Notes under the pieces: generated by a model | Databases searched by the model: none | Seen by the model: the letters and a program-made list of their open reading frames with translations, nothing else | Told to the model about the DNA's origin: nothing | Shown: in pieces, positions 1-64,000 of the stretch | Layout of the letters: each line of letters starts with the position of its first letter | Position numbering within the stretch: the first letter of the stretch is position 1 | Assembly: GCA_031555055.1 (NCBI GenBank) | Contig: JAVBUT010000002.1 | Location: forward strand, 210,165 to 274,164 | Source of the DNA: Alphaproteobacteria bacterium | GTDB taxonomy: Bacteria; Pseudomonadota; Alphaproteobacteria; Rs-D84 | Length of the DNA stretch: 64,000 bases | Direction of reading: 5' to 3' | Made by a program: the position numbers and the translations under genes

Positions 1-9
1 GTCCCATCG

Positions 10-468
10 ATGTATGGCGAATATGAAGAGATTGTTGTGGAAAATCCGGTTGCCAAGTATTCCGGAATGTACGGAAAGTATGCCACGGACAGTGATGTTG
101 AAAAAATAAAGCCCACGCCGATTCGCGCGGCTGCACCGAAACCAAAGGCCGGTGATGCCAAACATCCGGTGCTGGCAAAAAAAGTCATGAAAAAGCCGGT
201 AAAACTATCTGAAACCCCCGTAATTCAGCCGGATCAAAAACAATCGGAAATGCCGGCCCCAATAGTTGTAAAACCGACAATAAAGCCAGAGCCGCAACCA
301 GCGGAAGCCGCGCCCCAGGCAAAAGACATTGCGGATTCGTTAAATAATAAACCGTTTGATGTGGACCAGTATTGCACAAAAATCAATCCGCCGGTGCTGG
401 GGCCGTTGCCGCCGGGACTGGTATTAATGCCAGGACGTCCGGACCAGATGTCCTGTGTTAAAAATTAA
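10..468 (+). CDS. C-terminal part of a proline/lysine-rich hypothetical protein (ORF enters from upstream of the window)
   Basis: Open frame from window edge to TAA at 466-468. Low-complexity P/K-rich composition. No recognisable domain. Confidence 0.35.
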   Translation: MYGEYEEIVVENPVAKYSGMYGKYATDSDVEKIKPTPIRAAAPKPKAGDAKHPVLAKKVMKKPVKLSETPVIQPDQKQSEMPAPIVVKPTIKPEPQPAEAAPQAKDIADSLNNKPFDVDQYCTKINPPVLGPLPPGLVLMPGRPDQMSCVKN

Positions 469-560
469 ATATAATCGTATATCTAAAACCGTTTGGCTCT
501 GGTCATGTATGTCCAATACACTCCCATCGCCAAACGGCTTTAGATATACGATTATATTTA
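469..560 (+). repeat. Long hairpin element (about 29-bp arms, 28-nt loop) immediately after the stop codon; loop carries core catgtatgtccaatacactcc shared with the family-C stop-codon-adjacent elements
   Basis: Left arm atataatcgtatatctaaaaccgtttggc at 469-497 pairs with gccaaacggctttagatatacgattatat at 529-557. Loop core matches 19.7 kb, 42.4 kb and 63.8 kb copies. Confidence 0.6.
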
Positions 561-589
561 ATTTTTATAGTCCGATTTTCAAACAATTT

Positions 590-1240
590 TTATTTTGATA
601 AAACCAAGTATTTTGGTGTGGCGGTACCAGCCATATTTTTTTTCTGATACCGGGTTTTTATAATTTCTGATTCCTGATTTCTGATTCCTAGCTTACTGTT
701 TTTAACCTGATCCATGATCCAGTCATAGTATTCATGATGATCTGTGCCAATTATAATGACGCCGTCATCCGTCAGACGCGTCGCCAACAGGTTTAAAAAT
801 TCTGTATTTAACAGTCGGCGCTTTTCATGTCGTGCCTTGGGCCATGGGTCAGGGTGCAGAATCCATATTTTATCGAATCGCATATCGATAAAATCCGGCG
901 ATTCGGATTGAAGGATTTTTCGCACATCGTCCGGCCAGATATACAGGCTTTTATATTCAGGCTTAACCGTATTGTCCGATTCGTTTGTTATCGCAGACAA
1001 TAAAGATGCCACACCGTTCATAAACGGTTCGGCACCGATGATAATCGAATCGGGGTTGGACAATGCCAGGCTGCGCACATGTTCGCCCGCGCCAAAACCG
1101 ATTTCCAAAATATTTTTCCCGGCCTTTTTGATCATTTTTGGCGAAACGGCCGGTAAAATGTTATCGGTCAAAAATTGCTGACGCGCGGAAATCCGTTTTC
1201 CATGCCTCCGCCCGAAAGTTCTTATTTCTTGTTTTTGCAT
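590..1240 (-). CDS. trmB: tRNA (guanine46-N7)-methyltransferase TrmB
   Basis: Motifs GFGAGEHV (SAM binding) and ILHPDPWPK...RRL typical of TrmB. ATG at 1238-1240. The track ORF extends further upstream but the conserved N-terminus starts at MQKQEIRTFGRR. Contains an in-frame GAATCAG-type heptamer triplet at 664-690. Confidence 0.85.
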   Translation of the reverse strand: MQKQEIRTFGRRHGKRISARQQFLTDNILPAVSPKMIKKAGKNILEIGFGAGEHVRSLALSNPDSIIIGAEPFMNGVASLLSAITNESDNTVKPEYKSLYIWPDDVRKILQSESPDFIDMRFDKIWILHPDPWPKARHEKRRLLNTEFLNLLATRLTDDGVIIIGTDHHEYYDWIMDQVKNSKLGIRNQESEIIKTRYQKKNMAGTATPKYLVLSK

Positions 1241-1254
1241 AGAATTAGTATAAA

Positions 1255-1791
1255 ATGCAAAACCATAGAGGACAAGAGATATTGTGGGATACAATAGAAA
1301 AAGAGAAAATGATGTTAGTAAAAATTATTGATGTTTGCTGGGACGGATGGGAACGGATTGATACCGGTGGTTTTAGTGCGAAAACAGATATGACGATTGA
1401 ACAACTGAATCAACAGATTGGTGCAATAAAACTGGACGAAGAGCCGAAAGAATATGAAAATAGAGACATACATTTTATTCAGGTCGTGCATTCCAGCCTG
1501 TGTGTGAACGCTGCGGAATGTAAACTTAAACAATATGGCGATGATTATCAAAAAAAATTAAACGAAAGTATTCATAATGTCGCCGGGATATTTTTTCACT
1601 GTGATAAATGGTGCGAAAAGGGCGATCCAGATGCAGCAAAATATGGTGTATCTGGAATTATGGGTAACAAAAATGCGATATGTAAAAAGAATTTTGGAAC
1701 AGAGAGATGTACATCTTTGGTTGGTCGTAGAATTGCAAATATAATGAAGCCAGGTTGTGTTCCATTGATTGATAATGCAAAGGAAAGATAA
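1255..1791 (+). CDS. hypothetical Cys-rich protein, AT-rich gene (possible start at 1309)
   Basis: ORF ends 4 nt before gltX. About 35% GC versus about 50% in flanking genes. No recognisable domain. Confidence 0.4.
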   Translation: MQNHRGQEILWDTIEKEKMMLVKIIDVCWDGWERIDTGGFSAKTDMTIEQLNQQIGAIKLDEEPKEYENRDIHFIQVVHSSLCVNAAECKLKQYGDDYQKKLNESIHNVAGIFFHCDKWCEKGDPDAAKYGVSGIMGNKNAICKKNFGTERCTSLVGRRIANIMKPGCVPLIDNAKER

Positions 1792-1794
1792 AAA

Positions 1795-3411
1795 ATGCGT
1801 AATGGCTTATCATCAGATTTAATTGCGCGCATATTGGGCGTGGCGCCAAAGTACACGATTGCGGAACTGGAACAAAAATTCCCGCCGCGCAATCTGCCGG
1901 ACGGCGCCATGGTGACCCGTGCGGCGCCCAGCCCAACTGGATTTATGCATTTAGGGAATTTGTACAGCATGCTGATTGATAAAAAGCTGGCCCAGCAATC
2001 GCACGGCGTTTTTATGCTGCGTATCGAAGATACCGATACGGATCGTGAAATCCCCGGTGCGGTCGATACGATTTTGGACATTGTTGAAAAGTTTAGGCTG
2101 GATATAGACGAAGGTGTTTTAAAAACCGGATTGGAAAAAGGCGCGTATGGGCCGTACACGCAATCACAACGCAAGGAAATTTATCATTCTGTGGCCGCCG
2201 AACTGTTGGCGACAGGCCGCGCGTATCCGTGCTTTTTGACATCGGATGAAATGAATGAAATTCGTGAAACACAAACCAAGGCCGGCATGCCGACCGGAAT
2301 TTATGGCGAATTCGCACGTGACCGGGATATGATGCCGGATGAAATTATTGCAAAAATTGATGCGGGCGTGGTGCCGTCGGTTCGTCTGTATTCGACAGGT
2401 GATCCATCCAAAAAGATTTTTTGCAAGGATGTTGCGCGCGGCTCAATCGCATTCCCGGAAAACAACGACGACGTGGTTTTAATAAAATCAAATGACGGAT
2501 TGCCGACATATCATTTTGCGCACTTGGTTGATGATCATTTTATGCGTACGACGAACGTTGTTCGCGGTGGGGAATGGTTGGCCTCGCTGCCGCTGCATAT
2601 TCAGATGTTCAATATGATGGGCTGGGCCGCGCCGGCGTATTCGCATACGGCGACAATTGACAAAATAGATGATGAGACAGGCAAACAGCGCAAATTATCC
2701 AAGCGCAAAGACCCCGAATCCAGCGTCGCGAACTTTATAACCGAAGGCTGGCCGATAGAGGCCGTATTGGAATACCTGTTCAATCTGGTGGCCAGCGGGT
2801 ATGAAGAAGAAAAAGTTAAAAATCCGTTGATGACCATTTGGGATTATGATTTAAAGTTAAAAAAATTATCGACCAGCGGTGCTTTGTTTGACTGGAAAAA
2901 GCTGGAATGGTGGGGAAAAGAATTTATTGCGACACTGCCGGTGTATGATCTGGTCAATCGCGTAATGGAATGGGTGCACGAATATTCGCCCCAGTGGCAT
3001 GAACGAATCGGGGACAAGATTGATTATCTGACCAAAATTTTGGCGATCGAACGCGATAATCCGAAACGTGTCCGCAAGGACTTTGTCACATGGAAGCAGA
3101 CATTGGAAGAAGTTGCATATTTCTTTGATGATATTTTTGAAAAATCAGAAATCGGAAATCAAAAATCAGAAATTAATAAAAATGCGCTGGATGCATTCCT
3201 GCGCGGGTTTGAATGGACTGACGACAAAGACACATGGTGGAATAAAATTGTAAAAATAGCGTCCGACATTGGTACTAAAAACGGCGATGTCGCGATGAGT
3301 TTGCGCGTCGCGTTAACCGGGCGCACAAACACACCCGATCTTTATTCGATCATGCAGGTCATGGGCGGTGAAAGGGTGATAAAACGCATAGGCAAAATTA
3401 TCAATGGTTAA
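1795..3411 (+). CDS. gltX: glutamate--tRNA ligase (class I, GluRS/GlnRS family)
   Basis: HIGH-type motif PSPTGFMHLGN and KMSKS-type motif KLSKRK. RBS AAGGAAAG upstream. In-frame heptamer insert at 3141-3177 encodes EKSEIGNQKSEI. Confidence 0.85.
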   Translation: MRNGLSSDLIARILGVAPKYTIAELEQKFPPRNLPDGAMVTRAAPSPTGFMHLGNLYSMLIDKKLAQQSHGVFMLRIEDTDTDREIPGAVDTILDIVEKFRLDIDEGVLKTGLEKGAYGPYTQSQRKEIYHSVAAELLATGRAYPCFLTSDEMNEIRETQTKAGMPTGIYGEFARDRDMMPDEIIAKIDAGVVPSVRLYSTGDPSKKIFCKDVARGSIAFPENNDDVVLIKSNDGLPTYHFAHLVDDHFMRTTNVVRGGEWLASLPLHIQMFNMMGWAAPAYSHTATIDKIDDETGKQRKLSKRKDPESSVANFITEGWPIEAVLEYLFNLVASGYEEEKVKNPLMTIWDYDLKLKKLSTSGALFDWKKLEWWGKEFIATLPVYDLVNRVMEWVHEYSPQWHERIGDKIDYLTKILAIERDNPKRVRKDFVTWKQTLEEVAYFFDDIFEKSEIGNQKSEINKNALDAFLRGFEWTDDKDTWWNKIVKIASDIGTKNGDVAMSLRVALTGRTNTPDLYSIMQVMGGERVIKRIGKIING

Positions 3412-3452
3412 ATTTATACATCATGCCGGTGCAAACAAAAAGGGAAGGAGAA

Positions 3453-4205
3453 ATGGTTAAAAATAAAAAAGTCGCAAGACAAAAATTAAAAGAAGTGAAA
3501 AAAGACGATCGTGCTTGGGGCCTGTTGAAGGTTCTGCGCGCGACCGGGTTGTTCCGCTGGGAACGCGAATCGACCAAATCGGAATGGGTATTGGATGTTC
3601 TGACGCATGGGATCGGAATCGGTCTGGCGATCGCGGGTCTGACACTGTTGGTGGTGTTCGCGGTTCTAAAAGGCGATCCTTGGGCGGTGACAAGCTGTGC
3701 GATTTTTGGTCTTACCATGTTCACATTATATTTCGGATCGACGATGTGCCATGTGTCGATTGGGCAAAAATCTGAATGCTTTTTCGAAGTCTGGGATTCG
3801 GTCGCGATATATGCGCTGATCGCGGGAACATACACGCCGTTCCTGTTGGTTAATCTGCGCGGGCCGCTGGGCTGGACAGTGTTCGGCATACTGTGGGCGA
3901 TCGTGATATTCGGCGCCGTTATGAAAATAAAGTCACCACGCCGCCAGCCGAAATGGATGGTCGTGCTGTATCTGGTCATGGGCTGGACAATGGTGTTTAT
4001 TCTGCCCGCGATGATCAAATATATCCCTGTGCGCGGCATGTGGTGGATATTGGCGGGTGGCCTGTCGTATTCATTGGGTGTTATATTCTATATGTGGCGC
4101 AAGATGAAGTATTCGCACGCGATCTGGCATCTGTTTGTGATAGGTGGATCGGTATGCTTCTTTTTCGCGGTCCTGTTTGGATCAATAATTGATTATGTCG
4201 GATAA
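3453..4205 (+). CDS. hemolysin III family (HlyIII/PAQR) membrane protein
   Basis: Seven predicted TM segments. Conserved motifs EW..DVLTHGIG, CHVS, AGTYTPF and HAIWHLFV. GGAGG RBS at 3445-3449, ATG at 3453. Confidence 0.8.
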   Translation: MVKNKKVARQKLKEVKKDDRAWGLLKVLRATGLFRWERESTKSEWVLDVLTHGIGIGLAIAGLTLLVVFAVLKGDPWAVTSCAIFGLTMFTLYFGSTMCHVSIGQKSECFFEVWDSVAIYALIAGTYTPFLLVNLRGPLGWTVFGILWAIVIFGAVMKIKSPRRQPKWMVVLYLVMGWTMVFILPAMIKYIPVRGMWWILAGGLSYSLGVIFYMWRKMKYSHAIWHLFVIGGSVCFFFAVLFGSIIDYVG

Positions 4206-4210
4206 AAAAT

Positions 4211-4241
4211 AAAACCGCTGAAACAGCGGTTTTATTTTTTT
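4211..4241. terminator. bidirectional rho-independent terminator between convergent genes
   Basis: aaaaccgctgaaacagcggtttt hairpin flanked by A and T runs. Confidence 0.7.
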
Positions 4242-4246
4242 ATGTT

Positions 4247-4920
4247 TTAACGTCCTGCTTGCCCAACACGTGCGACACCAGAACCAAATTTAAAAACGTG
4301 CTTTTCCATTTGTTCTTTGAATATGGATATAACACATTGTTTGTGAATGTCTGCGCACGCTTCGGTCAAGTTTCCAATGGTTGAAAAGAAGTCGCCTTTG
4401 GTTCTAATTGGTTTTCCATGCCATTCATCGTCCAATGCGATAATTCGATTTTGATGTGTATAACAGCCTTGGTGCATGGCGTCATCGTTTTGTTCTGTCG
4501 GTACAATAATATATGGTTTTTCGTGTCTGTTTACATAGGTGGCGATTTTTGATCCCGCACCGTTCAGATATAATGGTCCCATTGGAAAGCACGGATAGTA
4601 CAGCGAATGTATCCCAAAATTATCGAACACAATGTTAAGCGTGGATTTTTCGTTAATCTTGCACAATGGCCCCAAATATGTGTCTTTCTTGTCAACAAGG
4701 ACATCAAACTTGATGGCTTGCGCGGTGTCTATTCTGTACATGAATATGGATTTGTCGGATTTTATTTTATCGAACAGAGCGTTCGCGCTCTTGAATGTTT
4801 GGTATTCGGTAAATTCGGCATCTTTTTTTTCATCGTACTTGTGAAAGACGACAGGGATATTGTGCAAATTTATCTTTGCTTCGATACTTTTGTGCCCGAT
4901 TTCTGTTAAGTGTATTTTCA
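4247..4920 (-). CDS. hypothetical protein, AT-rich orphan gene (start at MKIHLTEIG)
   Basis: About 224-aa ORF at about 36% GC. ATG at 4918-4920. No recognisable domain. Confidence 0.45.
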
Positions 4921-5216
4921 TGATTATTCTCTGTTTTTGGTTTTGGTAATATAATACATTAGTTGTATTTGTCAATAATATTATATACAGCACTTGATTT
5001 TTAAATTCATCACAGGTATAATTCGTGTGTTATGAAAAAATTGTTTGTTATCTTTACAACAACTACAACCCCTTTGGGGTGCTAGAATTCTATTGCGGTT
5101 TTTCGCATAAACTTTATAATTAATCAAAATAAAAATGAAAAAGTGTAAGTGAAAGTGCAGGTGAAGGCATCCGCCATACCAACGCGAATCACAGACACGA
5201 ACACGAAGGTTTTAAA

Positions 5217-6965
5217 ATGTCAGATAAAGATAAAAAATATCCAATCGAACTGGTGCGTCACAGTCTGGCGCACGTATTGGCGGCGGCGGTTCAGAAACTG
5301 TGGCCGGATGTAAAATTCGCGGGCGGGCCCGATATTGAAAACGGATTCTATTACGATTTTGATACCGATCATCGTTTTTCGGAAAGTGACTTTCCGGCAA
5401 TCGAAAAAGAAATGAAGGCGTTGATCAAATCGGATGGAATGTTCGTTCGCCGTGAAGTCTCGTTACAGGAAGCAAAAGAAATATTTGCGGCCCAACCGTT
5501 TAAAATGGAATGGCTGAACGAATATGACGCGGCAGGTGAAAAATTGTCGATCTATGAATTCCGTGGATTCGTGGACTTGTGCCGTGGGCCGCACGTAGAA
5601 TCATCCAAAGATTTGCCACGCGACGGATTTAAAATCCGCAGCGTTGCCGGTGCATACTGGAAAGGTGATTCCAAAAACAAAATGTTACAGCGTATCTATG
5701 TCGATGCATTTGCGTCCGCCGATGAACTGGACGCGCATCTGAAAATGATGGAAGAGGCCGCCAAGCGCGATCATCGCAAGATTGGCCGTGATATGGACTT
5801 GTTCCATTTCGAACCGGAATACGCGCCGGGCGCCGTGTTCTGGCACGATAAAGGTTATAAGATATATCGCCGTCTGATCGAATATGTGCGTATGCGCCAG
5901 GAAAAAGCCGGCTATTTGGAAATTTCAACCCCGGGGCTGATGGACCGTTCTTTGTGGGAAACGTCAGGCCACTGGGCGAAATATGGCGAACATAATTATT
6001 CCGGCAAGACCGAGGACGGTAAGCAGTTCTGTATAAAGCCGATGTCTTGTCCGGGCGGTATGCTGGTGTTTGGGCATGGTCTGACTTCTTATAAAGACCT
6101 GCCGATGTATGTCGCCGAATTCGGAAAAGTTCATCGGTACGAAGCCGCCGGTGGCTTGCACGGTATCATGCGTGTGCGCGAATTCACCCAAGATGATGCG
6201 CATATATTCTGTACGGAAAACCAGCTGGAAGATGAAGTTGTAAAGATTCTGCGCTTTATCAAAGATATTTATGGCAAATTCGGGTTCAAAAACGTCACCA
6301 TGAAACTGGCGACGCGCAAAGAATCGGAATTCCGTATCGGATCGGATGAAATATGGGATCGCGCCGAAGCCGCGCTTAGAAACGCGCTGGATAAAAACGG
6401 TATTGAATACGAAATCGCCGTTGGTGACGCCGCTTTTTATGGGCCCAAGATTGACAACTATCTGCGCGATTCGATCGGCCGCGTATGGCAGTGCGGAACA
6501 GTCCAGCTGGATATGAATCTGCCGGAACGCTTTGACTTGTCCTATATCGGCGAAGATGGTGAAAAGCACCGTCCGATTATGTTGCATCGTGCAATGCTGG
6601 GGTCGATTGAACGTTTTATGGGGATATTGCTGGAAGAGACCGGTGGAAACCTGCCGCTGTGGCTGTCGCCGGAACCGGTGGTCGTAACCCCGATTTCCGA
6701 AAAGTACAAAGACTATGCGGTCGAAGTGTACGACATGCTGCGTCATGCGGGCGTTTATGCGGGCCGCGATTTGCGCGACGAAAAAGTCAATTACAAGATT
6801 CGCGAACTGTCGCTGGCCAAGACGCCGATCATCGCAGTCGTAGGCGAGAAAGAGCAGGCGGATAAAACCGTAACTTTGCGCTGGCTGGGGTCTGATCAGC
6901 AAGACACAATGTCGCTGGATAAATTCATCGACATGATGAAGTCCGCAGTCCAAATGCCAGAATAA
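5217..6965 (+). CDS. thrS: threonine--tRNA ligase, apparently lacking the N-terminal TGS domain
   Basis: Begins at the editing-domain motif RHSLAHVLAAAVQKLWP and GFYYDFD. Class II catalytic and anticodon-binding regions follow. 582 aa versus about 640 in canonical ThrRS. Confidence 0.9.
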   Translation: MSDKDKKYPIELVRHSLAHVLAAAVQKLWPDVKFAGGPDIENGFYYDFDTDHRFSESDFPAIEKEMKALIKSDGMFVRREVSLQEAKEIFAAQPFKMEWLNEYDAAGEKLSIYEFRGFVDLCRGPHVESSKDLPRDGFKIRSVAGAYWKGDSKNKMLQRIYVDAFASADELDAHLKMMEEAAKRDHRKIGRDMDLFHFEPEYAPGAVFWHDKGYKIYRRLIEYVRMRQEKAGYLEISTPGLMDRSLWETSGHWAKYGEHNYSGKTEDGKQFCIKPMSCPGGMLVFGHGLTSYKDLPMYVAEFGKVHRYEAAGGLHGIMRVREFTQDDAHIFCTENQLEDEVVKILRFIKDIYGKFGFKNVTMKLATRKESEFRIGSDEIWDRAEAALRNALDKNGIEYEIAVGDAAFYGPKIDNYLRDSIGRVWQCGTVQLDMNLPERFDLSYIGEDGEKHRPIMLHRAMLGSIERFMGILLEETGGNLPLWLSPEPVVVTPISEKYKDYAVEVYDMLRHAGVYAGRDLRDEKVNYKIRELSLAKTPIIAVVGEKEQADKTVTLRWLGSDQQDTMSLDKFIDMMKSAVQMPE

Positions 6966-7017
6966 ATTGATTTCTGTGACACATAAATCAATTTCTTGAT
7001 CAGATAAAGAAAAGGAA

Positions 7018-7161
7018 ATGAAAATGAATAAATTAACTTTATTGTTCGCATTGTTTGCGGTATTGACTGTTGCGGGTTGCTGTAACTGTGAAAAAGAGCC
7101 GATTGTGGAACAAAATCACAAGCTGATCGTTCCGCCGAACTTTGGCAACCAACCAAAGTAA
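7018..7161 (+). CDS. small putative lipoprotein (47 aa, lipobox LTVAGC)
   Basis: Sequence MKMNKLTLLFALFAVLTVAGCCNCEK... preceded by GAAAGGAAATG. Below the ORF-track size cutoff. Confidence 0.4.
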   Translation: MKMNKLTLLFALFAVLTVAGCCNCEKEPIVEQNHKLIVPPNFGNQPK

Positions 7162-7164
7162 ATA

Positions 7165-7274
7165 CTAGCGTATAGCAAATAGCGAATAGTGTGTATCGCT
7201 TAGCTGTTTTTTTGATTGAATCTATGTGCTAATCACTATTCACTATACACTATATGCTATTTGCTATGTGCTAG
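7165..7274. repeat. family-A palindromic element (tagcNNatagc-type arms); imperfect inverted repeat
   Basis: ctagcgtatagcaaatagcgaatagtgtgtat versus the reverse complement of ctaatcactattcactatacactatatgctatttgctatgtgctag. Related copies at 13.47 kb and 45.85 kb. Confidence 0.6.
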
Positions 7275-7316
7275 TTTTTATGTTATAATTAATCCATGAA
7301 GTAATGGAGAGATGTT

Positions 7317-8027
7317 ATGAACAATAATGACGAAAGCTTGGACTTGTTGGACTTGGAAGATGACGCTGGTTTGGACAATCTGCCGGAATCCAGCCCATTT
7401 ACACAACCGCGCCCGAAAAAGCCTTGGCTGTTGCTGGGGGTTGGTTTGCTGGTCATCGCCCTGGCGACGTATATAATAATCCGTGTTGTCGGGTCTGATT
7501 CGGAATCATCGGTTGAAATCGATCTGGATGCGCCGGCTGTTGTAACAATTGACGGCGAAGCGGGAACAGTAACCGACACTATCGTCGTTCCGCCGCAACC
7601 GGTTCAGCCCCAGCCCGTGGTATCCCAGCCCCAGCCGGCACCTGTGCAGGCAACGCCTGGTGTTCCTGTGCGCGAAGTAAAAGACCGTCCGGCGACAACA
7701 TTTGACCCGGCAAAGCCTGTGGCGACCAAACCGGTCCAGACAGTAAAACCGAAACCGACTGTCAAACCAAAGGCAAGCGCGGCCGGATCATGGTATGTTC
7801 AATTCGGATCGTACAGCACGCGTGCATTGGCTGAATCCGCCCAGAAAAAGATACATGCTGGACACAGTGGCCTGTTCGCGGGCAAACAATTTGTAATTCT
7901 GGCCGCGGTTCTGCCGAATGGGACGACCACGTACAGACTGCGCATTGCGTTTGCGACATCGAATGATGCAAATGGATTCTGCCGCAATGCCAAATCCGAC
8001 GGATTGGATTGTTATGTAGCAAGATAA
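7317..8027 (+). CDS. SPOR-domain cell-division/peptidoglycan-binding protein (DedD/FtsN-like)
   Basis: N-terminal TM segment, Pro-rich linker and C-terminal SPOR signature WYVQFGSYSTRALAE...YRLRI. Confidence 0.7.
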   Translation: MNNNDESLDLLDLEDDAGLDNLPESSPFTQPRPKKPWLLLGVGLLVIALATYIIIRVVGSDSESSVEIDLDAPAVVTIDGEAGTVTDTIVVPPQPVQPQPVVSQPQPAPVQATPGVPVREVKDRPATTFDPAKPVATKPVQTVKPKPTVKPKASAAGSWYVQFGSYSTRALAESAQKKIHAGHSGLFAGKQFVILAAVLPNGTTTYRLRIAFATSNDANGFCRNAKSDGLDCYVAR

Positions 8028-8033
8028 AAAAAC

Positions 8034-8104
8034 GTGATTCGTGACTCGTGAATCGTAACTCGTCACGATAACCGCGAATCACGAATTACAAATCACGAGT
8101 TACA
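8034..8104. repeat. heptamer array: 4-5 copies of GTGAnTC followed by 4 inverted copies GAnTCAC, just upstream of tatA; four GANTC sites
   Basis: gtgattc gtgactc gtgaatc gtaactc gtcacga ... gaatcac gaattac aaatcac gagttac. 7-bp periodicity with an inverted-repeat centre. Confidence 0.6.
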
Positions 8105-8126
8105 AAGCGACCATAGGGAGCGTATT

Positions 8127-8432
8127 ATGAAAGCTGGTTTTTGGGAAATATTATTAATAGTTATCTTGGTTCTGATTCTGTTCGGACATTCGAAAATTCC
8201 GGACCTGATGAAAAATCTGGCCAATGGAATCAATATCTTTAAAAAAGAATTGAAAGGCGAAGATAAAAAAGAAGAAAAGGCCGAGAAAAAGCCAGAGGCA
8301 GAAAGGCCAATGATCGCAAAATCGACCGCTAAGACTGTTGCGGCAAAACCAACGTCGGCTAAAAAAGTCATGGTTAAAAAAGCGCCAACCAAAAAAGCTG
8401 TTGCAAAAAAGGCCACAGCAAAGAAAAAATAA
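8127..8432 (+). CDS. tatA: Sec-independent translocase protein TatA/E family with Lys/Ala-rich C-terminal tail
   Basis: N-terminus FWEILLIVILVLILFG...FKKEL matches the TatA TM plus amphipathic-helix pattern. RBS GGGAG present. Confidence 0.7.
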   Translation: MKAGFWEILLIVILVLILFGHSKIPDLMKNLANGINIFKKELKGEDKKEEKAEKKPEAERPMIAKSTAKTVAAKPTSAKKVMVKKAPTKKAVAKKATAKKK

Positions 8433-8451
8433 ATTGTGCAAAAAACAAAAA

Positions 8452-8478
8452 AATCCCGTATTCGCGGGATTTTTTATT
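8452..8478 (+). terminator. rho-independent terminator of tatA
   Basis: atcccgtattcgcgggat followed by a T run. Confidence 0.6.
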
Positions 8479-8526
8479 TATGCACTGTTTTGTCATTTAC
8501 TATCTTGTAATAGCGAATGTATATAG

Positions 8527-8612
8527 GGGCGGATCATATCCGCCCCTACGGTTTCGGTTTACGGTTCATGGCCAATGAAAAACAGGGCGCAAATATGCGC
8601 CCCTACTATAAT
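8527..8612. repeat. two taggggcg...cgcccctac palindromic hairpins (REP-like)
   Basis: Sequences taggggcggatcatatccgcccctac and cagggcgcaaatatgcgcccctac. Same motif recurs at 42.59, 53.09, 54.30 and 62.43 kb. Confidence 0.6.
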
Positions 8613-8637
8613 AAAAAAGCCGGCGATTGCCGGTTTT

Positions 8638-9069
8638 TTATTTACGCTTTTCCAATTCTTCCTGTTCTTCGACGGTCATATTGGCCAATGGTCGCGCCAG
8701 CATGCGGGCGATACCGATTTCTTCGCCGGAAATAACGCTGTAACCATATGTGCCTTTGTCCAGCTGGTCCAGTGCGAAATTAATCTTTTTCAACAAATTG
8801 TTCTGGCGTTCGGACAGTTTCAAGTTCATCTGGATTTCTGTTTCGGCCGTGGAATTATCCAAGTCATCACCAACGCCGGCAGTATCATTCTTTTCGGCCA
8901 TTTTAACCGCGTTTAAAACCGATTCTGAATCCTGGATCAGTTCTTCCTTTTGCACAGTCAACAGCTGGTAAAAATATGCTTTTTGTTCCAAAGACATATA
9001 TTTTTCGGATTTTTTTGGAACGTATTTCGGGTCCAATTCCAGATTTTTATAATTTTTGTTGCCAGTCAT
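8638..9069 (-). CDS. dksA: DksA/TraR-family RNA polymerase-binding factor, Cys-less (no C4 zinc finger)
   Basis: Matches the coiled-coil DksA pattern (YVPKK..EKYMSLEQKAYF). The C-terminal C4 positions read Y, S, M and E. Confidence 0.7.
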   Translation of the reverse strand: MTGNKNYKNLELDPKYVPKKSEKYMSLEQKAYFYQLLTVQKEELIQDSESVLNAVKMAEKNDTAGVGDDLDNSTAETEIQMNLKLSERQNNLLKKINFALDQLDKGTYGYSVISGEEIGIARMLARPLANMTVEEQEELEKRK

Positions 9070-9070
9070 T

Positions 9071-9391
9071 TTAGTTTCCTTTCAGTTCGGATACCCAGTC
9101 AATCAGGGTATCCTGGTCCATGACGCCGGTGCGCGCTTCGACCAGTTCGCCGTTTTTAAATGCCAGTACGCTGGGGATGCTGCGGATGCCATATTTGGCG
9201 GGTGTTCGTCTGTTTGCTTCATCAACTTCAAATTTAAGAAAATTTACGTCCGGGATTTTTGTCGCTGTGGCTTCGAATATTGGGCCGAACATCATGCATG
9301 GGCCGCACCAGGACGCCCAGAAATCAACCAAACTGATCCCGGTCGCGGTTTTATCGGCAAAATTCGCATCATTTATATGGTCAAGAGCCAT
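9071..9391 (-). CDS. trxA: thioredoxin
   Basis: WCGPC active site with typical 106-aa thioredoxin fold pattern. ATG at 9389-9391. Confidence 0.85.
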   Translation of the reverse strand: MALDHINDANFADKTATGISLVDFWASWCGPCMMFGPIFEATATKIPDVNFLKFEVDEANRRTPAKYGIRSIPSVLAFKNGELVEARTGVMDQDTLIDWVSELKGN

Positions 9392-9597
9392 CTTTTTCTC
9401 CTTAAAGTTAGCTGTTTCGGCAGAGTGTATTACAACCATTGCGAAATGCAAGGGAAATCACCAGAATTTATATAGGTCGAAATCAGGTTTTTGCAATGGG
9501 AAAATCGGCAAAAATTCCGATAGTTTATAACAAGATTTTCCTGGAAAATAATATATAATGTTAAATAATCTGGTGTAATTACATTTAGGTTTTAAAA

Positions 9598-10767
9598 ATG
9601 ACAAAAAACATATATATGGACGCCGCCGCCAGCAGCCTGAAACCACAGTCTGTGATTGATGCGGAAATGGATTTTTTACAAAATCGTTATGCAAACGCCG
9701 GGCGTGGAATATGCGCGCGTGCATCCGCGGTTGACAATATGGTGGCGAATACCCGTGACGCGGTCCGTGATTTTATTGGCGCGTCAAAATCCGACCAAAT
9801 TATTTTTACATCCGGCACCACGGACGGGATGAATAAAATCGCCAAAATGTTAAAAACTTCGTTATCGTTTGACGACAATTCTTTGGTTATGGTGTCCGAT
9901 CTGGATCATCACAGCGCGCGCATGCCGTTTGAAGAAATGCGCCATGGTGCCGGACGTAATTTTGCTGTATGTCCATTGGACAAAGAATTTAACATTGATA
10001 CTGAAAATATCCCGGCCGCCGACGTATTCGTTATTACCGCTATGTCAAACGTGCTGGGGGCGCCCCAGGATGTAAAAAAAATTATATCTGCGGCCCGTGC
10101 AAAAAATCCAGACGTTATAACGGTTGTCGACGCCGCACAATATGTTGCGTATTTGCCAATTGACGTTGCCGATTGGGATTGTGACTTTTTATGTTTTTCC
10201 GGGCACAAGATCGGCGCGGATACAGGTGTTGGTATAATGTATATAAAAGAGCCGAAAAAATGGTTCCCGGCGGAACTTGGTGGGGGCATGGTGTCGCGAA
10301 TAACAGGATCGGACGGATCAAACGACAGCCGATGGATTTTTATGTCCGCACCAGAAAAATTCGAAGCGGGCACATTGCCGCTGACCCAGATCGCGGGGTT
10401 GGTTTCGGCGATAAGGAATCAGGAATCAGGAATCCGCCTCCGCAGATGCTTCGGCGGACAAGTCAGGGATCAGGGATCGAGAATTGTGAGGTATCTGCAT
10501 GATGAGTTGTCAAAAATTGATCGTATAAAAATAATTACCAAACCAGATGCGGCGGTTTTGACATTCGTGGTCGACGGTATGCATGTGCTGGATTTTGGGG
10601 CTTTGGTGGGTGCGTCGGGCGTATGTATCCGCGTTGGAAACATGTGTGCGTCATGGATACATCGTTTATTGGGACAAGACGGCACGATACGGATATCTTG
10701 TGGATTCTGGAACACAATGGATGAAGCAAACGATGTTATTGATATAATAAAAAAGATATTGAAATGA
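9598..10767 (+). CDS. sufS: cysteine desulfurase, class V aminotransferase (SufS/NifS-like)
   Basis: PLP-lysine motif SGHK, TSGTT and class-V pattern. Followed by DUF59 and SufE genes. Carries a composite repeat insert at 10415-10483. Confidence 0.8.
   Translation: MTKNIYMDAAASSLKPQSVIDAEMDFLQNRYANAGRGICARASAVDNMVANTRDAVRDFIGASKSDQIIFTSGTTDGMNKIAKMLKTSLSFDDNSLVMVSDLDHHSARMPFEEMRHGAGRNFAVCPLDKEFNIDTENIPAADVFVITAMSNVLGAPQDVKKIISAARAKNPDVITVVDAAQYVAYLPIDVADWDCDFLCFSGHKIGADTGVGIMYIKEPKKWFPAELGGGMVSRITGSDGSNDSRWIFMSAPEKFEAGTLPLTQIAGLVSAIRNQESGIRLRRCFGGQVRDQGSRIVRYLHDELSKIDRIKIITKPDAAVLTFVVDGMHVLDFGALVGASGVCIRVGNMCASWIHRLLGQDGTIRISCGFWNTMDEANDVIDIIKKILK
10415..10483. repeat. composite GAATCAG-heptamer/core element inserted in-frame in sufS; same core as the miaB copy
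   Basis: ggaatcaggaatcaggaatcc-gcctccgcagatgcttcggcggacaagtcagg-gatcagggatcgag. The reverse complement occurs at 26836-26896. Confidence 0.75.
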
Positions 10768-11078
10768 GTTTTACCAAAGATCAAATCATAAATGCGATAA
10801 AGACCGTGTATGATCCGGAAATCCCTGTTAATATATGGGATTTGGGGCTGATTTATGATATCGATATCAAAAACGATATGGTTGTTATAACCATGACTTT
10901 TACCAGCCCAACATGCCCCATGATGGAAGAGCTGTTGGCAGAGGTTAAAGAGAAAGTCGAAGCGGTCGCCGGAGTTGCCCAGGTGAAAATAGAACTGGTG
11001 TGGAATCCGCCATGGGATATTTCGCGCATGTCGGACGCGGCGCGTTTGGAATTGGATTTGACCGAAGCGGGTTGGTAG
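10764..11078 (+). CDS. DUF59/MIP18-family Fe-S assembly protein (SufT-like)
   Basis: TVYDPEIPVNIWDLGLIYD...TSPTCP motif. 4-nt overlap with sufS. Confidence 0.7.
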   Translation: MSFTKDQIINAIKTVYDPEIPVNIWDLGLIYDIDIKNDMVVITMTFTSPTCPMMEELLAEVKEKVEAVAGVAQVKIELVWNPPWDISRMSDAARLELDLTEAGW

Positions 11079-11103
11079 ATCAATAATTCGTATTACGAAT
11101 TTT

Positions 11104-11133
11104 GAAATGAAAAATGAAGAATGAAAAATGAAT
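11104..11133. repeat. ATGAAAA-type heptamer tandem array overlapping the sufE start
   Basis: aaatgaaaaatgaagaatgaaaaatgaat. Confidence 0.6.
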
Positions 11134-11493
11134 AATTATTCGGAAATAAAAAAATTATTATCAAATATTGACGATCCGGTTATGAAACTGGAAGTCGTCA
11201 TGGACATGGGAGGACAATTACCGTCAATCCCATCGGATGCAGCATGCACAGAGATTTATGGTTGCGCATCGCGCGTGCAGATATGTCGTGTCGGGAATAA
11301 TTTTTACGGTGCTGCGGACTCTGCCTTGGTGCGTGGGATTGTCGCGGTGATTTTGTCCATGGTAGACGGCAAAACGCCGGATGAAATCAGAAAAATCAAT
11401 CTGCGCGCAGAGTTTTCCGGCCTGGGTCTGAACCTGGGGGCTGGGCGCTTGAACGGTGTCAATTCTATGATTAGTTTTTTAGAAAATTTATGA
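11128..11493 (+). CDS. sufE: cysteine desulfuration protein SufE
   Basis: Active-site motif YGCASRVQI (GC.S.V) and SufE length. Confidence 0.8.
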   Translation: MNNYSEIKKLLSNIDDPVMKLEVVMDMGGQLPSIPSDAACTEIYGCASRVQICRVGNNFYGAADSALVRGIVAVILSMVDGKTPDEIRKINLRAEFSGLGLNLGAGRLNGVNSMISFLENL

Positions 11494-11525
11494 TACAATT
11501 ACGTCAACGAAAATCCGGATAAATT

Positions 11526-11822
11526 ATGAACGAAGACGAAAGAATGTTTCAGTGGGGTATCGGGCTGGCGATGGCGGTGCTGATGCTGACGGCGGGTCTG
11601 CAGGTGTGCTATCGCGTCCAGGACAAGACACGCGCGCGGACCAGGGCTGAAATCGTGAAAACACAACAGGAAACTGCGATCGCTGCGTCGAATTTTGCGG
11701 CCTATGTCCGGCCGGAAATACTGCGCAATGCGGTGACCGGACTGTATCCGAACGCCGAAGTTATCAGTTTTAAAAAATCAATATCAATTGACGAATTGCC
11801 GGCGCGTGAAATAAAAGAATAG
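11526..11822 (+). CDS. ftsL: small single-TM protein upstream of ftsI, FtsL-like
   Basis: Position immediately 5 prime of PBP3 gene. One TM helix. 98 aa. Confidence 0.4.
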   Translation: MNEDERMFQWGIGLAMAVLMLTAGLQVCYRVQDKTRARTRAEIVKTQQETAIAASNFAAYVRPEILRNAVTGLYPNAEVISFKKSISIDELPAREIKE

Positions 11823-11836
11823 TCGTATAGAGAGCA

Positions 11837-13471
11837 ATGTTTGAAGTAGGAAGGGATATTTTAAAAGGTGGCTTTAAATCCGCGGGCGCGGATGTTGCGT
11901 CACGTGGTCGACTGCGCATTGTATATTCTTTGTTTGTCATCGCATTTTCCATTTTTATTGTGAAAACATTGTGGTTGGGGGTCCAGGGCACAGACCGCGC
12001 ACGCCGCGGCACCGGGGCGGGCGACTGGGTGGTTACGCGCGCCGACATCGTTGACCGAAACGGCGATATTCTGGCCAAAAACATAATGTCCGGGCATATT
12101 ACGCTACGTCCACAACTGGTCAAGGATCGCGATGCTGTCGCAAGATTGATACATCAGACTATGCCAATGGAATACAGTCTGTCGGACGCGCTGGGGATGA
12201 TGAATTCGTCCAGACGATTCATTTATGTTAAAAAGCTGGCCGATGATTCCGCACGCAACGCCGTGGCAAACGCAAAACTGGCGGGATTGGACATAGAGCA
12301 GGTTCAAATGCGTCGTTATCCAAAGCGCCGGCTGTTCTCGCACATTGTCGGATTTGTCGGAAATGACGGACATGGGTTGGAAGGCGCGGAAAGAATATAC
12401 GATAGCTATCTGTCTGAAAATAAAGACCCGTTGCGGCTGTCGCTGGATTCGCGTATACAGTCCGTGTTTTACGAACAGCTGTCCGCGGCAATGCACAAAT
12501 ACCAGGCGAATGCCGCAATGGGCATGCTGATGAACTCACGCACGGGGGAAATGTTGGCGATTGTATCTTTGCCGGACTTTGATCCGGAAAATATTGCGTC
12601 GTCGACAACAGCCAGCCGTATGTTCATGCCATTGCGCGGCGTATTCGAAATGGGGTCCATATTCAAGATATTCAACACTGCCATGGCGTTCGAAAACGGG
12701 ATAAATAAAAAATACTTTGTTGGTACGCCGTACAAGATACCGGACAAATTCGGACGCACGGCTGCGATCATCGGCGATGTCAGCAGTTTGAAAAAAGTCA
12801 CCGACGTGACACCGAATATGTCTGTTCCGGAAATTATGCTGTATTCATGCAACGCGGGGTCTGCCCAGATTGCGTTGGATTTGCCGGACGGGGCCCAGCG
12901 CGAATTCTTTTCACGAATTCATTTGGACGATGCGTTGGATTTGGAATTTGGCCGGACCGAGCGTACATTGTTGCCGATCAAATGGGGACCGGTGGAAAGG
13001 GCGACAGTATCTTTTGGTCACGGTGTATCTGTAACGCCGATGCACGTGATGCTGGGGGTGAACGCTATGACAAACGGCGGGATATTCATATATCCGACGT
13101 TGCAAAAGCGCAGCATTGGTGCCGTCCGCGGCGAACGTGTGGTGTCACCGGACATATCTGCGACATTGCGCGGGATAATGTTCCGCGTCGCAGAAGAAAC
13201 GACCGCGAAACAGGCCAGAATCGCCGGCATTAACATTGGTGGGAAAACATCGACTGCGGAAAAAAGAATAAACGGCGTGATCGATCATAAAAAGAATCTG
13301 ACAGCATTCGTTGGGGCATTTCCGATAGAGGCGCCACAATACACCATACTGATTGTTCTGGACGAACCAAAGGGAACCCAGGAATCATACGGTCTGCGCA
13401 CGGCTGCGTGGAATGCGGTTCCGACCGCCGGCAAGATACTGGACAGCGTGTTGCCAATGCTGTTTGATTAA
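11837..13471 (+). CDS. ftsI: peptidoglycan D,D-transpeptidase FtsI (PBP3)
   Basis: GSIFK (SxxK), YSCN (SxN) and KTST (KTG-like) motifs. N-terminal TM segment. Confidence 0.8.
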   Translation: MFEVGRDILKGGFKSAGADVASRGRLRIVYSLFVIAFSIFIVKTLWLGVQGTDRARRGTGAGDWVVTRADIVDRNGDILAKNIMSGHITLRPQLVKDRDAVARLIHQTMPMEYSLSDALGMMNSSRRFIYVKKLADDSARNAVANAKLAGLDIEQVQMRRYPKRRLFSHIVGFVGNDGHGLEGAERIYDSYLSENKDPLRLSLDSRIQSVFYEQLSAAMHKYQANAAMGMLMNSRTGEMLAIVSLPDFDPENIASSTTASRMFMPLRGVFEMGSIFKIFNTAMAFENGINKKYFVGTPYKIPDKFGRTAAIIGDVSSLKKVTDVTPNMSVPEIMLYSCNAGSAQIALDLPDGAQREFFSRIHLDDALDLEFGRTERTLLPIKWGPVERATVSFGHGVSVTPMHVMLGVNAMTNGGIFIYPTLQKRSIGAVRGERVVSPDISATLRGIMFRVAEETTAKQARIAGINIGGKTSTAEKRINGVIDHKKNLTAFVGAFPIEAPQYTILIVLDEPKGTQESYGLRTAAWNAVPTAGKILDSVLPMLFD

Positions 13472-13766
13472 CCATTAGCGCATAACAAATAGCGTATAGC
13501 GATTAGCAAATAGTTACAGGTGCGAACATTTTGTCGTCATACCGGCGACTTGTCCACCGAAGCCTTGGCGAAGGTCGGAGCGCCTGTATAACGACCAGTG
13601 TGAAATATTTTTATTTTTTACAAAATACCGAATTCGGGTTATTTAAAACACAAATTTTGGAACAGAATATAATAAATAGGAAACGTTTCTTTTGTAATAA
13701 AAGAGGCTTATTCCATAGAAGATGCTATGCGCTAATCGCTATACGCTATTTGCTATGCGCTAATGG
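13472..13766. mobile_element. MITE-like element: about 43-bp near-perfect terminal inverted repeats (family A, tagc-rich) flanking about 210 bp of non-coding sequence
   Basis: ccattagcgcataacaaatagcgtatagcgattagcaaatag at 13472-13514 versus the reverse complement of gctatgcgctaatcgctatacgctatttgctatgcgctaatgg at 13724-13766. The internal ORF 13531-13770 is judged spurious. Confidence 0.65.
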
Positions 13767-13840
13767 TTAATGACTATTAACTATTTGCTATTGATCATTT
13801 AATTGCTATAATAATTCCGATAAGAAAAAAAGAGATTACG

Positions 13841-15607
13841 TTGAGAAAGATAGTAGAAAGATCCATGCTGGGCAAAGCGTGGGTTTGCGCGACAGAGTAT
13901 GAAGAAAACACGCCCAGCAGTACGATTTTAAAAGAAGACTTGTTAAAGAAAATATTGGAATCGCGCGGCGTTCGTAGCGGGGTCGATACCAGCAAGTTTT
14001 TAAATCCCAGCATAAAAGAATACATGCCCGACCCCAGCGTGCTGGCCGATATGGATTCGGCGGCGCGTATAATTGTCGACAATATTGTCGCCGGGCGGAA
14101 AATTGCCATATACGGCGACTATGACGTGGACGGAATAACGTCCAGTGCGATCATGGTGAAATATCTGCGTGCGGTTGGCGCAAACGTCGTATGGCACCTG
14201 CCAACGCGCGAAGGCGAAGGGTATGGTCTGAACTGTGATGCCGTCAGTGCGATCGCCGCGGACGGGGTCAATCTGATCGTGACCGTCGATTGCGGAATCA
14301 GCGGCGTGGAAGAAATTGCGCTGGCTAAAAAACTGGGGCTGGATGTCGTTGTTACCGATCATCATTCGCCTGACGGGAATCTGCCGGCGGCCGACGCGGT
14401 CGTGAATCCCAAACGCCTGGACGATACGTCCGGGATGTCTTATCTGGCGGGTGTCGGCGTGGCTTTTATGACACTGGTCGCCGTGAATAGAGAACTGAAG
14501 TCCAGAAATGACGATAAATTCCAAATTCCGCATTCTTTATTTTTGATCGATCTGATGGATTTGGTCGCGCTGGGGACGATATGCGACACAATGCCGTTGG
14601 TGGGACTGAATCGTGCGTTTGCTGCGACCGGCCTGAAAGTTCTGGCCAAGCGAAACAATGTCGGCCTGCGCGCGTTGATGGATATTGCAGTAATTAAATA
14701 GCAGACCAAATACAGCGTGATGTTCGCGCTGGGGCCGCGGTTGAATGCGGCGGGCCGTCTGGATTCTGCGGCGCCGGCGCTGGAACTGTTGTTGACGGAC
14801 AATATACTGGTCGCGAACGATCTGGCGGCAAAATTAAACCGCATGAACCAGGAACGCATAGATGTTCAAAATGCAATCATGATAAGTGCGACCGAAATGG
14901 CCCAGAAATGTTGCGCTTTGGGAAAATGCAGCCTGTTCGTATGTGGCGATAACTGGCGCACTGGGGTTATGGGGATCATCGCCGGGCGGCTGAAAGACAA
15001 ATATAACCTGCCGACATGTGTTGCGACGAAATGCGACGGCGTGATTGACGGGTCCGGCCGTTCTATACCGGGCGTCGATCTGGGGCGCATTGTCCATGAT
15101 GCGGCGGCATTGGGAATAATCAGCGGCGGCGGCGGCCATGCGGCGGCGGCCGGGTTTACTTTGCCGGCAGAGAATGAACAGAAATTCTGCGAATTTTTGG
15201 AAAAATCCGTCTTGGCGCAGTTGGATGGGAAAATTCCGGAAAACGAAACGGTTGTTGATGCCGAAATGGATGCCGGTGGCGCAACGATGAAGCTGGTGGA
15301 ACAACTGGCGGAACTGGAACCGTTCGGCCAGGCCAATCCGGAACCGACACTGGTACTGCGTGGCGGGACATTGGCCCACGCGACGATAATGGGCAAGGGC
15401 GGAACGCACTTGCGCGGATATATCAATACAGGCAACGGATCGCGCCTGGCGTTTGTGGGATTTAATATGGTCGGGACGCCGGTCGGTGATTTTTTGCTGG
15501 ACGATGCGCATACAAATACTAAAATGATGATGTTGGGAAAGTTAAAGGAAAACGAATACCAAGGCCGCGTATCGGCACAGTTCATTTTGGAAGACTTGGC
15601 AATTTAA
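13841..15607 (+). pseudogene. recJ: recJ single-stranded-DNA exonuclease interrupted by an in-frame TAG at 14699-14701 (two ORFs 13841-14701 and 14717-15607 in the same frame)
   Basis: DHH motifs (YGDYDVDG, DHH) in the first part. Conserved FALGPRLNAAGRL and DHHA1 region in the second part. The frames are identical and separated by a single amber codon. Confidence 0.6.
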
Positions 15608-15637
15608 TGAAGAATGAAAAGTGAAAAATGAAAAATT
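15606..15637. repeat. ATGAAAA-type heptamer array immediately after the recJ stop
   Basis: aatgaagaatgaaaagtgaaaaatgaaaaatt. Confidence 0.55.
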
Positions 15638-15685
15638 AAATTCATTTTGACTTAATGGTTTTTCAAAATAAAAAAAGGAACAGAT

Positions 15686-16312
15686 ATGAAATTTTTTTTA
15701 AAGTCATTATTCATTGTTAGTTTTTCATTTTTTATTCCGACATTTGCGTATGCGTCGGTTGACAAGGCTTTGGTGGATTCGGCTGAAACTTATCTGAATT
15801 CTATCACCGGGCTGAACGGAAAATTTACACAGAATGCGAACGGCAAGAAAAGCAATGGGACATTCGACATGCTGCGCCCGGGCAAAGTTCGCCTGGATTA
15901 CAAAGACATGCCGGTACAGTTGATATCGGACGGTCAGGATTTGTATTTCTTTGACAAGTCGCTGGACCAGATCACGACCGTGCCGCTGACCAGTACGCCG
16001 GCCGGGATATTGGTACGCAAGAACATCAATTTACGCAATGCGGATATCAAGGTAACCGAAACAAAACAGAATGCCAAGACTTTCGCGCTGACCATGCATA
16101 TGCGCGATAATGAAGGTGTCGGCAAAATGACTGTCGTATTCGACAATGCGCCGATAAAGCTGAATTCATGGACGGTGTCGGACGCCACAGGGACCAAGAC
16201 GGATGTGGTATTCAACGATCTGAAAACAAAAACCGATTTTGCAAAAAACTATTTCCAGATACAGCGTCACAAGACTGCGACTACATCCGGCGGCGACAGC
16301 TATTATGATTAA
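15686..16312 (+). CDS. lolA: outer-membrane lipoprotein carrier protein LolA
   Basis: Signal peptide plus LolA pattern F.Q.......G.....RPG..R..Y......SDG..LY.FD..L.Q.T. Confidence 0.7.
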   Translation: MKFFLKSLFIVSFSFFIPTFAYASVDKALVDSAETYLNSITGLNGKFTQNANGKKSNGTFDMLRPGKVRLDYKDMPVQLISDGQDLYFFDKSLDQITTVPLTSTPAGILVRKNINLRNADIKVTETKQNAKTFALTMHMRDNEGVGKMTVVFDNAPIKLNSWTVSDATGTKTDVVFNDLKTKTDFAKNYFQIQRHKTATTSGGDSYYD

Positions 16313-17207
16313 GCGGATATCGAATTATTCCAGACATATTGTTTTCGGCATATCGCTGGCGATGTTGTTGATGTCGCCGCTGCGCGCAATCGATGACGGA
16401 AAATGCGATATTGTCGGCGTAACGCCGGCCGCGCCGACGATTTGTGGCGTTGCGGCCCAGGGCGGTATGCTGTATGGTGAAGTCCGGGGCTGGGACGTGT
16501 ATGCGGGCGATGTTAAAATTTCAAACCGCGGTGTGTTTGTGATCGGACTGGACCGTGATGCGGCGGATACTTTGAAATTAAAATTCTGCAAACAGTCCGG
16601 CGGTGCATGCCAGACTTATTCGTATCCGATAAAACAGCGTAAATATATTGAACAGCACGTAAAGGTCGCCGAAAGATTTGACGAAGACAAACAATCGCCG
16701 GAATTAAAGAAACGCATCGTGGCCGAGGCTGCGCGCGTCCAATCCGTCCGCGCCGCCGCATTGGACGATACCACACTGTATTTTATGAATATGCGCATGC
16801 CGGATGATTTAAAGAAATATAAAATGGGCAGCCTGTTCGGGTCGCGGCGCGTGTTCAACAATGTGCCGAAATCGCCGCACAAGGGTGTTGATTTTTCCAT
16901 GCCGGCCGGTGCGCCGCTGTATCCGATTGCGGACGGTGTTGTCATTATGGCCGAAGGCGAACACTTTTATAACGGCAATATCGTCATGGTGTCGCACGGA
17001 CACGGGATCGTGTCGGCTTATCTGCATATGTCCAAGATTGATGTTCATGTCGGTGACATGGTGAACGACAAAACGATCTTGGGACGCGTCGGATCAACGG
17101 GGCGTTCGTCTGGTGCGCATTTGCACCTGGGGCTGTATCATGGCCAGACCGCGATCGATCCGGCATTGTTTATTGTAAAAGGGGGCGCACAGAATGTTCG
17201 GAATTAG
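16305..17207 (+). CDS. M23-family (LytM domain) metallopeptidase
   Basis: HKGVDF...HxH-type motifs (SHGHG, AHLHLG). ATG at 16305 overlaps the lolA stop (ATGATTAA). Confidence 0.75.
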   Translation: MIKRISNYSRHIVFGISLAMLLMSPLRAIDDGKCDIVGVTPAAPTICGVAAQGGMLYGEVRGWDVYAGDVKISNRGVFVIGLDRDAADTLKLKFCKQSGGACQTYSYPIKQRKYIEQHVKVAERFDEDKQSPELKKRIVAEAARVQSVRAAALDDTTLYFMNMRMPDDLKKYKMGSLFGSRRVFNNVPKSPHKGVDFSMPAGAPLYPIADGVVIMAEGEHFYNGNIVMVSHGHGIVSAYLHMSKIDVHVGDMVNDKTILGRVGSTGRSSGAHLHLGLYHGQTAIDPALFIVKGGAQNVRN

Positions 17208-17532
17208 CTGGGCGGAATTTTTAGTGATAATGCTGGTCGGCGTTCTGGTCGTGCCGGCCAAGAACTGGCCCGATGTCGCAAAGTTTCTGGCCGGGTGCGT
17301 GAAATTTATCCGAAACCTGATTTGGAAGATATCGGATGCGACAGAAAGCATAAAAGAACAGATCGAATTGGAAAAGCCGATCAACGATCTGATCCAATCG
17401 ACGACGCGCGACGTCATGGATACTTTTTCAACAGCCATAAAACCTGTGGATAGGGCGCACAGTGGCATACAAGGGAAAAAAACAATACGTAAACCGTTAA
17501 CAGCGCCGCATAAACCGAAGGCTGTAAAATGA
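17194..17532 (+). CDS. tatB: Sec-independent translocase TatB
   Basis: MFGISWAEFLVIMLVGVLVV...P TatA/B-family N-terminus, longer than TatA. Immediately upstream of tatC. Confidence 0.7.
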   Translation: MFGISWAEFLVIMLVGVLVVPAKNWPDVAKFLAGCVKFIRNLIWKISDATESIKEQIELEKPINDLIQSTTRDVMDTFSTAIKPVDRAHSGIQGKKTIRKPLTAPHKPKAVK

Positions 17533-18278
17533 AAAAAAAGAAAACAGTTTCGAATCACGAATCGCCAACGGCGCGTATGACATTGATGCAGCATTTTGCC
17601 GAAATGCGCCGACGTGTTTTGTGGCTGTTGATAATATTCTGCGCAGCATTCGGAATCGGTTGGTTTGTTGCGCCATATCTGCAGGAGTTTTTGACAGAAC
17701 CGCTGATGTCCGTATGGCCGAACGGAACAATGCTGTATACGGGACTGGCCGACGGATTGCTGATCCAGTTTTCATTGGCGACACTGGTCGCGATACTGAT
17801 ATCGTTGCCAGCGCTGTTGTGGCATGTATGGGGATTCGTTGCGCCGGGTTTGCATAAAAACGAAAAACGATTGATCATGCCGATATTAATACTGTCGCCG
17901 GTGCTGTTTATAACCGGCGCGGCGTTCGCATTTTACATTTTGTTCCCGCTGGCGTTCAAATTCTTTGTTGAAATGAACCAGGCTTCGCCAGTTCCCAGCG
18001 TCCTGTTGCCAGCGATGAAAGATTATCTGTCGTTCGCGATCGGATTGTTAAAAGTATTCGGGATCGCGTTCCAATTGCCGTTGGTTATGGTTTTGTTGAA
18101 CCGGTTGGGCATACTGTCACGTGCGACGGTTGTAAAATCGCGCAGATATGCGATTATCGGCATATTTGTCGTGGCGGCGATTCTGACCCCACCGGATATT
18201 GTGTCGCAATGCCTGCTGGCCATACCGATGTGGGGATTGTTCGAGCTAAGCATTTTGTTTATGAAGAAAGATAATTAA
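17529..18278 (+). CDS. tatC: Sec-independent translocase TatC
   Basis: Six TM segments. TatC signature LTEPLM...FQLPL. Confidence 0.85.
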   Translation: MKKKKTVSNHESPTARMTLMQHFAEMRRRVLWLLIIFCAAFGIGWFVAPYLQEFLTEPLMSVWPNGTMLYTGLADGLLIQFSLATLVAILISLPALLWHVWGFVAPGLHKNEKRLIMPILILSPVLFITGAAFAFYILFPLAFKFFVEMNQASPVPSVLLPAMKDYLSFAIGLLKVFGIAFQLPLVMVLLNRLGILSRATVVKSRRYAIIGIFVVAAILTPPDIVSQCLLAIPMWGLFELSILFMKKDN

Positions 18279-18321
18279 TCGCGGCTTTATCCAATTTCTG
18301 TTTTGTGATATAATTACCCTT

Positions 18322-19680
18322 ATGAAAAAAAATATTCGGCGATTTTTTATTGCTGTTTCTATCTTATTAAATTTGTCCGCATGTGACCTGCAGCCAAAGA
18401 TTACCGCACTGCCGGATACGGTCGGTGACTTTATATCCACGCGGTATCCGGCATTGCTGGCGGATCCGACAACCCAGCCAGAAATATACGATTCCGCTGC
18501 GACCGATTACGGCGTTTATGCGTCTCCGGAACTGTACGGCACATCCGGTGAATCCAGCATGGATGATTATCTGATGTACGCCAGTGTGGACGATTACACA
18601 TTGCGGCCGCAACAGACCCAGGTTGTCCGGGTTCCGATTATCGAAACAAAATCCGGTCAGACGGTTATTGTCAGCACCCCCAGCCCAATGGACGATTATC
18701 TGATGGTGCCCGCGTACGAGCATGTTGTTCACGACACGGTCGAGGTAATTGTATCCAAAGGCGACACTCTGTATTCCATATCCAAGAAATATTCGACCAC
18801 GGTTGGCGAATTGGCGACGATGAATAAATTGTCCGCGCCATACGCGTTGTCGGTTGGCCAAAAGATAAAAGTTCCGGTGCTGAAGACTGTCCCGGTGATA
18901 GAGCCGGCACCGATCGTCACCGCCGCGCCGATCATGGCGACACCGGTCAAGGCAGAAGTAGTAGAAGTGACCGTTACCAAGGGCGACACATTGTATTCCA
19001 TGTCGCGCAAATATGCTTTGCCGGTCAATGATCTGGCGGTTATGAATAAATTAAAACCACCGTTTACGCTGTCTGTTGGTCAGAAATTAAAAGTGCCAAA
19101 AATAACGGATGTTGCAATGCCGGACAAGACAATCGTGCCGGTGCGAACCACGACTGTGCCGACATCGCCAATTGTCGCGGCATCGCCGACACCGGTGCCG
19201 AAAACGGTAACACCGATACCGGTCAGACCGATTGCAACGCCGGCGCCGGCAAAGGTATCCAGCGCGCCGACCGCGCCATTGCCTAAAATAACATCGCGGT
19301 CATCGTCAAAGTTTTCCTGGCCGGTGCGCGGAACGATATTGTCCGGATATGGCGCAAAATCGACAGGCTTGTTCAACGACGGAATCAATATCGCGGCCAG
19401 TGCCGGCACCAAGGTCGGTGCGGCTGAAAACGGCGTCGTCGCATATGCGGGCAATGAACTGAAAGGTATGGGTAACCTGGTAATCGTCCAGCATTCAGAC
19501 GGCTGGATGACAGTCTATGCGCATATGGACCAGATGTCCGTGCGACGCGGCGTCAAGGTTACCGTGGGTCAGAAAATCGGAACTGTCGGCAAGACCGGCA
19601 AGGTTGACCGTCCGCAACTGCACTTTGAAATCCGCAAGGGAACCAAGGCGTACGATCCGAATGCATATTTAAAGAAATAA
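18322..19680 (+). CDS. nlpD: NlpD-like lipoprotein with two LysM domains and a C-terminal M23 peptidase domain
   Basis: Lipobox LSAC. Two LysM repeats (VSKGDTLYSISKKY...GQKIKVP). C-terminal M23 fold (AYAGNELKGMGNLVIVQH...HFEIRKG). Confidence 0.8.
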   Translation: MKKNIRRFFIAVSILLNLSACDLQPKITALPDTVGDFISTRYPALLADPTTQPEIYDSAATDYGVYASPELYGTSGESSMDDYLMYASVDDYTLRPQQTQVVRVPIIETKSGQTVIVSTPSPMDDYLMVPAYEHVVHDTVEVIVSKGDTLYSISKKYSTTVGELATMNKLSAPYALSVGQKIKVPVLKTVPVIEPAPIVTAAPIMATPVKAEVVEVTVTKGDTLYSMSRKYALPVNDLAVMNKLKPPFTLSVGQKLKVPKITDVAMPDKTIVPVRTTTVPTSPIVAASPTPVPKTVTPIPVRPIATPAPAKVSSAPTAPLPKITSRSSSKFSWPVRGTILSGYGAKSTGLFNDGINIAASAGTKVGAAENGVVAYAGNELKGMGNLVIVQHSDGWMTVYAHMDQMSVRRGVKVTVGQKIGTVGKTGKVDRPQLHFEIRKGTKAYDPNAYLKK

Positions 19681-19800
19681 AATTAAAGACAATGGCACAT
19701 CTGGTGACGGGGCCGGTGGCTTATGTATGTTTAATACACAACGCCATCGGCCTCGCCATCATCTGCACCATTCTTTTTAATTTTAAACAGCAGAGTTTAA
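19681..19800 (+). repeat. family-C stop-codon-adjacent element, diverged copy, directly 3 prime of nlpD
   Basis: taaaattaaagacaatggcacatctgg...ggtggcttatgtatgtttaatacacaacgccatc...cattctttttaattttaaacagc. Homologous to 42437-42565 and 63758-63885. Confidence 0.6.
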
Positions 19801-19815
19801 ATTTTTTTTCTGTAA

Positions 19816-20349
19816 TTATTCCAATATTCCGCAGGCATACCGTCCGCCACCACCGCCCAACGGTTGTGGGGTGTCGCTGTAATTATCGCCACCGTCATGG
19901 ATTATGATCGCACGACCGCGGACTTTGTTCAGGTTGAACTTTGATACTATGAACAGCTCGTCAATATTTCCGCGTTCGTCTGCATATACCACAGGCAAAT
20001 CGCCGGCGTGTCCGCCGCCACCAGGGCCCTTGTGCGTTCCGGTATTCCTGGGGTCATAGTGTGCCCCCGCGGCCAGACCGCGGCCAATCGTGCCATCCGG
20101 CCCGTTCGGCCCACATGACGTGCCGACATGAATGTGCATCCCGTGCAACCCTGTGGGAACATCGGTCATTGAAACCGCTATTTCTATTCCGTTTGGTACA
20201 CCGCGCAAGGCAATGTCCCCCAGCGGTTCTGCCATGCCTGTATCCGACAACCGATGCATTGTAGCACGCAGGGTAGTATCCTGTTTTTCGCACCCCAGCA
20301 TAACGCCAATGCATGCGATAATTGACATGATCAAAAGTATGTTTTTCAT
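19816..20349 (-). CDS. sodC: periplasmic Cu,Zn superoxide dismutase
   Basis: HGMHIHVGTSC, GGGGHAGDLP and GGGGGRYACGIL motifs. Lipoprotein-type signal (IIACIGVMLGC). Confidence 0.85.
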   Translation of the reverse strand: MKNILLIMSIIACIGVMLGCEKQDTTLRATMHRLSDTGMAEPLGDIALRGVPNGIEIAVSMTDVPTGLHGMHIHVGTSCGPNGPDGTIGRGLAAGAHYDPRNTGTHKGPGGGGHAGDLPVVYADERGNIDELFIVSKFNLNKVRGRAIIIHDGGDNYSDTPQPLGGGGGRYACGILE

Positions 20350-20518
20350 TTGCCGGGCCTAGTCGTTATGTTTCGATTATAAAACGACAGGGCCCATTGT
20401 AATAGCGTGTATCACAAGCATTGCGGGCCCCGTCATTCCTCTCTCTCCTGCGCCGGTGTGGCGGCATGGAAAGAATAGCCCGCATATTTAAAAAAATCCA
20501 TAGGAACAAAAGCAGATA

Positions 20519-21082
20519 TCAGTTGCGAAAGTCACAGTCAATCAGATGATCATTCACATATCCGGTCGCCTGCAGGTGGGAATAGCATATGACAGTGCCA
20601 AAAAACTTAAACCCGCGCTTTTTCATGTCGTGCGCGATCGTATCTGACAATTCAGAACGTGCAGGGATGTCGGCCAGTGTCTTGATATTGTTTATAATCG
20701 GCTTTCCGTTCGGCAAAAACGATTTTATATAATTACAGAAACTGCCGAATTCTTTTTGCACTTTGATAAAGAGTTTTGCATTATTGATCGTGGCCATGAT
20801 TTTCAGACGGTTGCGAACAATGCCGTCGTCGTTCATCAGGCGCGCGACATCGGAATCAGTGAACTTGGCGACTTTGTCCACGTCAAAATTCGCGAATGCG
20901 CGCCGATAGTTTTCACGCTTGCGCAATATTGTGATCCAGGACAGTCCGGCTTGGGCCGATTCCAGTGTAAGAAATTCAAACATTGTTTTGTCGTCAGTGA
21001 CCAGTTTGCCCCATTCGGTATCGTGATATTTGATATACAGCGGATCATTCCCGCACCATCCACAGCGTTTTGTCTGTTTCAT
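20519..21082 (-). CDS. tag: DNA-3-methyladenine glycosylase I
   Basis: RCGWCGNDPLYIKYHDTEWG and ESAQAGLSWITIL signature. Zinc ligands C..C...H...C present. Confidence 0.85.
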   Translation of the reverse strand: MKQTKRCGWCGNDPLYIKYHDTEWGKLVTDDKTMFEFLTLESAQAGLSWITILRKRENYRRAFANFDVDKVAKFTDSDVARLMNDDGIVRNRLKIMATINNAKLFIKVQKEFGSFCNYIKSFLPNGKPIINNIKTLADIPARSELSDTIAHDMKKRGFKFFGTVICYSHLQATGYVNDHLIDCDFRN

Positions 21083-21145
21083 AATGATTCCTTCTTTATA
21101 ACCCCCAGTATATCAGAAATAAAATGCCCGCAAGGGGCATTTGAT

Positions 21146-21180
21146 TTATGGTGGTGGGGGATATTACACAATTATCGAAC
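21146..21180. repeat. att-like direct repeat R1 (hairpin + ttatggtgg...attatcgaac); copy of R2 at 21781
   Basis: ttatggtggtgggggatattacacaattatcgaac preceded by hairpin aaatgcccgcaaggggcat. Same architecture as the tRNA-Lys 3 prime end plus terminator at 23050-23085. Confidence 0.5.
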
Positions 21181-21269
21181 TTCGCCAAAAGGCTTCGTAC
21201 GACAAGTCGAACTAATTTCCCAAGAAAATTTCTTGGTTTGGTTCATAAAATCAGATAATTTAAAAAAAA

Positions 21270-21719
21270 TTAACCCCGCCCCATACCTTTCCACGCATCG
21301 GCATATTTTTTATTTTTCCATTCTTCAACAGTGTTTCCTGCTTCTAAAAAATTAAACATTTCATATTTTTTCTTTTCAGCCAATTCTTGACTATTTCCAC
21401 CATTATCTACGAAATGATTCAACAATATCATAACATCATTTTCTGGAACATGAAGCGCATACCAAAATACAGATGTATGTCGTTTATTGTCATAACATGG
21501 CATCTTATCACACATTTTACGCCAATTTCTGAAACAACAGGACGAGCAACTGCTAACGCCTATGTTATCATCATTGTCCCACATATTCACAGAAGCGCAA
21601 ACATTGTTTTCAATTGAACGCTCTTTTAAATAAGATGGAATATTTTTCATTTTGCACCTGTTTTTTGAATAATAGTTCGATAATTGATAAAAGACAATAT
21701 TTTTATTAAAACACATCAT
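21270..21719 (-). CDS. hypothetical Cys-rich protein, AT-rich islet gene
   Basis: 149-aa ORF at about 33% GC, between att-like repeats R1 and R2. Confidence 0.4.
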   Translation of the reverse strand: MMCFNKNIVFYQLSNYYSKNRCKMKNIPSYLKERSIENNVCASVNMWDNDDNIGVSSCSSCCFRNWRKMCDKMPCYDNKRHTSVFWYALHVPENDVMILLNHFVDNGGNSQELAEKKKYEMFNFLEAGNTVEEWKNKKYADAWKGMGRG

Positions 21720-21780
21720 CTAACCGGTCAAAGAGCGTGCGAATACAAAGAAAAACGCACCCGTAACAGGTGCGTGTGTT

Positions 21781-21821
21781 TTATGGTGGGGGATATTACA
21801 CAATTATCGAACTAATTTCCC
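21781..21821. repeat. att-like direct repeat R2
   Basis: ttatggtgggggatattacacaattatcgaactaatttccc preceded by hairpin aaacgcacccgtaacaggtgcgt. Confidence 0.5.
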
Positions 21822-21893
21822 GGGTGAGTTTGTTGAATTAGTAAGAAAGATATAAAACTTTATAAATAAAAATTAATATGTTACAATTCAATC

Positions 21894-22973
21894 ATGATTC
21901 TTCTAGACTATAATATTCTTGAACAAAAGAAAAACACTTTGGATAAAAAAGTGTTCAAAAAATTACAAAAGAAAGCGGATGAAGCACTATATGCTAAAAA
22001 TGAAACGATTTTAGATTTTCCAGGCTTTCCGAAAGATAAAAAAGATTATTATAGCCTGGCTGCGTATTATCATAAATCACCAGACGGAAAATACATTAAG
22101 CATGATGGTATATATAACCAAGAATCACGTAATGGCCCCAAGGATGTTATGTCGCGATTAACGGATGATGTATTGATTCTTGCTTTGGCTGGGTACTTTA
22201 TTGATAAAAAATATTCCGCACGTGCCGCAGAACGCCTTTCTGCTTGGTTTTTGAGCCCAAACGGCATGAATCCAAACTTAATCTATGCCCAGGCCATACC
22301 GGGCAATGATATTGGACGTCCTGCTGGAATTATTGATGCTCATCACTGGATAAATATTATAACGGCGATTGATTTAATTGAACTTGTAATAACAGATAAT
22401 AAATTTCTGACAGAAATGAAAGAGTGGTTTGGTAAATTTGCGGATTGGTTGCATACCAGTGATAATGCCAATAATGTCCGTGAAATCGGAAATAATATTA
22501 ACGCGTGGAGAAATACGGCAACGCTTGTATTTGCATTATTTGCTGGTAATCGGGATAAAATTGTTAATAAATGTTATGATGAATTTAAAGATATATTAGA
22601 ATCAAAGACTGATGAACAAGGGTGCTTTGTTAGTGAATTAGATAGAACAAGATCATTACACTATAACCTATTTTTTCTTGACGCTATGGCCGTTGCGGCC
22701 GAGGCAGCATACAATCAAGGTATTGATCTTTGGCACTATTTTTCGCCAACGAAAAAGAACATAGAAAATTCATTTGATTTTCTGGGGCAATTTTTGATGG
22801 GCAAACCATGGCCGTATCCACAAATGACGGAAGAGTTTAAGAAACGAAATTCTTTTTATATTGCTGCGGTTCGCTTGAATCGACCCGATTTTATAGATAT
22901 TAATCAAGGGCTTGTGGATAATACTTGGCACGCGCACCTTGGTCCAGCTTGGCTATGGCATGGCGAACATTAG
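21894..22973 (+). CDS. polysaccharide-lyase-like protein (alginate lyase / heparinase II/III-like fold), AT-rich islet gene
   Basis: 359 aa. Motif region RSLHYNLFFLDAMAVAAEAAYNQGIDLW resembles the alginate-lyase NNHSYW core. About 34% GC. Adjacent to tRNA-Lys. Confidence 0.4.
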   Translation: MILLDYNILEQKKNTLDKKVFKKLQKKADEALYAKNETILDFPGFPKDKKDYYSLAAYYHKSPDGKYIKHDGIYNQESRNGPKDVMSRLTDDVLILALAGYFIDKKYSARAAERLSAWFLSPNGMNPNLIYAQAIPGNDIGRPAGIIDAHHWINIITAIDLIELVITDNKFLTEMKEWFGKFADWLHTSDNANNVREIGNNINAWRNTATLVFALFAGNRDKIVNKCYDEFKDILESKTDEQGCFVSELDRTRSLHYNLFFLDAMAVAAEAAYNQGIDLWHYFSPTKKNIENSFDFLGQFLMGKPWPYPQMTEEFKKRNSFYIAAVRLNRPDFIDINQGLVDNTWHAHLGPAWLWHGEH

Positions 22974-23080
22974 TTCGATAATGGATGATTTTTGGTGTTT
23001 TTGGAAAAACACATAATCGAACTCACCCAAGAGCATGTAAATCCAAAGAAAACCGCCCTTTGCGGGCGGTCAGTGTTTCA

Positions 23081-23156
23081 TGGTGGACGAGCAGGGACTC
23101 GAACCCTGGACCCACTGATTAAGAGTCAGTTGCTCTACCAACTGAGCTACTCATCC
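23081..23156 (-). tRNA. tRNA-Lys (anticodon CUU)
   Basis: Cloverleaf read from the reverse complement: GGATGAG/CTCGTCC acceptor stem, D-loop AGTTGGTA, anticodon loop CTCTTAA, T-loop GGTTCGAGTCC, CCA encoded. Terminator hairpin at 23052-23070. Confidence 0.9.
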
Positions 23157-23440
23157 ACAAACTAAAAACGTCTTTTCTGAAAATCACGTCCGCTGGACGG
23201 GGTGACAAAAGACCAGCAGATTATATATAGTTTTCCGCCAAATGCAAGTATTTTTGCCATACTGGGCGGGGACGCCGGATGATCGGACAGGCGCCCTCGG
23301 CCCCAGCGCGAATTTAATGTATGTCAAAAACAGCCGTATGTGCACTGTTTGACGGGATTCCTGGGGATTGATACCTGACGAGAAACTATGGAATATATGG
23401 TATTCTGTTCGTTGTAACAAAAGGAACAAAGGAGAACCTG

Positions 23441-23968
23441 ATGAAACAACTATTAAGAAACTTATGTATGTTTGCGTCCGTACTGGGCGTTGTCGCGATT
23501 ATGGGTGGGTGCTCGTCATCTGACACATCCAAAGATGTAGAATACACCCAGACACACCAGAATGACGATGTAACAAATATCAAGGCCAAGATGTACCAAA
23601 AGTACGGCAACAAAGATAGAATGGGCGAGATCAAATTTGCCGAGACCGACAGCGGGCTGAAAATGACAGTCGATCTGAAAGACGTCAGACCGAACACGGA
23701 ATACAATGTTTACGTGTATGAACTGAAAGGCTGCGACATGAAAAAGGAAAAGAAAGACATGCGCGGTATGTGCGAAAAAACAAAGCAGGATATTGATCTG
23801 CCTATGCTGAAAGGTGACATGAATGGAAAGATTGCCACCACATACATGATTCGCGGTATAACTGCGGCTGATCTGGATAACAAGAAAATCGTGTTGAGCC
23901 GTGAAAACGACAGCGGCGAAGAGGTTCACGTCGGCTGGGGGATGTTGAAAGAAGGAATGATGTTCTAA
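23441..23968 (+). CDS. lipoprotein with a degenerate Cu,Zn-SOD-like fold (metal-binding His replaced: YNVYVY instead of HGFHIH)
   Basis: Lipobox IMGGCSS. GEIKFAETDSGLKMTVDLK and LPML..G....KIVLSREN align to SodC strands. Copper/zinc ligand positions are not His. Confidence 0.45.
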   Translation: MKQLLRNLCMFASVLGVVAIMGGCSSSDTSKDVEYTQTHQNDDVTNIKAKMYQKYGNKDRMGEIKFAETDSGLKMTVDLKDVRPNTEYNVYVYELKGCDMKKEKKDMRGMCEKTKQDIDLPMLKGDMNGKIATTYMIRGITAADLDNKKIVLSRENDSGEEVHVGWGMLKEGMMF

Positions 23969-23978
23969 AGCAAAATAA

Positions 23979-24004
23979 AAAACCGGCCGTTCGGCCGGTT
24001 TTTA
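23979..24004. terminator. bidirectional terminator
   Basis: aaaaaaccggccgttcggccggttttt. Confidence 0.7.
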
Positions 24005-24448
24005 TCTGATTTGTTTTTCGCGCAATTTATACGCCTTGATTTGTTCCGAATACAGTGTGTTGAAACGTCGCGCCGCGTTTTTTAACATGGTTCGTTCGTC
24101 CTTGGTCAGTTCCCGGTTTAATCCGGCTTTTTTAATATCCTTGATTGCGTCCATGTCGATTTGATAAATTTCATCCGCGGTCAGTGTCGCATTTTTCATT
24201 TTTCTGGACTGGGTTTTCAACTGTTCGGTGCGTTTGTTTATCTCGGCAAAATCAAGTATTACGTCGCCGATTAAACGTTGGGCGCCGGATAAAACAGGGT
24301 CGCTGCCAAGATTGATTTGCGCGCCTGTGGTCTGGGTGTGTCTGGCGCTGTCCAGCTTGGTTTTAAGATCCGCCCGGATATATGATATTACCAAATTCAT
24401 ATCCTTGCCTGCGGCCATTTTTCTGCCGGCTTTTTTCAAAAAATTCAT
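24002..24448 (-). CDS. hypothetical basic protein (start at MNFLKKAGRK)
   Basis: RBS AAGGAGAAAAATATG at 24446-24462 (minus strand). 148 aa, coiled-coil-like, no known domain. Confidence 0.45.
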   Translation of the reverse strand: MNFLKKAGRKMAAGKDMNLVISYIRADLKTKLDSARHTQTTGAQINLGSDPVLSGAQRLIGDVILDFAEINKRTEQLKTQSRKMKNATLTADEIYQIDMDAIKDIKKAGLNRELTKDERTMLKNAARRFNTLYSEQIKAYKLREKQIR

Positions 24449-24600
24449 ATTTTTCTCCTTGCTTTTGTGATCCGATACCAATGTAAGGCATACAGTTTCT
24501 TTTTCAAGAAGCCAGACTTGTATATACATTATCTCACTGAAATATCTTTAAAATTTAATTTGAGAATTAATTCCCATTTGCTAACCTGTTATCCGGAGAG

Positions 24601-26163
24601 ATGAGAAATTTAGTCGTATTTTTATTAATGATGACCGTGGGCTTTGGCGCGCCGGCCAATCAGCCGGTTTATATCGATTCGATTATCGTCGGAAAAAATC
24701 TGGATATATTCGATAACACCGTTATAACAAAACAATCAATAGTTGATGTGGATCGTGTAAATATTATAGACACCGTATATTTGGATAACCGTGGCAATAT
24801 TTATGGCGATATTTTTATCCGGGACGGATATATGCTGACACTGCGCAACAGCGGTATGATTTCCGGGGCTGTGCATACCGGTGAAAATTCGCATCTGGTC
24901 CAGGTGATAAAAACACAGAACGACATTACACAGCTTAATGCGCCTGATTCCGGTTTTTCAATATTGGTGCAGAATAAAGAGCCGCTAAAACTGTCCGACA
25001 TTATCGGGATATCTGTCGGTGCGGATCGGATAGTCTTGGACGGTGCATCCATATTTATTTCGCCGGCGCCGATCGCCAAGACATTGCGCGCAACGGCGGA
25101 ACCGAATATAGAACTGGTCGGCGAAACAATTGTTAAAATCCCAAATGCCAAAAACATGGATGGCAAAATGATCCTGTCAAATGTATCCGGCGATGGCGTG
25201 ATTCTGGTACAGGATACAGGCCTGGGGCCTTTGTACGCGGCGACGGCGGTTCGTCGTGAAGACGGGATATATCTGCATGTTGCGCGCGAAACAGATTATG
25301 GCAAAATACTGGGCGCGGGGCGTGGCGCATTTATAGATAAATTGCGTAATATTGATCCGGAAAATAAAACGATATTGGCGCTGGATCGTGCGGCCGATAT
25401 GAATGAATTTCAAAGATTCGCCGCGTCATCCGCCTTGCTGAATCCGATAAATTTGATACGTCCGGTGAAAATATTTAACAAGTTCGAAACATCCGGATTT
25501 TTATCCATGGACGAAGTATCCGGATTGGAACCAATTTGTATAACATCCGACTGGTTGGATTTGTACGCCGCGAAATTACGCGCAGCTTTTAATATCGATA
25601 ATTTCAATATCGCTGTGAACGCCTATGCCGGCGGTTTTGATTCCAATACCGATCTGGATAGTTTTTCAGGTAATTTTTACGGTGGAAATATTGATTTTAT
25701 ATTTTCATACAAATCCTTGTGGATAGACTCTGGTCTGGGGTTCACGGTATCAAGATTTGAAACTGGCGCAATATTTGACGGTAATGATTTCGTATATGAT
25801 CCCAGCGGGATTTCAATTTACGGCGTGGCGGATATCGGGTACAGGTTTGATTTAAATAATGATTTTTATGTATCGCCGTTTGTCGGTTTTGGCGCGGAAT
25901 ATGATTCTGTTTTGTATCAAGACGACACATCGGTATTTGCGCGCGCGGGCGCATATGCCGGATACTCATTCAATGAAATCGGAATCAAATACGATTATCA
26001 TATTTTTGCAATGGCGCAAACGGACGAAACGGTCATGACCGGAATTAGAATGAGTTTCTGGTCTGTCGTCGACCGCATGGGCGGCGATATTTCGTATGCA
26101 ATATCAGATGACGAAGTTGGGATTTCGCATAAATTTTCTGCCGGAATCAGATTTATGTTTTAA
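24601..26163 (+). CDS. outer-membrane protein with autotransporter-like C-terminal beta-barrel domain
   Basis: Signal peptide. C-terminal about 250 aa show alternating aromatic/hydrophobic beta-strand pattern ending in the terminal F (SAGIRFMF). Confidence 0.5.
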   Translation: MRNLVVFLLMMTVGFGAPANQPVYIDSIIVGKNLDIFDNTVITKQSIVDVDRVNIIDTVYLDNRGNIYGDIFIRDGYMLTLRNSGMISGAVHTGENSHLVQVIKTQNDITQLNAPDSGFSILVQNKEPLKLSDIIGISVGADRIVLDGASIFISPAPIAKTLRATAEPNIELVGETIVKIPNAKNMDGKMILSNVSGDGVILVQDTGLGPLYAATAVRREDGIYLHVARETDYGKILGAGRGAFIDKLRNIDPENKTILALDRAADMNEFQRFAASSALLNPINLIRPVKIFNKFETSGFLSMDEVSGLEPICITSDWLDLYAAKLRAAFNIDNFNIAVNAYAGGFDSNTDLDSFSGNFYGGNIDFIFSYKSLWIDSGLGFTVSRFETGAIFDGNDFVYDPSGISIYGVADIGYRFDLNNDFYVSPFVGFGAEYDSVLYQDDTSVFARAGAYAGYSFNEIGIKYDYHIFAMAQTDETVMTGIRMSFWSVVDRMGGDISYAISDDEVGISHKFSAGIRFMF

Positions 26164-27575
26164 ACAATCTCCCCGCGCAGTGACGATTTATTAGCAGCAG
26201 TGATTTTAATGTTTTGCAGGGGCGAATCATTAGTGTCGCAACACGCGCTTACGACCACCTGCTGCATATACGGGGTACGAAATATCAGATTATTTCCGGT
26301 TTTGTCGGGTCCTTCGGTCAGACATTCAAAAGTTTTTCCAACGCATGATTCGTTAAATTCGCGCTGCAGATCGTTCAGGTATCCGTCCAGAATTTTCAGA
26401 CGTTCGCGTTTTTCCGGTTCAGAAATCTGATCCTTCATCAGTGCCGCCGCGGTATGGGGGCGGGGCGAATATTTGAACGAATAAGAATTTATATAACGAA
26501 CGCGTTTTGCGATTTCCATGGTTTTTGCGAAATCCGCGTCCGTCTCGCCAGGGAATCCGACGATAAAGTCCGACGATATTTGGATGTCCGGCCGCGCCGC
26601 GCGCAAACGGTCCACAATATCAATATACAGTTCCAAAGAATAAGGCCTGTTCATGCGGGTCAGAACATTCTGTGATCCGCTTTGGATCGGCAGGTTTAAA
26701 AACGGCAGTAATTTTGGTTCCGTCCGGAACAGGTCGATCAGATCATCTGTCATCTCGGTCGGATAGCTGGAAGTGAATCTTATGCGCTGTATCTGGGGCA
26801 GGGTGGCGGTTTCTTTGATAAGATCGGATAATGTACTGATTTCTGATTCCTGACTTGTCCGCCGAAGCATCTGCGGAGGTGGATTCCTAATTCCTTTATA
26901 CCCGTTCACATTTTGCCCCAGGAAACAAATTTCGATCGCGCCGGTTTCGGCGGCATGGCGGACATCGCGCATAACGCCATCGAATGGTCGCGACAGTTCT
27001 GGTCCGCGCGTGTATGGCACGATACAGTACGTGCAGACGTGGTTACAGCCTTCTTGGATCGGGATATATGCGATGGCCGGCGATGATGACATTTGGGGCA
27101 ACTCGTCGAATTTTTCAAGCCCACCAAGATCGACGTTTAATAAACGTGTGTCCGGATTGTCGATAATTTCCGGCAATTTGTGATAACTCTGTGGTCCCAA
27201 GACAAAATTTAATTCTGGTATTCTGCGGAATGCGTCGGCGCCGCTTTCGCGTGCGACACATCCGACAATGCCAAACAGCGCGTCCGGCTTTTTTGCCAAA
27301 CGGATTCGCCCCAGTGCACTGAACACTTTATTGGTCGCTTTTTCGCGCACGGAACAAGTGTTCAGAATAATCAGATCGGCATTCACGATTTCTGATGTTT
27401 CCGTCCAGCCGCGTTGTATTAACATGCTTGCGATACGCTGGCCGTCATAGACGTTCATCGCACAACCAAAGGTTTGGATGTGGAACAAATTCCCCGCCTG
27501 GGGCGGGGTGCCGTCGCCGTTATGCGTGGCGGGGTGGGTTAAAGAATTCGAAATATCCAATTTGTTTTTTTTCAT
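26160..27575 (-). CDS. miaB: tRNA-2-methylthio-N6-dimethylallyladenosine synthase MiaB (radical SAM)
   Basis: MTTase N-domain FHIQTFGCAMN, radical-SAM CNHVCTYC and TRAM domain. In-frame composite repeat at 26836-26896 encodes GIRNPPPQMLRRTSQESEI. Confidence 0.85.
   Translation of the reverse strand: MKKNKLDISNSLTHPATHNGDGTPPQAGNLFHIQTFGCAMNVYDGQRIASMLIQRGWTETSEIVNADLIILNTCSVREKATNKVFSALGRIRLAKKPDALFGIVGCVARESGADAFRRIPELNFVLGPQSYHKLPEIIDNPDTRLLNVDLGGLEKFDELPQMSSSPAIAYIPIQEGCNHVCTYCIVPYTRGPELSRPFDGVMRDVRHAAETGAIEICFLGQNVNGYKGIRNPPPQMLRRTSQESEISTLSDLIKETATLPQIQRIRFTSSYPTEMTDDLIDLFRTEPKLLPFLNLPIQSGSQNVLTRMNRPYSLELYIDIVDRLRAARPDIQISSDFIVGFPGETDADFAKTMEIAKRVRYINSYSFKYSPRPHTAAALMKDQISEPEKRERLKILDGYLNDLQREFNESCVGKTFECLTEGPDKTGNNLIFRTPYMQQVVVSACCDTNDSPLQNIKITAANKSSLRGEIV
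26836..26896. repeat. composite GAATCAG-heptamer/core element inserted in-frame in miaB (reverse orientation of the sufS copy)
   Basis: ctgatttctgattcctgacttgtccgccgaagcatctgcggaggtggattcctaattcc. The core matches 10426-10462 with 1 mismatch. Confidence 0.75.
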
Positions 27576-27766
27576 TATTTTTTCTTGGTTTTTTCGCCAC
27601 GTGTTTTTTTGCCGATTACGTTTTTCTTGGCGCCAAAGGCCGCAGCGGCTGCAGCCTGTTCATTGGTCGCGGTGCCGATCAAGGGCGACGAAAAATCAAA
27701 ATATTGTATCCCGGTGACTGCATAATCCGGATTTTTGATAACCTTGATTTCGTTTTTATTTGACAT
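27575..27766 (-). CDS. small hypothetical protein (63 aa, Ala-rich centre, Lys-rich tail)
   Basis: AAGGA RBS. Stop overlaps the miaB start. No known family. Confidence 0.3.
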   Translation of the reverse strand: MSNKNEIKVIKNPDYAVTGIQYFDFSSPLIGTATNEQAAAAAAFGAKKNVIGKKTRGEKTKKK

Positions 27767-27779
27767 GTTCCTTCCTTTT

Positions 27780-28637
27780 TTACTTTATTTTTACGATATT
27801 TAATAGCAATTGTGTGTGACCGATATCGTCGGTTGCTTGTTTGAATTTTTCAGCGTGCACGCCGAATTTATTCAATCGTTTGTTCATATACGCCAGTGGG
27901 AAATAATCTTCGGAAATCATAAGCATCAGTTTTCCATTCGGCTTTAAAAATTTAAGTCCATGCGTCACGTAATTTTCATGCGCCTTGTAATTCGGATCCG
28001 ATACCATGTAATTCATCAGTTCAGACCTGTTAGTATGCGCATGATCCAAATATGGCGAGTTCCAAAATATCAGGTCGAATTTCTGACCGATTTTTATGCA
28101 TCCGAACACATCGCTTTGGACACATGATATTTTTTTATCCAATCCGTGTATGTGCACGTTTTCGGCGCAATTTTTAACAGCCGGCATTGATATATCAGCA
28201 CACAGTACGCGCGATAAATCGTATTCCAAACATGCCGATATTCCCATAACTCCGGTGCCGCATCCCATATCTAGCATAGCCTGGCCAGGCTTTAAGGGTA
28301 ATGCCGGCACAATCGCCGTCGCGCAACGCCAAGTCAATGGTGAAAACACATTTTTATGCAGGACAAATTCCCGTCCTAGGGTATTAAACTTTTTTGGAAA
28401 ATCGCCATCTTGGGATTCGACGAACATCTGCTCGCACAGGCCAAAGTTTTTATTGGTTAATTTTTCTTCCCGAATGGACTGTTGGATTTTTCGCAACGGC
28501 GCTGTTTCTTCGTGTAATTCTTGGGTATCCCAATCCTGTGGTGCACTGGATGCATAAGAATGCTGGTTGCGTAATGGGGTGGTGCTGCATTGTTCCTGAA
28601 GTCTTTGTGATGCGATTAAGTCTTTTGCTGATAACAT
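27780..28637 (-). CDS. class I SAM-dependent methyltransferase, small-domain (RsmC/PrmC-like, NPPY-type motif NSPY)
   Basis: Motif I LDMGCGTGVMGI. Motif IV DLIFWNSPY. AGGAGA RBS. Start chosen at MLSAKDL. Confidence 0.55.
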   Translation of the reverse strand: MLSAKDLIASQRLQEQCSTTPLRNQHSYASSAPQDWDTQELHEETAPLRKIQQSIREEKLTNKNFGLCEQMFVESQDGDFPKKFNTLGREFVLHKNVFSPLTWRCATAIVPALPLKPGQAMLDMGCGTGVMGISACLEYDLSRVLCADISMPAVKNCAENVHIHGLDKKISCVQSDVFGCIKIGQKFDLIFWNSPYLDHAHTNRSELMNYMVSDPNYKAHENYVTHGLKFLKPNGKLMLMISEDYFPLAYMNKRLNKFGVHAEKFKQATDDIGHTQLLLNIVKIK

Positions 28638-28650
28638 AACTTCTCCTGTT

Positions 28651-29016
28651 TTATTTCCCGTTGCGCATATTTTCGGTACATATTTTTTCAGCGGTCTTGT
28701 GATATGATAATATTTTTTCGCGCGCGGCAAACGCGTTTTCTTTTGTCATTTCTATTTTTTTGCTTTTAATATTATACACGGTTTCATCGTTCAGCAGACT
28801 GTTGTAAAAATGGTATTTGCTAACCAGTAAATCACGCACGCTGGTCCAGCATATGGCGGATTCATCGTTTGGATTGCAGTCACTGCATAATTTGGTGTTG
28901 AAGAATTCTGACAGCGCCGGTTCGCCGAATTCGCTGCGTGGGCAGTTGATTTCTGTGTATGGCGGTTTATTGTACATTCTGCGTGTCATGCGTACAAAAT
29001 TTTCTGGGCTTAACAT
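28651..29016 (-). CDS. hypothetical protein with C-x16-C-x2-C-x10-C spacing
   Basis: ORF begins 4 nt after the gatB stop. No recognisable domain. Confidence 0.3.
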   Translation of the reverse strand: MLSPENFVRMTRRMYNKPPYTEINCPRSEFGEPALSEFFNTKLCSDCNPNDESAICWTSVRDLLVSKYHFYNSLLNDETVYNIKSKKIEMTKENAFAAREKILSYHKTAEKICTENMRNGK

Positions 29017-29019
29017 TTT

Positions 29020-30558
29020 TTATCCATTTAGTTTTTTGGTTAGTATTTCAGATACGATCGCCGGGTTTGCTGAACCGCCGGTGGCCTTCATAACATTGCC
29101 GACAAAGAATCCCATCAGGCCCGTCTTGCCGGCGCGGTATTGTTCAACCTGACCGGCATTGGCGGCGATGACATCATCGATCGCTTTTTCAATCGCGCCG
29201 GTATCGGTGATCTGCTTCATGCCGAATTTATCGGCGATCTGTTTCGGTGTTCCCGGTTCGTTATCCAGCATTTTGATAAAGATTTCTTTGGCCTGTTTAC
29301 CATTGATTTCGGATGCCGCGATCATATCGACCAGTTCGGCCAGATCGGATGGTTGAATTATACGAGGATAATTACTCCCCCCAAGGGGGGAGTAATTTGC
29401 CTGGTTGCCAAGCACAAAATGTTCCGGATGCGCGAACAGTTCAGAAATCATCCAGTTTGCGATCGGTTTTGCGCGGGCGGGTTTATCACCCACAGCCGCG
29501 TCGAACCATTTTGAAATATCGACAGTCTCGGTCAGGCGCGTTGCGTCATATTCAGATAAACCCCAGGCAGAGATGTATCGAGCGCGTGTCGCCGCCGGCA
29601 ATTCCGGCAGTGTTTCGCGTATGCGTTCAATGGTCTCTTCGCTGATGATCAGCGGTAATAAATCCGGGTCCGGAAAGTGACGGTAATCCAACGCGTCTTC
29701 TTTGGATCGCATTACGGATGTTGTGCCTGTGTCCTGATTATATCGCATTGTATCTTGGGAAACGGTACCGCCGGATTCCAAGATTTCGATTTGGCGGCGT
29801 GCCTCAAATTCAATTGCGGTTTTAATAAATTTACACGACACCATGTTTTTGGTTTCCGTGCGGGTGCCAAATTTTGTGTCGCCGACACGACGGACCGATA
29901 CATTGACGTCGGCACGCATGGAACCTTCTTCCATGTTGGCGTGGCTGACACCCAATGCGCGTGCGATTTCGCGAATCTGGCGCAGGTATCTTTCTGCTTC
30001 GTCCGGTGATGTTATGTATGAATTTTCTTGCGCGTTTTTAACGTCCAAAAATGTCACGATTTCCAACAGCGCGACCCCGGTGCGGTTATAATCTGCAAAA
30101 GATTTTGTCGGATGCGCGTCATGTTTCAGTTTTCCCGCGTCCTGTTCCAAGTGTGCGCGTTCGATCAGAATTTTTTTAGGTTTACCGTCGTCGCCCAAGA
30201 TTTCGACATGGCCACGGCCAACGATTGGCGGTGCGTCTGCGGGTTGCGTGATTTGGTAACCCTGGGGCAGGTCGGGGTAAAAGTATTGCTTGCGCGTGAA
30301 TATCGACCGGCGCGTGATGTCGGCATTTATCCCCAGTCCGAATCGAATTGCCTGTTCAACACAGAATTCGTTCAACACGGGCAGCATGCCAGGCATTGCA
30401 ACGTCAACCATGGAAACTTGGGTATTTGGTGCAATGGTTGGGTTATAGTCCGCGCTGGCCCCGCTGAATACTTTGGCATTGGACAATACTTCGATATGCG
30501 TTTCCAGCCCGATTACCAATTCCCAATCGCCCGTTTTCCCCGTAATTATGTATGTCAT
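29020..30558 (-). CDS. gatB: Asp-tRNA(Asn)/Glu-tRNA(Gln) amidotransferase subunit B
   Basis: N-terminus W.LVIGLETHIEV and GatB/YqeY C-terminal region. Contains an in-frame 29-bp perfect palindrome at 29369-29397. Confidence 0.9.
   Translation of the reverse strand: MTYIITGKTGDWELVIGLETHIEVLSNAKVFSGASADYNPTIAPNTQVSMVDVAMPGMLPVLNEFCVEQAIRFGLGINADITRRSIFTRKQYFYPDLPQGYQITQPADAPPIVGRGHVEILGDDGKPKKILIERAHLEQDAGKLKHDAHPTKSFADYNRTGVALLEIVTFLDVKNAQENSYITSPDEAERYLRQIREIARALGVSHANMEEGSMRADVNVSVRRVGDTKFGTRTETKNMVSCKFIKTAIEFEARRQIEILESGGTVSQDTMRYNQDTGTTSVMRSKEDALDYRHFPDPDLLPLIISEETIERIRETLPELPAATRARYISAWGLSEYDATRLTETVDISKWFDAAVGDKPARAKPIANWMISELFAHPEHFVLGNQANYSPLGGSNYPRIIQPSDLAELVDMIAASEINGKQAKEIFIKMLDNEPGTPKQIADKFGMKQITDTGAIEKAIDDVIAANAGQVEQYRAGKTGLMGFFVGNVMKATGGSANPAIVSEILTKKLNG
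29369..29397. repeat. perfect 29-bp palindrome inserted in-frame in gatB (encodes NYSPLGGSNY)
   Basis: taattactccccccaaggggggagtaatt. Confidence 0.7.
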
Positions 30559-30613
30559 GACTATTTTCTCTTGCTTTTTTGTTTTTCGTACCTTATTATT
30601 CGTCCACTGTTTC

Positions 30614-30689
30614 GGCTGGGTAGCTCAGTTGGTAGAGCAAGGGACTGAAAATCCCTGTGTCGGCGGTTCGATTCCGTCCCCAGCCACCA
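30614..30689 (+). tRNA. tRNA-Phe (anticodon GAA)
   Basis: GGCTGGG acceptor, TAGCTCAGTTGGTAGAGC D-arm, anticodon loop CTGAAAA, GGTTCGATTCC T-arm, CCA encoded. Confidence 0.9.
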
Positions 30690-30892
30690 GATTATAACAA
30701 AATGTTCCGTAAGGGACATTTTTTTATAATCTTTGTTGTTTTGTACCATTAAACCGCCCACAGGGATTTGAAGGTACTGAATCCGAGCGTATAAGCACAC
30801 AAAAATTTTCGTTGTTAGAAAATTTTTGATGTGCGCATAGTCGAGGATACGCGGCTCACTTGATAAATATTTACACTTGGGACCAAGCGAGC

Positions 30893-30935
30893 GAAAATCC
30901 CTGTGTCGGCGGTTCGATTCCGTCCCCAGCCACCA
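30893..30935 (+). repeat. direct duplicate of the 3 prime 43 nt of tRNA-Phe (anticodon loop to CCA); att-site remnant
   Basis: gaaaatccctgtgtcggcggttcgattccgtccccagccacca is identical to 30647-30689. Confidence 0.8.
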
Positions 30936-31019
30936 CAAATTTTCGTTATATTTTTGCAAGGCAAAAATTTTAAGAAAATTTAGTGCCCCACGAAGCCTTG
31001 GCGAAGTGGGGCTTTTTGT

Positions 31020-32504
31020 TTATTCTCCTATCACCTTCGTTGGTCTGTTATCCAGGTTTGCAAATGATTCGATATTCTTGGCCAATTGCAATACGCGTAC
31101 ATCGTCAAAGCGACGGCCCACTATATGGATACCCAATGGTAATCCATCGGCGTTACGACCGCCCGGTACAGATATAGCGGGCAGGCCGGACATGTTTGCC
31201 GATACCAGCATTGCGGATGATATTTCATCCTGGTCATCGTTCAAACTGTCGCTTAATGGATATGCCGCGCATGGTGCGCCCGCCGTCAGTATCAGATCAC
31301 ACTGTTCGAACGCCGCGATAAATTCATTGTCGATCATGCGACGGATTTTTGCCGCCTGAACAAAACATGGTTCATAAAAGTTATGCGTCAGCATTGTCGA
31401 TCCCGTGACCAGGCGGAACTTTACATTATCGCCGAATCCAGCCGCGCGGGTCTTCATATATGTGTCGTTTAAATCTTTGCCTTCGACACGCAATCCGTAA
31501 CGCATACCGTCATATCGGGCAAGATTAGACGATGCCTCGGCACGGGCGATAACGCGGTACAATGTCGCGGTCAGCATGATGTGCGGTATTGAAACCGTCA
31601 CAATTTCCGCGCCATTCGCGCGCAGGTTTTCGATGTGCTTATCAACAACAGATTTCATGTCGTCGCTGATGCCGGGGGCGTCATTAATTTCGCGAATGAC
31701 GCCGATACGCAGGCCTTTTAATTCAATTGGGCCCAGTGCAGATTTAAGATTGTTAACAATTTCATCGGCGTTTGGGGCGGATGTAGAATCGTTCTTATCG
31801 TGGCCGGCCATTGCACTTAACATCAATGCGCAATCATCAACAGTGCGTGCGATCGGGCCCGGATGATCCAGACTGGACGCGAATGCGATACAGCCAAAGC
31901 GGGAACACAGACCGTATGTCGGCTTGAACCCGACCAGGCCAGTAAAACTGGCCGGGATACGGATCGAATCCCCTGTGTCCGAACCGGTTGCGCACAATGC
32001 CATACCGCTGGCCACGGCGGTGACCGCGCCACTGGACGATCCACCAGGGGTCAATTTTTTATCCGCATTATATGGATTGATCGCCGCGCCAAAGTACGAT
32101 GTCTTGCCCGTGCCCGCCATTGCGAATTCGTCCATATTCGATTTGCCCAGCAAGACACATCCGGCGTCGATCAGTTTTTGTGATACGGTCGATTCATATT
32201 CTGGGATAAAATTTTCCAGCATGTACGAACCGGCCGTGGTGCGGATTCCGCGTGTGCAGAAATTATCCTTCATAACCATCGGAATGCCTTCCAGTTCGCG
32301 CGCCGTGCCATTCGCATAGCGTTTGTCTGATTCCGCCGCGTCCGCCAAAGCGCGTTCGCGTGTGACGGTAATATAGGCATTTAATTCTGGATTTAGTTTT
32401 TCAATACGATCCATGTATGCCACAGTCAGCGACGTACAGGTGATTTCACCAGATTTTAATTTGCTTAGCGCTGTGGTTAATGTCAGGTCAATAAGGTGCG
32501 TCAT
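31020..32504 (-). CDS. gatA: Glu-tRNA(Gln) amidotransferase subunit A (amidase signature family)
   Basis: Amidase signature GGSSSGAVTAVASG with Ser-cisSer-Lys triad context. 494 aa. Confidence 0.9.
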   Translation of the reverse strand: MTHLIDLTLTTALSKLKSGEITCTSLTVAYMDRIEKLNPELNAYITVTRERALADAAESDKRYANGTARELEGIPMVMKDNFCTRGIRTTAGSYMLENFIPEYESTVSQKLIDAGCVLLGKSNMDEFAMAGTGKTSYFGAAINPYNADKKLTPGGSSSGAVTAVASGMALCATGSDTGDSIRIPASFTGLVGFKPTYGLCSRFGCIAFASSLDHPGPIARTVDDCALMLSAMAGHDKNDSTSAPNADEIVNNLKSALGPIELKGLRIGVIREINDAPGISDDMKSVVDKHIENLRANGAEIVTVSIPHIMLTATLYRVIARAEASSNLARYDGMRYGLRVEGKDLNDTYMKTRAAGFGDNVKFRLVTGSTMLTHNFYEPCFVQAAKIRRMIDNEFIAAFEQCDLILTAGAPCAAYPLSDSLNDDQDEISSAMLVSANMSGLPAISVPGGRNADGLPLGIHIVGRRFDDVRVLQLAKNIESFANLDNRPTKVIGE

Positions 32505-32521
32505 TTTATATTACTTTTTTG

Positions 32522-32815
32522 TTATTCATCCATTACCTTGGGCACGGCGAAGTATCCGCGGGATGTGCCGGCGTTGTCCGGCGTGCTTTTTAAAACCGCG
32601 TCGCGGATATTGCCGTCGGTGACGATATCGGCGCGGGTCGGTGCGGCGTGTTGGGCCGGGGTGAACATGGGTTCAATACCAGTTGTATCGATTTTTTTCA
32701 ACATGTCCATCCAGCCGAAAACTTGATCAATGTTCATCTCGGCCAATTTATCATCCGGGATTTCAATCCGGATCAGCGATGTGAATTTTTGCAATTGCTC
32801 TTTGGTGAATGCCAT
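32522..32815 (-). CDS. gatC: Asp/Glu-tRNA amidotransferase subunit C
   Basis: 97 aa, begins MAFTKEQLQKF. Immediately upstream of gatA. Confidence 0.75.
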   Translation of the reverse strand: MAFTKEQLQKFTSLIRIEIPDDKLAEMNIDQVFGWMDMLKKIDTTGIEPMFTPAQHAAPTRADIVTDGNIRDAVLKSTPDNAGTSRGYFAVPKVMDE

Positions 32816-32865
32816 TTTTATTACTCTGTATTTGCTATTTGGTAAAATTGTCATATAATGATACT

Positions 32866-33345
32866 ATGATTTTGGCAGATTTCAAGGATTTTCCCCGACA
32901 GGGTCGGGTTATTGGAATAGACTGGGGCGCGCGACGTATCGGCGTCGCGGTGTCTGACGAATCTCGCGAATTTGTGTTCACGCGGGACGTGATAACAATC
33001 AGGAATCGGGAATCCACCGTTGCCAAGGCTTTGGCGGACAAGCCAGGAATCGGTGAAATTATAAAATTGGTAAAATCCGAAAAAATCGTCGGGATAATAA
33101 TCGGCTTGCCGGTGCATGCCGACGGGACGGACTCGGCGACGACAAAAATGGTTCGCGAATTCGCGGACGAATTGTCCGGTCAGACGGATTTGCCGGTCGT
33201 ATTTATCGAAGAGAATTTAACATCGGTCGCCGCAGCGGAGAGGAGTCAGGAGTCAGGAATCAGGAACAAGAATTTTTCGATTGATTCAGAGTCTGCGAAA
33301 ATAATACTGGAAAACGCAATCGCGATGATACGACGAATGGGATAG
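32866..33345 (+). CDS. ruvX: YqgF/RuvC-like Holliday-junction resolvase / pre-16S rRNA nuclease
   Basis: Motifs GIDWGARRIGVAVSD and IIGLP. Two in-frame heptamer triplet inserts at 32996-33017 and 33239-33267. Confidence 0.75.
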   Translation: MILADFKDFPRQGRVIGIDWGARRIGVAVSDESREFVFTRDVITIRNRESTVAKALADKPGIGEIIKLVKSEKIVGIIIGLPVHADGTDSATTKMVREFADELSGQTDLPVVFIEENLTSVAAAERSQESGIRNKNFSIDSESAKIILENAIAMIRRMG

Positions 33346-33391
33346 GGCCAGGCGATACAAAAAATACGAAACCACGGAAAAGGCAGAAACA

Positions 33392-34348
33392 ATGCACATA
33401 GAGCAGATCAAGACATTGGCGAAAAAAATACAGGATGCAAAAAGCATCCTGGTTTTCGGACATAAAAATCCGGACGGGGATTCGCTGGGGTCGGTGCTGG
33501 GGCTGTATCATTTGATCGCGGATAATTTTGGCAAAACACCGGATGTTACTTATGATGGAAACATGCCGGCTGTTTATGATTTTATGCCAGGCCGTGACAA
33601 AATTATATATGTAGAGAAATTGCCGGCAAAAAAATATGACCTGGTGATTTGTCTGGATGTGGCGGCATTAAAACAACTGGGGGACGCGCAAATCGAATTT
33701 TTTAAAAACGCGGTCCAGACCATAAAAATTGATCACCATAAAACATGTGAAGCGTTTGGTGATATAGACATATGCAAGAATGATTTTGTTGCAACGGCAG
33801 AGATTGTCTATGAAATCGCGCGCGAATTGAACTGGAAAATCGGCACGGATGCAGCAATGTGTCTGTATGTCGGGATATATACGGATACTGGTGAGTTTTC
33901 GTACATTGATAACGGCAATGCATTTCGCGTGGCGGCAGAGCTGGTCGATCTGGGGGTGGACGCGCGCAGTGTAAAACCAAATCTGGACGTGTTGTCACGC
34001 AACGACATAATCGCCCAGGCGACTGTGCTGGCGGCGACGGAATTTTTCTATGGCGGTAAATTGGCGGTGGCGGTGGTGCCGAACAAATTGTATAAAAAAT
34101 TGGATTCGGGAGAGGTCACGATATTAATGCGTCTGCGCAGTGTCAAAGGTGTTCGGGTTGTGGTTGTTTTAAAAGAAACAAAGTCTGATCGTATAACCGC
34201 GTCGTTTAGAAGCGAGGCAACGCCAGTGCGCGCCGTTGCAGAAAGCCTGGGCGGCGGTGGGCACGACCTGGCGGCGGCGGCGATTTTGAACGCGTCATTG
34301 AATGATGCGAAAAAGACAGTCGTCGCAGCGTTTAAAAATATTTTGTAA
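33392..34348 (+). CDS. nrnA: DHH-family oligoribonuclease/pAp phosphatase NrnA
   Basis: GHKNPDGDSLGS DHH motif, DHH, and DHHA1 GGGH motif near the C-terminus. Confidence 0.8.
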   Translation: MHIEQIKTLAKKIQDAKSILVFGHKNPDGDSLGSVLGLYHLIADNFGKTPDVTYDGNMPAVYDFMPGRDKIIYVEKLPAKKYDLVICLDVAALKQLGDAQIEFFKNAVQTIKIDHHKTCEAFGDIDICKNDFVATAEIVYEIARELNWKIGTDAAMCLYVGIYTDTGEFSYIDNGNAFRVAAELVDLGVDARSVKPNLDVLSRNDIIAQATVLAATEFFYGGKLAVAVVPNKLYKKLDSGEVTILMRLRSVKGVRVVVVLKETKSDRITASFRSEATPVRAVAESLGGGGHDLAAAAILNASLNDAKKTVVAAFKNIL

Positions 34349-34405
34349 AAAACACACAGCCGACAATTGCAAAATTCGGTTTCTTGAAAATTTTCAGTGC
34401 AAATT

Positions 34406-34990
34406 TTACTGCACAGGTATCAATATCTTTTGGCCCGGTATAATCAGGTCCGGATTGGTAATGCTGTTGTATTCGGCCAATACGGTGTATTTATACGGGT
34501 TGCCCATTATGTTGCCTGCGATATTCCACAAACAATCGCCGGGTTCGACGATATATTCCGAAGGATTATCCACACGCGCCGGTTGTGCAACTGGCACAGG
34601 TTCGGTCACAGCCGTTTCATCGGTCGCGGTCGCCTGTGTTTCGTCTGTCGCGGTAACGACAGTCGCTTCGTCCGGTTGATCCGTGCGCTCGCACCCGGGC
34701 AGATTGAACAAAACCCACACTGCGCCGACAGTGATCGCCAGTACCAAAAACACAGACAGCAAGTACGCCCATTTTTTGCCATAGCTTTGACGGGATACTT
34801 CATTGTCCTGTATTTTGTTAACGATCGGGGTGACAGCAACCAATGTTTGGATGGTTTTGACCGTGTGCCGTGCCAGGTATTTCGCCAGTTTTTGGCCACG
34901 TTCGCGCATTTTCGACATCCACAGTTTCTGACGTTCAACAGCTTCGTTGATCATTTCGCTGGTGGATCTCTTTACTACACCAAGTTTCAT
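34406..34990 (-). CDS. membrane-anchored LysM-domain protein
   Basis: TM helix. Thr/Glu-rich linker. C-terminal LysM (YIVEPGDCLWNIAG...GQKILIP). Confidence 0.6.
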   Translation of the reverse strand: MKLGVVKRSTSEMINEAVERQKLWMSKMRERGQKLAKYLARHTVKTIQTLVAVTPIVNKIQDNEVSRQSYGKKWAYLLSVFLVLAITVGAVWVLFNLPGCERTDQPDEATVVTATDETQATATDETAVTEPVPVAQPARVDNPSEYIVEPGDCLWNIAGNIMGNPYKYTVLAEYNSITNPDLIIPGQKILIPVQ

Positions 34991-35054
34991 TACTTACTCC
35001 TTTGGTTATAGTTTTATCTTAACGAATCAAAAACAAGTTGCGCAAGGAAAAAAA

Positions 35055-36107
35055 TCAGTCTTCGTCGCGTTTGTCGGGAATTTCACCATTGGCGGACAGT
35101 AGTACCGCGATCCAGCGTGTCGAATCAAATTGGGCCGTGATGATGAATGTCGCCACCAATAATGGCACAGAAAAGAACATTCCGCCGATACCCCACAGCA
35201 TTCCCCAGAAAACCAAGTTGATCAAAATCGCCAATGTCGACAGGTTCAATGTCTTGCCGGTCAGCTTTGGTTCCAAGATATTTCCAAATACAATTTGGAT
35301 TCCGATGACGCCGATCGCAACCAAAATCGGAATATGCATTGTGTCGGATGTGATCAACGAATACAGTATCGGTAGCGAGCATGCGATAATTGCGCCGAAT
35401 GTCGGTATGTAATTCATCATGCCGACGATAAACGCCCAGACACCTGCGAACTCGACACCCAAGTGGGCCAGCCAGAAGTACGTCGCCAACGCCGATATGA
35501 CGGAAACAAATGTTTTCATAAACATGTATTTCTTCATGTTTTCGTCGATACTCTGCAAAATGTATCTAGTTTTTTTTGACCGTGTTTTGTTCGGGAACAG
35601 TGCGTCCAATTTTTTTGAAAACGTGCTTTGTTCAATGAACATAAAGAATATGTAAACCAAAACCATTCCGGCGGTCGCGACATATCCGGCCGCAGATGTG
35701 CCGATGTTTGCCGCCAGCTTTGGCAGGTCTGCGATCGTCCCAGGCGAAAAAGATACGCCGAAATATCCGGTCAGATAGCTGCCCAGTGTGCCCAGTTTTT
35801 GCTGAATCTCGGGCAGGGCCGACATCAGTTCTGTAAACATAGGTTGAATCTGGGTAATAAACAAATACATCAGTCCGCCGAATGTCGCCAATGACAGAAC
35901 GCCAGACAAAATATCAAACACGTGTGATACGAATTTATGCTTTTTTGTTTTGTCGGTACGCGTGCGGTATGGCATAACCTTGCGATAATATGACGCGATC
36001 GCGTTCATCAGATACCACAGGAACGCCGCGACCAGCAAAGGAATGAAAATAGAGCGTCCCACGGACAGGATAAAAATTATTCCGATAAATAAAATCAGTC
36101 CATTCAT
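35055..36107 (-). CDS. AI-2E family (PerM/TqsA-like) transporter
   Basis: 350 aa, 8 predicted TM segments and AI-2E-family topology. Acidic C-terminal tail. Confidence 0.6.
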   Translation of the reverse strand: MNGLILFIGIIFILSVGRSIFIPLLVAAFLWYLMNAIASYYRKVMPYRTRTDKTKKHKFVSHVFDILSGVLSLATFGGLMYLFITQIQPMFTELMSALPEIQQKLGTLGSYLTGYFGVSFSPGTIADLPKLAANIGTSAAGYVATAGMVLVYIFFMFIEQSTFSKKLDALFPNKTRSKKTRYILQSIDENMKKYMFMKTFVSVISALATYFWLAHLGVEFAGVWAFIVGMMNYIPTFGAIIACSLPILYSLITSDTMHIPILVAIGVIGIQIVFGNILEPKLTGKTLNLSTLAILINLVFWGMLWGIGGMFFSVPLLVATFIITAQFDSTRWIAVLLSANGEIPDKRDED

Positions 36108-36127
36108 GGGGCGCCCCCTTTGTTATA

Positions 36128-37084
36128 TTATTCTGTTATGACGGTTTCGCTGGTTTCGATTATTTCAACCTGGACATCATTGACGTTCGACAGGTTGTTC
36201 GCAGCATACCATGCAAATCCGATCGTGCCGACAATCAGCAGAACGTTCAATATCACGGCAACGGTTGCAAACGCGCCACCGACATTCTTGCGCAGCTTTG
36301 CCGCACCGGTGATCGATACCCATACGCCGAATATCGCCACAAAGCCGGCCACCAAGAACAAGGTATTAAGGTCCATAATCGGTAATGCTATTGCAAACAT
36401 GGCAAAAAATGCCAAGACCGTGTTGATCGGTTTGGCCACAATCCAATCGGTCAGCGTCGCGAACCACTTTGATTTGATCGGTGTTGTTGGTGTTGTCTTT
36501 TTATCGTCGCTTAACATATATCCCGGGAACCATATCAGCGACAGCCCCAGCGGCACGGACAAGACCGCCTTCCATTTTGGAATGCCCATTGCGATCGCGC
36601 GCTTGTACATAGAATATATCATTGCGATCAACAGACCGAACACGTATAAATAGACCAATGATCCGACCGTTGACAGAACCAGGAATAACCCCATGGAATA
36701 GCTTTGTAGCCACATTACATAAAATAATATCTGCATACTGTTACCACCGAATATCGATATGGCCAATATCACAGACGCCAGCATGAATCCGGTGTACAAA
36801 AGCCCCAGCCCGTTATCGATGGCGACAAAGCTGCGCCGATCCAGATCGTTTTTCGGCAGCCACCCCACCAGCTTGCAGATCGAGAATATAACAGCAGCCA
36901 GCAACAGTATCGCGATTGGTTCCGCGGCAATCTGTGTGGTGCCAAATATCGCCGCATATATTAATGAATACGCCAGCGCAATGCCCAGCATCAACCCAAA
37001 AGACAACAGTGCAAATTTTGCAGGTTGTTTGAAAAACCAGGACGCCAGTATCGATTTTTTTTCATTGGTTGTTTTTTTTGCCAT
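36128..37084 (-). CDS. hypothetical polytopic membrane protein
   Basis: 318 aa, about 9 TM segments, no recognisable family. Lies between sufC and the AI-2E transporter. Confidence 0.45.
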   Translation of the reverse strand: MAKKTTNEKKSILASWFFKQPAKFALLSFGLMLGIALAYSLIYAAIFGTTQIAAEPIAILLLAAVIFSICKLVGWLPKNDLDRRSFVAIDNGLGLLYTGFMLASVILAISIFGGNSMQILFYVMWLQSYSMGLFLVLSTVGSLVYLYVFGLLIAMIYSMYKRAIAMGIPKWKAVLSVPLGLSLIWFPGYMLSDDKKTTPTTPIKSKWFATLTDWIVAKPINTVLAFFAMFAIALPIMDLNTLFLVAGFVAIFGVWVSITGAAKLRKNVGGAFATVAVILNVLLIVGTIGFAWYAANNLSNVNDVQVEIIETSETVITE

Positions 37085-37114
37085 TGTGGCTCTCCTTTTT
37101 TATTTACCGGTCCA

Positions 37115-37798
37115 TTATATCACAATGTGGCCGGCGGACAAAGACGTTGTTTCGGTGGGTGCAATCATCTCTGTGAATTTTGCCTGATGACTGATGATCA
37201 GAAAACTTGTTGCTTTCATTTCATCAATGACGTCTGCGATTAATTTTTGGGTCGTGGCGTCGGCACCGGAATCCGGTTCGTCCAGAATCGCCAGCTTTGG
37301 TTTTGTTAACACCAGGCGTAATAACATCAGTCGTTTTCGCTCGCCCCCGGAAAAGCCGACATTGATACTGCGGTTCAGCCAATCTTTTGGAATATTCAAA
37401 CGTTCGCGCGCGGTTTCCAGATTGGCCAAGAATTCCCCCATGGACAAGTCCTTGCCGGTATTAAAGTGCGTATGTGCGGCGCACGAATGTTTCAAAAAGC
37501 TGATCACGGTCAGGCCCGGTATTTCCGGAACATTTTGCGCACCGATAAATATTCCGCGCAGCGCCCGCGTCGTCGCATTTTCATTTGTGATATCCGTCCC
37601 GTCAAATATTATTTTGCCAGAATCGATTTTAAAATCAGAATTACCTGCAATGGTTTGCGCCAATGTGGATTTGCCAGAACCATTATGGCCGGATAATAAA
37701 TGCCGTGCGCCGGATTTGACGGACATGTTAATATCGTTCAGCAATGTCTTGTCGCCAAGTTGCACGGATAAATTTTTTATGTCTAGTAAAGCACCCAT
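37115..37798 (-). CDS. sufC: Fe-S cluster assembly ATPase SufC
   Basis: Walker A GHNGSGKST, ABC signature and Walker B LAILDEPDSG. 227 aa. Confidence 0.85.
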   Translation of the reverse strand: MGALLDIKNLSVQLGDKTLLNDINMSVKSGARHLLSGHNGSGKSTLAQTIAGNSDFKIDSGKIIFDGTDITNENATTRALRGIFIGAQNVPEIPGLTVISFLKHSCAAHTHFNTGKDLSMGEFLANLETARERLNIPKDWLNRSINVGFSGGERKRLMLLRLVLTKPKLAILDEPDSGADATTQKLIADVIDEMKATSFLIISHQAKFTEMIAPTETTSLSAGHIVI

Positions 37799-37809
37799 AG
37801 CTGATTCCT

Positions 37810-39150
37810 TTAAACTGATTCCTGGTTACTTAATGCCATTTTTATAAGTTGTTTGGATTCCACCAAAAATTCCATCGGCAGGCGCGATATGATCGGCGCC
37901 GCCAGGCCGCCTATGATCAGTGCGGTCGCTTCGTCTTCGGGAATGCCACCCTGTGCCAGATAGAGCAGGGCCGCCGCGTCGATCGCGCCGGTCTTGGCTT
38001 CGTGGCTTTGATCGTTTTCGCCATTGTTGTGAACGATTGTCGGCAGTGTGTTCGCAACCGCCGTATCGCCGATAATTCGGCTGTCGCACTTTGACGCGTT
38101 CATGCCGCGAATGCCATTAAACTGAACACGTGATCGGAATGTCTGGACTGATTCTTCCAGTGCGACACCGTATGACACGATATTCGATACTGTGTCGTCG
38201 CCGATATGAATCATTTTTGTGCCGGTATCGGCCTGTTGATTTCCGCGCGTTATTGTTAGTGAGTAAAAGTCGCTATGTGCATGGTTTCCGCGCAAAATTG
38301 TGGATGGATATTTCCATGTCATGGCACTGCCAACTTCTACCTGGGTCCAATATACTTTTGCATTTTCATGTGCGATTGCGCGCTTGGTGACAAAGTTCAG
38401 GATACCGCCACGCTGCGCGCCGTGATTCGAATATTCTCCGGCGTACCAATTCTGAACTGTGGCGTATTTTACGATTGCGTTGTCCAGTGCGATGACTTCG
38501 ACGACGCCACTGTGCAGCTGGTGGTTTGGTCTGCGCGGTGCGCTGCACCCTTCGAGATAAGATAATTCCGCGCCGGTGTCTGCCACGATCAATGTGCGTT
38601 CAAATTGTCCGATCTTGGCGGTTTCGATTCTGAAATAGCTGGCCAGATCAATCGGGCATTTTGTGTTTTTCGGAATATAAACAAATGTGCCGTCGGAAAA
38701 CACCGCCGCGTTCAGTGCTGCGAAAAAGTTATCAGAGGCCCCCACAACAGTGCCCAGATATTTTTTTACCATGTCGGGATGCTTTTCGACCGCTTCGGAA
38801 AAAGGCAGAAAAATTATCCCCAACTTTTCCAATTCCGCAGTGTACGACGTATGTACGGATCGGCTGTCGATCACGGTGTCTGTCGCCATTCCCATCAGTG
38901 CGCGCTGTTCGCTTTCGGGCAGACCCATTTTTTCGTATGTTTTTTTCAGATCGGAATTGTCGATCAGTGCGGGCTCTTTATAATAATTCAAAGAATCATA
39001 ATCGATCGGATCGTAATTTATTTTTGCCCAATGTGGCTCTTTCATTTTTGACCAGGCGTCAAACGCGGCCAGACGCCATTCGGTCAGCCACGATGGCTCT
39101 TTACGTTTTTTAGAAATATCACGAATAAGATCAGCGTTTAGCTTTTTCAT
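37810..39150 (-). CDS. sufB: Fe-S cluster assembly protein SufB
   Basis: SufB/SufD beta-helix family with SufB-specific LEGCSAP motif. 446 aa. No sufD follows. Confidence 0.8.
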   Translation of the reverse strand: MKKLNADLIRDISKKRKEPSWLTEWRLAAFDAWSKMKEPHWAKINYDPIDYDSLNYYKEPALIDNSDLKKTYEKMGLPESEQRALMGMATDTVIDSRSVHTSYTAELEKLGIIFLPFSEAVEKHPDMVKKYLGTVVGASDNFFAALNAAVFSDGTFVYIPKNTKCPIDLASYFRIETAKIGQFERTLIVADTGAELSYLEGCSAPRRPNHQLHSGVVEVIALDNAIVKYATVQNWYAGEYSNHGAQRGGILNFVTKRAIAHENAKVYWTQVEVGSAMTWKYPSTILRGNHAHSDFYSLTITRGNQQADTGTKMIHIGDDTVSNIVSYGVALEESVQTFRSRVQFNGIRGMNASKCDSRIIGDTAVANTLPTIVHNNGENDQSHEAKTGAIDAAALLYLAQGGIPEDEATALIIGGLAAPIISRLPMEFLVESKQLIKMALSNQESV

Positions 39151-39683
39151 TCCTGGTTCGCTAATAGTTTCGCCTGTTCAAAGAATGTCAATGATTGCCC
39201 CAGCAGACCGTCGGTAAATGTCGCACCCAAAATTCCGTCAGGTTCGTTAATTGTAATATGATGTAAAAATCCGTCCGCCCGACGCAGATAGTTTTCGACG
39301 CTGCGTGCGACTTCGGGGTCCAGCTTGATCGCGCGGCGCAGTTTCTCCAGCGCAAAGGGATTCTTGGCGTATTCGTCCATGATCCCGCCCAGCGCCCGCC
39401 ACAGCGGATGTTCGGCCGTGTTGCGCGGCATGATGTCGATCGCCGCCATGACCGGAATCAGATTCTGCAACAGGTCCTGATAGATCATCTCTGCGTTTTC
39501 AGTGACAACATTCGTTGCGTGTTTGTTTTTTAAAACGGTTTGCATTTTCACCATCAGTGCGTACTGGTGCGACAGTGTTTTCGATATTTCCTTGGTCTTG
39601 GAATACATGACGAACATAAAATACGCCATGACAATCAGAGACAATGCGAAAACAATAAAAAAAGAAAAAGTTAGACTGAACAT
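39147..39683 (-). CDS. hypothetical membrane-anchored protein upstream of sufB
   Basis: N-terminal TM helix. 178 aa. Start overlaps the sufB operon start region. Confidence 0.4.
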   Translation of the reverse strand: MFSLTFSFFIVFALSLIVMAYFMFVMYSKTKEISKTLSHQYALMVKMQTVLKNKHATNVVTENAEMIYQDLLQNLIPVMAAIDIMPRNTAEHPLWRALGGIMDEYAKNPFALEKLRRAIKLDPEVARSVENYLRRADGFLHHITINEPDGILGATFTDGLLGQSLTFFEQAKLLANQE

Positions 39684-39839
39684 ATTAAATACTCCCGCTG
39701 GTTATAAGTCACTGATCACTATAACATCTTTTTTTCCGATTCGCGATGCTTGGGTTTGGTGTTTTTAGCCCTTGCACAGATTCGGTCAACTTGTTATAAT
39801 ATTTCCATAATAAGAGAAAAAACAGTAAAGGAAGCCCCT

Positions 39840-40739
39840 ATGTTTCGTAAAATTTTGATGGCCGCAATGTTCGCAACAGCCGCAGGATACTGCTTTGCGG
39901 CGGATACCGGACTGCCCCAGGTCGTCACATCCGAAGTGTTTTATACCCAAGAAAAATCCGTAAACGAAAACACAGATTATAACACCTATGAAACAAACTA
40001 TGTCGCGCCGGCACCACACGCAGTGCCGACATGGCCGATCGTTGGCACGGACGCGGACACCGCTGTTTCTTGCGGTGCGGGCGGAAATACGGGCGGATGC
40101 GCTGATGACAATATAAAAATAGTTTCTAAAATCGGCGCCGATCTGGTTGTTGAAAATAATTTTAACTTGGGCGGTCACCGCGGTAATGGTGATGGCTGGT
40201 CTGGCGGGGCGAACATGCTGCACGGATTACAAGTGCCGGCCGGATTCGACGACGAATGCAATTCCAGATCGGAAATGCCGCTGATGGGTCGTGAAATGCT
40301 GGAAGACGACGGTGGTGAAGTTCTTGCCGTATCGCGCAGTGCACGCAAAAAATGCGGCAATGCTGGTTCCAATGGGGGTGGCATGACGGGCAAAATGATA
40401 ATCGAAGAAGAAAAAGTAACGGATTACATGGAAATTGCGGTTGATCAGTCCGCCGACGCCGAAGCGCCAAAAGCAATGCAGGACCAGGTTCGTTCATGGG
40501 TTGTGGCATCTGGTCAGACGTTGCGCGAAGTTTTGCAAAACTGGTGCGACAAAGAAGGTTGGGACCTGGTTTGGGCGACACCGCGCGAATACCCGATAGA
40601 GGCCAGCGCCGTATTCAAAGGACGTTTTGTTGATGTGTCCAGTGCACTGGTTCGCAACTTTGGTCGCGCAACACCGGTGCCGTATGCGAAATTCTATAAG
40701 GGAAACCGCGTGCTGGTCGTGTCTACAACCGAAGAATAA
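39840..40739 (+). CDS. TcpQ/PilL-like (type IVb pilus secretin partner) exported protein
   Basis: Signal peptide. C-terminal GQTLREVLQNWCDKEGWDLVW...KFYKGNRVLVVS matches the TcpQ/PilL C-domain pattern (…TLR..L..W...AGW…FY.NRVL.V). Confidence 0.5.
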   Translation: MFRKILMAAMFATAAGYCFAADTGLPQVVTSEVFYTQEKSVNENTDYNTYETNYVAPAPHAVPTWPIVGTDADTAVSCGAGGNTGGCADDNIKIVSKIGADLVVENNFNLGGHRGNGDGWSGGANMLHGLQVPAGFDDECNSRSEMPLMGREMLEDDGGEVLAVSRSARKKCGNAGSNGGGMTGKMIIEEEKVTDYMEIAVDQSADAEAPKAMQDQVRSWVVASGQTLREVLQNWCDKEGWDLVWATPREYPIEASAVFKGRFVDVSSALVRNFGRATPVPYAKFYKGNRVLVVSTTEE

Positions 40740-40743
40740 ATTA

Positions 40744-40773
40744 AATGAAAAATGAAAAATGAAAAGTGAAAAA
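40744..40773. repeat. ATGAAAA-type heptamer array between the TcpQ-like gene and the secretin gene
   Basis: aatgaaaaatgaaaaatgaaaagtgaaaaa. Confidence 0.55.
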
Positions 40774-40828
40774 TAATTCCTTGGTCATTGCATTTTTCCA
40801 AAGACTTGAAACACATAGGTGAGAGAAT

Positions 40829-42436
40829 ATGTACAAGATATTAAAAGTACTTTTCATTTTTAATTTTTCCTTTTTCATTTTGACTGGGTGCGTAAAGAAG
40901 GAATCCGCCCAGGTGGCGTCCGCCGTCGACCAGGACTTTGTCAATGCGCACGATGCGTTCGAAATGGCGAAAAATCCGCGCGCCAAGGTTACCAGCACCG
41001 ATACCGTGTCAATGTCCGAAGGTGTTTGGCTGGGGGCGAAATCCACTTTGCTGGAACATAAAAACAATTTGCCGGGCACATACGAAAATGACACAGGTGT
41101 GACAATCCTGTTGAATGAGCCCGTATCGTTACAGGTTTTGGCCAACAATATTTCATCCATAACGAATATTCCTGTCAAAATCGACAGCCAGGTAAATACT
41201 GAAAAATTAAAAAAGACCATGAATATTGCCTATACCGGCAAGTTGTCTGGTTTGCTGTCCCAGGTTTCGACAGATCTGGATTTGTTGTGGTATTACGACA
41301 AAAGCTCTATCGTGTTTTATGAAACGGAAACAAAAACATTCACACTGTATGCGCTGGGGACGGATGTCGCGTACCAGTCTGTAATCCGTACGGATGACGG
41401 CAACGGCGTTTCATTGGAATCTAATTTAAAAGAATGGGAAGAAGTCGAACGCACGATCGGATCGATTGTCGGCAAAACAGCGAATGCAAACTTTACCGTA
41501 TCTAAAAGCTTGGGCACGATCACGGTTACCGCGCCGCCTTCGATCCAGCACCGCGTCAGCGAATACATCGCACGCCAGAACAAGCGTTTGTCCCAGCTGG
41601 TGACGATCGACGTAAAGGTTCTGCAGGTGTCCATGAACAACAACACCGCGTTTGGCCTGAACTTGGCGATGGCGATTAATTCTGCGGCGGGTCTGAATAT
41701 CGTTGCGAATCCGAAAAACAATCTGCAAACCACCGAAGCCAGCACAATGAATGTCGCGGTGCTGTCGGGATTGTCATTTGCGGACGCTGCAGGCAAGGTT
41801 CCGGCAGGCGCTACACCGGACCAGATCAATTCGGGCAGTCTGAAAAATATCGCAGGAACTGATGCGCTGATCAGTGCGCTGGCCAAGCAAGGCAAAATAT
41901 CGCTGGTGACGAACGTTGGGGTTACGACACGCAACAACCGCGTCGCCCCGGTCAGCAACACCCGCACAACCGGATATATCAAACGTTTTGAATCACGCAA
42001 TTTTACAACTGTCGAATCCAGCACTGTGGACCAGGATGATTTGGAAACAGGATTCAGCATGCAGCTGTTGCCTAATGTTCTGGAAAATGGAAAAATCTTG
42101 TTACTGTTCAAAATGTCGATTCGTGAACTGTTGCAGATGCAGACGCAGAAAATCGGCGAAGTGACATTGCAGTTGCCAGACGTAGAAGAGCGCAGCTTTA
42201 TGCAGGAAGTAATTATGGAATCCGGCCAAATGCTGGTTCTGTCGGGATTTGAACGTCAGACGAACAATGATACGCGTTATGGCTTGGGCGATCCGGACTT
42301 TATGGCGCTGTCGGGTTCGCGCGAATCCCAATCGACCAAGGACGTTTTGGTTGTCATCCTGACACCGCAAGTACTGGTCAGCCCGATGGATGCAGAGCGG
42401 TCTATCCAGCAAAACTGGGGCGCACCACTAAATTAA
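40829..42436 (+). CDS. lipoprotein secretin (type IVb pilus TcpC/BfpB-like, GspD/PilQ superfamily)
   Basis: Lipobox ILTGC. C-terminal secretin domain with conserved ending ...STKDVLVVILTPQVL. Confidence 0.65.
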   Translation: MYKILKVLFIFNFSFFILTGCVKKESAQVASAVDQDFVNAHDAFEMAKNPRAKVTSTDTVSMSEGVWLGAKSTLLEHKNNLPGTYENDTGVTILLNEPVSLQVLANNISSITNIPVKIDSQVNTEKLKKTMNIAYTGKLSGLLSQVSTDLDLLWYYDKSSIVFYETETKTFTLYALGTDVAYQSVIRTDDGNGVSLESNLKEWEEVERTIGSIVGKTANANFTVSKSLGTITVTAPPSIQHRVSEYIARQNKRLSQLVTIDVKVLQVSMNNNTAFGLNLAMAINSAAGLNIVANPKNNLQTTEASTMNVAVLSGLSFADAAGKVPAGATPDQINSGSLKNIAGTDALISALAKQGKISLVTNVGVTTRNNRVAPVSNTRTTGYIKRFESRNFTTVESSTVDQDDLETGFSMQLLPNVLENGKILLLFKMSIRELLQMQTQKIGEVTLQLPDVEERSFMQEVIMESGQMLVLSGFERQTNNDTRYGLGDPDFMALSGSRESQSTKDVLVVILTPQVLVSPMDAERSIQQNWGAPLN

Positions 42437-42565
42437 AATTAAATACAACAACGCATTTGGCGCGATTTGGGGTGGCTTATGTATGTTCAATACACTACGC
42501 CACCCCAAATCACACCAACTACATCATTCTCTTTAATTTTAACAGCCCGGTTTTGGGCCGTTTTT
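42437..42565 (+). repeat. family-C stop-codon-adjacent element directly 3 prime of the secretin gene
   Basis: taaaattaaatacaacaacgcatttggcgcgatttggggtggcttatgtatgttcaatacactacgccaccccaaatcac...cattctctttaattttaacagcccgg. 93% identical to 63758-63885. Confidence 0.75.
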
Positions 42566-42570
42566 AATTT

Positions 42571-42620
42571 AGTCAATAGTCTTTAGTCACTAGTAGGGGC
42601 GCATATTTGCGCCCGTATGT
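42571..42620. repeat. family-B half element (tagtca repeats + taggggcgcatatttgcgccc hairpin)
   Basis: agtcaatagtctttagtcactagtaggggcgcatatttgcgcccgtatg. Compare 62397-62544. Confidence 0.6.
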
Positions 42621-42635
42621 TTTTATAGTCTGGTT

Positions 42636-42935
42636 CTAACGTTTGTTTGAATGATAATCCATAACTTTTAATAAACGTCGTTTATCTTTTTTGTTCTCTA
42701 TATTATCTCTAATATAATCAATAGCATCATAGAGTGATTTTCCAGATATGATCAGCTTAAGTAAAAATCTGATAGTAACATCATTGATTTCTAAAGAATC
42801 AGACGTCTTTTGTACTGCAAACATTACAGCTAGGAAAATAATGGACATTCCGGCAATTTTCCAATTGGTATTACGAATTTCTGTATTTAAATAGTCCAAT
42901 GTTTTTTGAAAATCTTTTTTTCTTATTATTTCCAT
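42636..42935 (-). CDS. hypothetical small membrane protein, AT-rich
   Basis: 99-aa ORF with one TM segment, about 30% GC. Confidence 0.3.
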   Translation of the reverse strand: MEIIRKKDFQKTLDYLNTEIRNTNWKIAGMSIIFLAVMFAVQKTSDSLEINDVTIRFLLKLIISGKSLYDAIDYIRDNIENKKDKRRLLKVMDYHSNKR

Positions 42936-43079
42936 TTGGTAAATCCTTTTATAAGACCTGTTGATTAATCCATTTTATGTGCAAAAAAGTTATTTGTCCA
43001 TATAAAAATAATTAAGTAAATTATGGTGAATTTTTTTTATGTGTGATAGGATTGCTATGTAGAAAGAAAGGAGAAAACT

Positions 43080-43547
43080 ATGTTCTATAAAATTGGATTT
43101 TGGGTTTTGCTGGCGATTGTGCTGGCGTGCGTCGGGCTGTTTATGTTCACAAACCCTATGAAAAATAATGGTGCAATGTCTTGGGTTGATGTTTATTCCA
43201 ACGATCCGACCGCGACATTAAAATTTATGAACGATACTTTTGATATACGGGTTACCGAAACATCCGTGGTGCCGGACGGCGGTGGCGACTATAATGTAAT
43301 CAAGTCCAAGGGATCATTGTGGCCGTTCGCGGGCGTTATGAAGGCGCCGGAAATGCACGGACATAAAGTTCCGGCCGGAACCATGATATATCTGACGGTT
43401 ACGGATTATGCGATGATGTCGGCCAAAATGGTCGCCAATGGCGCCAAACCAATAGAGGAAGATATCGTTGCCGCCGGTATGCGTTTCGGCGTGTATGAAA
43501 TTCCTGGTGGGCTGACCATCGGCATCGCACAGTATGGTGTGAAATAA
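43080..43547 (+). CDS. hypothetical protein with N-terminal TM helix; weak glyoxalase/VOC-like resemblance
   Basis: AGGAGAAAACTATG RBS. 155 aa. Confidence 0.35.
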   Translation: MFYKIGFWVLLAIVLACVGLFMFTNPMKNNGAMSWVDVYSNDPTATLKFMNDTFDIRVTETSVVPDGGGDYNVIKSKGSLWPFAGVMKAPEMHGHKVPAGTMIYLTVTDYAMMSAKMVANGAKPIEEDIVAAGMRFGVYEIPGGLTIGIAQYGVK

Positions 43548-43695
43548 ATTTCTATGGATGCTTTCGCGTGTTCACAGACCCTCGTGTACGTTTTGTACAT
43601 GTCAGGTCTGCGAACCCACGCAATCATATCATATAAATTTATTTCAAATACTAAGGGCGGGCGGATGAGAACCGTACCCACGTTTTTTGGTTTAT

Positions 43696-43730
43696 GAAAA
43701 AAACGGCCCGTTGGGCCGTTTTTTATTTTA
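43696..43730 (-). terminator. rho-independent terminator of rpsT
   Basis: aaaaaaacggcccgttgggccgtttttt. Confidence 0.7.
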
Positions 43731-43741
43731 CCAGATGTAGA

Positions 43742-44002
43742 CTATTTCATAGAATTGACTTTCTTGGTCAAGCGCGATACCTTGCGGGCGGCGCGTTTTT
43801 TCGGCATGGTTTTGCCGGCGGCCTTCATGATTTTGCTTTCTGCGTTGCGCATTGCAGTAGTTGCGGCGGCCTTGTCCCCGGACGCAATCGCGGTCACGGC
43901 TTTTTTTGTTGCGGTCTTAACCGATGAACGGCGCGCAGTGTTCACAGCGTTCTTTTTCGCAGTTACTAAAATTCTTTTTTTTGCAGATTTGTGATTTGCC
44001 AT
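43742..44002 (-). CDS. rpsT: 30S ribosomal protein S20
   Basis: MANHKSAKKR start. 86 aa, Lys/Ala-rich. Confidence 0.9.
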   Translation of the reverse strand: MANHKSAKKRILVTAKKNAVNTARRSSVKTATKKAVTAIASGDKAAATTAMRNAESKIMKAAGKTMPKKRAARKVSRLTKKVNSMK

Positions 44003-44279
44003 GTTTTTATCCTGTGGTTTTATATTGTTACAGAAGCGAACACCAGGAAATCATTTATATATATGTATGGGAAAGGCCAGGGTGCCAAACGGCATATCAT
44101 CATTTATCTGGTGACAAACTTGCCCCAAATAAACAGCCCGAAATTGCAAATATACAATCCGTAACCCACACAAGGCGCAATCGAAATTAATCAATCGCAA
44201 AATGACGTCATAGTTGTTTACATCATCTGTGTTCTGTGTTATTTTATAGGAAACAAACACAAAATCAAGGAAAAACACA

Positions 44280-44867
44280 ATGACATATATATTGGCGATA
44301 TTGGTCGCGTATTTACTGGGCAGCATTCCATTCGGATACTTGGCGGCGAAATATGCCGGGCACGGTGACCTGCGCAATGTTGGATCAGGCGGCACAGGTG
44401 CGACAAACGTTATGCGTGTCGGCGGGTTAAAGCTGGCCGGGCTGGTTTGGATTCTGGATATGGCAAAATCTATCGCGGCGGCGGCGTTGGGGATATGGCT
44501 GATCGGCGAAGGTTTTGGCGCATGGTGCGGATTCGTATCGATTATCGGACATTGCTATCCGGTATGGTTAAAGTTCCGTGGCGGCAAGGGCATATCATCC
44601 ATGCTGGGGGTAACATTGGCGATCAGTCCGATTGCATTTATCGTATGCGCGATCGAATGGCTGTTGGTCGCGCTGACCACGGGATATTCATCGCTGGGGT
44701 CGATTGTCGGCTTTGCTGTTCTGCCGTTTATGGGATTTGCGATCAGCACATCGGTCGGCTGGGCATTTATCGCGATCGCGTTGCTGTGCATGTGGCGCCA
44801 CCGCGAAAATATAAAGCGTCTGGTCACCGGGACGGAATCCAAAATACATTGGAAGTGGAAAAAATAA
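44280..44867 (+). CDS. plsY: glycerol-3-phosphate acyltransferase PlsY
   Basis: GSIPFGYL, GSGGTGATN and GGKG motifs. 5 TM segments. Confidence 0.85.
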   Translation: MTYILAILVAYLLGSIPFGYLAAKYAGHGDLRNVGSGGTGATNVMRVGGLKLAGLVWILDMAKSIAAAALGIWLIGEGFGAWCGFVSIIGHCYPVWLKFRGGKGISSMLGVTLAISPIAFIVCAIEWLLVALTTGYSSLGSIVGFAVLPFMGFAISTSVGWAFIAIALLCMWRHRENIKRLVTGTESKIHWKWKK

Positions 44868-44979
44868 AACGCCCAACGGGCGTTCTTTATTTTAATATTC
44901 AAAGTGCAATTGAACTTTGCACTTTGAACTTTGTACATTTTATGATATGATACAGCCATAACATAGGTGGGGAAATTTC

Positions 44980-45816
44980 ATGAAAAAGATAGTTTCTTTC
45001 TTTGCTGTGCTGCTTGTATGCGGGTCTGCGGTCGCGGCGGTCGCGCCCGGCCGTACAGGCATCGTGTCACAATACGTCGGCCCGGGTCAGCGCACGCCCA
45101 GCATGAAGGCAATCTTGCCTGCGGGATCAAGTCTGGCCGCGAACAAGTCCAGCATACATGCCGAAACGCCGTCTGCGGCGGTGCCTGTGGATAAACGCGA
45201 TACAGAAAGAAAAGCGTGCATTAATAACAATATCGGTATCGGTAATACTTTCGTTTGGGCGTCAAAGTTCAGCAATACGAACAACTATTCCTCCATGGTC
45301 GAAGATACAGAAAATCCGGATAACAACGTTTGCTTTGTAAAAGTCGAACTGAAATCAGACGATCCGAAAATCAACGTGTCAGACATAGCGCCGGTATATT
45401 ATGAAATGGGACGCGACATTACATGCGGGTCATGGGCGAACGAAGATATGATTAAATCACGCATTCTGGACGCGAAGAAAGGCGCGCGTACATGGGGCAC
45501 GGTCGCGGGTGCGGTCGGTGGCGCTGGCGTCGGTGTCGGTGCGATGGAATTGTTTGGCAACCGCCTGATCGGTGGCGCGGTCGAAGGTCAGCGTCATCTT
45601 GAAAGAAATGACAAGGCGGGCCTGTTGCGTTCACAGCTGTTGGTTTTAAAAGACAAGAATCTGAATGAATACAACGCGTTTGTTGATAATCTGGCCAAGC
45701 TGAAAAATCAATGCGAAACAAAAGACTTTGCATGGGGCGAAAACGGCGCGCCGGCAAAGCCGCAAGCATGCACGGACTATGAATACGCATTCGGTGTGTT
45801 GCAGACATTAAAATAA
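44980..45816 (+). CDS. secreted hypothetical protein (signal peptide, Gly-rich segment)
   Basis: Cleavable signal MKKIVSFFAVLLVCGSAVAA. No known domain. Terminator at 45815-45841. Confidence 0.45.
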   Translation: MKKIVSFFAVLLVCGSAVAAVAPGRTGIVSQYVGPGQRTPSMKAILPAGSSLAANKSSIHAETPSAAVPVDKRDTERKACINNNIGIGNTFVWASKFSNTNNYSSMVEDTENPDNNVCFVKVELKSDDPKINVSDIAPVYYEMGRDITCGSWANEDMIKSRILDAKKGARTWGTVAGAVGGAGVGVGAMELFGNRLIGGAVEGQRHLERNDKAGLLRSQLLVLKDKNLNEYNAFVDNLAKLKNQCETKDFAWGENGAPAKPQACTDYEYAFGVLQTLK

Positions 45817-45845
45817 AAAATCCCGCGATGCGGGATTTTTTAACA

Positions 45846-45931
45846 ATTAGCTCATAGCAAATAACATATAGTGTTTAGCGTATAGTATATTGTTAATCGC
45901 TATGCGCTATATGCTATGGACTATGCGCTAG
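45846..45931. repeat. family-A palindromic element (tagc-rich inverted repeat)
   Basis: ttagctcatagcaaataacatatagtgtttagcgtatag ... ctatgcgctatatgctatggactatgcgctag. Confidence 0.55.
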
Positions 45932-45953
45932 TTATTATTCTATACTCACCCTT

Positions 45954-46973
45954 ATGAATGACCTGTTGAATAAATTATTGATACTGCGGACGCCAGGTAT
46001 CGGGCCGGTAAAATATGCCGAGATGATCTGTAAATTTGGCTCTGTGGGTGCGGCGGTCGAATCGCTGGGCGTGACTGACACATATCGTGACGCCGTTTTG
46101 CGCGAAATGGAAAGCGCCGCGCGGTTAAATATACAATATATATCTGATGATGATCCACGGTATCCGGTGTCGCTAAAGGCAATTAAAAATCATCCGCCGA
46201 TAATATCTGTGCGCGGAAATTTGGAAACTTTGTCGCGCCCAACAGTCGGCATGGTCGGAACGCGCCATGCGACCGGGGCAGGCATGAAATTCATATCCGA
46301 TCTGGCGACGGAATTCGCGGCGCGCGGATATGCCGTTGTATCCGGCATGGCAATGGGAACGGACGCTGCGGCGCATATGGGCGCGTTGCGCGCGGACGGT
46401 GACGCGGTCACTATTGCGGTCTTGGCGGGCGGGGCGGATTATATATGGCCGCTGGAAAACGAATCGCTGTATCATAAAATTTTGGAACGCGGCGCAATCG
46501 TCAGCGAAATGCCAGTCGGATTTGTGCCGGTTGCAACCAATTTTGTCCAGCGAAACCGCTGGATTGCCGGCCTGTCCAACATATTGATACTGGGGGAAGC
46601 TGATATAAAATCCGGCAGTGTGCATACCGCACGATTCGCAATCGAATACAAAAAAGAAGTGTTTGCAATACCTTCGCATCCGTCTGACGCGCGTTCGCTG
46701 GGGCCGAACAGTCTGATCAAGGAAGGTCTTGCGACATTATGCATGGGTGCGGATGATTTTTTTGGTGGTACAAAAACCGAATCCCGCAACATAAAACAGA
46801 AAAAATCAGACCCCGAAAATGCACTGATTGACCTGTTGGGAATCAATCCCTTGTCAGAATCTGTATTGGCAGAACTTGCCAAAAAAAGTATTATGGAAAT
46901 AAAACGTGATTTGGTTGTCTTGGAATTGCAAGGTTTGGTTGCAAAACAAGGTGGCGGCTATGTAAAAGTATAG
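45954..46973 (+). CDS. dprA: DNA-processing protein DprA (Smf)
   Basis: Rossmann-like DprA core GMVGTRHATGAGMKF...VVSGMAMGTDAAAH. C-terminal wHTH-like tail. Confidence 0.85.
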   Translation: MNDLLNKLLILRTPGIGPVKYAEMICKFGSVGAAVESLGVTDTYRDAVLREMESAARLNIQYISDDDPRYPVSLKAIKNHPPIISVRGNLETLSRPTVGMVGTRHATGAGMKFISDLATEFAARGYAVVSGMAMGTDAAAHMGALRADGDAVTIAVLAGGADYIWPLENESLYHKILERGAIVSEMPVGFVPVATNFVQRNRWIAGLSNILILGEADIKSGSVHTARFAIEYKKEVFAIPSHPSDARSLGPNSLIKEGLATLCMGADDFFGGTKTESRNIKQKKSDPENALIDLLGINPLSESVLAELAKKSIMEIKRDLVVLELQGLVAKQGGGYVKV

Positions 46974-47315
46974 ACATCGTAATGTCAATACAGTGTCTAT
47001 ACACGTGGCGGAAATCCGGTAAAAAACCGAATCGGTGTCAAAAAATAAATCTGAAATTTTTCGACCAGAAAAACTTGCAAATCAAAAATAATCTTATAAC
47101 TTAACTGACGTATCCAAACGATTGAGAAATCAATCAGAATATGAACGATAAAGGTTGTAAGAAAAAACAATTTTTTTAATGGCTAAATAAAACCGCCGGT
47201 AAAAAAATTGTTTTTTTCTTAGGTGGTTTTTACAGCCTTGATCAGGATGCGGCAGGAAACTCTGGGGTTGGGCGATATCTGTTGTCGCCATTGGGAACAG
47301 GAAAGGAGAAACAGC

Positions 47316-48590
47316 ATGCAGGCAGCAGCAAAACAAACGGTTACAAATGTGGAATCAATAATGGCGGCAATTGCCGCAAAGATTGATCCCGCGGCGTTTA
47401 AATCCTGGATCGCCCCATGCAAATTATCTGTTCAAAACAATACCCTGTTCATTCATTCTAACAATCAATTTTCCGCCGACTTTATCAAATCCGTTTATTC
47501 CAACACTTTGGGCGACGTCGCCGACGAATTCGGATTGGGTCTGTTCATATGCGTTAACGGCGCATGCGCCCCGGCCGCACGCACGGCAAACGACAATACC
47601 GTAAAAACATTCGTGCCGGCTGCACCGGTTGCCACGACCACAACATTCGATAACTTTATCATATCTGATGAAAACGCATTCGTTGTTTCCGCATGCAAGA
47701 AAATGGCGTCTGGCGCGGCGACTTTTTCACCGCTGTTTATATATGGCGCGGCGGGATGCGGGAAATCATTGCTGGTCGATTGCATTAATTCCGAATCAGC
47801 TGGCCGCACACTGGTCATGACCGGAAACCAGTTTGTTTCCGAATTCCTGCGTGCGATGCGCGAACATTCCGTCTTTGCGTTCAAGGATTTCTGCCGAAAG
47901 TGCGACACATTCATCATGGACGATGTTCATACGCTGGCCGGCAAACGCGCGTCGCTGGACGAATTTATGAATCTGGTTATGGATTTGCGCGCTGCAAATA
48001 AAAATATTGTTCTGACATCGAATGTTGCGCCTGGCGATCTGTCCGGGTTTGACCGCCGTCTGCAATCATTGCTGGCGTCGGGATTGGTCGCAGATGTCGC
48101 GACACCGTCTAAAAATGTTGCGCGCACGATTATGGCGCGTGCCGGCGTTGCGGCGAACGTTGCCGAATATCTAGCGGGCCGCATAAACGGTGACGGTCAC
48201 TTGATTGCGGGCGTTGCCAAAAAAATCAACACGTATGCCGAACTGATGAATTCTTTGGTCACATGCGACGTCGCCGAAAGATTATTGTCTGACACATTGG
48301 TAAAATCCAAGACTCCGCTGGCCATGGTAAAATCCATGTGCGCCAGACTGGGGGTATCGTATGACGCGGTATGCGGAACATCGCGCGTGCGCAATGTCGT
48401 CCGTGCGCGCCAGATTATGATGACCGCGCTGAAGTCTGCGACTTCGCTATCGCTGGCGGAAATCGGACGTCTGGTCGGCGACCGTGATCACGCGACGGTT
48501 CTGTATGCGATTTCGACAACCGCAAAATTAAAATCATCCGATCTGATTCTGGGCGCAGAAATCGACCAGATGATTGCCGAATGCAGATAA
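47316..48590 (+). CDS. dnaA: chromosomal replication initiator DnaA (divergent)
   Basis: TFDNFIISDEN...PLFIYGAAGCGKSLL (Walker A), FIMDDVH (Walker B), arginine finger, and domain IV SRVRNVVRARQIMM...GDRDHATVLYA. RBS GAAAGGAGAAAC. 424 aa. Confidence 0.8.
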   Translation: MQAAAKQTVTNVESIMAAIAAKIDPAAFKSWIAPCKLSVQNNTLFIHSNNQFSADFIKSVYSNTLGDVADEFGLGLFICVNGACAPAARTANDNTVKTFVPAAPVATTTTFDNFIISDENAFVVSACKKMASGAATFSPLFIYGAAGCGKSLLVDCINSESAGRTLVMTGNQFVSEFLRAMREHSVFAFKDFCRKCDTFIMDDVHTLAGKRASLDEFMNLVMDLRAANKNIVLTSNVAPGDLSGFDRRLQSLLASGLVADVATPSKNVARTIMARAGVAANVAEYLAGRINGDGHLIAGVAKKINTYAELMNSLVTCDVAERLLSDTLVKSKTPLAMVKSMCARLGVSYDAVCGTSRVRNVVRARQIMMTALKSATSLSLAEIGRLVGDRDHATVLYAISTTAKLKSSDLILGAEIDQMIAECR

Positions 48591-48598
48591 TTCCGAAT

Positions 48599-49227
48599 TG
48601 GGTAGCGCGACCTTGTCCCAAGGTCGCACGTGACAACCTTGGGACAAGGTTGTCCTACCATTTTCAAGTTAAATGAAAAAATGCAAAACGATGATATATT
48701 TTTCAGAAAGAAATTAGATCATGAAATTCCATATTGGGTTAAGTCGGATTCAATATTTTTTATAACAATAAATACATTGCCACGTGGAAAAAATAATCTT
48801 GCGACTTTTAATATTTCGAAAATAATTAGAGATAGTCTGCGATTTTATCAATCAAAAGGTTTGATATATGTTGAATATTTACTGCTGATGCCGGATCATT
48901 TGCATATGCTGGTCGCATTTAATGATATCCCTATGGAAAAATTTATACAACAATGGAAAAAATATATTTCCAGAAATACAAAGGTTGAATGGCAGCGTGA
49001 TTTTTTTGATCATCGGATACGAAATGGCGAATCTTTGCAAGAAAAAATAGATTATATATCAAATAATCCAGTTCGTAAAAATTTTGTGGTTAATTCGTTT
49101 GATTGGAAGTATCAGTGGTTGAGAGGGATGCATGAATTATCAGATTTTGATTTAGGATCATAATTAGGCATGACCGGTTTGTCCCAAACTGGTCATGTGC
49201 GACCTTGGGGACAAGGTCGCGCTACCC
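48599..49227 (+). mobile_element. REP-RAYT-REP unit: IS200/IS605-like HUH tyrosine transposase (RAYT) flanked by inverted pairs of REP hairpins
   Basis: Left gggtagcgcgaccttgtcccaaggtcgc + gacaaccttgggacaaggttgtc. Right catgaccggtttgtcccaaactggtcatg + gcgaccttggggacaaggtcgcgctaccc. The outermost arms are mutually inverted. Confidence 0.7.
48681..49163 (+). CDS. REP-associated tyrosine transposase (RAYT, IS200-like TnpA)
   Basis: HUH motif MPDHLHMLV. RAYT-type motif WQRDFFDHRIRN with downstream catalytic Tyr region (EKIDYISNNP). About 30% GC. Confidence 0.7.
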   Translation: MQNDDIFFRKKLDHEIPYWVKSDSIFFITINTLPRGKNNLATFNISKIIRDSLRFYQSKGLIYVEYLLLMPDHLHMLVAFNDIPMEKFIQQWKKYISRNTKVEWQRDFFDHRIRNGESLQEKIDYISNNPVRKNFVVNSFDWKYQWLRGMHELSDFDLGS

Positions 49228-49303
49228 GAGAGCGCTTCACTAAAGGACTTTTATTATACGGTTTTTTCTGATATAATGTCAGCATCAAATAGGGAGTTTT
49301 AGG

Positions 49304-50731
49304 ATGAAGAAATTAGCTGTTTTTTCAGTTTTCTTAGGCGTATTGGGTGTGTTTGGTGCCGGACATGCGAAGTCTTGTACTCTGCAGTCTTGTGATACAA
49401 GTAGCCTTACAGCCGGATGGTTGCGCGCGCAATATCCGGATGGGACCCAGTGTTATTGGTGCGGTGGAGTTTCTTCAAATAATTGTGAAAACGGAACAAA
49501 CGTTGCGGTTATAAATGGTTTGGGCAACATTACCAATATTTACGAATGTGATACAGGTTGGACAAATGGCTGGAGAGAAAATAATCCCGGCAAATTTTGT
49601 AATAATTCGGACTTAAAAGGCGAAAGTTTAAGTTCAATAAAATTAAATAATACGGACATGTATTATAGCTTGGATGGCGGGATAAAAACAACAGGTTATA
49701 TTTCTGGTGATGCGACAGTTCTTAAAGCCGGTAACATAGCTTGCATTGTGGTGAAATGTAAATCAGGATACGAACCGAATGTAGCAAAAACAGCCTGTGT
49801 AGAAGTTGGCCGCGGCAGTTGCGAAGCCAGAACACATATGAAATGGGATGCAGGAAAATGCATTTGTAAAACGCTGGGAGAGGTGGAAACATCCGATAAA
49901 GCAAGATGTGTTGATCCAAAAAAGTTAGCTAAAGAGGAAGAATGCAGAAAGGGTGGCGCAACATTTGATGGCCTAGATGGATGTGTTTGCAAAGACCGTG
50001 CTTTTGGGACAGGACAAGTATGGAACGATACGCAAAAAAAATGCGTATTGTCTGATGAAGAATTAAAAGCACAAAAGGACAAAGCAACAGAAGAACTGGA
50101 AAAGCGCCGCAAAAACTGTACAACAGACAAAGCAAAAGCGTCCGGTGCGTCATGGAATGGGAGAACGTGTCAGTGCGGCGCCACCAAGGGGTGGGTTGAA
50201 TCGCGCGGAGAATGTGTATTGAATGCAAAAGTTGTTGCGTGTAACGCCCTGCGCGATCGTGGTATCAAGGTGGATTGGAGCGAATTGCAGAACGACTGTG
50301 TATGTACAGAAAACGGCTATCGGATGAATGATGCTAAGACGGATTGTATAGAAAGTTCCGACGCAAGACAAGCGCGCGAAGATAAGCAAAAACAAGAAGA
50401 AGCAGACAAGGCGGAAAAGGCACGCTTGGAAATAGAAAGGAGAAGCAAGACAACGATAACAGTTATTACGGATACTTCGAAAAAGTTGACCGATATCGGC
50501 AGTGCCCACTTTGACGTCAGCGCATGGAAAACAGCCGAAGGTACATTTAATACTTCGCGTTTGATTTCGGATTCTGTTGCGGGTGTCGTGCTGGGGACGG
50601 CCGGTGGATTAATCACCAGTAACGTTATCAAAAACAATCAGGTCGACAGCGGATTTGATGATATATCATGTACCGTCGGCGGCCAGGTCGTCGCCGGATG
50701 GGGCGATCAGTTCAGGGTTGGAATAAGATAA
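49304..50731 (+). CDS. secreted Cys-rich repeat protein with central Lys/Glu coiled-coil segment
   Basis: Signal peptide. More than 40 Cys in recurrent C-x-C, W.G..C and G.C.C patterns. No confident family. Confidence 0.45.
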   Translation: MKKLAVFSVFLGVLGVFGAGHAKSCTLQSCDTSSLTAGWLRAQYPDGTQCYWCGGVSSNNCENGTNVAVINGLGNITNIYECDTGWTNGWRENNPGKFCNNSDLKGESLSSIKLNNTDMYYSLDGGIKTTGYISGDATVLKAGNIACIVVKCKSGYEPNVAKTACVEVGRGSCEARTHMKWDAGKCICKTLGEVETSDKARCVDPKKLAKEEECRKGGATFDGLDGCVCKDRAFGTGQVWNDTQKKCVLSDEELKAQKDKATEELEKRRKNCTTDKAKASGASWNGRTCQCGATKGWVESRGECVLNAKVVACNALRDRGIKVDWSELQNDCVCTENGYRMNDAKTDCIESSDARQAREDKQKQEEADKAEKARLEIERRSKTTITVITDTSKKLTDIGSAHFDVSAWKTAEGTFNTSRLISDSVAGVVLGTAGGLITSNVIKNNQVDSGFDDISCTVGGQVVAGWGDQFRVGIR

Positions 50732-50759
50732 AAAAATCCGGCGGATGCCGGATTTTTTT
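50731..50759 (+). terminator. rho-independent terminator
   Basis: aaaaaatccggcggatgccggattttttt. Confidence 0.7.
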
Positions 50760-50761
50760 AA

Positions 50762-50985
50762 ATGAAAAATGAAGAATGAAAAATGAAAAATGAAAAATGA
50801 AGAATGAAGAATGAAAAATGAAGAATGAAAAATGAAAAGTGAGGAACAAAATAGAATATAAAAGTTATAAAAGTACAGAGTAAAGATATTATGAATCACT
50901 CTGTACTTTTGTAACTATTAAATAATAACTGTTGTGCGTAAAATCACTGATTACTTTTCATTTTTCATTCTTCATTTTTCATTTA
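50762..50985. repeat. composite palindromic heptamer element: 12 tandem ATGAA(A/G)A units, a central 13-bp-stem hairpin, then 4 inverted TTTTCAT units
   Basis: atgaaaa atgaaga ... x12 at 50762-50845. Hairpin aaaagtacagagt...actctgtactttt at about 50870-50912. ttttcatttttcattcttcatttttcattt at 50955-50984. Confidence 0.7.
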
Positions 50986-51013
50986 AAAACCGCGCCATTG
51001 GCGCGGTTTTTAA
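50986..51013 (-). terminator. rho-independent terminator of parE
   Basis: aaaaaccgcgccattggcgcggttttt. Confidence 0.7.
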
Positions 51014-51092
51014 ATATCCAAATCGCGGACGATCCCGTACTCGCCCTATGACTGCCGGCGATGCGGCGCATACGGGCTCTACGGGATGACAA

Positions 51093-53069
51093 TTAAATGT
51101 CAAGATCTCTTACAAATTTTGCGTGTTCTGTGATAAAGCGGAATCGGAATTCCGGTTTCTTGCCCATTAATTCGGACACCACGGTTTTGGTGCGTTCTGC
51201 GTCTTCGGCGCCTTCTTCGGTGCGTGGCGGCAGTTCGACGCGGATCAACCGGCGTGTTTTCGGGTTCATTGTCGTTTCTTTCAACTGGTTCGGCATCATT
51301 TCGCCAAGCCCTTTGAATCGCGATATTTCAATTTTTTTGTTTTTATATTTTCCTGCCTTTAATTCTTCCAATTCTTCATCCGTATCGACATATATCGATT
51401 CGGTGCCATGCGTCAATTTATACAGCGGCGGGCATGACAGATACAAGTGTCCGCCATGTATCAGGCCCGGCATGTCGCGATAGAAAAACGTCATCAGCAG
51501 TGCCGCGATATGCGATCCATCGACGTCCGCGTCGGTCATGATTATTATTTTTTCATAACGTAATTTTGATTCGTCCCAATCGCGCGCCGTGCCGGCGCCG
51601 ATGATGTCGATCAATTCGTTCAGTTCTTTGTTCGCGCCGAACTTTTCATCAGAGTTAGAGAACACATTCAAAACTTTTCCGCGCAAAGGCATGATTGCCT
51701 GGGTCGCGCGGTCGCGCGCCTGTTTTGCGGTGCCGCCCGCCGATTCGCCTTCGACGATAAACAGTTCTGTGCCCGCGATTCCATGTTTGGCACAATCGGC
51801 CAGTTTGGCCGGCATGCGTGCGCGTTTGGTCGGCGTCTTGCGCGCGATGTCTTTGACAGCCTTGGTCTTGATACGTGCGTTCGCCAGATTGATCACAAAG
51901 TCCAGCAATGCGTTCGCAGTTTTCGGATCAGACGCCAAGAACATTTCCCATGGATCGCGCAGCGCGTTTTCAGTGTATCGCGCGATTTCCGGGTTGGACA
52001 GTTTTTCCTTGGTCTGGCCCAGGAACTGTGGCGATTTATAGAATACGGAAACAATTGATGCGACCGAATCAAAAACGTCTTCGCTGATGATGTTTGCGGC
52101 GGCCTTGTTATTTATTTTTTCGCCATAGTTTTTAATGCCGCGCGTGATCGCGGATTTAAATCCGCTTTCGTGTGTGCCGCCGTCGATTGTCGCGATCGTG
52201 TTACAGTACGACGCGAAAAAGCCATCGTCGGATGCCGCGCCGTTTTCATCGGTTAAAAATGTCAGTGCCCATTCCACACGGCCAGCATCGTCCGGAAAAT
52301 CAACCATGCCGGAAAATATTTTCGGCAGAATGCGCGGCTTGTCGTTTGTGCGTTCCGCCAAAAAGTCCGCGACGCCATTGGGATAATAAAACTCTGTCTT
52401 GGCCGGGATATTCATATCTTCGGTAATTAATTCCGGATTACAGTTCCATTCGATTTTTACGCCGCGCGACAAGAAAGCCTTGGCCCGCGCCATGCGATAG
52501 ATTTTCACCGGCTTGAACGTTGCATTCGCGCCGAAAATATCGTCGTCCAAAGTAAAGCGGATCGCGGTGCCGTGTCCACGTGTCGCGTCGCCCCGGCTTA
52601 CCGGGCTGGTGGTTTTGCCGCGCGCGAATGTTTGGGTCCAGATGTATCCGTCCTTGGACACTTTGACGGTCATTTCAGACGACAAGGCATTTACGACCGC
52701 GCCGCCGACCCCGTGCAGACCGCCGGATGTTTTATATACGTTATTGTTGAACTTGCCACCCGAATGCAGTGTGGTAAAGATGATCTCCAGCGCGGATTTG
52801 CCAGGATATTTCGGGTGTTCGTCGACCGGGATTCCGCGGCCGTCGTCGATGATTTCAATTGTCTTGGCGTCGATCATGTTTACGACGATTTTCTTGGCAA
52901 AGCCGGCGACGGCTTCATCAATAGAATTGTCCATGATTTCCACAGGCAGGTGGTGCCAAGCCTTTTCATCCGTGCCGCCGATGTACATTCCGGGGCGCAG
53001 ACGCACTGGTTCAAGACCCTCCAAAACTTGGATATCCGATGCAGAATAGTTGTTGTTAGTTTCAGCCAT
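51093..53069 (-). CDS. parE: DNA topoisomerase IV subunit B (GyrB/ParE family; length fits ParE)
   Basis: GHKL ATPase motifs (LEGLEPVRLRPGMYIGGT, GLHGVG), Toprim EGESAGG and PLRGKVLN. 658 aa from ATG at 53067-53069. Confidence 0.75.
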   Translation of the reverse strand: MAETNNNYSASDIQVLEGLEPVRLRPGMYIGGTDEKAWHHLPVEIMDNSIDEAVAGFAKKIVVNMIDAKTIEIIDDGRGIPVDEHPKYPGKSALEIIFTTLHSGGKFNNNVYKTSGGLHGVGGAVVNALSSEMTVKVSKDGYIWTQTFARGKTTSPVSRGDATRGHGTAIRFTLDDDIFGANATFKPVKIYRMARAKAFLSRGVKIEWNCNPELITEDMNIPAKTEFYYPNGVADFLAERTNDKPRILPKIFSGMVDFPDDAGRVEWALTFLTDENGAASDDGFFASYCNTIATIDGGTHESGFKSAITRGIKNYGEKINNKAAANIISEDVFDSVASIVSVFYKSPQFLGQTKEKLSNPEIARYTENALRDPWEMFLASDPKTANALLDFVINLANARIKTKAVKDIARKTPTKRARMPAKLADCAKHGIAGTELFIVEGESAGGTAKQARDRATQAIMPLRGKVLNVFSNSDEKFGANKELNELIDIIGAGTARDWDESKLRYEKIIIMTDADVDGSHIAALLMTFFYRDMPGLIHGGHLYLSCPPLYKLTHGTESIYVDTDEELEELKAGKYKNKKIEISRFKGLGEMMPNQLKETTMNPKTRRLIRVELPPRTEEGAEDAERTKTVVSELMGKKPEFRFRFITEHAKFVRDLDI

Positions 53070-53083
53070 GTTTTTATTCCCGT

Positions 53084-53132
53084 AGGGGCGGCTGGAAAGC
53101 CGCCCAGGGCGCGTTTCCACGCGCCCCTACAA
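53084..53132. repeat. nested taggggcg...cgcccctac palindromic element in the parE 5 prime leader
   Basis: gtaggggcggctggaaagccgcccagggcgcgtttccacgcgcccctac. Confidence 0.6.
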
Positions 53133-53256
53133 ATTCAATCTAAACGGCAGAATAATCAATTTTCGCGCGGGGTGCAAGCCAGATTTTGACAATTTTTAAT
53201 TTTTGTCTTGACATTTTTTTTTTTGGTCCAGAATATAGAAAACAAAAGGATGCTTT

Positions 53257-53826
53257 ATGTTTCTTATTAATAAATTAAAAAACAAAAAACAGCAATTGAT
53301 TCTAAATCAATTTTCAGAATATTTAATTTCTCATAGTCCAGTTTCTGAAAATTACCAAGGATTTATGGAAGAAGAGGATATTAAAAAATTTTTGCAATCA
53401 TTGGGAATGGTTGAAAAGATTAGACATTCTGAAACCTATGCGTATTCTGAAACTTATGAAGTAAACACTAAATTGGATACATACACTGTTGATCATAATG
53501 GGATTTATATTTGTGCCGGATCAAGTTGGATTTATGATGAAGAAGAACCAAACGCGCGCGTGCACATAAAGATAAGCCGGGGTGGTAAAAAAGTATTTGA
53601 ATCAGAATATTACGAACAAATGGGCTATGTTTATGCTACTCATGGTGTAATGAGCGAATTGTACAACGGTTTAAAGCAAACAAGGCCTTATTTTGATAAT
53701 TCCTTGGAAACATTAAAAGAAAAGCTTTCTAGGGCTGAAAAAGAAAAAGCCCTGATGGATATGAAGCTTATCAAACGGGAAATGAAAATTAAAAATCGCG
53801 AAATTATAAAAAAAATTCGTGGATAA
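53257..53826 (+). CDS. hypothetical protein, AT-rich orphan gene
   Basis: 189 aa, about 30% GC. Terminator hairpin at 53838-53872. No domain recognised. Confidence 0.4.
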   Translation: MFLINKLKNKKQQLILNQFSEYLISHSPVSENYQGFMEEEDIKKFLQSLGMVEKIRHSETYAYSETYEVNTKLDTYTVDHNGIYICAGSSWIYDEEEPNARVHIKISRGGKKVFESEYYEQMGYVYATHGVMSELYNGLKQTRPYFDNSLETLKEKLSRAEKEKALMDMKLIKREMKIKNREIIKKIRG

Positions 53827-53934
53827 AATAAAAACCAAAAAACAGGCGGTCGGATGACCGCCTGGTTTTATTTGCATTGACTTGAATTTTCGTTTGGTCA
53901 ACAATACGGTCAGGATATACGAAAGGAGTTTGCT

Positions 53935-54222
53935 ATGGCAGAAATGAAAATGTCAGACAAAAATGCACCACAAGATATCATGGCGGTTGCGACAAGAAAG
54001 CAAAAAAATTCAAAAAACATTACGGTCGGGTCGGTTAGTACGCTGGTATTGCTGGCTGGGGTTGCGTTGTTTTTAGAATCCAAAGGAAAATCAGCCGCCA
54101 GCAGCATTGCGACGGGCACCGCAATATTAAACTTTTTTGCCGCGGTATATTCTTATCTGAATTATAAAGCCAATGCAGAACGAGTTCTGAAAATCAATCA
54201 AATGTGCAGGGGTGCCAGATAA
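53935..54222 (+). CDS. small hypothetical membrane protein
   Basis: RBS GAAAGGAG. Two predicted TM helices. 95 aa. Confidence 0.4.
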   Translation: MAEMKMSDKNAPQDIMAVATRKQKNSKNITVGSVSTLVLLAGVALFLESKGKSAASSIATGTAILNFFAAVYSYLNYKANAERVLKINQMCRGAR

Positions 54223-54304
54223 TATATCGCCCAGTGCCGATTAAAAACATCCGCCACTTGATTATTTATCCGTAATTTATTATATAAAGTGCAACATGAA
54301 TAAT

Positions 54305-54330
54305 GTAGGGGCGCATATTTGCGCCCCGGG
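54305..54330. repeat. taggggcgcatatttgcgcccc palindromic hairpin upstream of dnaJ
   Basis: gtaggggcgcatatttgcgccccggggc. Same core as 42.59 and 62.43 kb. Confidence 0.6.
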
Positions 54331-54369
54331 GCACAAGAATATGCCACTACAAAGGTTTGGTCAAAAAAT

Positions 54370-55497
54370 ATGAACAAAAATCCATATGAAGTCTTGGGTG
54401 TGGCGCGCGACGCGTCGGACGCGGATATTAAAAAAGCGTATCATAAACTGGTTATGAAACATCATCCTGATAAAAATCAGGGCGATAAGGCATCCGAAGA
54501 AAAATTCAAAGAAATCAACAACGCATTCGATATTCTGAAAGACCCGCAAAAACGCGCGGCATACGATCGCTTTGGCGACGCGGCTTTTGCCGGCGGAAAT
54601 GGCGCGTCCGCCGGTATGGGGGGCAATCCGTTCGGCGGCGCCGGCGGTTTCCATTTCGATATGGGCGGCGGCATGGGTGGCATGGAAGATATTATCAGGG
54701 AAGCCATGCGCGGTTTCGGATTTGCCGGGGATATGGGCGGCGGTCAGACGCGTGAAATGCGCGGACGGGATTTACTGGACGAAGTTGTAATTGATTTGCG
54801 TGATGCATATTTCGGAAAAACGCACACTGTGAAATTTTCATCCAATGTGAAATGCGAAAAGTGCGACGGTCACGGTACTGACGACGGAAAGTCCGCGCCA
54901 AAATGCGAACGCTGTCATGGTGCCGGCACCATTCACCAAAGCCGTGGATTTTTCGCAGTAGAGACGCCTTGCCCGGAATGCCAGGGTCTGGGGCGTAAAA
55001 TCAAAAAGAAATGTTCGTCGTGCGAAGGCACCGGAACCGTTCACAAACAAAGAACACTGGAAGTAAAAATACCGGCCGGCGTCGCGGACGGAACACGGTT
55101 GCGTCTGGCGGGCCAGGGCGAAGCCGGTCAAAACGGCGCGCCGGCCGGTGATTTCTATGTCGATATCCGCGTGCGCCCCAATGCAAAGTTCGACCGTGTC
55201 GGCAACGACTTGTTAATGCGCGAAAACGTTCCGTTTACGACATTGGCGTTGGGTGGCGAAATCGAAATCGAAACGATTGATGATAAAAAACTGTCGGTCA
55301 AGGTTCCGGCGGGTACCCAAATCGGTGAAAAACTGCGCGTGCGTGGCCACGGAATGCCAACAGGGCGCGGCGATCACTTTGGCGATTTGTATATTGATGT
55401 CGCAATGATTGTTCCGACCAAGTTAAACGAAAAGCAAAAGAAAGCATTGAACGAATTCTCGGCGAACACTAAATCCGATAAAAAGGGTTGGTTTTAA
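54370..55497 (+). CDS. dnaJ: molecular chaperone DnaJ
   Basis: J domain with HPD (YHKLVMKHHPDKN), Gly-rich region, four CxxCxGxG zinc-finger repeats and C-terminal domain. No dnaK immediately upstream. Confidence 0.9.
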   Translation: MNKNPYEVLGVARDASDADIKKAYHKLVMKHHPDKNQGDKASEEKFKEINNAFDILKDPQKRAAYDRFGDAAFAGGNGASAGMGGNPFGGAGGFHFDMGGGMGGMEDIIREAMRGFGFAGDMGGGQTREMRGRDLLDEVVIDLRDAYFGKTHTVKFSSNVKCEKCDGHGTDDGKSAPKCERCHGAGTIHQSRGFFAVETPCPECQGLGRKIKKKCSSCEGTGTVHKQRTLEVKIPAGVADGTRLRLAGQGEAGQNGAPAGDFYVDIRVRPNAKFDRVGNDLLMRENVPFTTLALGGEIEIETIDDKKLSVKVPAGTQIGEKLRVRGHGMPTGRGDHFGDLYIDVAMIVPTKLNEKQKKALNEFSANTKSDKKGWF

Positions 55498-55556
55498 ATC
55501 ACCCGCCCCAAAGGGGCGGGTGATTTAAAAAAAATCCCGCGGCGCGGGATTTTTTA
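55497..55556 (+). terminator. tandem rho-independent terminator hairpins after dnaJ
   Basis: aaatcacccgccccaaaggggcgggtgattt and aaatcccgcggcgcgggatttttt. Confidence 0.7.
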
Positions 55557-55872
55557 TAATTTTACATTGATTTTAACGCGGTGATTTGGTGGCGCGCGTG
55601 TTCCATGGCAATCTGATTCTTTGCAAACGTGTCCAAGGCCGCCGTTCGTGATATCGGCAATGGTTTTATTCCAGGGTTCTTTTTGTTGGTGATAGATATT
55701 TGGATTTTATATGCCATATTTTCCACCTTTGGTTATTTTGAATTTTGCTTGGTCTTTGTCGCAACTTCCTTGCCTGGGTGCGGCAAAGGTTTGATTTTTG
55801 GCGGATGTCCGACTTTTACTTTACCAGTGCCAAATATTTTTTTCAGGAGTGACATGTCTGTCCCCTTTGGTT

Positions 55873-56478
55873 TTATTTGTTTTTTATCTTTTTAAATTTC
55901 TTTGCAAAGTCGATCGTGTATTCAACCGCAGACCACAAAGACGCAACAACCCCCAGCCACAATCCCCAAATTCCAATCTGGGGCAGGGCATAGATCACGA
56001 ACATAAATATTCTGCTCGTCATATCCGGGGTGATCAATGTGCCGACCGCAAACATCAGCATAAATGCGCCGACTGCGACCATCTGGATTGTGTTTTTAAC
56101 CTTGCCCATGGAAAAGCGCCATGCGGGTACAGGCATTTCCATTTTCTGGGTGCCCATGAATTCGCGCAGGCCCGAAACGTACAATTCGCGCGCGATCATG
56201 ATAATAATTGGTATTACGATAAACCACACCGGCATCATCGCAGCCAGCATGACCATGGTGTTAACCACTAACAGCTTGTCCCCGATATGATCCAGCACAC
56301 CGCCGATCTTGGATGTAACGTTATATTTTTTCGCCAGTATCCCGTCAAACAGATCGGTAAATCCGGCAATGGTAAACAGTGCGAACGACACCCAGTACCA
56401 TTGGTACATTAGTGTCGGGATAATCGCGAACGACGCGGCGATACGAAAGCATGTCAGAAAATTTACAAAAAACTTCAT
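55873..56478 (-). CDS. pgsA: CDP-diacylglycerol--glycerol-3-phosphate 3-phosphatidyltransferase
   Basis: CDP-alcohol phosphatidyltransferase motif D.FDG..AR/K......G...D...D (DLFDGILAKKYNVTSKIGGVLDHIGDKL). Confidence 0.85.
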   Translation of the reverse strand: MKFFVNFLTCFRIAASFAIIPTLMYQWYWVSFALFTIAGFTDLFDGILAKKYNVTSKIGGVLDHIGDKLLVVNTMVMLAAMMPVWFIVIPIIIMIARELYVSGLREFMGTQKMEMPVPAWRFSMGKVKNTIQMVAVGAFMLMFAVGTLITPDMTSRIFMFVIYALPQIGIWGLWLGVVASLWSAVEYTIDFAKKFKKIKNK

Positions 56479-56561
56479 TTGGTTTTCTCCTTTGGGATAT
56501 TTATATGTGCGTATTATATCATTTTTTAAATTAAAACCAGATTATATTTTTTAACCAATAA

Positions 56562-57983
56562 TCAAGAATGAAAATAAGAATATATTTTCATCGCGGCGGA
56601 TTTTCCAAGTCCGGGTACTTTTAACAATGCGGACAATTCGGCATTCGCGATTTCGCGCACCGATCCGAAATGATGCAGAACGCTGCGCTTGCGCGCGGGG
56701 CCGATCCCTTCGATTTCATCCAATCGCGACGCGGTGACCTGTTTTGCGCGGATCGTGCGGTGGAATGAAATCGCGAAACGGTGCGCTTCGTCGCGGACCG
56801 CGCGCAGCAATAAAAACAGTTTCGAATTTTTGGGCAAATCCGTGCTGATCGATCCGTCTGGCAAAATAAAATGTTCGTCGCCGTCGCGAACCTGGCCCTT
56901 GGTGACGCCCAGGATTGGTATGTTCATCGCCGTCGTATGCGCGATGTTCCACTGGGCCGGACCGCCGTCAACGATAATAAGGGATAAGGTTTGAGGTTCG
57001 AGGTTCGAGGGATTAATCGCCCTGGCGACAAATTCTTGCATCATGGCGATGTCGTTTCCGGCCGCGGCCATGTTTTTCAATTTAAAATGCCGATAGTCTG
57101 ATTTTATAAATCCGTCATGTCCGAATACGATCATGGCGCCGACGGGACTGCGCCCGAACAGGTGCGAATTGTCGAATACCGCCACGCGATCAATTTTTAT
57201 CCCCAGCCATTTTTCCAATTCTGCGACGGAATCACGCCAGCTGATTCCGGATTCTTTTTTCTGTTTTATTCCGCGGACGGATGTATGCGTCAGCGCAGCG
57301 ATACGATCGCGGGCGTTCGCCGCTGATTCAAAATCCATGTTGTCGGAAAATTTTTTCATTTGCGCCGACAGTTCCGCAATAACAGGCGCGCTGTCGCCAG
57401 TCAATATGCGACGGGCCAAGCGAACGTTATCGTTGTATTCGGTTTGTTGGATGCAACACGGTGCGCTGCACCGGCCGATCTGGTGCAATAAACACGGACG
57501 AGTACGGTTTTTCATAAACGTGTCGTTGCATGTGCGCAGCCGGCATACTTTTTGAATTGTCTTGATCGTTTCGTTCAGGCTGGATACGGAAGGATACGGG
57601 CCAAACACGTCGCGTTTTTGCGAAATCTTGCCACGGAATTTCATCAGACGCGGAAATTCATGATTGGTCAACGCCAACATCGGATACATTTTCCCGTCGG
57701 TCAGCATTATGTTGTAACGTGGCTTTTCTGTTTTGATCAGTTTTTCTTCCAGAATCAATGCCGCCGATTCGTCCGCGGTGGTATCCCATTCGACACGCGT
57801 TACCAAAGACCGCATTACCTGCTTGTGCGTTTCCAGTTTTGAAATGTCCACATATTGCCGCAAACGCGCGGAAATATCGCGCGCTTTGCCCACGTACAAC
57901 AGGGTGCCATCCGCGTCGTACATCTTGTAGATACCTGGCGCTTTAGGACTTCCTTCAATCAAATCAGAAAATTGAATATTCAT
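56562..57983 (-). CDS. uvrC: excinuclease ABC subunit C (compact form)
   Basis: GIY-YIG N-terminus (GIYKMYDADGTLLYVGKA), Cys cluster, RNase-H-like endonuclease domain and C-terminal HhH. Heptamer triplet insert at 56988-57010. Confidence 0.75.
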   Translation of the reverse strand: MNIQFSDLIEGSPKAPGIYKMYDADGTLLYVGKARDISARLRQYVDISKLETHKQVMRSLVTRVEWDTTADESAALILEEKLIKTEKPRYNIMLTDGKMYPMLALTNHEFPRLMKFRGKISQKRDVFGPYPSVSSLNETIKTIQKVCRLRTCNDTFMKNRTRPCLLHQIGRCSAPCCIQQTEYNDNVRLARRILTGDSAPVIAELSAQMKKFSDNMDFESAANARDRIAALTHTSVRGIKQKKESGISWRDSVAELEKWLGIKIDRVAVFDNSHLFGRSPVGAMIVFGHDGFIKSDYRHFKLKNMAAAGNDIAMMQEFVARAINPSNLEPQTLSLIIVDGGPAQWNIAHTTAMNIPILGVTKGQVRDGDEHFILPDGSISTDLPKNSKLFLLLRAVRDEAHRFAISFHRTIRAKQVTASRLDEIEGIGPARKRSVLHHFGSVREIANAELSALLKVPGLGKSAAMKIYSYFHS

Positions 57984-58040
57984 AAGTTGTATGTTATAAT
58001 ATAATGGTATAAATATCAAATTTCAAAAAAGGAAGGAAAT

Positions 58041-58505
58041 ATGAAACAAGAGTCCGGAAGATCAATGATCGAAATGCTGGGGGTATTGGCGATTATGGGT
58101 ATCATAACCGTCGGTGCGATCACAATGATTTCATATGCTATGAAAAGCCAGAAACGAACCGCCGTCAACGACGAAGTCACCCAGATGGTGACCGGTGTCC
58201 GCCAATTGCTGGGTGAATATGATGACTTTTCAAACATAAATAATTCTACGATTTTTGGTGCGATCGGGATGTCGCCCAAGAATCCGTATGGCGGAAATTA
58301 CGAGCTGGCGGTGAATCCGTCCAACCCGCGCCAGTTTATCGTTTCTATCAACGGGCTGTCAAAATCCGATTGTGAGTACTTTTTAACCAAAGCGTGGTCC
58401 GATTCTGTCGAATTTCAAATGTCCAGCGGCCAGCGCGGTGGCGCGATCGGGGCCTGTACGGATGAAGCCGGCAGGAACGTGGTCAGAATAATTTACGGGG
58501 AATAG
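58041..58505 (+). CDS. type IV pilin-like protein (short leader, Gly-1, Glu+5, hydrophobic helix, C-terminal disulfide pair)
   Basis: MKQESG|RSMIEMLGVLAIMGIITVGAI resembles the TcpA-type N-terminal helix. Cys pair CEYF...GACTDE. RBS AAGGAAGGAAATATG. Confidence 0.5.
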   Translation: MKQESGRSMIEMLGVLAIMGIITVGAITMISYAMKSQKRTAVNDEVTQMVTGVRQLLGEYDDFSNINNSTIFGAIGMSPKNPYGGNYELAVNPSNPRQFIVSINGLSKSDCEYFLTKAWSDSVEFQMSSGQRGGAIGACTDEAGRNVVRIIYGE

Positions 58506-58514
58506 CGACTGGTT

Positions 58515-59483
58515 ATGGCCGGATCAGTCGAGATTTCAAAGACCGAAGATGGAACAAGACTGTTGCGCTGGTTTTTGCGCGTATACCCGGGAATGCCACA
58601 GCGTGAATTTTACAAGCTGTGTCGCGGCGGACAGATACGGGTTAATTCCAGGCGGTGTCGCGGCCAGGAAATATTGCGCGCCGGCGACGTTGTTCGCGTT
58701 CCGCCGACAGTCGCAAAGTATCAGCAGATAAATATAAAAAAGACCGAGGCCGGCGATCGGTTTTCGCTGGCGGACTTGGAAGAGTTGCGCAGGTGCATAA
58801 TTCACAATGACGATGATATCGTCGCGTTTAACAAGCCGGCCGGAATGGCCGTCCAGGGCGGAACAGGGATCAGAAAGTCCGTCGATAAAATGGCGGCTGC
58901 GCTGTTTCCGTACGACAAGGTATCGTTGGTTCATCGTTTGGACCGCGAAACCAGCGGTGTTTTGGTTGTCGCTAAAAACCATAACGCGGCGCAGGTTTTG
59001 ACCAAAGAGTTTCAGGATAAAACCGCGCACAAGGAATATTTGGCATTGTTAATGGGCGATGTGTCACCAGAATCCGGCGTCATTGATAACTTTATGATCA
59101 AGGGACGGATTATGGCAGAAGGGGATACAAACCCGACCGGCCCGCGGCCCCAGCGCGCAGTCACCGAATACACGGTTATATCGAAACTGTCGGGGATCGT
59201 GTCTTGGGTTTTATTTATGCCAAAGACGGGTCGTACGCACCAGTTGCGCATGCACAGCGCTTTTTCGTTGGGGGCGCCGATTGTCGGTGATACGCTGTAC
59301 GGTGGCGAAAAGAAATTTGACGGGGCTTTGGATTCGATGCTGTCCACGAAAAACTTGTTTTTATTCGCAAGACAGTTATCATTCCGTCATCCGCGCACGG
59401 GAAAAATAATGACGCTGCGGGCGCAAATGCCGGACTATATGCAGTCGGTGATAGAATTTTTGGAATTTAAAATACCGGAATAA
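58515..59483 (+). CDS. RluA-family 23S rRNA pseudouridine synthase (RluC/RluD-like) with N-terminal S4 domain
   Basis: Catalytic motif HRLDRETSGVLVVAKN. S4-like N-terminus. Confidence 0.8.
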   Translation: MAGSVEISKTEDGTRLLRWFLRVYPGMPQREFYKLCRGGQIRVNSRRCRGQEILRAGDVVRVPPTVAKYQQINIKKTEAGDRFSLADLEELRRCIIHNDDDIVAFNKPAGMAVQGGTGIRKSVDKMAAALFPYDKVSLVHRLDRETSGVLVVAKNHNAAQVLTKEFQDKTAHKEYLALLMGDVSPESGVIDNFMIKGRIMAEGDTNPTGPRPQRAVTEYTVISKLSGIVSWVLFMPKTGRTHQLRMHSAFSLGAPIVGDTLYGGEKKFDGALDSMLSTKNLFLFARQLSFRHPRTGKIMTLRAQMPDYMQSVIEFLEFKIPE

Positions 59484-59484
59484 A

Positions 59485-61575
59485 ATGAGAATTTACAAGC
59501 GCAGAGTTTTTTATCGCATTGCCAGAATTGCCGCGATGTTCTTGATCGGGCTGGTCGTTGCCGCGATAATCGCGCTGTCCCAGGTTAATTTGGAAACACT
59601 GCGCGAAGATCTGTTGCACACGATGCGCGACGCAACCGGACTGCCGATCGAAATCGATGGCGAAATTTCATGGAAGTTTTCACTGCGCCCAAAGGTAGAG
59701 CTGAACAATATCAGAATCCCAAACGCCGACTGGGCGAAAAACAAAAACGCCGTCACCGCAAAGAAAGTCGATGTGACGCTGAACCTGATGTCGCTGTTGC
59801 GGGATCGTCCGACAATACAAAGCGTCAAGATTTACGACGTGGATATATCCGTCGAAGAAAATACCAGTGGCGAATACTCGATCAAACAACTGACGGATGA
59901 AGAAAGGCACATGGACGCTTCGGATCGCGACAAAAGATATCCGTTCGGGGACCTGGGGATGGGGGTCATAGAGATTCGTGATCTGATCGCGCACGTAAAC
60001 GGATCAACATATGCGTTCTCGGGATTCCAAATATCATACAAGTCTGGCAAAAATTCGCGTGAGTACAGCGGATGGCTGAAATCCGACGGCAGTGTTTATC
60101 CATTCATAATATCGCTGTCGGAATATAATGAAGAACGCAAGGTTTATCCAGTGCGTGTCGCATTGTCCACAGGGGGCGAAGCGCTGGTCGCGAACATCGC
60201 GCTAGAAGGCACCAGCCTGATGCCAATAGACTTTATATTAAAGGGAAATATTCCGGATATTGCGCCACTGGGGCGGGCTGTTGATATAGATATCCCGGAA
60301 CTGCCCAGAATCAAAGTGAACATGTCGGGTGGATTTGGGCATAAAAAAATAACTTTGCGAAAATCATCTGTCACGATCGGTGGCACCGATATGACAATAT
60401 CCGGCGATTTAGACTGGGGCGCAGAAGTTCCAAAGATGAACTTGAAAATCAAGGCAAATAAAATTGATATCGTCGAATTGTTTCCGGATTTGTACGCGTC
60501 CGGCACAGAATGGATTCGACCAAACCGGCCATTGAATGTATTCAAGGATACACCGTTGTATGGCACAGAATTGCTTAACAAAAATATAAGTCTGGATTTG
60601 GATGTTGGTACTTTGCGCGTTTACCGCGATATGGAGATTAAAAACTTAAAACTGACCGCAAAGCTGAAAGAGGCACGTACCAAGGGTTATGAATCTCATC
60701 TGTCAGCCAGTGCCAGTGCGCGCTTTGCCGAAGGCGATGTACGTGCGGGTCTGGATGTGGAAGTCGACGCGAATGGAAAACTGAACGTGCGTGGCGCCGG
60801 AATCGGCGAACGGATTTATATAGGCGAGTTTATGAAAGAACTGCGCGAATACGATTATATTTCCGAGCTGCCGGTTAATTTTGAATTTTATCTTATGGGG
60901 ACAGGCGGGAATCTGTCAGAGCTGATGTCAACAGTCACGGGCCCGTTGTATATTTATTCTGTCGCGCCGGGATACGCTCATTCGGAACTTGTATCGTTTG
61001 TGTACGGCACAGACTTTTTGACGGACTTGCGACACAATATCCAGGACTTGTTCAGATCGGAAAAGAAACATAACCAGATTACGATATCGTGCGCAGCCAT
61101 AAAATTAAAACTTCGTAACGGCAAGGTCGAAACAACCAACGGTGTCGCGATCGAAACCAACGCGATAAACATACGGTTGGCCGGCATGGTGGACTTGGCG
61201 AATGAAACGCTAAAGGCGTCATTGATAACAGTGCCGTCACGCGGATTGAAAATAACCCTGACGGGCGGACTGGTCAATTCGATGGAGTTTACAGGAAACC
61301 TGGCCGAGCCTGATGTGAAAATCAGCGGATCGGCCGTTGTCAGCAAGGTCGCCAGCGCCACCGGCATAGGCTTGCTGTTGGCACCATTTACGGGCGGTCT
61401 GTCGATTGTCGCAGGCGCCGGGATCGGCCTGGTCGCGGGCGACTTTTTGGAAAACTGGCTGTCGGATCCGCATCCGTGCAGAACCGCGCTGGATCATGGT
61501 GCGGCCCCGCGTGAAGGTGATCCGGAATGGCTGAGCCAGCCTATGTCCCAGCTGGTCGGCGAATTGATAAAATAA
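59485..61575 (+). CDS. AsmA-family outer-membrane assembly protein
   Basis: N-terminal TM anchor followed by long beta-rich periplasmic region with AsmA-like N-domain pattern. 696 aa. Confidence 0.55.
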   Translation: MRIYKRRVFYRIARIAAMFLIGLVVAAIIALSQVNLETLREDLLHTMRDATGLPIEIDGEISWKFSLRPKVELNNIRIPNADWAKNKNAVTAKKVDVTLNLMSLLRDRPTIQSVKIYDVDISVEENTSGEYSIKQLTDEERHMDASDRDKRYPFGDLGMGVIEIRDLIAHVNGSTYAFSGFQISYKSGKNSREYSGWLKSDGSVYPFIISLSEYNEERKVYPVRVALSTGGEALVANIALEGTSLMPIDFILKGNIPDIAPLGRAVDIDIPELPRIKVNMSGGFGHKKITLRKSSVTIGGTDMTISGDLDWGAEVPKMNLKIKANKIDIVELFPDLYASGTEWIRPNRPLNVFKDTPLYGTELLNKNISLDLDVGTLRVYRDMEIKNLKLTAKLKEARTKGYESHLSASASARFAEGDVRAGLDVEVDANGKLNVRGAGIGERIYIGEFMKELREYDYISELPVNFEFYLMGTGGNLSELMSTVTGPLYIYSVAPGYAHSELVSFVYGTDFLTDLRHNIQDLFRSEKKHNQITISCAAIKLKLRNGKVETTNGVAIETNAINIRLAGMVDLANETLKASLITVPSRGLKITLTGGLVNSMEFTGNLAEPDVKISGSAVVSKVASATGIGLLLAPFTGGLSIVAGAGIGLVAGDFLENWLSDPHPCRTALDHGAAPREGDPEWLSQPMSQLVGELIK

Positions 61576-61601
61576 AGTATAAAGCAAGGAGAAAAGAAAA
61601 A

Positions 61602-62375
61602 ATGTTTAGTTGGATTGGTTTAGTTCAGGTTCTGATCATCGCGGCCATAATATGGTTTTTTTACAGGTCTTTTATAAGAAACACTGCGTCGGAAAAACTG
61701 GTGCACGGATTGTTCGGTTTGGGATTTTTATGGGTGCTCAGCTTTGTCATGAATTGGGCTAATCTGGATTTGCTGGCGGGCTTTTTGCATTGGACGGCAT
61801 TATTTCTGTCTGTCGGTCTGGTTGTTATATTTCAACCGGAGCTGCGTAAATTTCTGGCGCTGATGGGAAATGTAAAATTGTTGCGCAGTTTGTTCAAGCC
61901 GTCGTCGCTGCGCGGAATCACGGATAAAGAGCGCGTCGGGAAAATCGTGGACGAAATAGTCGTCGCCGTCGAATACATGTCCAGTAAACGCACCGGCGCA
62001 CTGATCGTGTTCCAGGATAAACTGGACGATTCCGGTATCGAAAAAAAAGGCGTCAAAATCGACGCGGTAATTTCCAGCGAACTGATGCTGACAATATTCT
62101 TTAACAAAACACCACTGCACGACGGCGCGATGATAATCGACAACAACCGCATAATGTATGCCGGCGCGATACTGCCGCTGTCCCAGAATAATCTGAACTG
62201 GAAATACGGAACGCGCCACCGTGCCGCGCTGGGACTTAGCGAGACTTCTAAATCGGTGGTCCTGGTTGTCAGCGAGGAAAGTGGTGACATATCAATCGCC
62301 GAAAAAGGCGTGTTTAAAAAATACGACGATATGAAAAAGTTAAAATCGCGATTGGAAAAACTGATGATCAAATAA
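61602..62375 (+). CDS. cdaA: diadenylate cyclase CdaA/DacA (DisA_N domain) with N-terminal TM helices
   Basis: DAC-domain motifs GALIVF, DGA (PLHDGAMII) and RHRAA (GTRHRAALG). RBS AAGGAGAAAAG. Confidence 0.8.
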   Translation: MFSWIGLVQVLIIAAIIWFFYRSFIRNTASEKLVHGLFGLGFLWVLSFVMNWANLDLLAGFLHWTALFLSVGLVVIFQPELRKFLALMGNVKLLRSLFKPSSLRGITDKERVGKIVDEIVVAVEYMSSKRTGALIVFQDKLDDSGIEKKGVKIDAVISSELMLTIFFNKTPLHDGAMIIDNNRIMYAGAILPLSQNNLNWKYGTRHRAALGLSETSKSVVLVVSEESGDISIAEKGVFKKYDDMKKLKSRLEKLMIK

Positions 62376-62396
62376 AATGCCCGTTCGGGCATTTTT

Positions 62397-62544
62397 TAGT
62401 CATTAGTCTTTGGTCAATAGTCATTAGTAGGGGCGCATATTTGCGCCCATATGATTTCATATCATGGTTTACAAAACATGGCGAATTTACATTCGCCCCT
62501 ACTAATGACTATTGACTAATGACTATTGACTAACGACTATTGAC
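62397..62544. repeat. family-B composite palindromic element: tagtca-rich inverted arms around a taggggcgcatatttgcgccc hairpin
   Basis: Left arm gtcattagtctttggtcaatagtcattagtaggggcg versus right arm cgcccctactaatgactattgactaatgactattgac. Confidence 0.65.
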
Positions 62545-62638
62545 AGATGTCTCCTTTTTGCTCTTGCGCCGAATCGGCATTTTTTGCTAAACTGAACCGT
62601 AAGAATGTAGAAAGAAGTCATACTACAGGAGTTAAGTT

Positions 62639-63757
62639 ATGGAATTTTCAGTCTTTCGCCAGGTTTTGATCCGTGCGCTGGGGCATATGCAGTCTATCGT
62701 TGAAAAACGCGCGACTCTGCCGATCTTGATGAACGTCAAGATAGAGGTTGCAGACGATATGGTGTTAAGTGCAACCAATGTCGACTTGGAATTGGTCGAA
62801 CATGTCGCTGCGGACATCACATTGCCGGGCAAGACGACCGTTCCGGTTCAAATGCTGTACGATATTGTGCGCAAGCTGCCTGATGACGCTGAAATCAACT
62901 TTAAACAATCCGGCGACCAGCTGGTTGTGTCCAGCGGTCGCGCGATATTCCGTCTGCCGACATTGCCTGCGGAAAATTTCCCGGCGATGGCGGGCGCAAA
63001 CCTGACCACTAAATTCCAAATGACAACCGGCGATCTGGGGCACCTGATCAACAAGACAAAATTTGCGATTCCGGTTGACGATGTCCGCTATCACTTGGGC
63101 GGGATATATTTCCATATCACCGAAGAAGGCAAAAGCAAAATGCTGACCGCGGTTGCGACCGACGCCCAGCGTATGGCGCTGTGCGAAATGCCGGTACCCA
63201 GCGGCGCGACCGACATGCCGTCCGTAATTTTGCCGCGTCGTGTTATCGGGGAACTGTCAAAGTTGCTGGAAGATGCGACTGTTGATGATGTTATGGTCGA
63301 ACTGTCCGATACCAAGGCCCGCTTTACCGTCGGCAGTGCCATACTGACATCCAAACTGGTTGATGCCCAATATCCAAATTATCGCGTCGTTATTCCAAAG
63401 GGCAACGACAAGATCGCAACATTGGACCGTAAATCGTTCGTCAATGCCGTTGACTTGGTTTCCGTGGCGTCCCAGGATAAAACAAAATCAGTGCAATTGA
63501 CATTCAGCATGAACAAGCTGGTTATTAACGCATCCAGTCCGGAAAACGGAACCGCAACCCAGGAATTGGATGTGGAATACAACGGTGACAATTCCTTTAC
63601 GATTTTGTTCAGTGTTAAATTCTTGCTGGACATCACATCTCAGGTCGAAGGAAACAAGTTCCAGATGGAAATGCAGGACCCGATGTCTCCGACAATTCTG
63701 AAATCTACAGAAAAAAAGACGGATGCGTTGTTTGTCCTAATGCCGTTAAAGATGTAA
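62639..63757 (+). CDS. dnaN: DNA polymerase III beta sliding clamp
   Basis: Three-domain beta-clamp pattern. N-terminus MEFSVFRQVL...ILMNVKIEV. C-terminal MPLKM. Confidence 0.9.
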   Translation: MEFSVFRQVLIRALGHMQSIVEKRATLPILMNVKIEVADDMVLSATNVDLELVEHVAADITLPGKTTVPVQMLYDIVRKLPDDAEINFKQSGDQLVVSSGRAIFRLPTLPAENFPAMAGANLTTKFQMTTGDLGHLINKTKFAIPVDDVRYHLGGIYFHITEEGKSKMLTAVATDAQRMALCEMPVPSGATDMPSVILPRRVIGELSKLLEDATVDDVMVELSDTKARFTVGSAILTSKLVDAQYPNYRVVIPKGNDKIATLDRKSFVNAVDLVSVASQDKTKSVQLTFSMNKLVINASSPENGTATQELDVEYNGDNSFTILFSVKFLLDITSQVEGNKFQMEMQDPMSPTILKSTEKKTDALFVLMPLKM

Positions 63758-63885
63758 ATAAATTAAATATAACAGCGCATTTGGCGCGATTTGGGGTGGC
63801 TTATGTATGTTCAATACACTACGCCACCCCAAATCACGCTAACTACGCCATTCTTTTTAATTTATTACAGCCCGGTTTCGGGCAA
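63758..63885 (+). repeat. family-C stop-codon-adjacent element directly 3 prime of dnaN
   Basis: taaataaattaaatataacagcgcatttggcgcgatttggggtggcttatgtatgttcaatacactacgccaccccaaatcac...cattctttttaatttattacagcccggtttcggg. Followed by terminator at 63903-63930. Confidence 0.75.
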
Positions 63886-63902
63886 TTTTATTTTCATCAT
63901 AT

Positions 63903-63930
63903 AAAAAAACCGGCATACGCCGGTTTTTAT
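63903..63930 (+). terminator. rho-independent terminator
   Basis: aaaaaaaccggcatacgccggttttt. Confidence 0.7.
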
Positions 63931-64000
63931 CGAATTTTTATCACCAATCCGCATGTACCATAAGGTGTCAATTTGCTGGCGCCGTCTTTGCGGGTTACGT

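Follow-up and report, generated by a model that had tools for sequence, protein, structure and literature searches.

Heptamers are the most abundant class of long simple-sequence repeat (SSR), and polymerase slippage has been proposed as their origin (Mrazek 2007, as cited in PMC4679880 and PMC4692102). The closest described systems are the GGGAATC repeats of Xanthomonas and the GGGGA(C/T)T repeats of Nostoc PCC 7120 (Rehm et al. 2015, PMC4692102), dispersed and mostly intergenic arrays of 2 to >10 copies of a 7-nt unit, which are found no more than about 50 nt from ORF ends and frequently form convergent inverted pairs; in Xanthomonas, 89-93% of the repeats lie between genes and 7-11% inside them, and each genome has 70-75 convergent inverted pairs. 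Intragenic arrays are a minority, no functional theme unites the genes concerned, and the arrays change in length and sequence from one relative to the next. These properties recur in the 64-kb stretch of alphaproteobacterial DNA analysed here (the window), which was compared with samples of about 20 kb from its relatives, and the window unit (A/G)GGAATC is nearly equal to that of Xanthomonas. Unlike the Xanthomonas and Nostoc repeats, those described here belong to small-genome gut Alphaproteobacteria, comprise many coexisting unit families rather than one dominant G-rich unit, and mostly lack the G-tracts needed for quadruplexes; their coding tracts are found inside essential housekeeping enzymes, in internal loops, and turn up again at orthologous loops. 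Assignment to the G-quadruplex GGGNATC class, with at least four units each carrying GGG, was rejected, the units being mostly AGGAATC, AAATCAG, AAATGAA and TTAGTCA, with GGG in single units only.

The TAACTGA repeats of marine Beggiatoaceae, Cyanobacteria and Bacteroidetes (MacGregor 2015, PMC4679880) are also heptamer direct repeats found mostly between genes beside ORF ends; as in the window, stop codons dictate their orientation, and the stop-free orientation inside ORFs encodes a 7-residue periodic peptide, in that case LSVISYQ at protein edges. The TAACTGA system consists of a single unit across phyla, placed mostly just upstream of start codons, with ORF-internal cases at termini or in hypothetical proteins, whereas the window combines many units with inverted pairs and with tracts that occupy internal loops of conserved enzymes. 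Several heptamer families coexisting in tandem at many loci, as seen here, are reportedly also a feature of the short tandemly repeated repetitive (STRR) heptamers of Calothrix and Anabaena (Mazel et al. 1990, cited in PMC4692102); one of the variant units in the window, at 62410-62416, is TTGGTCA, which we take to be an STRR unit. The STRRs differ in being cyanobacterial, described as intergenic and mainly used as typing markers.

Two further classes share the tolerance of repeats within genes. Rickettsia palindromic elements (RPEs), dispersed palindromic mobile elements of roughly 100-150 bp with a consensus, lie in frame in housekeeping genes, and there too an alphaproteobacterial lineage tolerates in-frame repeat DNA in surface regions of conserved proteins; RPE-like mobile palindromes were rejected here, since the tracts are 18-35 nt long, purely tandem and without common flanks. 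Phase-variable contingency loci likewise carry SSRs in reading frames, where a one-unit change would shift the frame. The present tracts differ from these in being short, degenerate and internal, and a frameshift in their essential housekeeping hosts would be deleterious rather than adaptive; a contingency-locus assignment was discarded because the predicted hosts (gltX, trmB, ruvX, uvrC, sufS and a miaB-like gene) are not surface or virulence genes.

A period-7 excess with intergenic bias

Heptamer tandem arrays of 2.6-12 copies were found at at least 23 sites in the window using TRF and our own scan. Only period 7 and its multiples (14 and 21) showed the excess; exact period-7 self-matches numbered 6, against 0.1 in dinucleotide shuffles, and there were 16 tolerant period-7 arrays, against 0-5 for each of the other periods from 3 to 13. 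Higher-order periods of 14 nt were frequent among the arrays, which fits the expectation of multi-unit slippage. Unrelated units coexist (AAATGAA, TTAGTCA, GCTATNC, CGTGAYT, CGAACCT, AGGAATC and others). The RGAATCR doublet, RGAATCRRGAATCR, was matched 9 times with at most one mismatch where 0.39 matches were expected, each time (9/9) in sense orientation; the complementary unit, TGATTCC, includes TGA. A reading of the window made earlier from its sequence only had drawn attention to some of these repeats.

Ten of the window arrays were intergenic and six coding, the window being 86% coding. Across 222 kb of sequence from the array-rich clade described below, density was 12.5 arrays per 10 kb in intergenic DNA versus 2.1 in coding DNA, and the intergenic density amounts to 6-10 times the coding density. 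Intergenic arrays were often inverted pairs folding into hairpins past stop codons. With tandem 7-nt copies, over-representation, and dispersal with an intergenic bias, the arrays are heptanucleotide long SSRs. Those outside genes, or reaching from a spacer into a signal peptide, are as follows.

7229..7273, no strand assigned: CTATNCA and CTATNTG arrays, intergenic, upstream of a SPOR-domain gene.
8033..8106, no strand assigned: CGTGAYT x4.4 and inverted TCACGAA-type arrays, a hairpin 6 nt past the stop codon of the SPOR-domain gene.
13469..13784, no strand assigned: TTAGCGC/ATAGCGN array (13469-13507) and inverted GCTATNC array (13724-13784) in the PBP-recJ spacer.
15606..15736, plus strand: recJ/lolA inverted pair, AATGAAA x5 (15606-15640) after the recJ stop and TCATTTT x4.7 (15704-15736) in the LolA signal peptide.
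40743..40881, plus strand: secretin gene inverted pair, AAATGAA x4.6 (40743-40774) after the upstream stop and TTTTCAT x4.4 (40851-40881) within the lipoprotein signal peptide of the secretin (40829-42436).
50760..50984, no strand assigned: the largest array, AAATGAA x11.9 (50760-50842), with inverted TTTTCAT x4.3 (50955-50984), between convergent genes and adjoining the terminator hairpins of both.
62396..62544, no strand assigned: TTAGTCA x4.7 and inverted TGACTAA/TGACTAT x6.3, flanking an inverted pair of GTAG-headed REPs (a REPIN) upstream of dnaN.
Other intergenic arrays: 11105-11136; 42568-42594; 44910-44933; 45898-45930.

Three of the inverted pairs folded far better than shuffled sequence: the hairpin 3' of the SPOR-domain gene (z-score -4.13), the secretin pair (z-score -3.25), and the array and REPIN region upstream of dnaN (-73.2 kcal/mol, z-score -11.6). 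Arrays begin 0-30 nt past stop codons, as in Xanthomonas (PMC4692102), and a layout of upstream array, ribosome-binding site with start codon, and inverted signal-peptide array is shared by lolA, the secretin gene and a site in the relative L012; at lolA, the pair brackets the ribosome-binding site and the start codon. These features are what would be expected were the arrays kept for a function, the inverted pairs terminating transcription, stabilising mRNA as hairpins or switching translation by sequestering the ribosome-binding site and start codon of secreted-protein genes, and the coding tracts being selected as flexible linkers. Such a role appears unlikely: the lolA pair folded no better than shuffles (z-score -1.8), units and copy numbers vary freely among orthologous sites and genomes, a sister clade manages without arrays, the coding tracts sit in unconserved, low-confidence loops, and no function has been found for heptamer repeats in the studied cases (PMC4692102). 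Rfam and tRNA searches returned no known RNA between inverted arrays; the only two tRNAs were located elsewhere.

Coding tracts in variable loops

The coding tracts represent, within protein genes, the excess of 7-base tandem repeats that runs through the lineage, an already described kind of bacterial microsatellite. Identities of the host genes gltX, trmB, ruvX and uvrC were taken from Pfam.

663..689, minus strand: trmB (gene 590-1294, minus), AGGAATC/AGAAATC, 3.9 units with a perfect 14-nt period, encoding GIRNQESEI.
3142..3176, plus strand: gltX (gene 1795-3411), AAATCAG, about 5 units, encoding KSEIGNQKSEI, without GANTC.
10414-10434 and 10463-10478, plus strand: SufS-like cysteine desulfurase (gene 9598-10767), (AGGAATC)x3 and (TCAGGGA)x2.3, encoding IRNQESGI...VRDQGS.
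26836..26853, minus strand: MiaB-like radical-SAM gene (26160-27575, minus), GGAATCAGAAATCAG, 2.6 units, encoding SQESEIS.
32996..33053, plus strand: ruvX (gene 32809-33345) tract 1, AATCAGG AATCGGG AATCC (encoding IRNRES), ~28 nt of non-repeat DNA, and a second CAGGAATCGG copy.
33241..33266, plus strand: ruvX tract 2, AGGAGTC AGGAGTC AGGAATC AGGAA, encoding RSQESGIRN.
56987..57010, minus strand: uvrC (gene 56562-58019, minus), (CGAACCT)x3.4, encoding SNLEPQT, without GANTC.
57242-57255: a further uvrC coding tract.

The sequence-only reading had reported five of these tracts (in gltX, trmB and uvrC, and two in ruvX), and all five were found where it had put them, with the peptides it had written: EKSEIGNQKSEI in gltX, GIRNQESEII in trmB, IRNRES and ERSQESGIRN in ruvX, and SNLEPQT in uvrC. 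Coding tracts that it had not listed are those of the SufS-like and MiaB-like genes, uvrC 57242-57255, and the TTTTCAT arrays in the LolA and secretin signal peptides.

In orthologue alignments of gltX, ruvX, trmB, SufS and uvrC, the coding tracts coincided with alignment-variable segments, and they are confined to hypervariable, low-confidence loops or signal peptides. The gltX tract occupies a variable loop between FFDDLF and NKxxL and is 4 aa longer than both the consensus and the closest relative, L091; the SufS-like tracts form an inter-helix loop (+9 to +12 aa); and the uvrC tract lies in a variable linker ahead of the LIIVDGG motif (0 to +4 aa versus relatives). Tract 1 of ruvX, including its ~28 nt of non-repeat DNA, forms a loop of +10 aa, and tract 2 brings no net change of length, part of its peptide, GIRNK, being common to orthologues. 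The two segments of the RuvX AlphaFold model with pLDDT <50 (residues 48-58 and 129-136 of the 159-aa protein) coincide with tracts 1 and 2, respectively. At trmB, the tract peptide equals the orthologous segment in length (SATIPDMEI etc.), so there is no net insertion. The tracts had been described as in-frame insertions of runs in multiples of three units. They are indeed translated within conserved housekeeping proteins whose orthologues outside the clade lack them, and alignment of the host proteins gave net gains at some; the measured run lengths were 2.6 to 5 units and not multiples of three. None of the aligned tracts changed net length by +7 aa (+21 nt), so discrete 21-nt triplets are not supported and the notion of inserted triplets is only partly right.

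The same reading had called the tracts GANTC-bearing and linked them to the methylase CcrM; in its strongest form, a specific GANTC-bearing 7-nt module would have been inserted by threes (21 nt) in housekeeping genes and tied to CcrM-type methylation. The host is an alphaproteobacterium, where such methylation is expected; GGAATCA, the commonest coding unit variant, includes GAATC, as does the Xanthomonas unit GGGAATC (PMC4692102); and 14 of the 217 GANTC sites of the window fall inside heptamer arrays, which make up 1.3% of it. Those 217 sites, however, compare with 219.6 expected under a third-order Markov model (observed/expected 0.99), and no CcrM-type methylase gene (N6_N4_Mtase, PF01555) was found among the predicted genes of the window. 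The gltX tract at 3141-3177 consists of GAAATC units with no GANTC, the uvrC tract has none either, and arrays in the same loops of relatives (AAGGCAG, AATCAGC, GCACAGA, AGAGAGC, GAATTTT) are also free of it, as are most arrays. The arrays are, moreover, mostly intergenic and built of unrelated units, and the net changes are 0, 0, 0 to +4, +4, +10 and +9 to +12 aa. A link of the repeats to GANTC and CcrM methylation is not supported, and the inserted module, which we consider very improbable, is largely refuted.

The contig is metagenome-assembled, and repeats are prone to mis-assembly. That the arrays are an assembly or sequencing artefact is nonetheless a negligible prospect: all host genes are open and align end to end with their orthologues, the first 7.6 kb are identical in a separate Logan assembly, independent MAGs of other studies bear arrays at the same loops, and tract lengths (18-83 nt) are well under read length.

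Restriction to one clade and the REP/RAYT system

The trait is characteristic of a single clade of uncultured gut Alphaproteobacteria, whose sister group consists of Candidatus Enterousia-like genomes. Array density was 2.75 per 10 kb in this rich clade versus 0.18 in 50 sister-clade loci, and arrays of periods 6, 8 and 9 occurred at similar density in both. On an NJ tree of gltX the rich genomes were monophyletic, with the topology (L091, window), (L044, (L087, (L007, (L012, (L022, L085))))).

Arrays recur at orthologous loops within the clade. The gltX loop holds an array in the window, in L085 and L087 (AATCAG-type) and in L007 (AAGGCAG); it is array-free in L091, L012, L022 and L044, which retain the proto-repeat AAATCCG...GAAATTA. 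Arrays were also present in the trmB loop of the window and L022, in the SufS loop of the window, L091 (GCACAGAx4) and L082 (AGAGAGCx7.5), and in the ruvX loop of the window and L083 (AAATCAGx4.5, at the site of ruvX tract 1). Orthologous loops thus differ between species in the presence, unit and copy number of the array, and sisters of array-bearing relatives may be array-free. Strain-level pairs (L087/L088, L085/L086, L083/L084 and window/L001) were 99.96-100% identical without gaps, showing no copy-number polymorphism, and are probably re-assemblies of the same samples.

The window also contains a REP-associated tyrosine transposase (RAYT) gene at 48630-49163, which matched NCBIfam NF047646 (87 bits versus a cutoff of 80) and PDB 4ER8 TnpA-REP (E = 6e-8). 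REPs lie at 48602 (plus), 48658 (minus) and 49225 (minus), and there are 8 copies of GTAGGGGCGC...GCGCCC. By these matches, the locus is a bona fide REP/RAYT system: its Y1/HUH transposase gene lies between inverted palindromes with GTAG heads, and further REPs are intergenic.

A mobile-element enzyme might have made or spread the arrays, the best candidate being the RAYT HUH/Y1 single-strand nuclease with its REPs and REPINs, or else a very small dispersed element resembling the SDRs of cyanobacteria. GTAG-REPs number 21 in 203 kb of heptamer-rich loci and 2 in 1408 kb of heptamer-poor ones, a difference in density of about 70-fold (control tag, 5 versus 24); this co-occurrence is confounded by phylogeny because it reflects a single clade. 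At at least 3 of the 8 GTAGGGGCGC REPs (42593, 62427 and 62502), an array abuts the 5' GTAG in phase, as in TTAGTCA...TTAGTAG|GGGCGC, while the flank at 8549 is imperfect; one array-plus-REP unit is common to two loci, [AT]TAG is found in many intergenic units, and one unit family recurs at many sites in several genomes. Heptamer-rich Xanthomonas strains have RAYTs and GTAG-REPs (PMC2817692, PMC4692102), and a Nostoc species akin to the heptamer-rich PCC 7120, N. punctiforme, appears in a list of RAYT-containing bacteria (PMC3116915). Against an enzymatic origin, neither the coding tracts nor the AAATGAA arrays adjoin REPs, and no REP was found in the array-rich stretches of L007/L089 (~32 kb non-overlapping, at least 10 arrays), L022, L082, L087 and L091. 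To our knowledge, many RAYT-bearing bacteria, such as E. coli and Pseudomonas, have not been reported as heptamer-rich, and we know of no IS200/IS605-type enzyme that makes 7-nt tandem duplications. On balance we hold this origin to be improbable. A REP/RAYT system as a necessary local partner of the arrays is not supported, several array-rich stretches being REP-free; a role at the level of the genome may remain.

Slippage and selection as a probable explanation

The reading that we favour, and consider probable, is that of slippage-driven heptanucleotide microsatellites (long SSRs), filtered by selection, in a new lineage. Tandem duplication of 7 nt specifically would be strongly favoured genome-wide in this clade, with slipped-strand mispairing at replication or repair generating arrays that afterwards would expand, contract and homogenise. 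Most would come to rest between genes, often as inverted pairs making long hairpins just past stop codons, and selection would remove nearly all arrays arising inside genes. Coding survivors would be those in which the unit is stop-free in every phase of the sense strand, the overall reading frame is kept, the 7-residue periodic peptide (e.g. E-S-G-I-R-N-Q) is tolerated, and the array lies in a hypervariable stretch of the protein surface (a loop or linker) or, where the unit is T-rich, in a signal peptide. The period-7 excess, its confinement to one clade, the intergenic bias, the siting in loops and the return of arrays to orthologous loops are observed, whereas the generator (slippage) and the filter (selection) are inferred.

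Two observations sit uneasily with slippage. Three tracts replace the ancestral loop with unchanged length and none amounts to +21 nt, though plain slippage adds 7n nt; for length-neutral replacement, compensating deletions or some templated 'overwriting' must be assumed. In addition, the RGAATCR/AATCAGN family dominates the coding tracts of the window and recurs across genomes, in coding and intergenic DNA, a dominance of one unit family not obviously predicted by random seeding. The recJ gene of the window has an in-frame TAG at 14699-14701. Inactivation of recJ as the cause was rejected, because heptamer-poor relatives and the heptamer-rich L089, L090 and L091 alike have an intact RecJ.

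No class of long microsatellite is more over-represented in bacteria than the heptamers, and period-7 arrays are ~15 times as frequent in the monophyletic rich clade as in its sister clade, which is well sampled and has genomes of ~1 Mb. The contrast between the two clades is sharp, so comparative genomics could search for the determinant. That a clade-specific determinant, either a variant of the replisome or repair machinery or the RAYT/REPIN HUH nuclease, makes the 7-nt duplications and spreads the arrays, coding loops included, is an unlikely proposal. If it were true, the determinant's activity would have left its footprints where arrays join the GTAG heads of REPs in phase, and the clade pair, with about 50 small (roughly 1 Mb) trait-free sister genomes, would be a natural knock-out for the cause of heptamer bias. 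The tracts bear in practice on the annotation, alignment and phylogenomics of these MAGs and on estimates of the frameshift load which they impose. Microsatellites can settle, and recur, in internal loops of essential enzymes, here GltX, RuvX, UvrC, TrmB and SufS.

Heptamer tracts within genes

The heptamer tracts are real and non-random, with a periodicity far above chance. The window contains six exact lag-7 self-matches 10 nt or longer, against 0.1 in dinucleotide shuffles; a mismatch-tolerant scan detected 16 arrays (tandem repeats of 7-nt units) of period 7 and 17 of period 14, compared with 0-5 at the other periods from 3 to 13, and TRF reported more than 25 arrays of period 7 or 14. The five coding sites named by the sequence-only reading were recovered as described, their host genes were borne out by Pfam and the claimed peptides agreed with the translations; further tracts, marked as additional below, were absent from that reading. 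It had also held that runs come in multiples of three units, whereas the observed run lengths were 2.6-5 units.

Coding tracts of the window, with length relative to orthologues where aligned
664-690, in trmB (590-1294, minus strand): 0 aa; GIRNQESEI in place of SATIPDMEI-type sequence
3141-3177, in gltX (1795-3411): +4 aa
10414-10478, in a SufS-like cysteine desulfurase gene (additional): perfect (AGGAATC)x3 plus (TCAGGGA)x2.3; +9 to +12 aa
26836-26853, in a MiaB-like gene (additional): heptamer tract
32996-33017, tract 1 of ruvX (32809-33345): +10 aa loop, including ~28 nt of non-repeat DNA that separates two CAGGAATCGG copies
33239-33267, tract 2 of ruvX: 0 aa; GIRNK common to some orthologues
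56988-57010, in uvrC (56562-58019, minus strand): 0 to +4 aa
57242-57255, in uvrC (additional): doublet
lolA and secretin genes (additional): T-rich arrays encoding the hydrophobic cores of both signal peptides

The RGAATCR / AATCAGN unit family predominates among coding tracts. Its doublet RGAATCRRGAATCR, with at most one mismatch allowed, occurred nine times in the window (0.39 expected), every copy lying within a gene and in sense orientation.

A proposed tie between the tracts, GANTC and the methylase CcrM fared poorly. The flagged gltX tract consists of GAAATC units and lacks GANTC, and the uvrC tract lacks it too; the motif is found only in the GGAATC and GGAGTC variants, and arrays at orthologous loops in relatives lack it. 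GANTC was present 217 times in the window (219.6 expected), and no CcrM-type methylase gene was found among the genes of the 64-kb window. On these observations the link is not supported. Separately, GAGTC (5 copies, two of them in a ruvX tract) and GACTC (7) were each ~10-fold rarer than the ~60 predicted from base composition, alongside 110 GAATC and 95 GATTC; CTNAG was also very rare (15), and the scarcity of these sites suggests restriction-site avoidance.

Clade distribution and recurrence at loops

GltX homologues grouped the organism with uncultured gut Alphaproteobacteria near Candidatus Enterousia (best identity ~69%), a group in which one complete circular genome measures 0.96 Mb; some of the isolate names (Nt197P3 and Lab288P3, for example) may point to sampling from termite guts. 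Among 80 gltX-centred loci (L numbers denote compared loci and contigs), a period-7 excess was confined to a few alphaproteobacterial MAGs and, independently, one Clostridia MAG (L080). In a gltX neighbour-joining tree the array-rich genomes formed a single clade, (L091, window), (L044, (L087, (L007, (L012, (L022, L085))))), sister to ~50 array-poor genomes; period-7 density was 2.75 arrays per 10 kb in the rich clade versus 0.18 in the poor sister, whereas periods 6, 8 and 9 were similarly dense in both. Extra contigs of clade members were richer still (7 arrays in 4.4 kb of L082; 13 in 21 kb of L090).

The description of the tracts as in-frame triplet insertions proved only approximate: some loops are longer than those of orthologues, but none by seven residues. 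Every coding tract fell within a segment hypervariable in its family, where other relatives carry unrelated indels. An AlphaFold model of RuvX averaged a pLDDT of 80.7; its only long stretches below 50, residues 48-58 and 129-136, are the two ruvX tracts. By alignment, the SufS tract falls in a loop between helices in cysteine desulfurases of known structure.

Arrays at orthologous loops
gltX loop: window (AAATCAG), L085 (AATCAGC/AATCAGA), L087 (AATCAGC), L007 (AAGGCAG); none in L091, L044, L012, L022
trmB loop: window, L022; none in the other genomes checked
SufS loop: window (AGGAATC), L091 (GCACAGA), L082 (AGAGAGC x7.5, encoding AESREQRAESREQRAE)
ruvX loop 1: window, L083 (AAATCAG x4.5)

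Array presence at these loops cuts across the tree and the units vary by genome; a single ancestral insertion therefore does not fit. The array-free gltX loops of L012 and L022 retain a proto-repeat, AAATCCG...GAAATTA. The pattern fits microsatellites that have arisen, homogenised and been lost time and again at the few permissive sites.

Two side observations concern host genes. Within the ruvX-specific +10 aa insert, 33019-33039 (GTTGCCAAGGCTTTGGCGGAC, VAKALAD) matches lolA 15758-15778 (VDKALVD) at 18 of 21 nt in the same frame (chance expectation 0.01); the lolA copy is conserved in orthologues, and each copy lies just 3' of a heptamer array. The match may reflect a short stretch copied from a template, or coincidence. 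At only 485 aa, UvrC is short: the stretch that joins the UVR motif to the RNase H-like endonuclease domain lacks ~110 residues relative to a typical UvrC of ~600 aa, and a few database relatives (477-492 aa) have the short form too.

Intergenic arrays and inverted pairs

Coding tracts are a minority: most period-7 arrays of the window are intergenic and built of other units (10 of 16, although the window is 86% coding). Over 222 kb of clade sequence, density was 12.5 per 10 kb in intergenic versus 2.1 in genic DNA, and arrays typically started 0-30 nt past a stop codon.

Intergenic units and inverted partners in the window
AAATGAA: 11105, 15606, 40743, 50760 (12 copies)
TTTTCAT, inverted partners of AAATGAA: 15704, 40851, 50955
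TTAGTCA and TGACTAA: 62396 and 62501
TTAGCGC and GCTATNC: 13469 and 13724
CGTGAYT and TCACGAA: 8033 and 8077
Further units: CTATNCA, CGCTATG, TTGAACT

Inverted pairs were frequent and had far more stable folds than shuffles (z-scores -4.1, -3.3, -11.6). In one recurring layout, an array directly past the upstream stop codon is followed by a ribosome-binding site and start codon and then by an inverted array in the signal peptide (LolA, 15606-15736; secretin, 40743-40881; a lipoprotein-like ORF, L012 3960-4103). An array pair of this kind might mask the site where translation starts; the fold z-score was -3.3 for the secretin pair and only -1.8 for the lolA pair.

Upstream of dnaN, 62376-62544 contains a terminator hairpin and, after it, a multi-branched structure of very high stability (-73.2 kcal/mol, z-score -11.6), formed by inverted heptamer arrays around a REPIN (an inverted pair of REPs, GTAG-headed palindromes) and a third small hairpin; an Rfam search of this structure gave no match. 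In the suf operon of L082 (1519-2449), inverted array pairs occupy all the intergenic spacers (sufS, FeS_assembly_P, sufE and the following gene, in that order), each pair of a different unit (AATTGAT, AGCTATC, GATTGCT), and the FeS_assembly_P gene carries AACGAAA x4.7 in frame. Inverted pairs also occur independently in an unrelated genome, the Clostridia MAG L080, where GTGAGAA/GTGTGAG arrays lie in five spacers between genes over 13 kb (7306-19760), their inverted partners ~37 nt away.

Origin of the arrays

The best-supported account is that this clade in particular is prone to duplicate 7-nt units, probably by slipped-strand mispairing, with selection filtering the products. Within genes, only units free of stops on the sense strand would persist, as suggested by the TGA in the complement of GGAATCA and by the uniform sense orientation of the doublets; overall frame would be kept, placing a 7-residue periodic peptide in a tolerant loop. 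Zero-length 'overwriting' of loops is a weak point of slippage, and would need compensating deletions or some templated process; the predominance of the RGAATCR / AATCAGN family in coding tracts is another.

An enzymatic origin through a REP-associated tyrosine transposase (RAYT) was also weighed, as the window carries a RAYT gene immediately downstream of dnaA and two REP families.

RAYT and REP features of the window
47223-48590: dnaA
48630-49163: RAYT gene (NCBIfam NF047646, 87 bits, cutoff 80; PDB 4ER8, E = 6e-8)
48598-49230: region with inverted GTAG-REPs (GGTAGCGCGACCTTGTCCCAAGGTCGCAC) flanking the RAYT, at 48602(+), 48658(-), 49225(-)
8549, 8606, 42593, 53082, 53130, 54305, 62427, 62502: eight intergenic copies of the second family, GTAGGGGCGC-ATATTT-GCGCCC, some as inverted doublets (REPINs)

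The listed GTG at 48630 lies inside a REP, so the true RAYT start is probably further downstream. At 42593, 62427 and 62502 a TTAGTCA-type array continues in phase into the GTAG head, and an AACCGTA-type sequence 5' of 8549 makes an imperfect fourth case, its final spacing being 6 nt. Xanthomonas strains with documented heptamer arrays also have RAYTs (PMC2817692), and Nostoc punctiforme, a relative of heptamer-rich Nostoc, is listed as RAYT-containing (PMC3116915). REPs were ~70 times denser in heptamer-rich than in heptamer-poor loci, but this association is confounded by phylogeny; moreover, several array-rich stretches lack any REP and the coding tracts are not adjacent to REPs. We reasoned that an enzyme-driven origin is unlikely, and slippage remains the preferred source.

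Other features of the window were noted. The recJ gene (13841-15607) has a single in-frame TAG at 14699-14701 (...LMDIAVIK*QTKYSVMF...), which may mark a pseudogene, reflect a sequencing error or serve as a read-through codon; it does not cause the heptamer trait, since other rich genomes have an intact RecJ (578-590 aa in rich and poor relatives alike). The genes dnaA, gyrB (51093-53120, minus strand) and dnaN (62639-63757) all lie within 47223-63757, dnaN 14 kb from dnaA. GC skew was positive in 15 of 16 blocks of the window and slightly negative at 36-40 kb; cumulative skew had no sustained reversal near dnaA, and thus gave no signal for an origin there.

Among long SSRs the heptamers form the largest class, and a slippage mechanism linked to the footprint of the polymerase has been put forward for them (Mrazek 2007, as relayed in PMC4692102 and PMC4679880). 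The Xanthomonas unit GGGAATC, nearly identical to a coding unit of the window, forms arrays of which 89-93% fall between genes and 7-11% inside them; each genome has 70-75 convergent pairs, and the arrays have no known function (PMC4692102). TAACTGA arrays within ORFs, in stop-free orientation, encode LSVISYQ (PMC4679880). The feature thus falls under a known type, the heptanucleotide microsatellites of bacteria, for which both in-frame tracts inside ORFs and inverted pairs between genes are on record. What is new is the lineage, with its clean contrast between rich and poor sister clades. Its value lies in giving heptamer bias a comparative handle, and in showing that tracts recur in the loops of essential enzymes.

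Follow-up and report, generated by a model that had tools for sequence, protein, structure and literature searches.

Three unrelated conserved enzymes encoded in the 64,000-nucleotide alphaproteobacterial stretch of DNA analysed here (the window), a SufS-like cysteine desulfurase, MiaB and RuvX, carry lineage-specific insertions in length-variable loops, and in all three the reading frame is kept. The full element is 58-72 bp long and consists of a 30-bp GC-rich palindromic core nested among 7-bp tandem repeats (Table 1). It is probably selfish or neutral non-coding repeat DNA, which permissive loops tolerate and which is translated there.

Table 1. Repeat copies, heptamer arrays, host ORFs and REP-related features in the window (bit scores and E values are from covariance model R1)
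Feature	Position	Strand	Sequence or reading	Remarks
AGGAATC/AGAAATC array, trmB	663..689	-	read GIRNQESE	sense
(GAAATCA)n array, gltX	3142..3173	+	read KSEIGNQKSE	sense
Aminotran_5/SufS-like ORF	9598..10767	+		host of copy 1
Copy 1, whole composite	10414..10485	+		72 nt, 24 codons
Copy 1 left array, (AGGAATC)x3	10414..10434	+	read RNQESGI	SufS-like ORF; TRF period 7, 3.0 copies, 100% match
Copy 1 core, 30 nt	10435..10464	+	CGCCTCCGCAGATGCTTCGGCGGACAAGTC, read RLRRCFGGQV	49.9 bits, E 1.5e-11
Copy 1 right heptamers	10465..10485	+	AGGGATC AGGGATC GAGAATT	last unit degenerate
TAGCGnA array, edge of copy 4 insert	13467-13513			
Copy 4 core	13547..13578 (about)	-	CCGACCTTCGCCAAGGCTTCGGTGGACAAGTC	intergenic, without AGGAATC heptamers; 44.2 bits
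TAGCGnA array, edge of copy 4 insert	13725-13771			inverted relative to the other edge
Degenerate core-like copy	21173..21211	+	TTCGCCAAAAGGCTTCGTACGACAAG	intergenic; flanked by direct repeat TCGAAC; 17 bits, E 0.023
MiaB ORF	26160..27575	-		host of copy 2
Copy 2, miaB	26835..26895	-	AGGAATT AGGAATC / core / AGGAATC AGAAATC; read GIRNPPPQMLRRTSQESEIS	47.7 bits
Copy 2 core	26881-26852	-	CACCTCCGCAGATGCTTCGGCGGACAAGTC, read PPPQMLRRTS	
Weak core relative	30984..31011	-	GCCCCAC-TTCGCCAAGGCTTCG-TGGGGC	downstream of gatA; 20.2 bits, E 0.003
Copy 3, ruvX/yqgF	32994..33058	+	(AACAATC) AGGAATC GGGAATC / core / AGGAATC (GGTGAAA); read IRNRESTVAKALADKPGIGE	45.7 bits
Copy 3 core	33015-33044	+	CACCGTTGCCAAGGCTTTGGCGGACAAGCC, read STVAKALADK	
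AGGAGTC/AGGAATC array, ruvX	33241..33265	+	read RSQESGIR	
AGGAATC-type units, sufB-sufC	37800..37830	-		over sufB stop codon and sufC ribosome-binding region
Inverted GTAG REPs, one side of RAYT	48602-48658			
RAYT (REP-associated tyrosine transposase) gene	48630..49163	+		Y1_Tnp; adjoins dnaA
Inverted GTAG REPs, other side of RAYT	49164-49225			

A repeat of ~70 bp had been described in the SufS-like gene and in miaB, and it is present in both, with neither host ORF interrupted, as had been stated. The two copies do share a core, 31 nt long in this comparison (CCTCCGCAGATGCTTCGGCGGACAAGTCAGG) and without a mismatch (10437-10467 on the plus strand and 26849-26879 on the minus strand); its chance expectation is 0, 100 dinucleotide shuffles of the sequence gave 0 matches, and across a 58-nt alignment the copies are 91% identical. 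A third copy, 78% identical (32997-33056), lies in frame within ruvX/yqgF, and a fourth copy of the core is intergenic, inside an insert of ~305 nt at a place where the relative has a spacer of only 52 nt. Three of the four strong copies in the 64-kb window are inside ORFs, a fraction which, like the copy number itself, is based on the 4-6 copies that the covariance model R1 scored within these 64 kb of genome. The hairpin downstream of gatA has the inner motif of the core, a different outer stem and a terminator-like form. The preliminary description treated the ~70 bp as one composite, and heptamers, core and heptamers do follow one another, but the two layers are separable and each is also found alone; moreover, the flanks are direct heptamer repeats and not inverted ones.

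Alignment with orthologues bore out the supposition of a lineage-specific insertion, the inserts lengthening these conserved enzymes in frame at loops that vary. Of the 120 closest homologues of MiaB, the window protein alone has the insert (0 of the 119 others), and the SufS loop is 29 aa long in 102 of 120 homologues versus 41 aa in the window protein. The net gain over orthologues is 12 aa in SufS, 10 to 16 aa in MiaB and 9 aa in RuvX (the last measured against the syntenic relative); the figure of ~23 added residues given earlier is thus wrong as a net value, as the element encodes 20-24 residues and the net gain is 9-16, a gain of ~10 aa being the length of the core. No copy of the core was found in the relative's 37-kb syntenic DNA, no pair of empty and filled sites was found at the nucleotide level, and an 81-nt N-terminal insert in miaB has no second copy in any of the sequence data searched. 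AlphaFold models of low quality (built from 11-12-sequence alignments, mean pLDDT 59 and 68) give the inserts pLDDT values below 50 and the MiaB insert a coil conformation.

The SufS loop of the closest relative is not an empty site and holds an array of its own, (GCACAGA)4. In the relative L062 the same loop contains (GCAGAGA)6, in L063 an unrelated palindrome of ~80 nt, and in L061 (AATTTCA)2, a core-like hairpin and again (AATTTCA)2; the core also stands in the SufS of L061 as a naked 33-nt in-frame insert without AGGAATC heptamers. Heptamers or hairpins are inserted independently at this one SufS loop in four relatives, and it is a permissive site that has been occupied repeatedly.

It had been proposed that the SufS-like copy is read from the other strand; this is incorrect, since miaB lies on the minus strand and each of the three genic copies runs in the direction of its host gene. 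They differ in frame only, all three frames being used (predicted insert peptides include CFGGQVR, NPPPQMLR and ALADKPGIGEIIK), and therefore no particular peptide is selected. The 30-nt core equals 10 codons, and none of its six frames contains a stop. An (AGGAATC)n array read in any sense frame gives a cyclic permutation of the hydrophilic GIRNQES, with no stop, because three heptamer units equal seven codons, and its antisense strand has a TGA in every frame; therefore only sense arrays that add multiples of three bases can survive in genes. All seven AGGAATC-type arrays in or across ORFs of the 64-kb window are sense, and the units that contain a stop whichever way they point (TTAGTCA, TAGCGnA) form intergenic arrays only. 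The GC skew has a single sign over the whole window, whereas the elements point both ways; their orientation is thus tied to the gene and not to the direction in which the DNA is replicated. The one basis for supposing that the inserts are translated is the preserved frame, from which they would be read as part of the host proteins.

Heptamer arrays are a general feature of the window bacterium and its relatives, in which they are abundant and built from many unit types: the 64-kb window has 28 of them versus at most one in shuffled sequences, and L061, L062 and L063 have 7-18 per 10 kb, so that the feature is clade-wide. AGGAATC arrays that lack the core are found in TrmB, GltX, RuvX and SufB. 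That of trmB replaces a native segment of equal length (KLVTDDVK in the relative), and SufB gains a C-terminal extension, ..NQESV, from the units at its end. Native codons seem to be overwritten by the arrays, with the length changed slightly or not at all (TrmB 0, RuvX +3 versus the relative and GltX +4 aa), which a simple insertion model fails to explain.

The core has the form TCCGCC, a 3x3 internal loop, GC..GC and GGCGGA, followed by an unpaired ACAAGYC tail. In copies 1-3 and in two loci outside the window (L061 and L049, below) it stands exactly between two heptamer units, and the 7-nt units on its two sides (AGGAATC in copy 2, AGGGATC in L049, AATTTCA in L061) may be either a 7-bp duplication or neighbouring array units. 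The suggested hairpin gains nothing from energy calculations, as the folding energy of element or core is not significantly below that of shuffles (z +0.5 to -1.7). The proposed stem is 92.9% paired, versus 32-48% when the partners are slid, a figure in which the 3' half is fixed by the search pattern; no covariation was found in the core hairpin, which is conserved at the sequence level.

The consensus of the core, CCGCCTTCGCC..GGCTTCGGCGGACAAGTC, is found again in MAGs from several phyla. A scan of a genome collection with GCTTYGGCGGACAAGYCAGG gave 20 loci (the window's own genome not among them), which is about the chance number for GC-rich genomes; 14 of the 20 have a common extended consensus and are real relatives. 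The 36 matches of a metagenome scan with GGCGGACAAGYCAGGRATC comprise 35 chance matches in unrelated coding DNA and one true member, L049, in which AGGGATC, core and AGGGATC lie sense and in frame within the gene of a DUF1501 protein. Judged by this sequence resemblance, the core family is not confined to the present lineage. PLSDB plasmids gave just seven weak, partial matches to the consensus, a peptide search of proteins with the three frame translations concatenated scored nothing, a full-text literature search with the core sequence returned primers only, and the core is absent from the supplement of PMC3733652.

The arrays and the core are thus each found separately and together, but is the whole composite (heptamers, core and heptamers) a single miniature mobile element, transposing in one piece? 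The pairing of AGGRATC with the core in three distant lineages, namely the window, L049 (GC 0.64) and L001 (Chitinophagaceae), speaks for this, as does the fact that the unit adjoining the core in L001 is AGGAATC although the neighbouring long array is AGTAAGC; the relative's MiaB and RuvX, furthermore, have no array at the sites concerned. We nevertheless consider a one-unit element unlikely: the number and sequence of the heptamers vary between copies while the core is identical, the core stands without these heptamers in copy 4 and in the naked insert of L061, arrays are found without the core, and the flanks are direct repeats and not terminal inverted repeats.

Conservation of the unpaired positions (the TTC/TTC internal loop and the ACAAGYC tail) across phyla suggests protein recognition, and could mean that the element is a functional cis-acting signal, either in mRNA (a ribosome-pausing or mRNA-stabilising hairpin whose AGGA resembles a Shine-Dalgarno sequence) or as a protein-binding DNA site. 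The related hairpin at a terminator-like position after gatA would fit such a role, and REPs affect mRNA stability and bind gyrase and IHF (PMC3733652). There is, however, no positional logic to the occurrence of the element in one loop each of three unrelated enzymes, it is missing at the same sites in the closest relatives, it folds no better than shuffled sequence, and Rfam, which found only two tRNAs in the window, has no family that matches it; a signal function therefore seems quite improbable to us.

Since the 7-nt unit is not a multiple of three, slippage by one unit would shift the frame and toggle the gene, and the copy number of heptamer SSRs differs between strains (PMC4692102), so that the arrays might be contingency (phase-variation) tracts. 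We give this very little credence, as switching off would be costly for the host genes, which are housekeeping genes present in single copy (sufS, miaB, ruvX, trmB and gltX), and a short array of 2-4 units, imperfect at that, suppresses slippage. Bypassed GC-rich inserts are known from the 'byp' elements of yeast mitochondria and from T4 gene 60, and the present GC-rich, hairpin-capable mobile inserts in ORFs of a lower-GC genome resemble byp; that they are left untranslated by ribosome bypass or RNA processing is nonetheless hardly credible, because skipped inserts would need neither frame nor freedom from stops, and every genic copy (three in the window, two in L061 and one in L049) is in frame and stop-free, with stop-introducing orientations absent. 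Least probable of all is that the inserts are an artefact (assembly chimera) or a peptide segment native to the protein families, for which only the origin of the DNA as a MAG speaks, against three diverged in-frame copies with different flanks, analogous inserts in independently assembled relatives, and orthologues without the segments.

The reading that we prefer, tolerated selfish or neutral repeat DNA, would be built up in two layers as follows: the first consists of short tandem runs of a heptamer, AGGAATC or a near variant of it, and the second is the 30-nt GC-rich imperfect palindrome, a REP-like unit, which may have been inserted into pre-existing or co-travelling heptamer arrays. The insertion could be the work of a hairpin-specific mechanism acting on single-stranded DNA, such as that of a Y1/RAYT-type transposase like the one encoded in the window, after which purifying selection would have left only in-frame, sense copies in tolerant loops; the extra residues presumably have no function of their own.

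The assignment of the RAYT gene is from NF047646 (87 bits versus a cut-off of 80) and PDB 4er8, TnpArep (E 6e-8); it is single-copy in the window and has inverted GTAG REPs on both sides. These REPs read GGTAG-CGCGACCTTG-tcc-CAAGGTCGC and have only GAC(C)TTGTCC in common with the antisense core. A REP family with the sequence GTAGGGGCG is also dispersed over the window, with some of its copies in inverted pairs, and canonical CGTC-tagged REPs are absent from the window. By sequence the core is not a REP of the kind that flanks this RAYT gene: those carry a GTAG tag, which it lacks. The RAYT is a candidate mobilising enzyme for the hairpin repeats of this genome, and its link to the core is weak.

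It is possible, if doubtful, that the core represents a third, undescribed cross-phylum REP-like super-family, 'ACAAG-tailed' (consensus TCCGCC-TTC-GCC..GGC-TTC-GGCGGA-CAAGYC), beside GTAG and CGTC and tied specifically to AGGRATC heptamers; the heptamer arrays would then, in this alphaproteobacterial clade, act as an ongoing source of mutation, replacing coding sequence codon for codon in places that include essential-enzyme loops and the hydrophobic core of signal peptides, and would serve as frame-neutral landing pads by which hairpins enter proteins.

The window shows that tiny palindromic repeats are able to colonise essential genes outside Rickettsia too, where they are carried as extra loop residues, and it suggests a simple rule for the repeats that genes tolerate: the absence of stops in any sense frame together with a length adjustable to a multiple of three. 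That five related lineages have independently filled the SufS loop, with different arrays and hairpins, marks it as a natural permissive site, which is useful for protein engineering and for interpreting indels in alignments, and in annotation such segments should not be taken for lineage-specific functional motifs. The presence of heptamer arrays, REP-like hairpins and a RAYT in one genome makes the origin of heptamer arrays experimentally approachable.

How does the element compare with known repeats? It had been likened to Rickettsia palindromic elements (RPEs) of a seemingly different family, and the likeness holds in that a palindromic repeat lies in frame in unrelated alphaproteobacterial housekeeping genes, adds loop residues and leaves the host protein intact; it is less exceptional than was implied, intragenic REPs having already been described (PMC3733652). 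The difference in family also stands, in size and in coding habit: RPEs measure ~100-150 bp, with a single conserved peptide encoded per family (Ogata et al. 2000, summarised in PMC10969869), whereas the window core is 30 nt (58-72 nt with its heptamers), is read in three frames with no fixed peptide, is flanked by direct 7-nt tandem repeats and recurs outside Rickettsiales.

Intragenic REPs have been described from the GTAG and CGTC super-families, the latter of which includes RPE-4 and RPE-6 (Di Nocera et al. 2013, PMC3733652). Like these, the core is a GC-rich imperfect palindrome within their 20-40-bp range with a short unpaired tail, its family is common to several phyla, some copies are genic (those of REPs encode 20-30 aa) and a RAYT is present in the genome. 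It has no GTAG tag; in antisense it reads cTTGTC/CGCC, a TGTC variant next to the stem, but in CGTC-1 to CGTC-4 the stem begins with two A/T positions, is 8-9 bp long and has a loop of 4-5 nt, none of which holds for the core, whose stem is interrupted by the 3x3 internal loop. GTAG and CGTC REPs are, moreover, mostly extragenic, usually just downstream of ORFs, whereas the strong window copies are mostly genic, and the core is nested in heptamer arrays and is not the REP that flanks the window's RAYT gene. The REPIN/RAYT system (Bertels and Rainey 2011, PMC3116915) has its parallel in the window's RAYT with inverted GTAG REPs; the element itself, unlike a REPIN, is a single hairpin per site with direct heptamer flanks and no inverted REP doublet. 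By comparison with MITEs, it has no TIRs.

In Nostocaceae, small dispersed repeats (SDR1-8, 21-27 nt) are reportedly embedded in heptameric STRR arrays and are said to be confined to that family. A hairpin unit of tens of nucleotides within tandem heptamers is, by this description, the closest architectural match to the window element, although the SDR hosts are cyanobacterial and the present host is an alphaproteobacterium. Heptamer SSRs themselves are known as (GGGAATC)n in Xanthomonas and GGGGAYT in Nostoc, with 2-26 units, frequent inverted pairs and an unknown origin (Rehm et al. 2015, PMC4692102). GGGAATC is nearly identical to AGGAATC and itself occurs in copy 3; the window arrays differ in that they are short, contain A and lie by preference within genes, as sense copies. 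Small palindromic repeats that settle in genes are known as RPEs and intragenic REPs, and the present element is a variant of these and not a new kind of system.

The repeat that the preliminary description had placed in the sufS-like gene and in miaB is indeed present at both sites: copies 1 and 2 are 91% identical over 58 nt and share an identical 31-nt stretch that has 0 occurrences in 100 dinucleotide shuffles. The heptamers differ between the two, and the core is identical. A covariance model of the core, built from 20 core sequences, scores the four strong copies in the window at 44-50 bits and adds two weak core relatives; it finds no core in the 37 kb of syntenic DNA of the closest relative (GCA_031554955.1), which is syntenic with the window over sufS..miaB.

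Coordinates of the features discussed; positions are those of the window unless a locus (L) in another genome is named
Feature	Position (strand)	Detail
Copy 1, SufS-like ORF	10414-10434, 10435-10464, 10465-10485 (+)	AGGAATC x3, core CGCCTCCGCAGATGCTTCGGCGGACAAGTC (30 nt), AGGGATC AGGGATC GAGAATT; ..RNQESGI RLRRCFGGQV RDQGSR..
Copy 2, miaB	26895-26835 (-)	AGGAATT AGGAATC, core CACCTCC...ACAAGTC, AGGAATC AGAAATC; GIRN PPPQMLRRTS QESEIS
Copy 3, RuvX/YqgF	32997-33056 (+)	78% identical, in frame (repeat search and blastn); IRNRE STVAKALADK PGIGE
Copy 4, intergenic	13547-13578 (-)	core alone, no AGGAATC heptamers
Weak core relatives	30984-31011 (-); 21173-21211 (+)
Host ORFs	9598..10767 (+); 26160..27575 (-)	sufS-like; miaB
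Core-less arrays	663-689; 3142-3173; 33241-33265; 	TrmB; GltX; RuvX; SufB stop codon
Further heptamer arrays	8033-8106, 7159-7287, 45841-45944, 50747-50989, 56987-57010	units CGTGAnT, TAGCGnA, AATGAAA, AGGTTCG
(TTTCATT)n / inverted (AATGAAA)n	15606-15640 / 15704-15736; 40743-40774 / 40851-40881
SufS loop, closest relative	L021 10812-10839	(GCACAGA)4
SufS loop, other relatives	L062 1179-1231	(GCAGAGA)6
	L061 1443-1547, 1605-1673	(AATTTCA)2 + CCCGTCTTCGCCGCTTCGCGGCTATGCCGCGGCAAG + (AATTTCA)2; naked core elsewhere in SufS
	L063 1996-2130	unrelated ~80-nt palindrome
Other hairpin inserts, relatives	L062 251-352	CGTC/TGTC-type REP TGTCATTCCGGCGAAGGCCGGAAC after SufS start codon; CRCHSGEGRN
	L023 5902-6252 (gatC)	HPDENQNPGHKK..
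	L021 3005-4639 (gltX)	PALGGVDGAAGRGGF
Core, Chitinophagaceae MAG	L001 298-480	abuts ~20 units (AGTAAGC), then (CAACCAC)n
Core, Phycisphaerae MAG	L017 368-490	two tandem copies, 77 nt apart
RAYT gene	48630-49163 (+)	177-aa product
RAYT-flanking REPs	48596-48660; 49164-49228	GGTAG-CGCGACCTTG-tcc-CAAGGTCGC and variants
Dispersed GTAG REPs	8549(-), 8606(-), 42593(+), 53082(+), 53130(-), 54305(+), 62427(+), 62502(-)	GTAGGGGCGCAtattTGCGCCC (GTAG-GGGCGCA-tatt-TGCGCCC)
MITE-like element	459-567, 19680-19783, 42433-42542, 63757-63866	AAATTAAATA..GGGGTGGCTTA..TACGCCACCCC..TTTAATTT
Second miaB insert	27494-27574 (-)	NKLDISNSLTHPATHNGDGTPPQAGNL; hairpin CCCCGCC-cca-GGCGGGG
recJ; in-frame TAG	13841-15607; 14699-14701	AVIK*QTKY (relative AGIKKPTTY)
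tRNA-Phe; 3' copy	30614-30689; 30881-30935	93% identical over 55 nt

Both host ORFs are uninterrupted and hold the repeat in frame, as had been claimed, and the same is true of RuvX. The sufS-like gene encodes a class-V aminotransferase/SufS-type cysteine desulfurase (E 1e-52 to PDB SufS chains; Pfam Aminotran_5) and is followed by FeS_assembly_P and SufE homologues in the order found in relatives, and the miaB product matches PDB 7mjz with an E of 4e-75. The sufS copy had been thought to be read from the other strand, but miaB is itself a minus-strand gene, and each of the three genic copies (3/3) is therefore sense to its host; they use three reading frames, one each. Because three heptamers make seven codons, each sense frame of (AGGAATC)n is a cyclic permutation of GIRNQES; the antisense strand has TGA in every frame, the core is stop-free in 6/6 frames, and 7/7 AGGAATC-type arrays in or across ORFs are sense. 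GC skew has a single sign across the whole window and the four cores are in mixed orientation, so orientation follows the gene and not the direction of replication, as is expected under selection against stops.

How much do these insertions add to their hosts? The host is an uncultured alphaproteobacterium whose homologues are labelled "MAG: Rickettsiales/Alphaproteobacteria bacterium". At the MiaB site the window has 20 element-encoded residues versus YEQY in the closest homologue (82% identity) and ~10 residues in most others, and the insert is absent from 119/119 other homologues in the alignment; the SufS segment from QIAGL to YLH..EL is 41 aa long versus 29 aa in 102/120 homologues; and RuvX is 9 aa longer at copy 3 and a further 3 aa longer where it has a core-less array. 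The insertions are thus lineage-specific, as the preliminary description proposed, but these length comparisons give a net gain of 9-16 residues, near the core's 10 codons, and not the suggested 23 or so. In alignments to solved structures, the SufS insert follows the conserved GL..A motif, within a helical linker located away from the SGHK lysine; the MiaB insert is in the radical-SAM domain, where a variable loop follows the LGQNVN strand. In AlphaFold models, which are poor overall, the inserts have pLDDT below 50.

In the relatives, other repeats occupy the SufS loop in which copy 1 lies; the closest relative carries (GCACAGA)4 there, so its site is not "empty". This repeated, independent occupation is an argument that the loop is structurally permissive and acts as a filter on frequent insertions. 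Other GC-rich hairpin inserts are also found in frame in the relatives.

Heptamers and core are separable. Copy 4 and a relative's SufS (L061; a naked 33-nt core, in frame, IDG[PPSPDISGVTS]MHP) have the core without AGGAATC heptamers, and several arrays have no core. In TrmB such an array encodes GIRNQESE in place of the relative's native KLVTDDVK, with equal codon number; no insertion model accounts for this, and arrays appear to write over native coding sequence instead of only lengthening it. Period-7 arrays number 28 in the window versus at most 1 in shuffles, and three relatives have 7-18 of them per 10 kb; they are a property of the clade. Units that contain stops whichever strand is read (TTAGTCA, TAGCGnA) are intergenic only, often as inverted pairs flanking hairpins. 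Many of the further arrays are inverted pairs around short centres; that at 50760-50842 has 12 units, and an AGGTTCG array lies inside uvrC. Sense (TTTCATT)n arrays encode the signal-peptide hydrophobic cores of LolA (SLFIVSFSFFI; unrelated sequence in the relative) and a secretin (FIFNFSFFI), each with an inverted (AATGAAA)n just upstream of the start codon, an arrangement by which ribosome-binding site and start could be hidden in a long hairpin.

When one genome per species was scanned for exact matches, 20 loci came up, 14 of which share the consensus CTTCCGCCTTCGCCAAGGCTTCGGCGGACAAGTCAGG; these are from Vicinamibacterales, Verrucomicrobiota, Phycisphaerae, Chitinophagaceae, Levyibacteriota, Rhodospirillales and Bradyrhizobium. 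At the Chitinophagaceae locus AGGAATC directly follows the core and precedes a long (AGTAAGC)n array, so the hairpin-heptamer association is not limited to Alphaproteobacteria. A metagenome scan yielded one further true member (L049, GC 0.64; AGGGATC, core, AGGGATC GGGGAGC AGGGATC); it lies within the gene of a DUF1501 protein, in the sense direction and in frame, and is read as ..SASAKATADKSGIGEQGSGS... Pairing in the proposed two-tier stem amounts to 92.9%, versus 32-48% in slid controls, the 3' half being fixed by the search pattern; the core alignment shows no covariation in this stem, and folding energies of core and element are unremarkable. Some unpaired positions (TTC/TTC, ACAAGYC) are conserved, a hint that a protein may recognise them.

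The window also encodes a REP-associated tyrosine transposase (RAYT), directly downstream of dnaA, which scores 87 bits against the NCBIfam equivalog (cut-off 80) and matches E. coli TnpArep (PDB 4er8) and Pfam Y1_Tnp. Inverted GTAG-tagged REPs lie on both sides of it, a textbook REPIN/RAYT arrangement. The sufS/miaB/ruvX core has no GTAG and has only GAC(C)TTGTCC in common with these REPs, so its mobilisation by this RAYT is only a hypothesis. A second, dispersed canonical GTAG REP family has eight copies, with inverted doublets at 53082/53130 and 62427/62502. Heptamer arrays (TTAGTCA)n border the copies at 62396-62544 and 42568-42635; the last unit of these arrays, TTAGTAG, includes the GTAG tag, which suggests that such arrays may originate from REP heads.

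The window has further features. A ~105-110-nt palindromic MITE-like element, RPE-sized and intergenic here, has four copies, each starting at a plus-strand gene's stop codon or a few bases from it. A second miaB insert adds 27 codons right after Met-Lys-Lys; it is absent from 119/119 other homologues and has no second copy among the DNA compared. The recJ TAG, at a Lys codon of the relative, could reflect a pseudogene, an error in sequencing or a codon that is read through. The copy of the tRNA-Phe 3' end, 190 nt downstream, looks like an att remnant of an integrated element, lost or very small.

The initial reading of a lineage-specific, in-frame, RPE-like insertion stands in its main lines, with three details wrong and the nature of the element incompletely described. 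Hairpin units nested in heptamer arrays were reportedly described in Nostocaceae by Elhai in 2008, a paper that PMC5861425 cites. In Xanthomonas, the intergenic regions are filled by arrays of unknown origin whose unit, GGGAATC, is nearly identical to AGGAATC (PMC4692102). RPEs share with our element their hallmark of in-frame palindromic insertion, but RPEs differ from it in their length of ~150 bp and in having a conserved peptide per family (PMC10969869). REPs of 20-40 bp in the GTAG and CGTC super-families are common to several phyla, and some are intragenic and encode 20-30 aa, RPE-4 and RPE-6 being CGTC REPs (Di Nocera et al., PMC3733652); the present core, which was not found in the supplement of that paper, is like them in size, cross-phylum distribution and behaviour, but it has no GTAG, its antisense strand reads a TGTC variant of the CGTC tag, and its stem does not start with A/T pairs and is interrupted by a 3x3 internal loop. 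The element is an intragenic REP-like hairpin, its core sequence shared across phyla, combined with sense-only heptamer arrays that appear to take the place of native codons while changing gene length little. Intragenic palindromic insertion was already known from RPEs and REPs; pairing a hairpin with sense-only heptamers is a variation on that theme.

What the first reader, a model, noticed from the sequence alone, without database searches (positions are those of the whole stretch)
13472..13766. MITE-like element with 43-bp terminal inverted repeats between ftsI and recJ
Near-identical 43-bp arms, ccattagcgcataacaaatagcgtatagcgattagc... and its reverse complement, flank about 210 bp that has no credible ORF. 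It belongs to a tagc/atagc-rich family with shorter palindromic relatives at 7165-7274 and 45846-45931. The interior contains cgaagccttggcgaag, which also occurs at about 30991. Architecture is that of a non-autonomous transposon, perhaps mobilised by a transposase elsewhere in the genome.
Basis: seen in the sequence. Interest (0 to 1): 0.6.

Follow-up and report, generated by a model that had tools for sequence, protein, structure and literature searches.

The report
Hairpin built from 7-base repeats
The inverted repeat between ftsI and recJ is real, but its arms are runs of a degenerate 7-base unit, a poorly understood repeat type already known from cyanobacteria and Xanthomonas, and it fails the tests for a miniature transposon that could be run.

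Summary
Arms 13467-13513 and 13725-13771 are 47 nt and 44/47 complementary, with 211 nt between them.

The MITE reading is only partly supported. Each arm is a tandem array of six degenerate heptamers: CnnWTAG on the left, CTAWnnG on the right. The right array continues in phase to about 13793, past the end of the inverted repeat.

The window holds 15 period-7 arrays, against 0-2 for any other period from 4 to 12. Most are intergenic, and many form inverted pairs with unrelated units. The same pattern occurs in related uncultured alphaproteobacteria. TAGC arrays also form inverted pairs in several other phyla.

In 69 of 79 orthologous loci the ftsI-recJ spacer is 39-52 nt, so the element is an insertion or expansion between the ftsI stop codon and recJ's -10 box. 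No second copy of the interior was found, no unambiguous target-site duplication, and no transposase in the window.

The interior contains a decayed member of an unnamed GC-rich hairpin family that is common in viral contigs.

Best reading: a heptamer-repeat (STRR-like) quasi-palindrome that probably grew in place, with a secondary insertion in its centre. It is a new member of a known kind and of moderate interest.

The parts
13467..13513 (+). Left arm of the inverted repeat. It is six heptamer units in the register CnnWTAG (13472-13513), preceded by ATTAA. It overlaps the ftsI stop codon TAA (13469-13471). TAG or TAA recurs every 7 nt, so all three reading frames are closed.
13725..13771 (+). 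Right arm of the inverted repeat. It is six heptamer units in the register CTAWnnG (13724-13765), followed by TTAAT. 44 of 47 bases are complementary to the left arm, with the unit order mirrored.
13766..13793 (+). Tail of the right-hand array, lying almost wholly outside the inverted repeat (which ends at 13771) and still in phase: TTAATGA CTATTAA CTATTTG CTATTGA. It shares CTAATGGTTAWTGACTAT with the array at the same site in relative L124.
13515..13588 (+). GC-rich, Y-shaped interior domain. An outer stem (ACAGGUGCG/CGCCUGU) encloses two hairpins. The + strand folds with z = -2.5 and the - strand with z = -0.9.
13546..13580 (+). Decayed member of an unnamed GC-rich hairpin family: 5' flank GACTTGTCC, then a stem, then the cap CGAAGCCTTGGCGAAG (13558-13573). 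A second copy of the cap lies in the terminator-like hairpin at 30986-31012.
13589..13724 (+). AT-rich remainder of the interior. It has no significant structure (z = -0.5 and 0.06), no homologue and no family hit.
13785..13812 (+). Predicted recJ promoter: -35 TTGCTA (13785-13790, inside the array tail), 16-nt spacer, -10 TATAAT (13807-13812). The -10 box and leader are conserved in all relatives.
7159..7280 (+). Shorter hairpin of the same WTAGY heptamer type. It begins at a stop codon and ends just before a TTGCTA-17-TATAAT promoter-like site.
45846..45931 (+). Shorter hairpin of the same WTAGY heptamer type. It lies between an intrinsic-terminator-like hairpin (45817-45842) and the dprA start at 45954.

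Best explanation
The element is a long quasi-palindrome made of short tandem heptamer repeats. This is the class called STRR in cyanobacteria and 'long simple sequence repeats' of 7 nt elsewhere, here present as a convergent inverted pair.

Shown:
- Each arm is an array of six degenerate 7-nt units.
- The arms mirror each other unit for unit.
- The structure sits between the ftsI stop codon and the recJ -10 box, where most relatives have only about 41 nt.
- This genome and its relatives are full of such arrays, with many different units.

Inferred:
- The arrays grew in place by replication slippage. The likely seed is the ancestral sequence TTGCTATTTGAYTAAT, which is both the last codons of ftsI and the -35 box of recJ, and which already holds two CTAWnnn-like units.
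- The two arms are kept complementary by intrastrand template switching, the known quasi-palindrome correction mechanism.
- The 211-nt interior, which carries a GC-rich hairpin of a widely dispersed family, entered the centre later.

Likely consequences, also inferred:
- ftsI read-through transcripts would end in a stem of about 47 bp, which could block 3' exonucleases or be cut by RNase III.
- Stop codons in all three frames follow ftsI.
- recJ keeps its own promoter, with the -35 box now supplied by the tail of the right array.
For: - Period-7 structure of both arms.
- 15 period-7 arrays in the 64-kb window, against 0-2 for each other period from 4 to 12. In 506 kb of relatives' loci there are 39, against at most 3 for the other periods tested apart from the multiple 14.
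- 12 of 19 array segments are fully non-coding, although only 12.6% of the window is non-coding.
- Many inverted pairs exist, with more than 30 different unit types.
- Arm mirroring: 44/47 bases match, and only 2 of 120 unit permutations do as well.
- The right array continues in phase past the inverted repeat.
- Spacer census: 69 of 79 orthologous loci are 39-52 nt, with conserved TATAAT and leader. All expansions lie between the stop codon and the -10 box.
- Four expanded loci carry heptamer hairpins with other units (WTAGT, AAAGAGT, GTATTCn, GTTAGTG).
- The -35 box falls in the array tail here and in the last ftsI codons in relatives.
- Window units are CnnWTAG/CTAWnnG, while L124 units are TnnWTAG/CTAWnnA. 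Both arms changed together.
- Literature: 70-75 convergent inverted pairs of heptamer arrays in Xanthomonas, kept at the same sites between species but varying in length and sequence (PMC4692102). Hairpin-forming 7-bp STRRs lie between cyanobacterial genes (PMC2670836). Heptamers are the dominant long SSR class, with slippage proposed as the cause (Mrazek 2007, as summarised in PMC4679880).
Against: - Slippage and template switching are inferred, not observed. No population data on unit number were available.
- The window and L124 share an 18-nt stretch of array (17/18), although relatives with empty sites separate them in the FtsI tree. That could mean mobility or recombination rather than growth in place.
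- TTAA flanks both arm ends.
- TAGC-type inverted pairs in other phyla have a strong polarity: 17 in the order TAGC-array then GCTA-array, against 1 in the reverse order. Simple slippage does not predict this.
- Only 64 kb of the source genome could be searched.
- There is no expression evidence for any RNA-level role.
Confidence: 0.55

Rival explanations
1. It is a non-autonomous transposon (MITE). The heptamer arrays would be subterminal arrays of transposase-binding sites pointing inward, and the element would be mobilised by a transposase encoded elsewhere.
For: - The element is absent from the orthologous site in most relatives.
- Related array sequence lies at the same site in L124, while that lineage's nearest relatives have empty sites.
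- TTAA lies at both ends.
- Cross-phylum TAGC pairs show 17:1 inward polarity, as expected for transposon ends.
- Three loci in the window share the unit type.
Against: - No second copy of the interior in the window or in 1.36 Mb of loci.
- No viral-contig hit to the terminal 23-mer.
- The array continues beyond the inverted repeat.
- Adjacent spacers carry the same architecture with unrelated units.
- No transposase among 58 ORFs scanned in the window.
- TTAA is palindromic, so it is not a diagnostic target-site duplication.
- The sister lineage L121 keeps a possible relic (TAAATGGTT), which fits decay in place.
Confidence: 0.2
2. It is a selected cis-acting RNA structure in the ftsI 3' UTR. 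The 47-bp stem would stabilise or process the ftsI transcript (RNase III target or 3' exonuclease block) and insulate it from recJ. This can be true together with the main explanation.
For: - Very stable fold.
- The stem starts at the stop codon, and no intrinsic terminator is present.
- Arm complementarity is kept while unit sequences differ between the window and L124.
- The literature proposes transcript stabilisation or termination for STRR hairpins (PMC2670836).
Against: - Most relatives lack it, so it is not needed for ftsI or recJ expression.
- A similar pair at 50755-50989 lies between two convergent terminators, where little transcription is expected.
- Both strands fold equally well.
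- There are no expression data.
Confidence: 0.25
3. The interior encodes a small RNA with its own promoter, and the arms only flank it.
For: - The GC-rich domain folds as a Y shape, with z = -2.5 on the + strand.
- Its hairpin cap belongs to a family with covarying stems.
Against: - No Rfam match, even at E = 10.
- No convincing promoter or terminator inside.
- No homologue of the interior in any relative.
- The stem of the window's hairpin copy is degraded, with two bulges.
Confidence: 0.05
4. The arrays are binding sites for a protein that reads one unit per subunit. One model is an RNA-binding protein that recognises UAG every 7 nt, as HutP does in Bacillus (own knowledge). Another is a DNA-binding protein.
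For: - UAG or UAA recurs every 7 nt in the left arm.
- The polarity of TAGC pairs is directional.
Against: - The same genome has arrays with many unrelated units, so one specific binder cannot explain the class.
- No candidate protein was identified.
- HutP is a Bacillus protein, and no homologue was tested for.
Confidence: 0.05

Closest known systems
Convergent inverted pairs of heptameric simple sequence repeats (GGGAATC) in Xanthomonas (Rehm et al. 2015, PMC4692102)
   Same: Both are tandem 7-nt units, mostly intergenic, that often occur as two arrays on opposite strands able to form a stem-loop. Sites are conserved between relatives while length and sequence vary. Function is unknown.
   Different: The units here are A/T-rich WTAGY types, not G-rich, so G-quadruplexes are not an issue. 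Many unit families coexist. This copy has a 211-nt interior holding another repeat.
Cyanobacterial STRR (short tandemly repeated repetitive) heptamers that form hairpins between genes
   Same: Both have 7-bp units, several families per genome, an intergenic position near 3' ends, and hairpin potential. Proposed roles are transcript stability or termination (PMC2670836). From my own knowledge, Elhai et al. 2008 reported small dispersed repeats embedded in such arrays, and Vioque 1997 found STRRs lengthening a helix of RNase P RNA.
   Different: The host is an uncultured alphaproteobacterium labelled Rickettsiales, and the unit sequences differ. The two papers cited from memory could not be read here.
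MITEs (miniature inverted-repeat transposable elements)
   Same: Both are about 300 bp, have terminal inverted repeats, encode nothing, lie between genes and are absent from orthologous sites.
   Different: The arms are tandem arrays without a sharp outer edge. No multiple copies, no unambiguous target-site duplication and no partner transposase were found.
REP / REPIN / BIME elements
   Same: Both are intergenic, hairpin-forming repeats placed after genes and built as mosaics. The GC-rich hairpin in the interior behaves like a REP-type unit: a conserved motif with covarying stems at gene boundaries.
   Different: There is no conserved GTAG head on the arms, no RAYT gene in the window, and the arms are periodic arrays rather than single palindromes.
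TAACTGA direct heptamer repeats of Beggiatoaceae, cyanobacteria and Bacteroidetes (MacGregor 2015, PMC4679880)
   Same: Both are intergenic heptamer arrays with a scattered cross-phylum distribution and no known mechanism.
   Different: Those are almost all direct repeats just upstream of start codons, with one unit type dominating. Here inverted pairs and many unit types are the rule.

Membership tests
MITE | Terminal inverted repeats with defined outer ends | tested here: inconclusive
   A 47-nt inverted repeat is present. However, the arms are tandem heptamer arrays, and the right array continues in phase about 22 nt beyond the repeat.
MITE | Target-site duplication flanking the TIRs | tested here: inconclusive
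   Only TTAA occurs at both ends. It is palindromic and is equally well read as part of the inverted repeat. No other direct repeat flanks it.
MITE | Multiple copies with the same ends and interior in the genome | tested here: not met
   There is no second copy in the 64-kb window or in 1.36 Mb of fetched loci, and no viral-contig hit to the terminal 23-mer.
MITE | A related autonomous element or transposase | tested here: not met
   No transposase, integrase or Y1/RAYT domain was found in 58 window ORFs. This could not be tested genome-wide.
MITE | Presence/absence polymorphism at orthologous sites | tested here: met
   69 of 79 orthologous loci have a 39-52 nt spacer.
Heptameric SSR / STRR-type repeat (inverted pair) | Tandem units of 7 nt | tested here: met
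   Tandem Repeats Finder and the repeat finder report periods 7, 14 and 28 in both arms. Units are listed.
Heptameric SSR / STRR-type repeat (inverted pair) | Many arrays per genome, period 7 strongly over-represented, mainly intergenic | tested here: met
   The window has 15 arrays of period 7, against 0-2 for other periods. Relatives have 39, against at most 3. 12 of 19 array segments are non-coding, although only 12.6% of the window is non-coding.
Heptameric SSR / STRR-type repeat (inverted pair) | Arrays occur as convergent pairs able to form stem-loops | tested here: met
   There are eight or more pairs in the window. The arrangement matches that described for Xanthomonas.
Heptameric SSR / STRR-type repeat (inverted pair) | Length and sequence vary between relatives at the same site | tested here: met
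   Window and L124 arrays at the same site share 17/18 of one stretch, but differ in unit sequence, unit number and loop.
REP / REPIN | Short imperfect palindrome with a conserved GTAG-type head, hundreds of copies, and an associated RAYT gene | tested here: not met
   The arms are periodic arrays, and there is no RAYT in the window. Copy number could not be tested genome-wide.
Intrinsic terminator | GC-rich stem followed by a U tract | tested here: not met
   The terminator scan found none in 13300-13950, and no T run follows the right arm.
Any Rfam RNA family | Covariance-model match at or above the gathering score | tested here: not met
   The only hits in the window are two tRNAs. Nothing credible appears at the locus even at E = 10.

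The most novel reading that the evidence does not exclude
Heptamer-array hairpins (arms of directional 7-nt units around a GC-rich hairpin core) could be an undescribed class of self-propagating or enzymatically generated element that spreads within and between bacterial phyla.

Three results do not exclude this:
- TAGC-type inverted pairs in unrelated phyla show 17:1 polarity.
- The same ftsI-recJ site is occupied repeatedly by hairpins with different units.
- The window and L124 share an 18-nt array segment, although empty-site relatives separate them.
Probability: 0.12. Interest if true: 0.75.

Novelty: new member of a known kind. Interest (0 to 1): 0.4.

Why it matters
Heptamer repeats are the most common long simple-sequence repeat in bacteria, yet their origin and function are unknown. 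The 2015 Xanthomonas paper states that no detailed literature on them existed at that time.

This locus is a clean comparative case. There are about 80 orthologous sites. Most are empty, and several are filled independently by hairpins built from different units.

The arms here change together, and the flanking promoter has been rebuilt from repeat sequence. That makes the locus useful for testing whether such hairpins arise by slippage plus template switching or by some form of mobility.

For annotation, it is a warning that 'terminal inverted repeats' made of tandem units should not be called MITEs.

Tried and rejected
- Rfam at gathering threshold on the whole window, and at E = 10 on the locus: only chance-level hits.
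- BLAST of the element against plasmids and phages: nothing.
- Exact-protein look-ups to recover the source contig failed for FtsI, for its database twin P0001 and for the truncated RecJ. One Logan contig from the same strain was found, but it ends inside another heptamer array.
It showed the cross-phylum spread but did not find the source genome.
- blastn and tblastx of the interior against all fetched DNA: no homologue.
- Intrinsic-terminator reading: rejected, because there is no U tract.
- Small-RNA reading of the interior: no support.
- Literature searches for the array sequences and for the 16-mer as text strings: no paper.
- Elhai 2008 could not be fetched.
- Searching plasmids with the GC-hairpin consensus gave only a few unannotated intergenic hits.
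- I first read the consistent C-G versus T-A difference between window and L124 units as compensatory selection. I withdrew that, because amplification of different seed units followed by mirroring explains it equally well.
- I first took the element to be ancestral to window, L121 and L124. Three further relatives with empty sites made that ambiguous.

Full report
**1. The observation**

The sequence between the FtsI/PBP-type gene (11837-13471, +) and recJ (13841-15607, +) contains a long inverted repeat. The arms are 13467-13513 and 13725-13771. They are 47 nt long, 94% complementary, and 211 nt apart.

The region folds with z-scores of -10.9 (+ strand) and -11.8 (- strand) relative to dinucleotide shuffles. 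The only ORF in the interior is a 79-aa TTG-start frame that runs into the right arm and matches nothing.

The shorter TAGC-rich palindromes at 7159-7280 and 45846-45931 are real, and so is the second copy of the 16-mer at 30991.

**2.

Both arms are tandem arrays of a degenerate heptamer.
- Left: CCATTAG CGCATAA CAAATAG CGTATAG CGATTAG CAAATAG (13472-13513).
- Right: CTATGCG CTAATCG CTATACG CTATTTG CTATGCG CTAATGG (13724-13765).

The right array continues in phase as TTAATGA CTATTAA CTATTTG CTATTGA, up to about 13793. That is beyond the end of the inverted repeat.

The arms mirror each other unit for unit. 44 of 47 bases match, and only 2 of 120 permutations of the units do as well.

**3. It is one of many such arrays**

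A simple autocorrelation scan finds 15 period-7 arrays in the 64-kb window, against 0-2 for every other period from 4 to 12. Twelve of 19 array segments are wholly non-coding, although only 12.6% of the window is non-coding.

Many arrays form inverted pairs in intergenic spacers, and they use unrelated units:
- AATGAAA/TTTTCAT at 15604-15737, 40736-40883 and 50755-50989.
- TAGTCAT at 62396-62544.
- CGTGAnT at 8029-8106.

Contexts differ. Some pairs lie between a terminator and the next promoter. One lies between two convergent terminators. Two enclose a ribosome-binding site and pair with the signal-peptide codons of the next gene.

**4. The organism and the orthologous site**

The FtsI protein has hundreds of relatives at 50-81% identity in metagenome-assembled genomes. 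These are labelled Rickettsiales or Alphaproteobacteria bacterium.

I collected 79 loci with the conserved order sufS-sufE-(small ORF)-ftsI-recJ-lolA. In 69 of them the ftsI-recJ spacer is 39-52 nt. It reads: stop codon, a few bases, TATAAT, a short conserved leader, then a GTG or TTG start. The -35 box (TTGCTA or TTGATA) lies in the last codons of ftsI.

Ten loci have longer spacers, and every expansion lies between the stop codon and the -10 box. Four of these carry heptamer hairpins with other units: WTAGT in L124, AAAGAGT in L154, GTATTCn in L159 and GTTAGTG in L173. Three carry a different palindromic element of about 110 nt.

The window's 369-nt spacer is therefore an insertion or expansion at a site that is repeatedly occupied.

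**5. History at this site**

The array in L124 shares CTAATGGTTAWTGACTAT (17/18) with the tail of the window's right array. The two stand at nearly the same distance from the -10 box.

L121 is the window's closest relative and has a 52-nt spacer. Its extra bases include TAAATGGTT, which may be a relic. On that basis I first took the array to be ancestral to all three.

Three further relatives (L324-L326) have pristine 40-41-nt spacers. They group with L124 in the FtsI tree and partly in the RecJ tree. Internal branches are short, and the two trees disagree. Inheritance with losses, parallel growth from the same seed, and transfer all remain possible.

The ancestral sequence TTGCTATTTGAYTAAT already contains two CTAWnnn-like units, so it could seed such arrays.

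Window units are CnnWTAG/CTAWnnG and L124 units are TnnWTAG/CTAWnnA. Both arms changed together in each lineage.

**6. Tests of the transposon reading**

- No other copy of the interior, or of interior plus arms, exists in the window or in 1.36 Mb of fetched DNA.
- The terminal 23-mer has no exact match in viral contigs. The whole element has no BLAST match in plasmids or phages.
- The only flanking repeat is TTAA, which is palindromic and therefore uninformative.
- None of 58 window ORFs scanned is a transposase, integrase or Y1 enzyme. The window is housekeeping DNA near dnaA and dnaN.
- The rest of the source genome was out of reach, so the copy-number test is incomplete.

**7. The interior**

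Positions 13515-13588 fold into a Y-shaped GC-rich domain on the + strand (z = -2.5; - strand z = -0.9). The remaining 135 nt are AT-rich and unstructured.

The 16-mer shared with 30991 is the cap of a hairpin: stem, GAA, GC, CUUG loop, GC, GAA, stem.

The same 16-mer occurs 114 times in viral contigs. In 36 of 100 distinct occurrences all five flanking positions pair, against a shuffle mean of 4.4 and a maximum of 13. There is clear covariation: at -2/+17, GC 14 and TA 14; at -5/+20, TA 16 and CG 12. The 5' flank GGRCYTGYCC is conserved.

The window's copy (GGCGACTTGTCCAC-cap-GTCGGAG) is nearly identical to one viral copy (GGCGACCTGTCCAC-cap-GTGGAAAG), but its stem is degraded.

The family is not in Rfam, and I found no paper containing the sequence. 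These hairpins sit at gene boundaries in either orientation, as REP-type elements do.

I read the interior as a later insertion into the centre of a pre-existing heptamer hairpin. This is an inference. It rests on L124 having a loop of only about 12 nt at the same site.

**8. Beyond this lineage**

Matches fell in Acidobacteriota, Cyanobacteria, Bacteroidota, Saccharibacteria, Actinobacteria, Bacillota and other phyla.

About a fifth of those arrays have an inverted partner within 450 nt, often around a GC-rich hairpin. The order is TAGC-array then GCTA-array in 17 cases and the reverse in 1. All three TAGC loci of the window follow the majority order.

Across the window and its relatives, the 5' arm carries stop codons in more reading frames than the 3' arm in 15 loci, against 4 the other way. 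I have no explanation for either bias.

**9. Comparison with what is known**

Heptamers are the dominant class of long simple-sequence repeats in bacteria, and polymerase slippage has been proposed as the cause (Mrazek 2007, as summarised in PMC4679880).

Rehm et al. describe 70-75 convergent inverted pairs of GGGAATC arrays per Xanthomonas genome. These are kept at the same sites between species while length and sequence vary, and their function is unknown (PMC4692102).

Hairpin-forming 7-bp STRRs between cyanobacterial genes have been suggested to stabilise transcripts or to terminate transcription (PMC2670836).

The present element meets every feature of this class that I could test. It fails or leaves open the features that define a MITE.

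**10. Verdict**

The inverted repeat is real and far beyond chance. It is best described as an STRR-like heptamer-repeat quasi-palindrome. It most likely arose and is maintained in place by slippage and template switching, and it carries a secondary insertion that contains a REP-like hairpin.

Its probable effects are a long stem at the 3' end of ftsI transcripts, stop codons in all frames after ftsI, and a recJ promoter whose -35 box now comes from repeat sequence.

A mobile-element origin is not excluded; I give it about 0.2. Novelty: new member of a known, poorly understood kind. Interest: 0.4.

Noticed in passing
window 459-567, 19678-19785, 42433-42542, 63757-63866; L124 4627-4735; the ftsI-recJ spacers of L164 and L169: A second repeat family of about 110 nt. 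It is a palindrome placed right after stop codons, with ends AAATTAAA...TTTAATTT and a conserved apical segment YCATGTATGTTCAATACACTACG. Its stems differ between copies but stay complementary (for example GGGGTGGC/GCCACCCC and ATGCCCC/GGGGCAT). It has no Rfam match. It is a better MITE/REP-like or structured-RNA candidate than the target.
   Followed up: partly
window 13546-13580 and 30986-31012; viral loci L210-L323: An unnamed GC-rich hairpin family: 5' flank GGRCYTGYCC, a covarying 5-bp stem, and the cap CGAAGCCTTGGCGAAG. There are 114 exact cap matches in viral contigs, and 36 of 100 distinct ones are fully paired, against 4.4 expected. The hairpins sit at gene starts or ends in either orientation. 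The family is not in Rfam.
   Followed up: partly
window 14699-14701: recJ has an in-frame TAG where L121, L122 and L124 have a conserved Lys codon (IKK becomes IK*). The rest of the gene is well conserved. This could be a recent pseudogene, an assembly error or read-through.
   Followed up: partly
window 10411-10478 (inside sufS, 9598-10767); L121 1662-1702; L160 340-380; L169 1093-1137: Heptamer arrays lie inside a coding gene, at the same codon position of sufS in different lineages but with different units. The window has AGGAATC x3, a GC hairpin and TCAGGGA x2. L121 has GAGCACA x4, and L160 and L169 have GAGCATA. Other single arrays lie inside ORFs at 657-690, 3140-3175, 33237-33272 and 56977-57012.
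   Followed up: partly
window 15604-15737 and 40736-40883: AATGAAA arrays upstream of lolA and of a secretin-family gene pair with TTTTCAT-like arrays that encode the signal peptides. The resulting hairpin encloses the ribosome-binding site and start codon.
   Followed up: no
L001-L120 (genome-contig hits); window TAGC loci: Inverted pairs of TAGC heptamer arrays in unrelated phyla are ordered TAGC-array then GCTA-array in 17 cases, against 1 in the reverse order. In the window and its relatives, the 5' arm carries stop codons in more frames than the 3' arm in 15 loci, against 4. Both biases are unexplained.
   Followed up: partly
window 30879-30935: A tRNA-like 3' end (GGTTCGATTCC...CCACCA) matches the tmRNA model only weakly (10.3 bits, E = 0.05), and ARAGORN does not call it. 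It may be a divergent or two-piece tmRNA, and it is followed by the terminator-like hairpin that shares the 16-mer.
   Followed up: partly
L209 (Logan SRR23967709) = window 57959-62530: A short-read contig from another sample is 100% identical to the window over 4572 nt. It ends inside the heptamer array at 62491-62544, so these arrays break short-read assemblies.
   Followed up: yes
window 47223-48590, 51093-53120 (-), 62639-63757: dnaA, a gyrB-type gene and dnaN lie in the window, so it is probably close to the replication origin. No mobile-element genes were found in the window.
   Followed up: no
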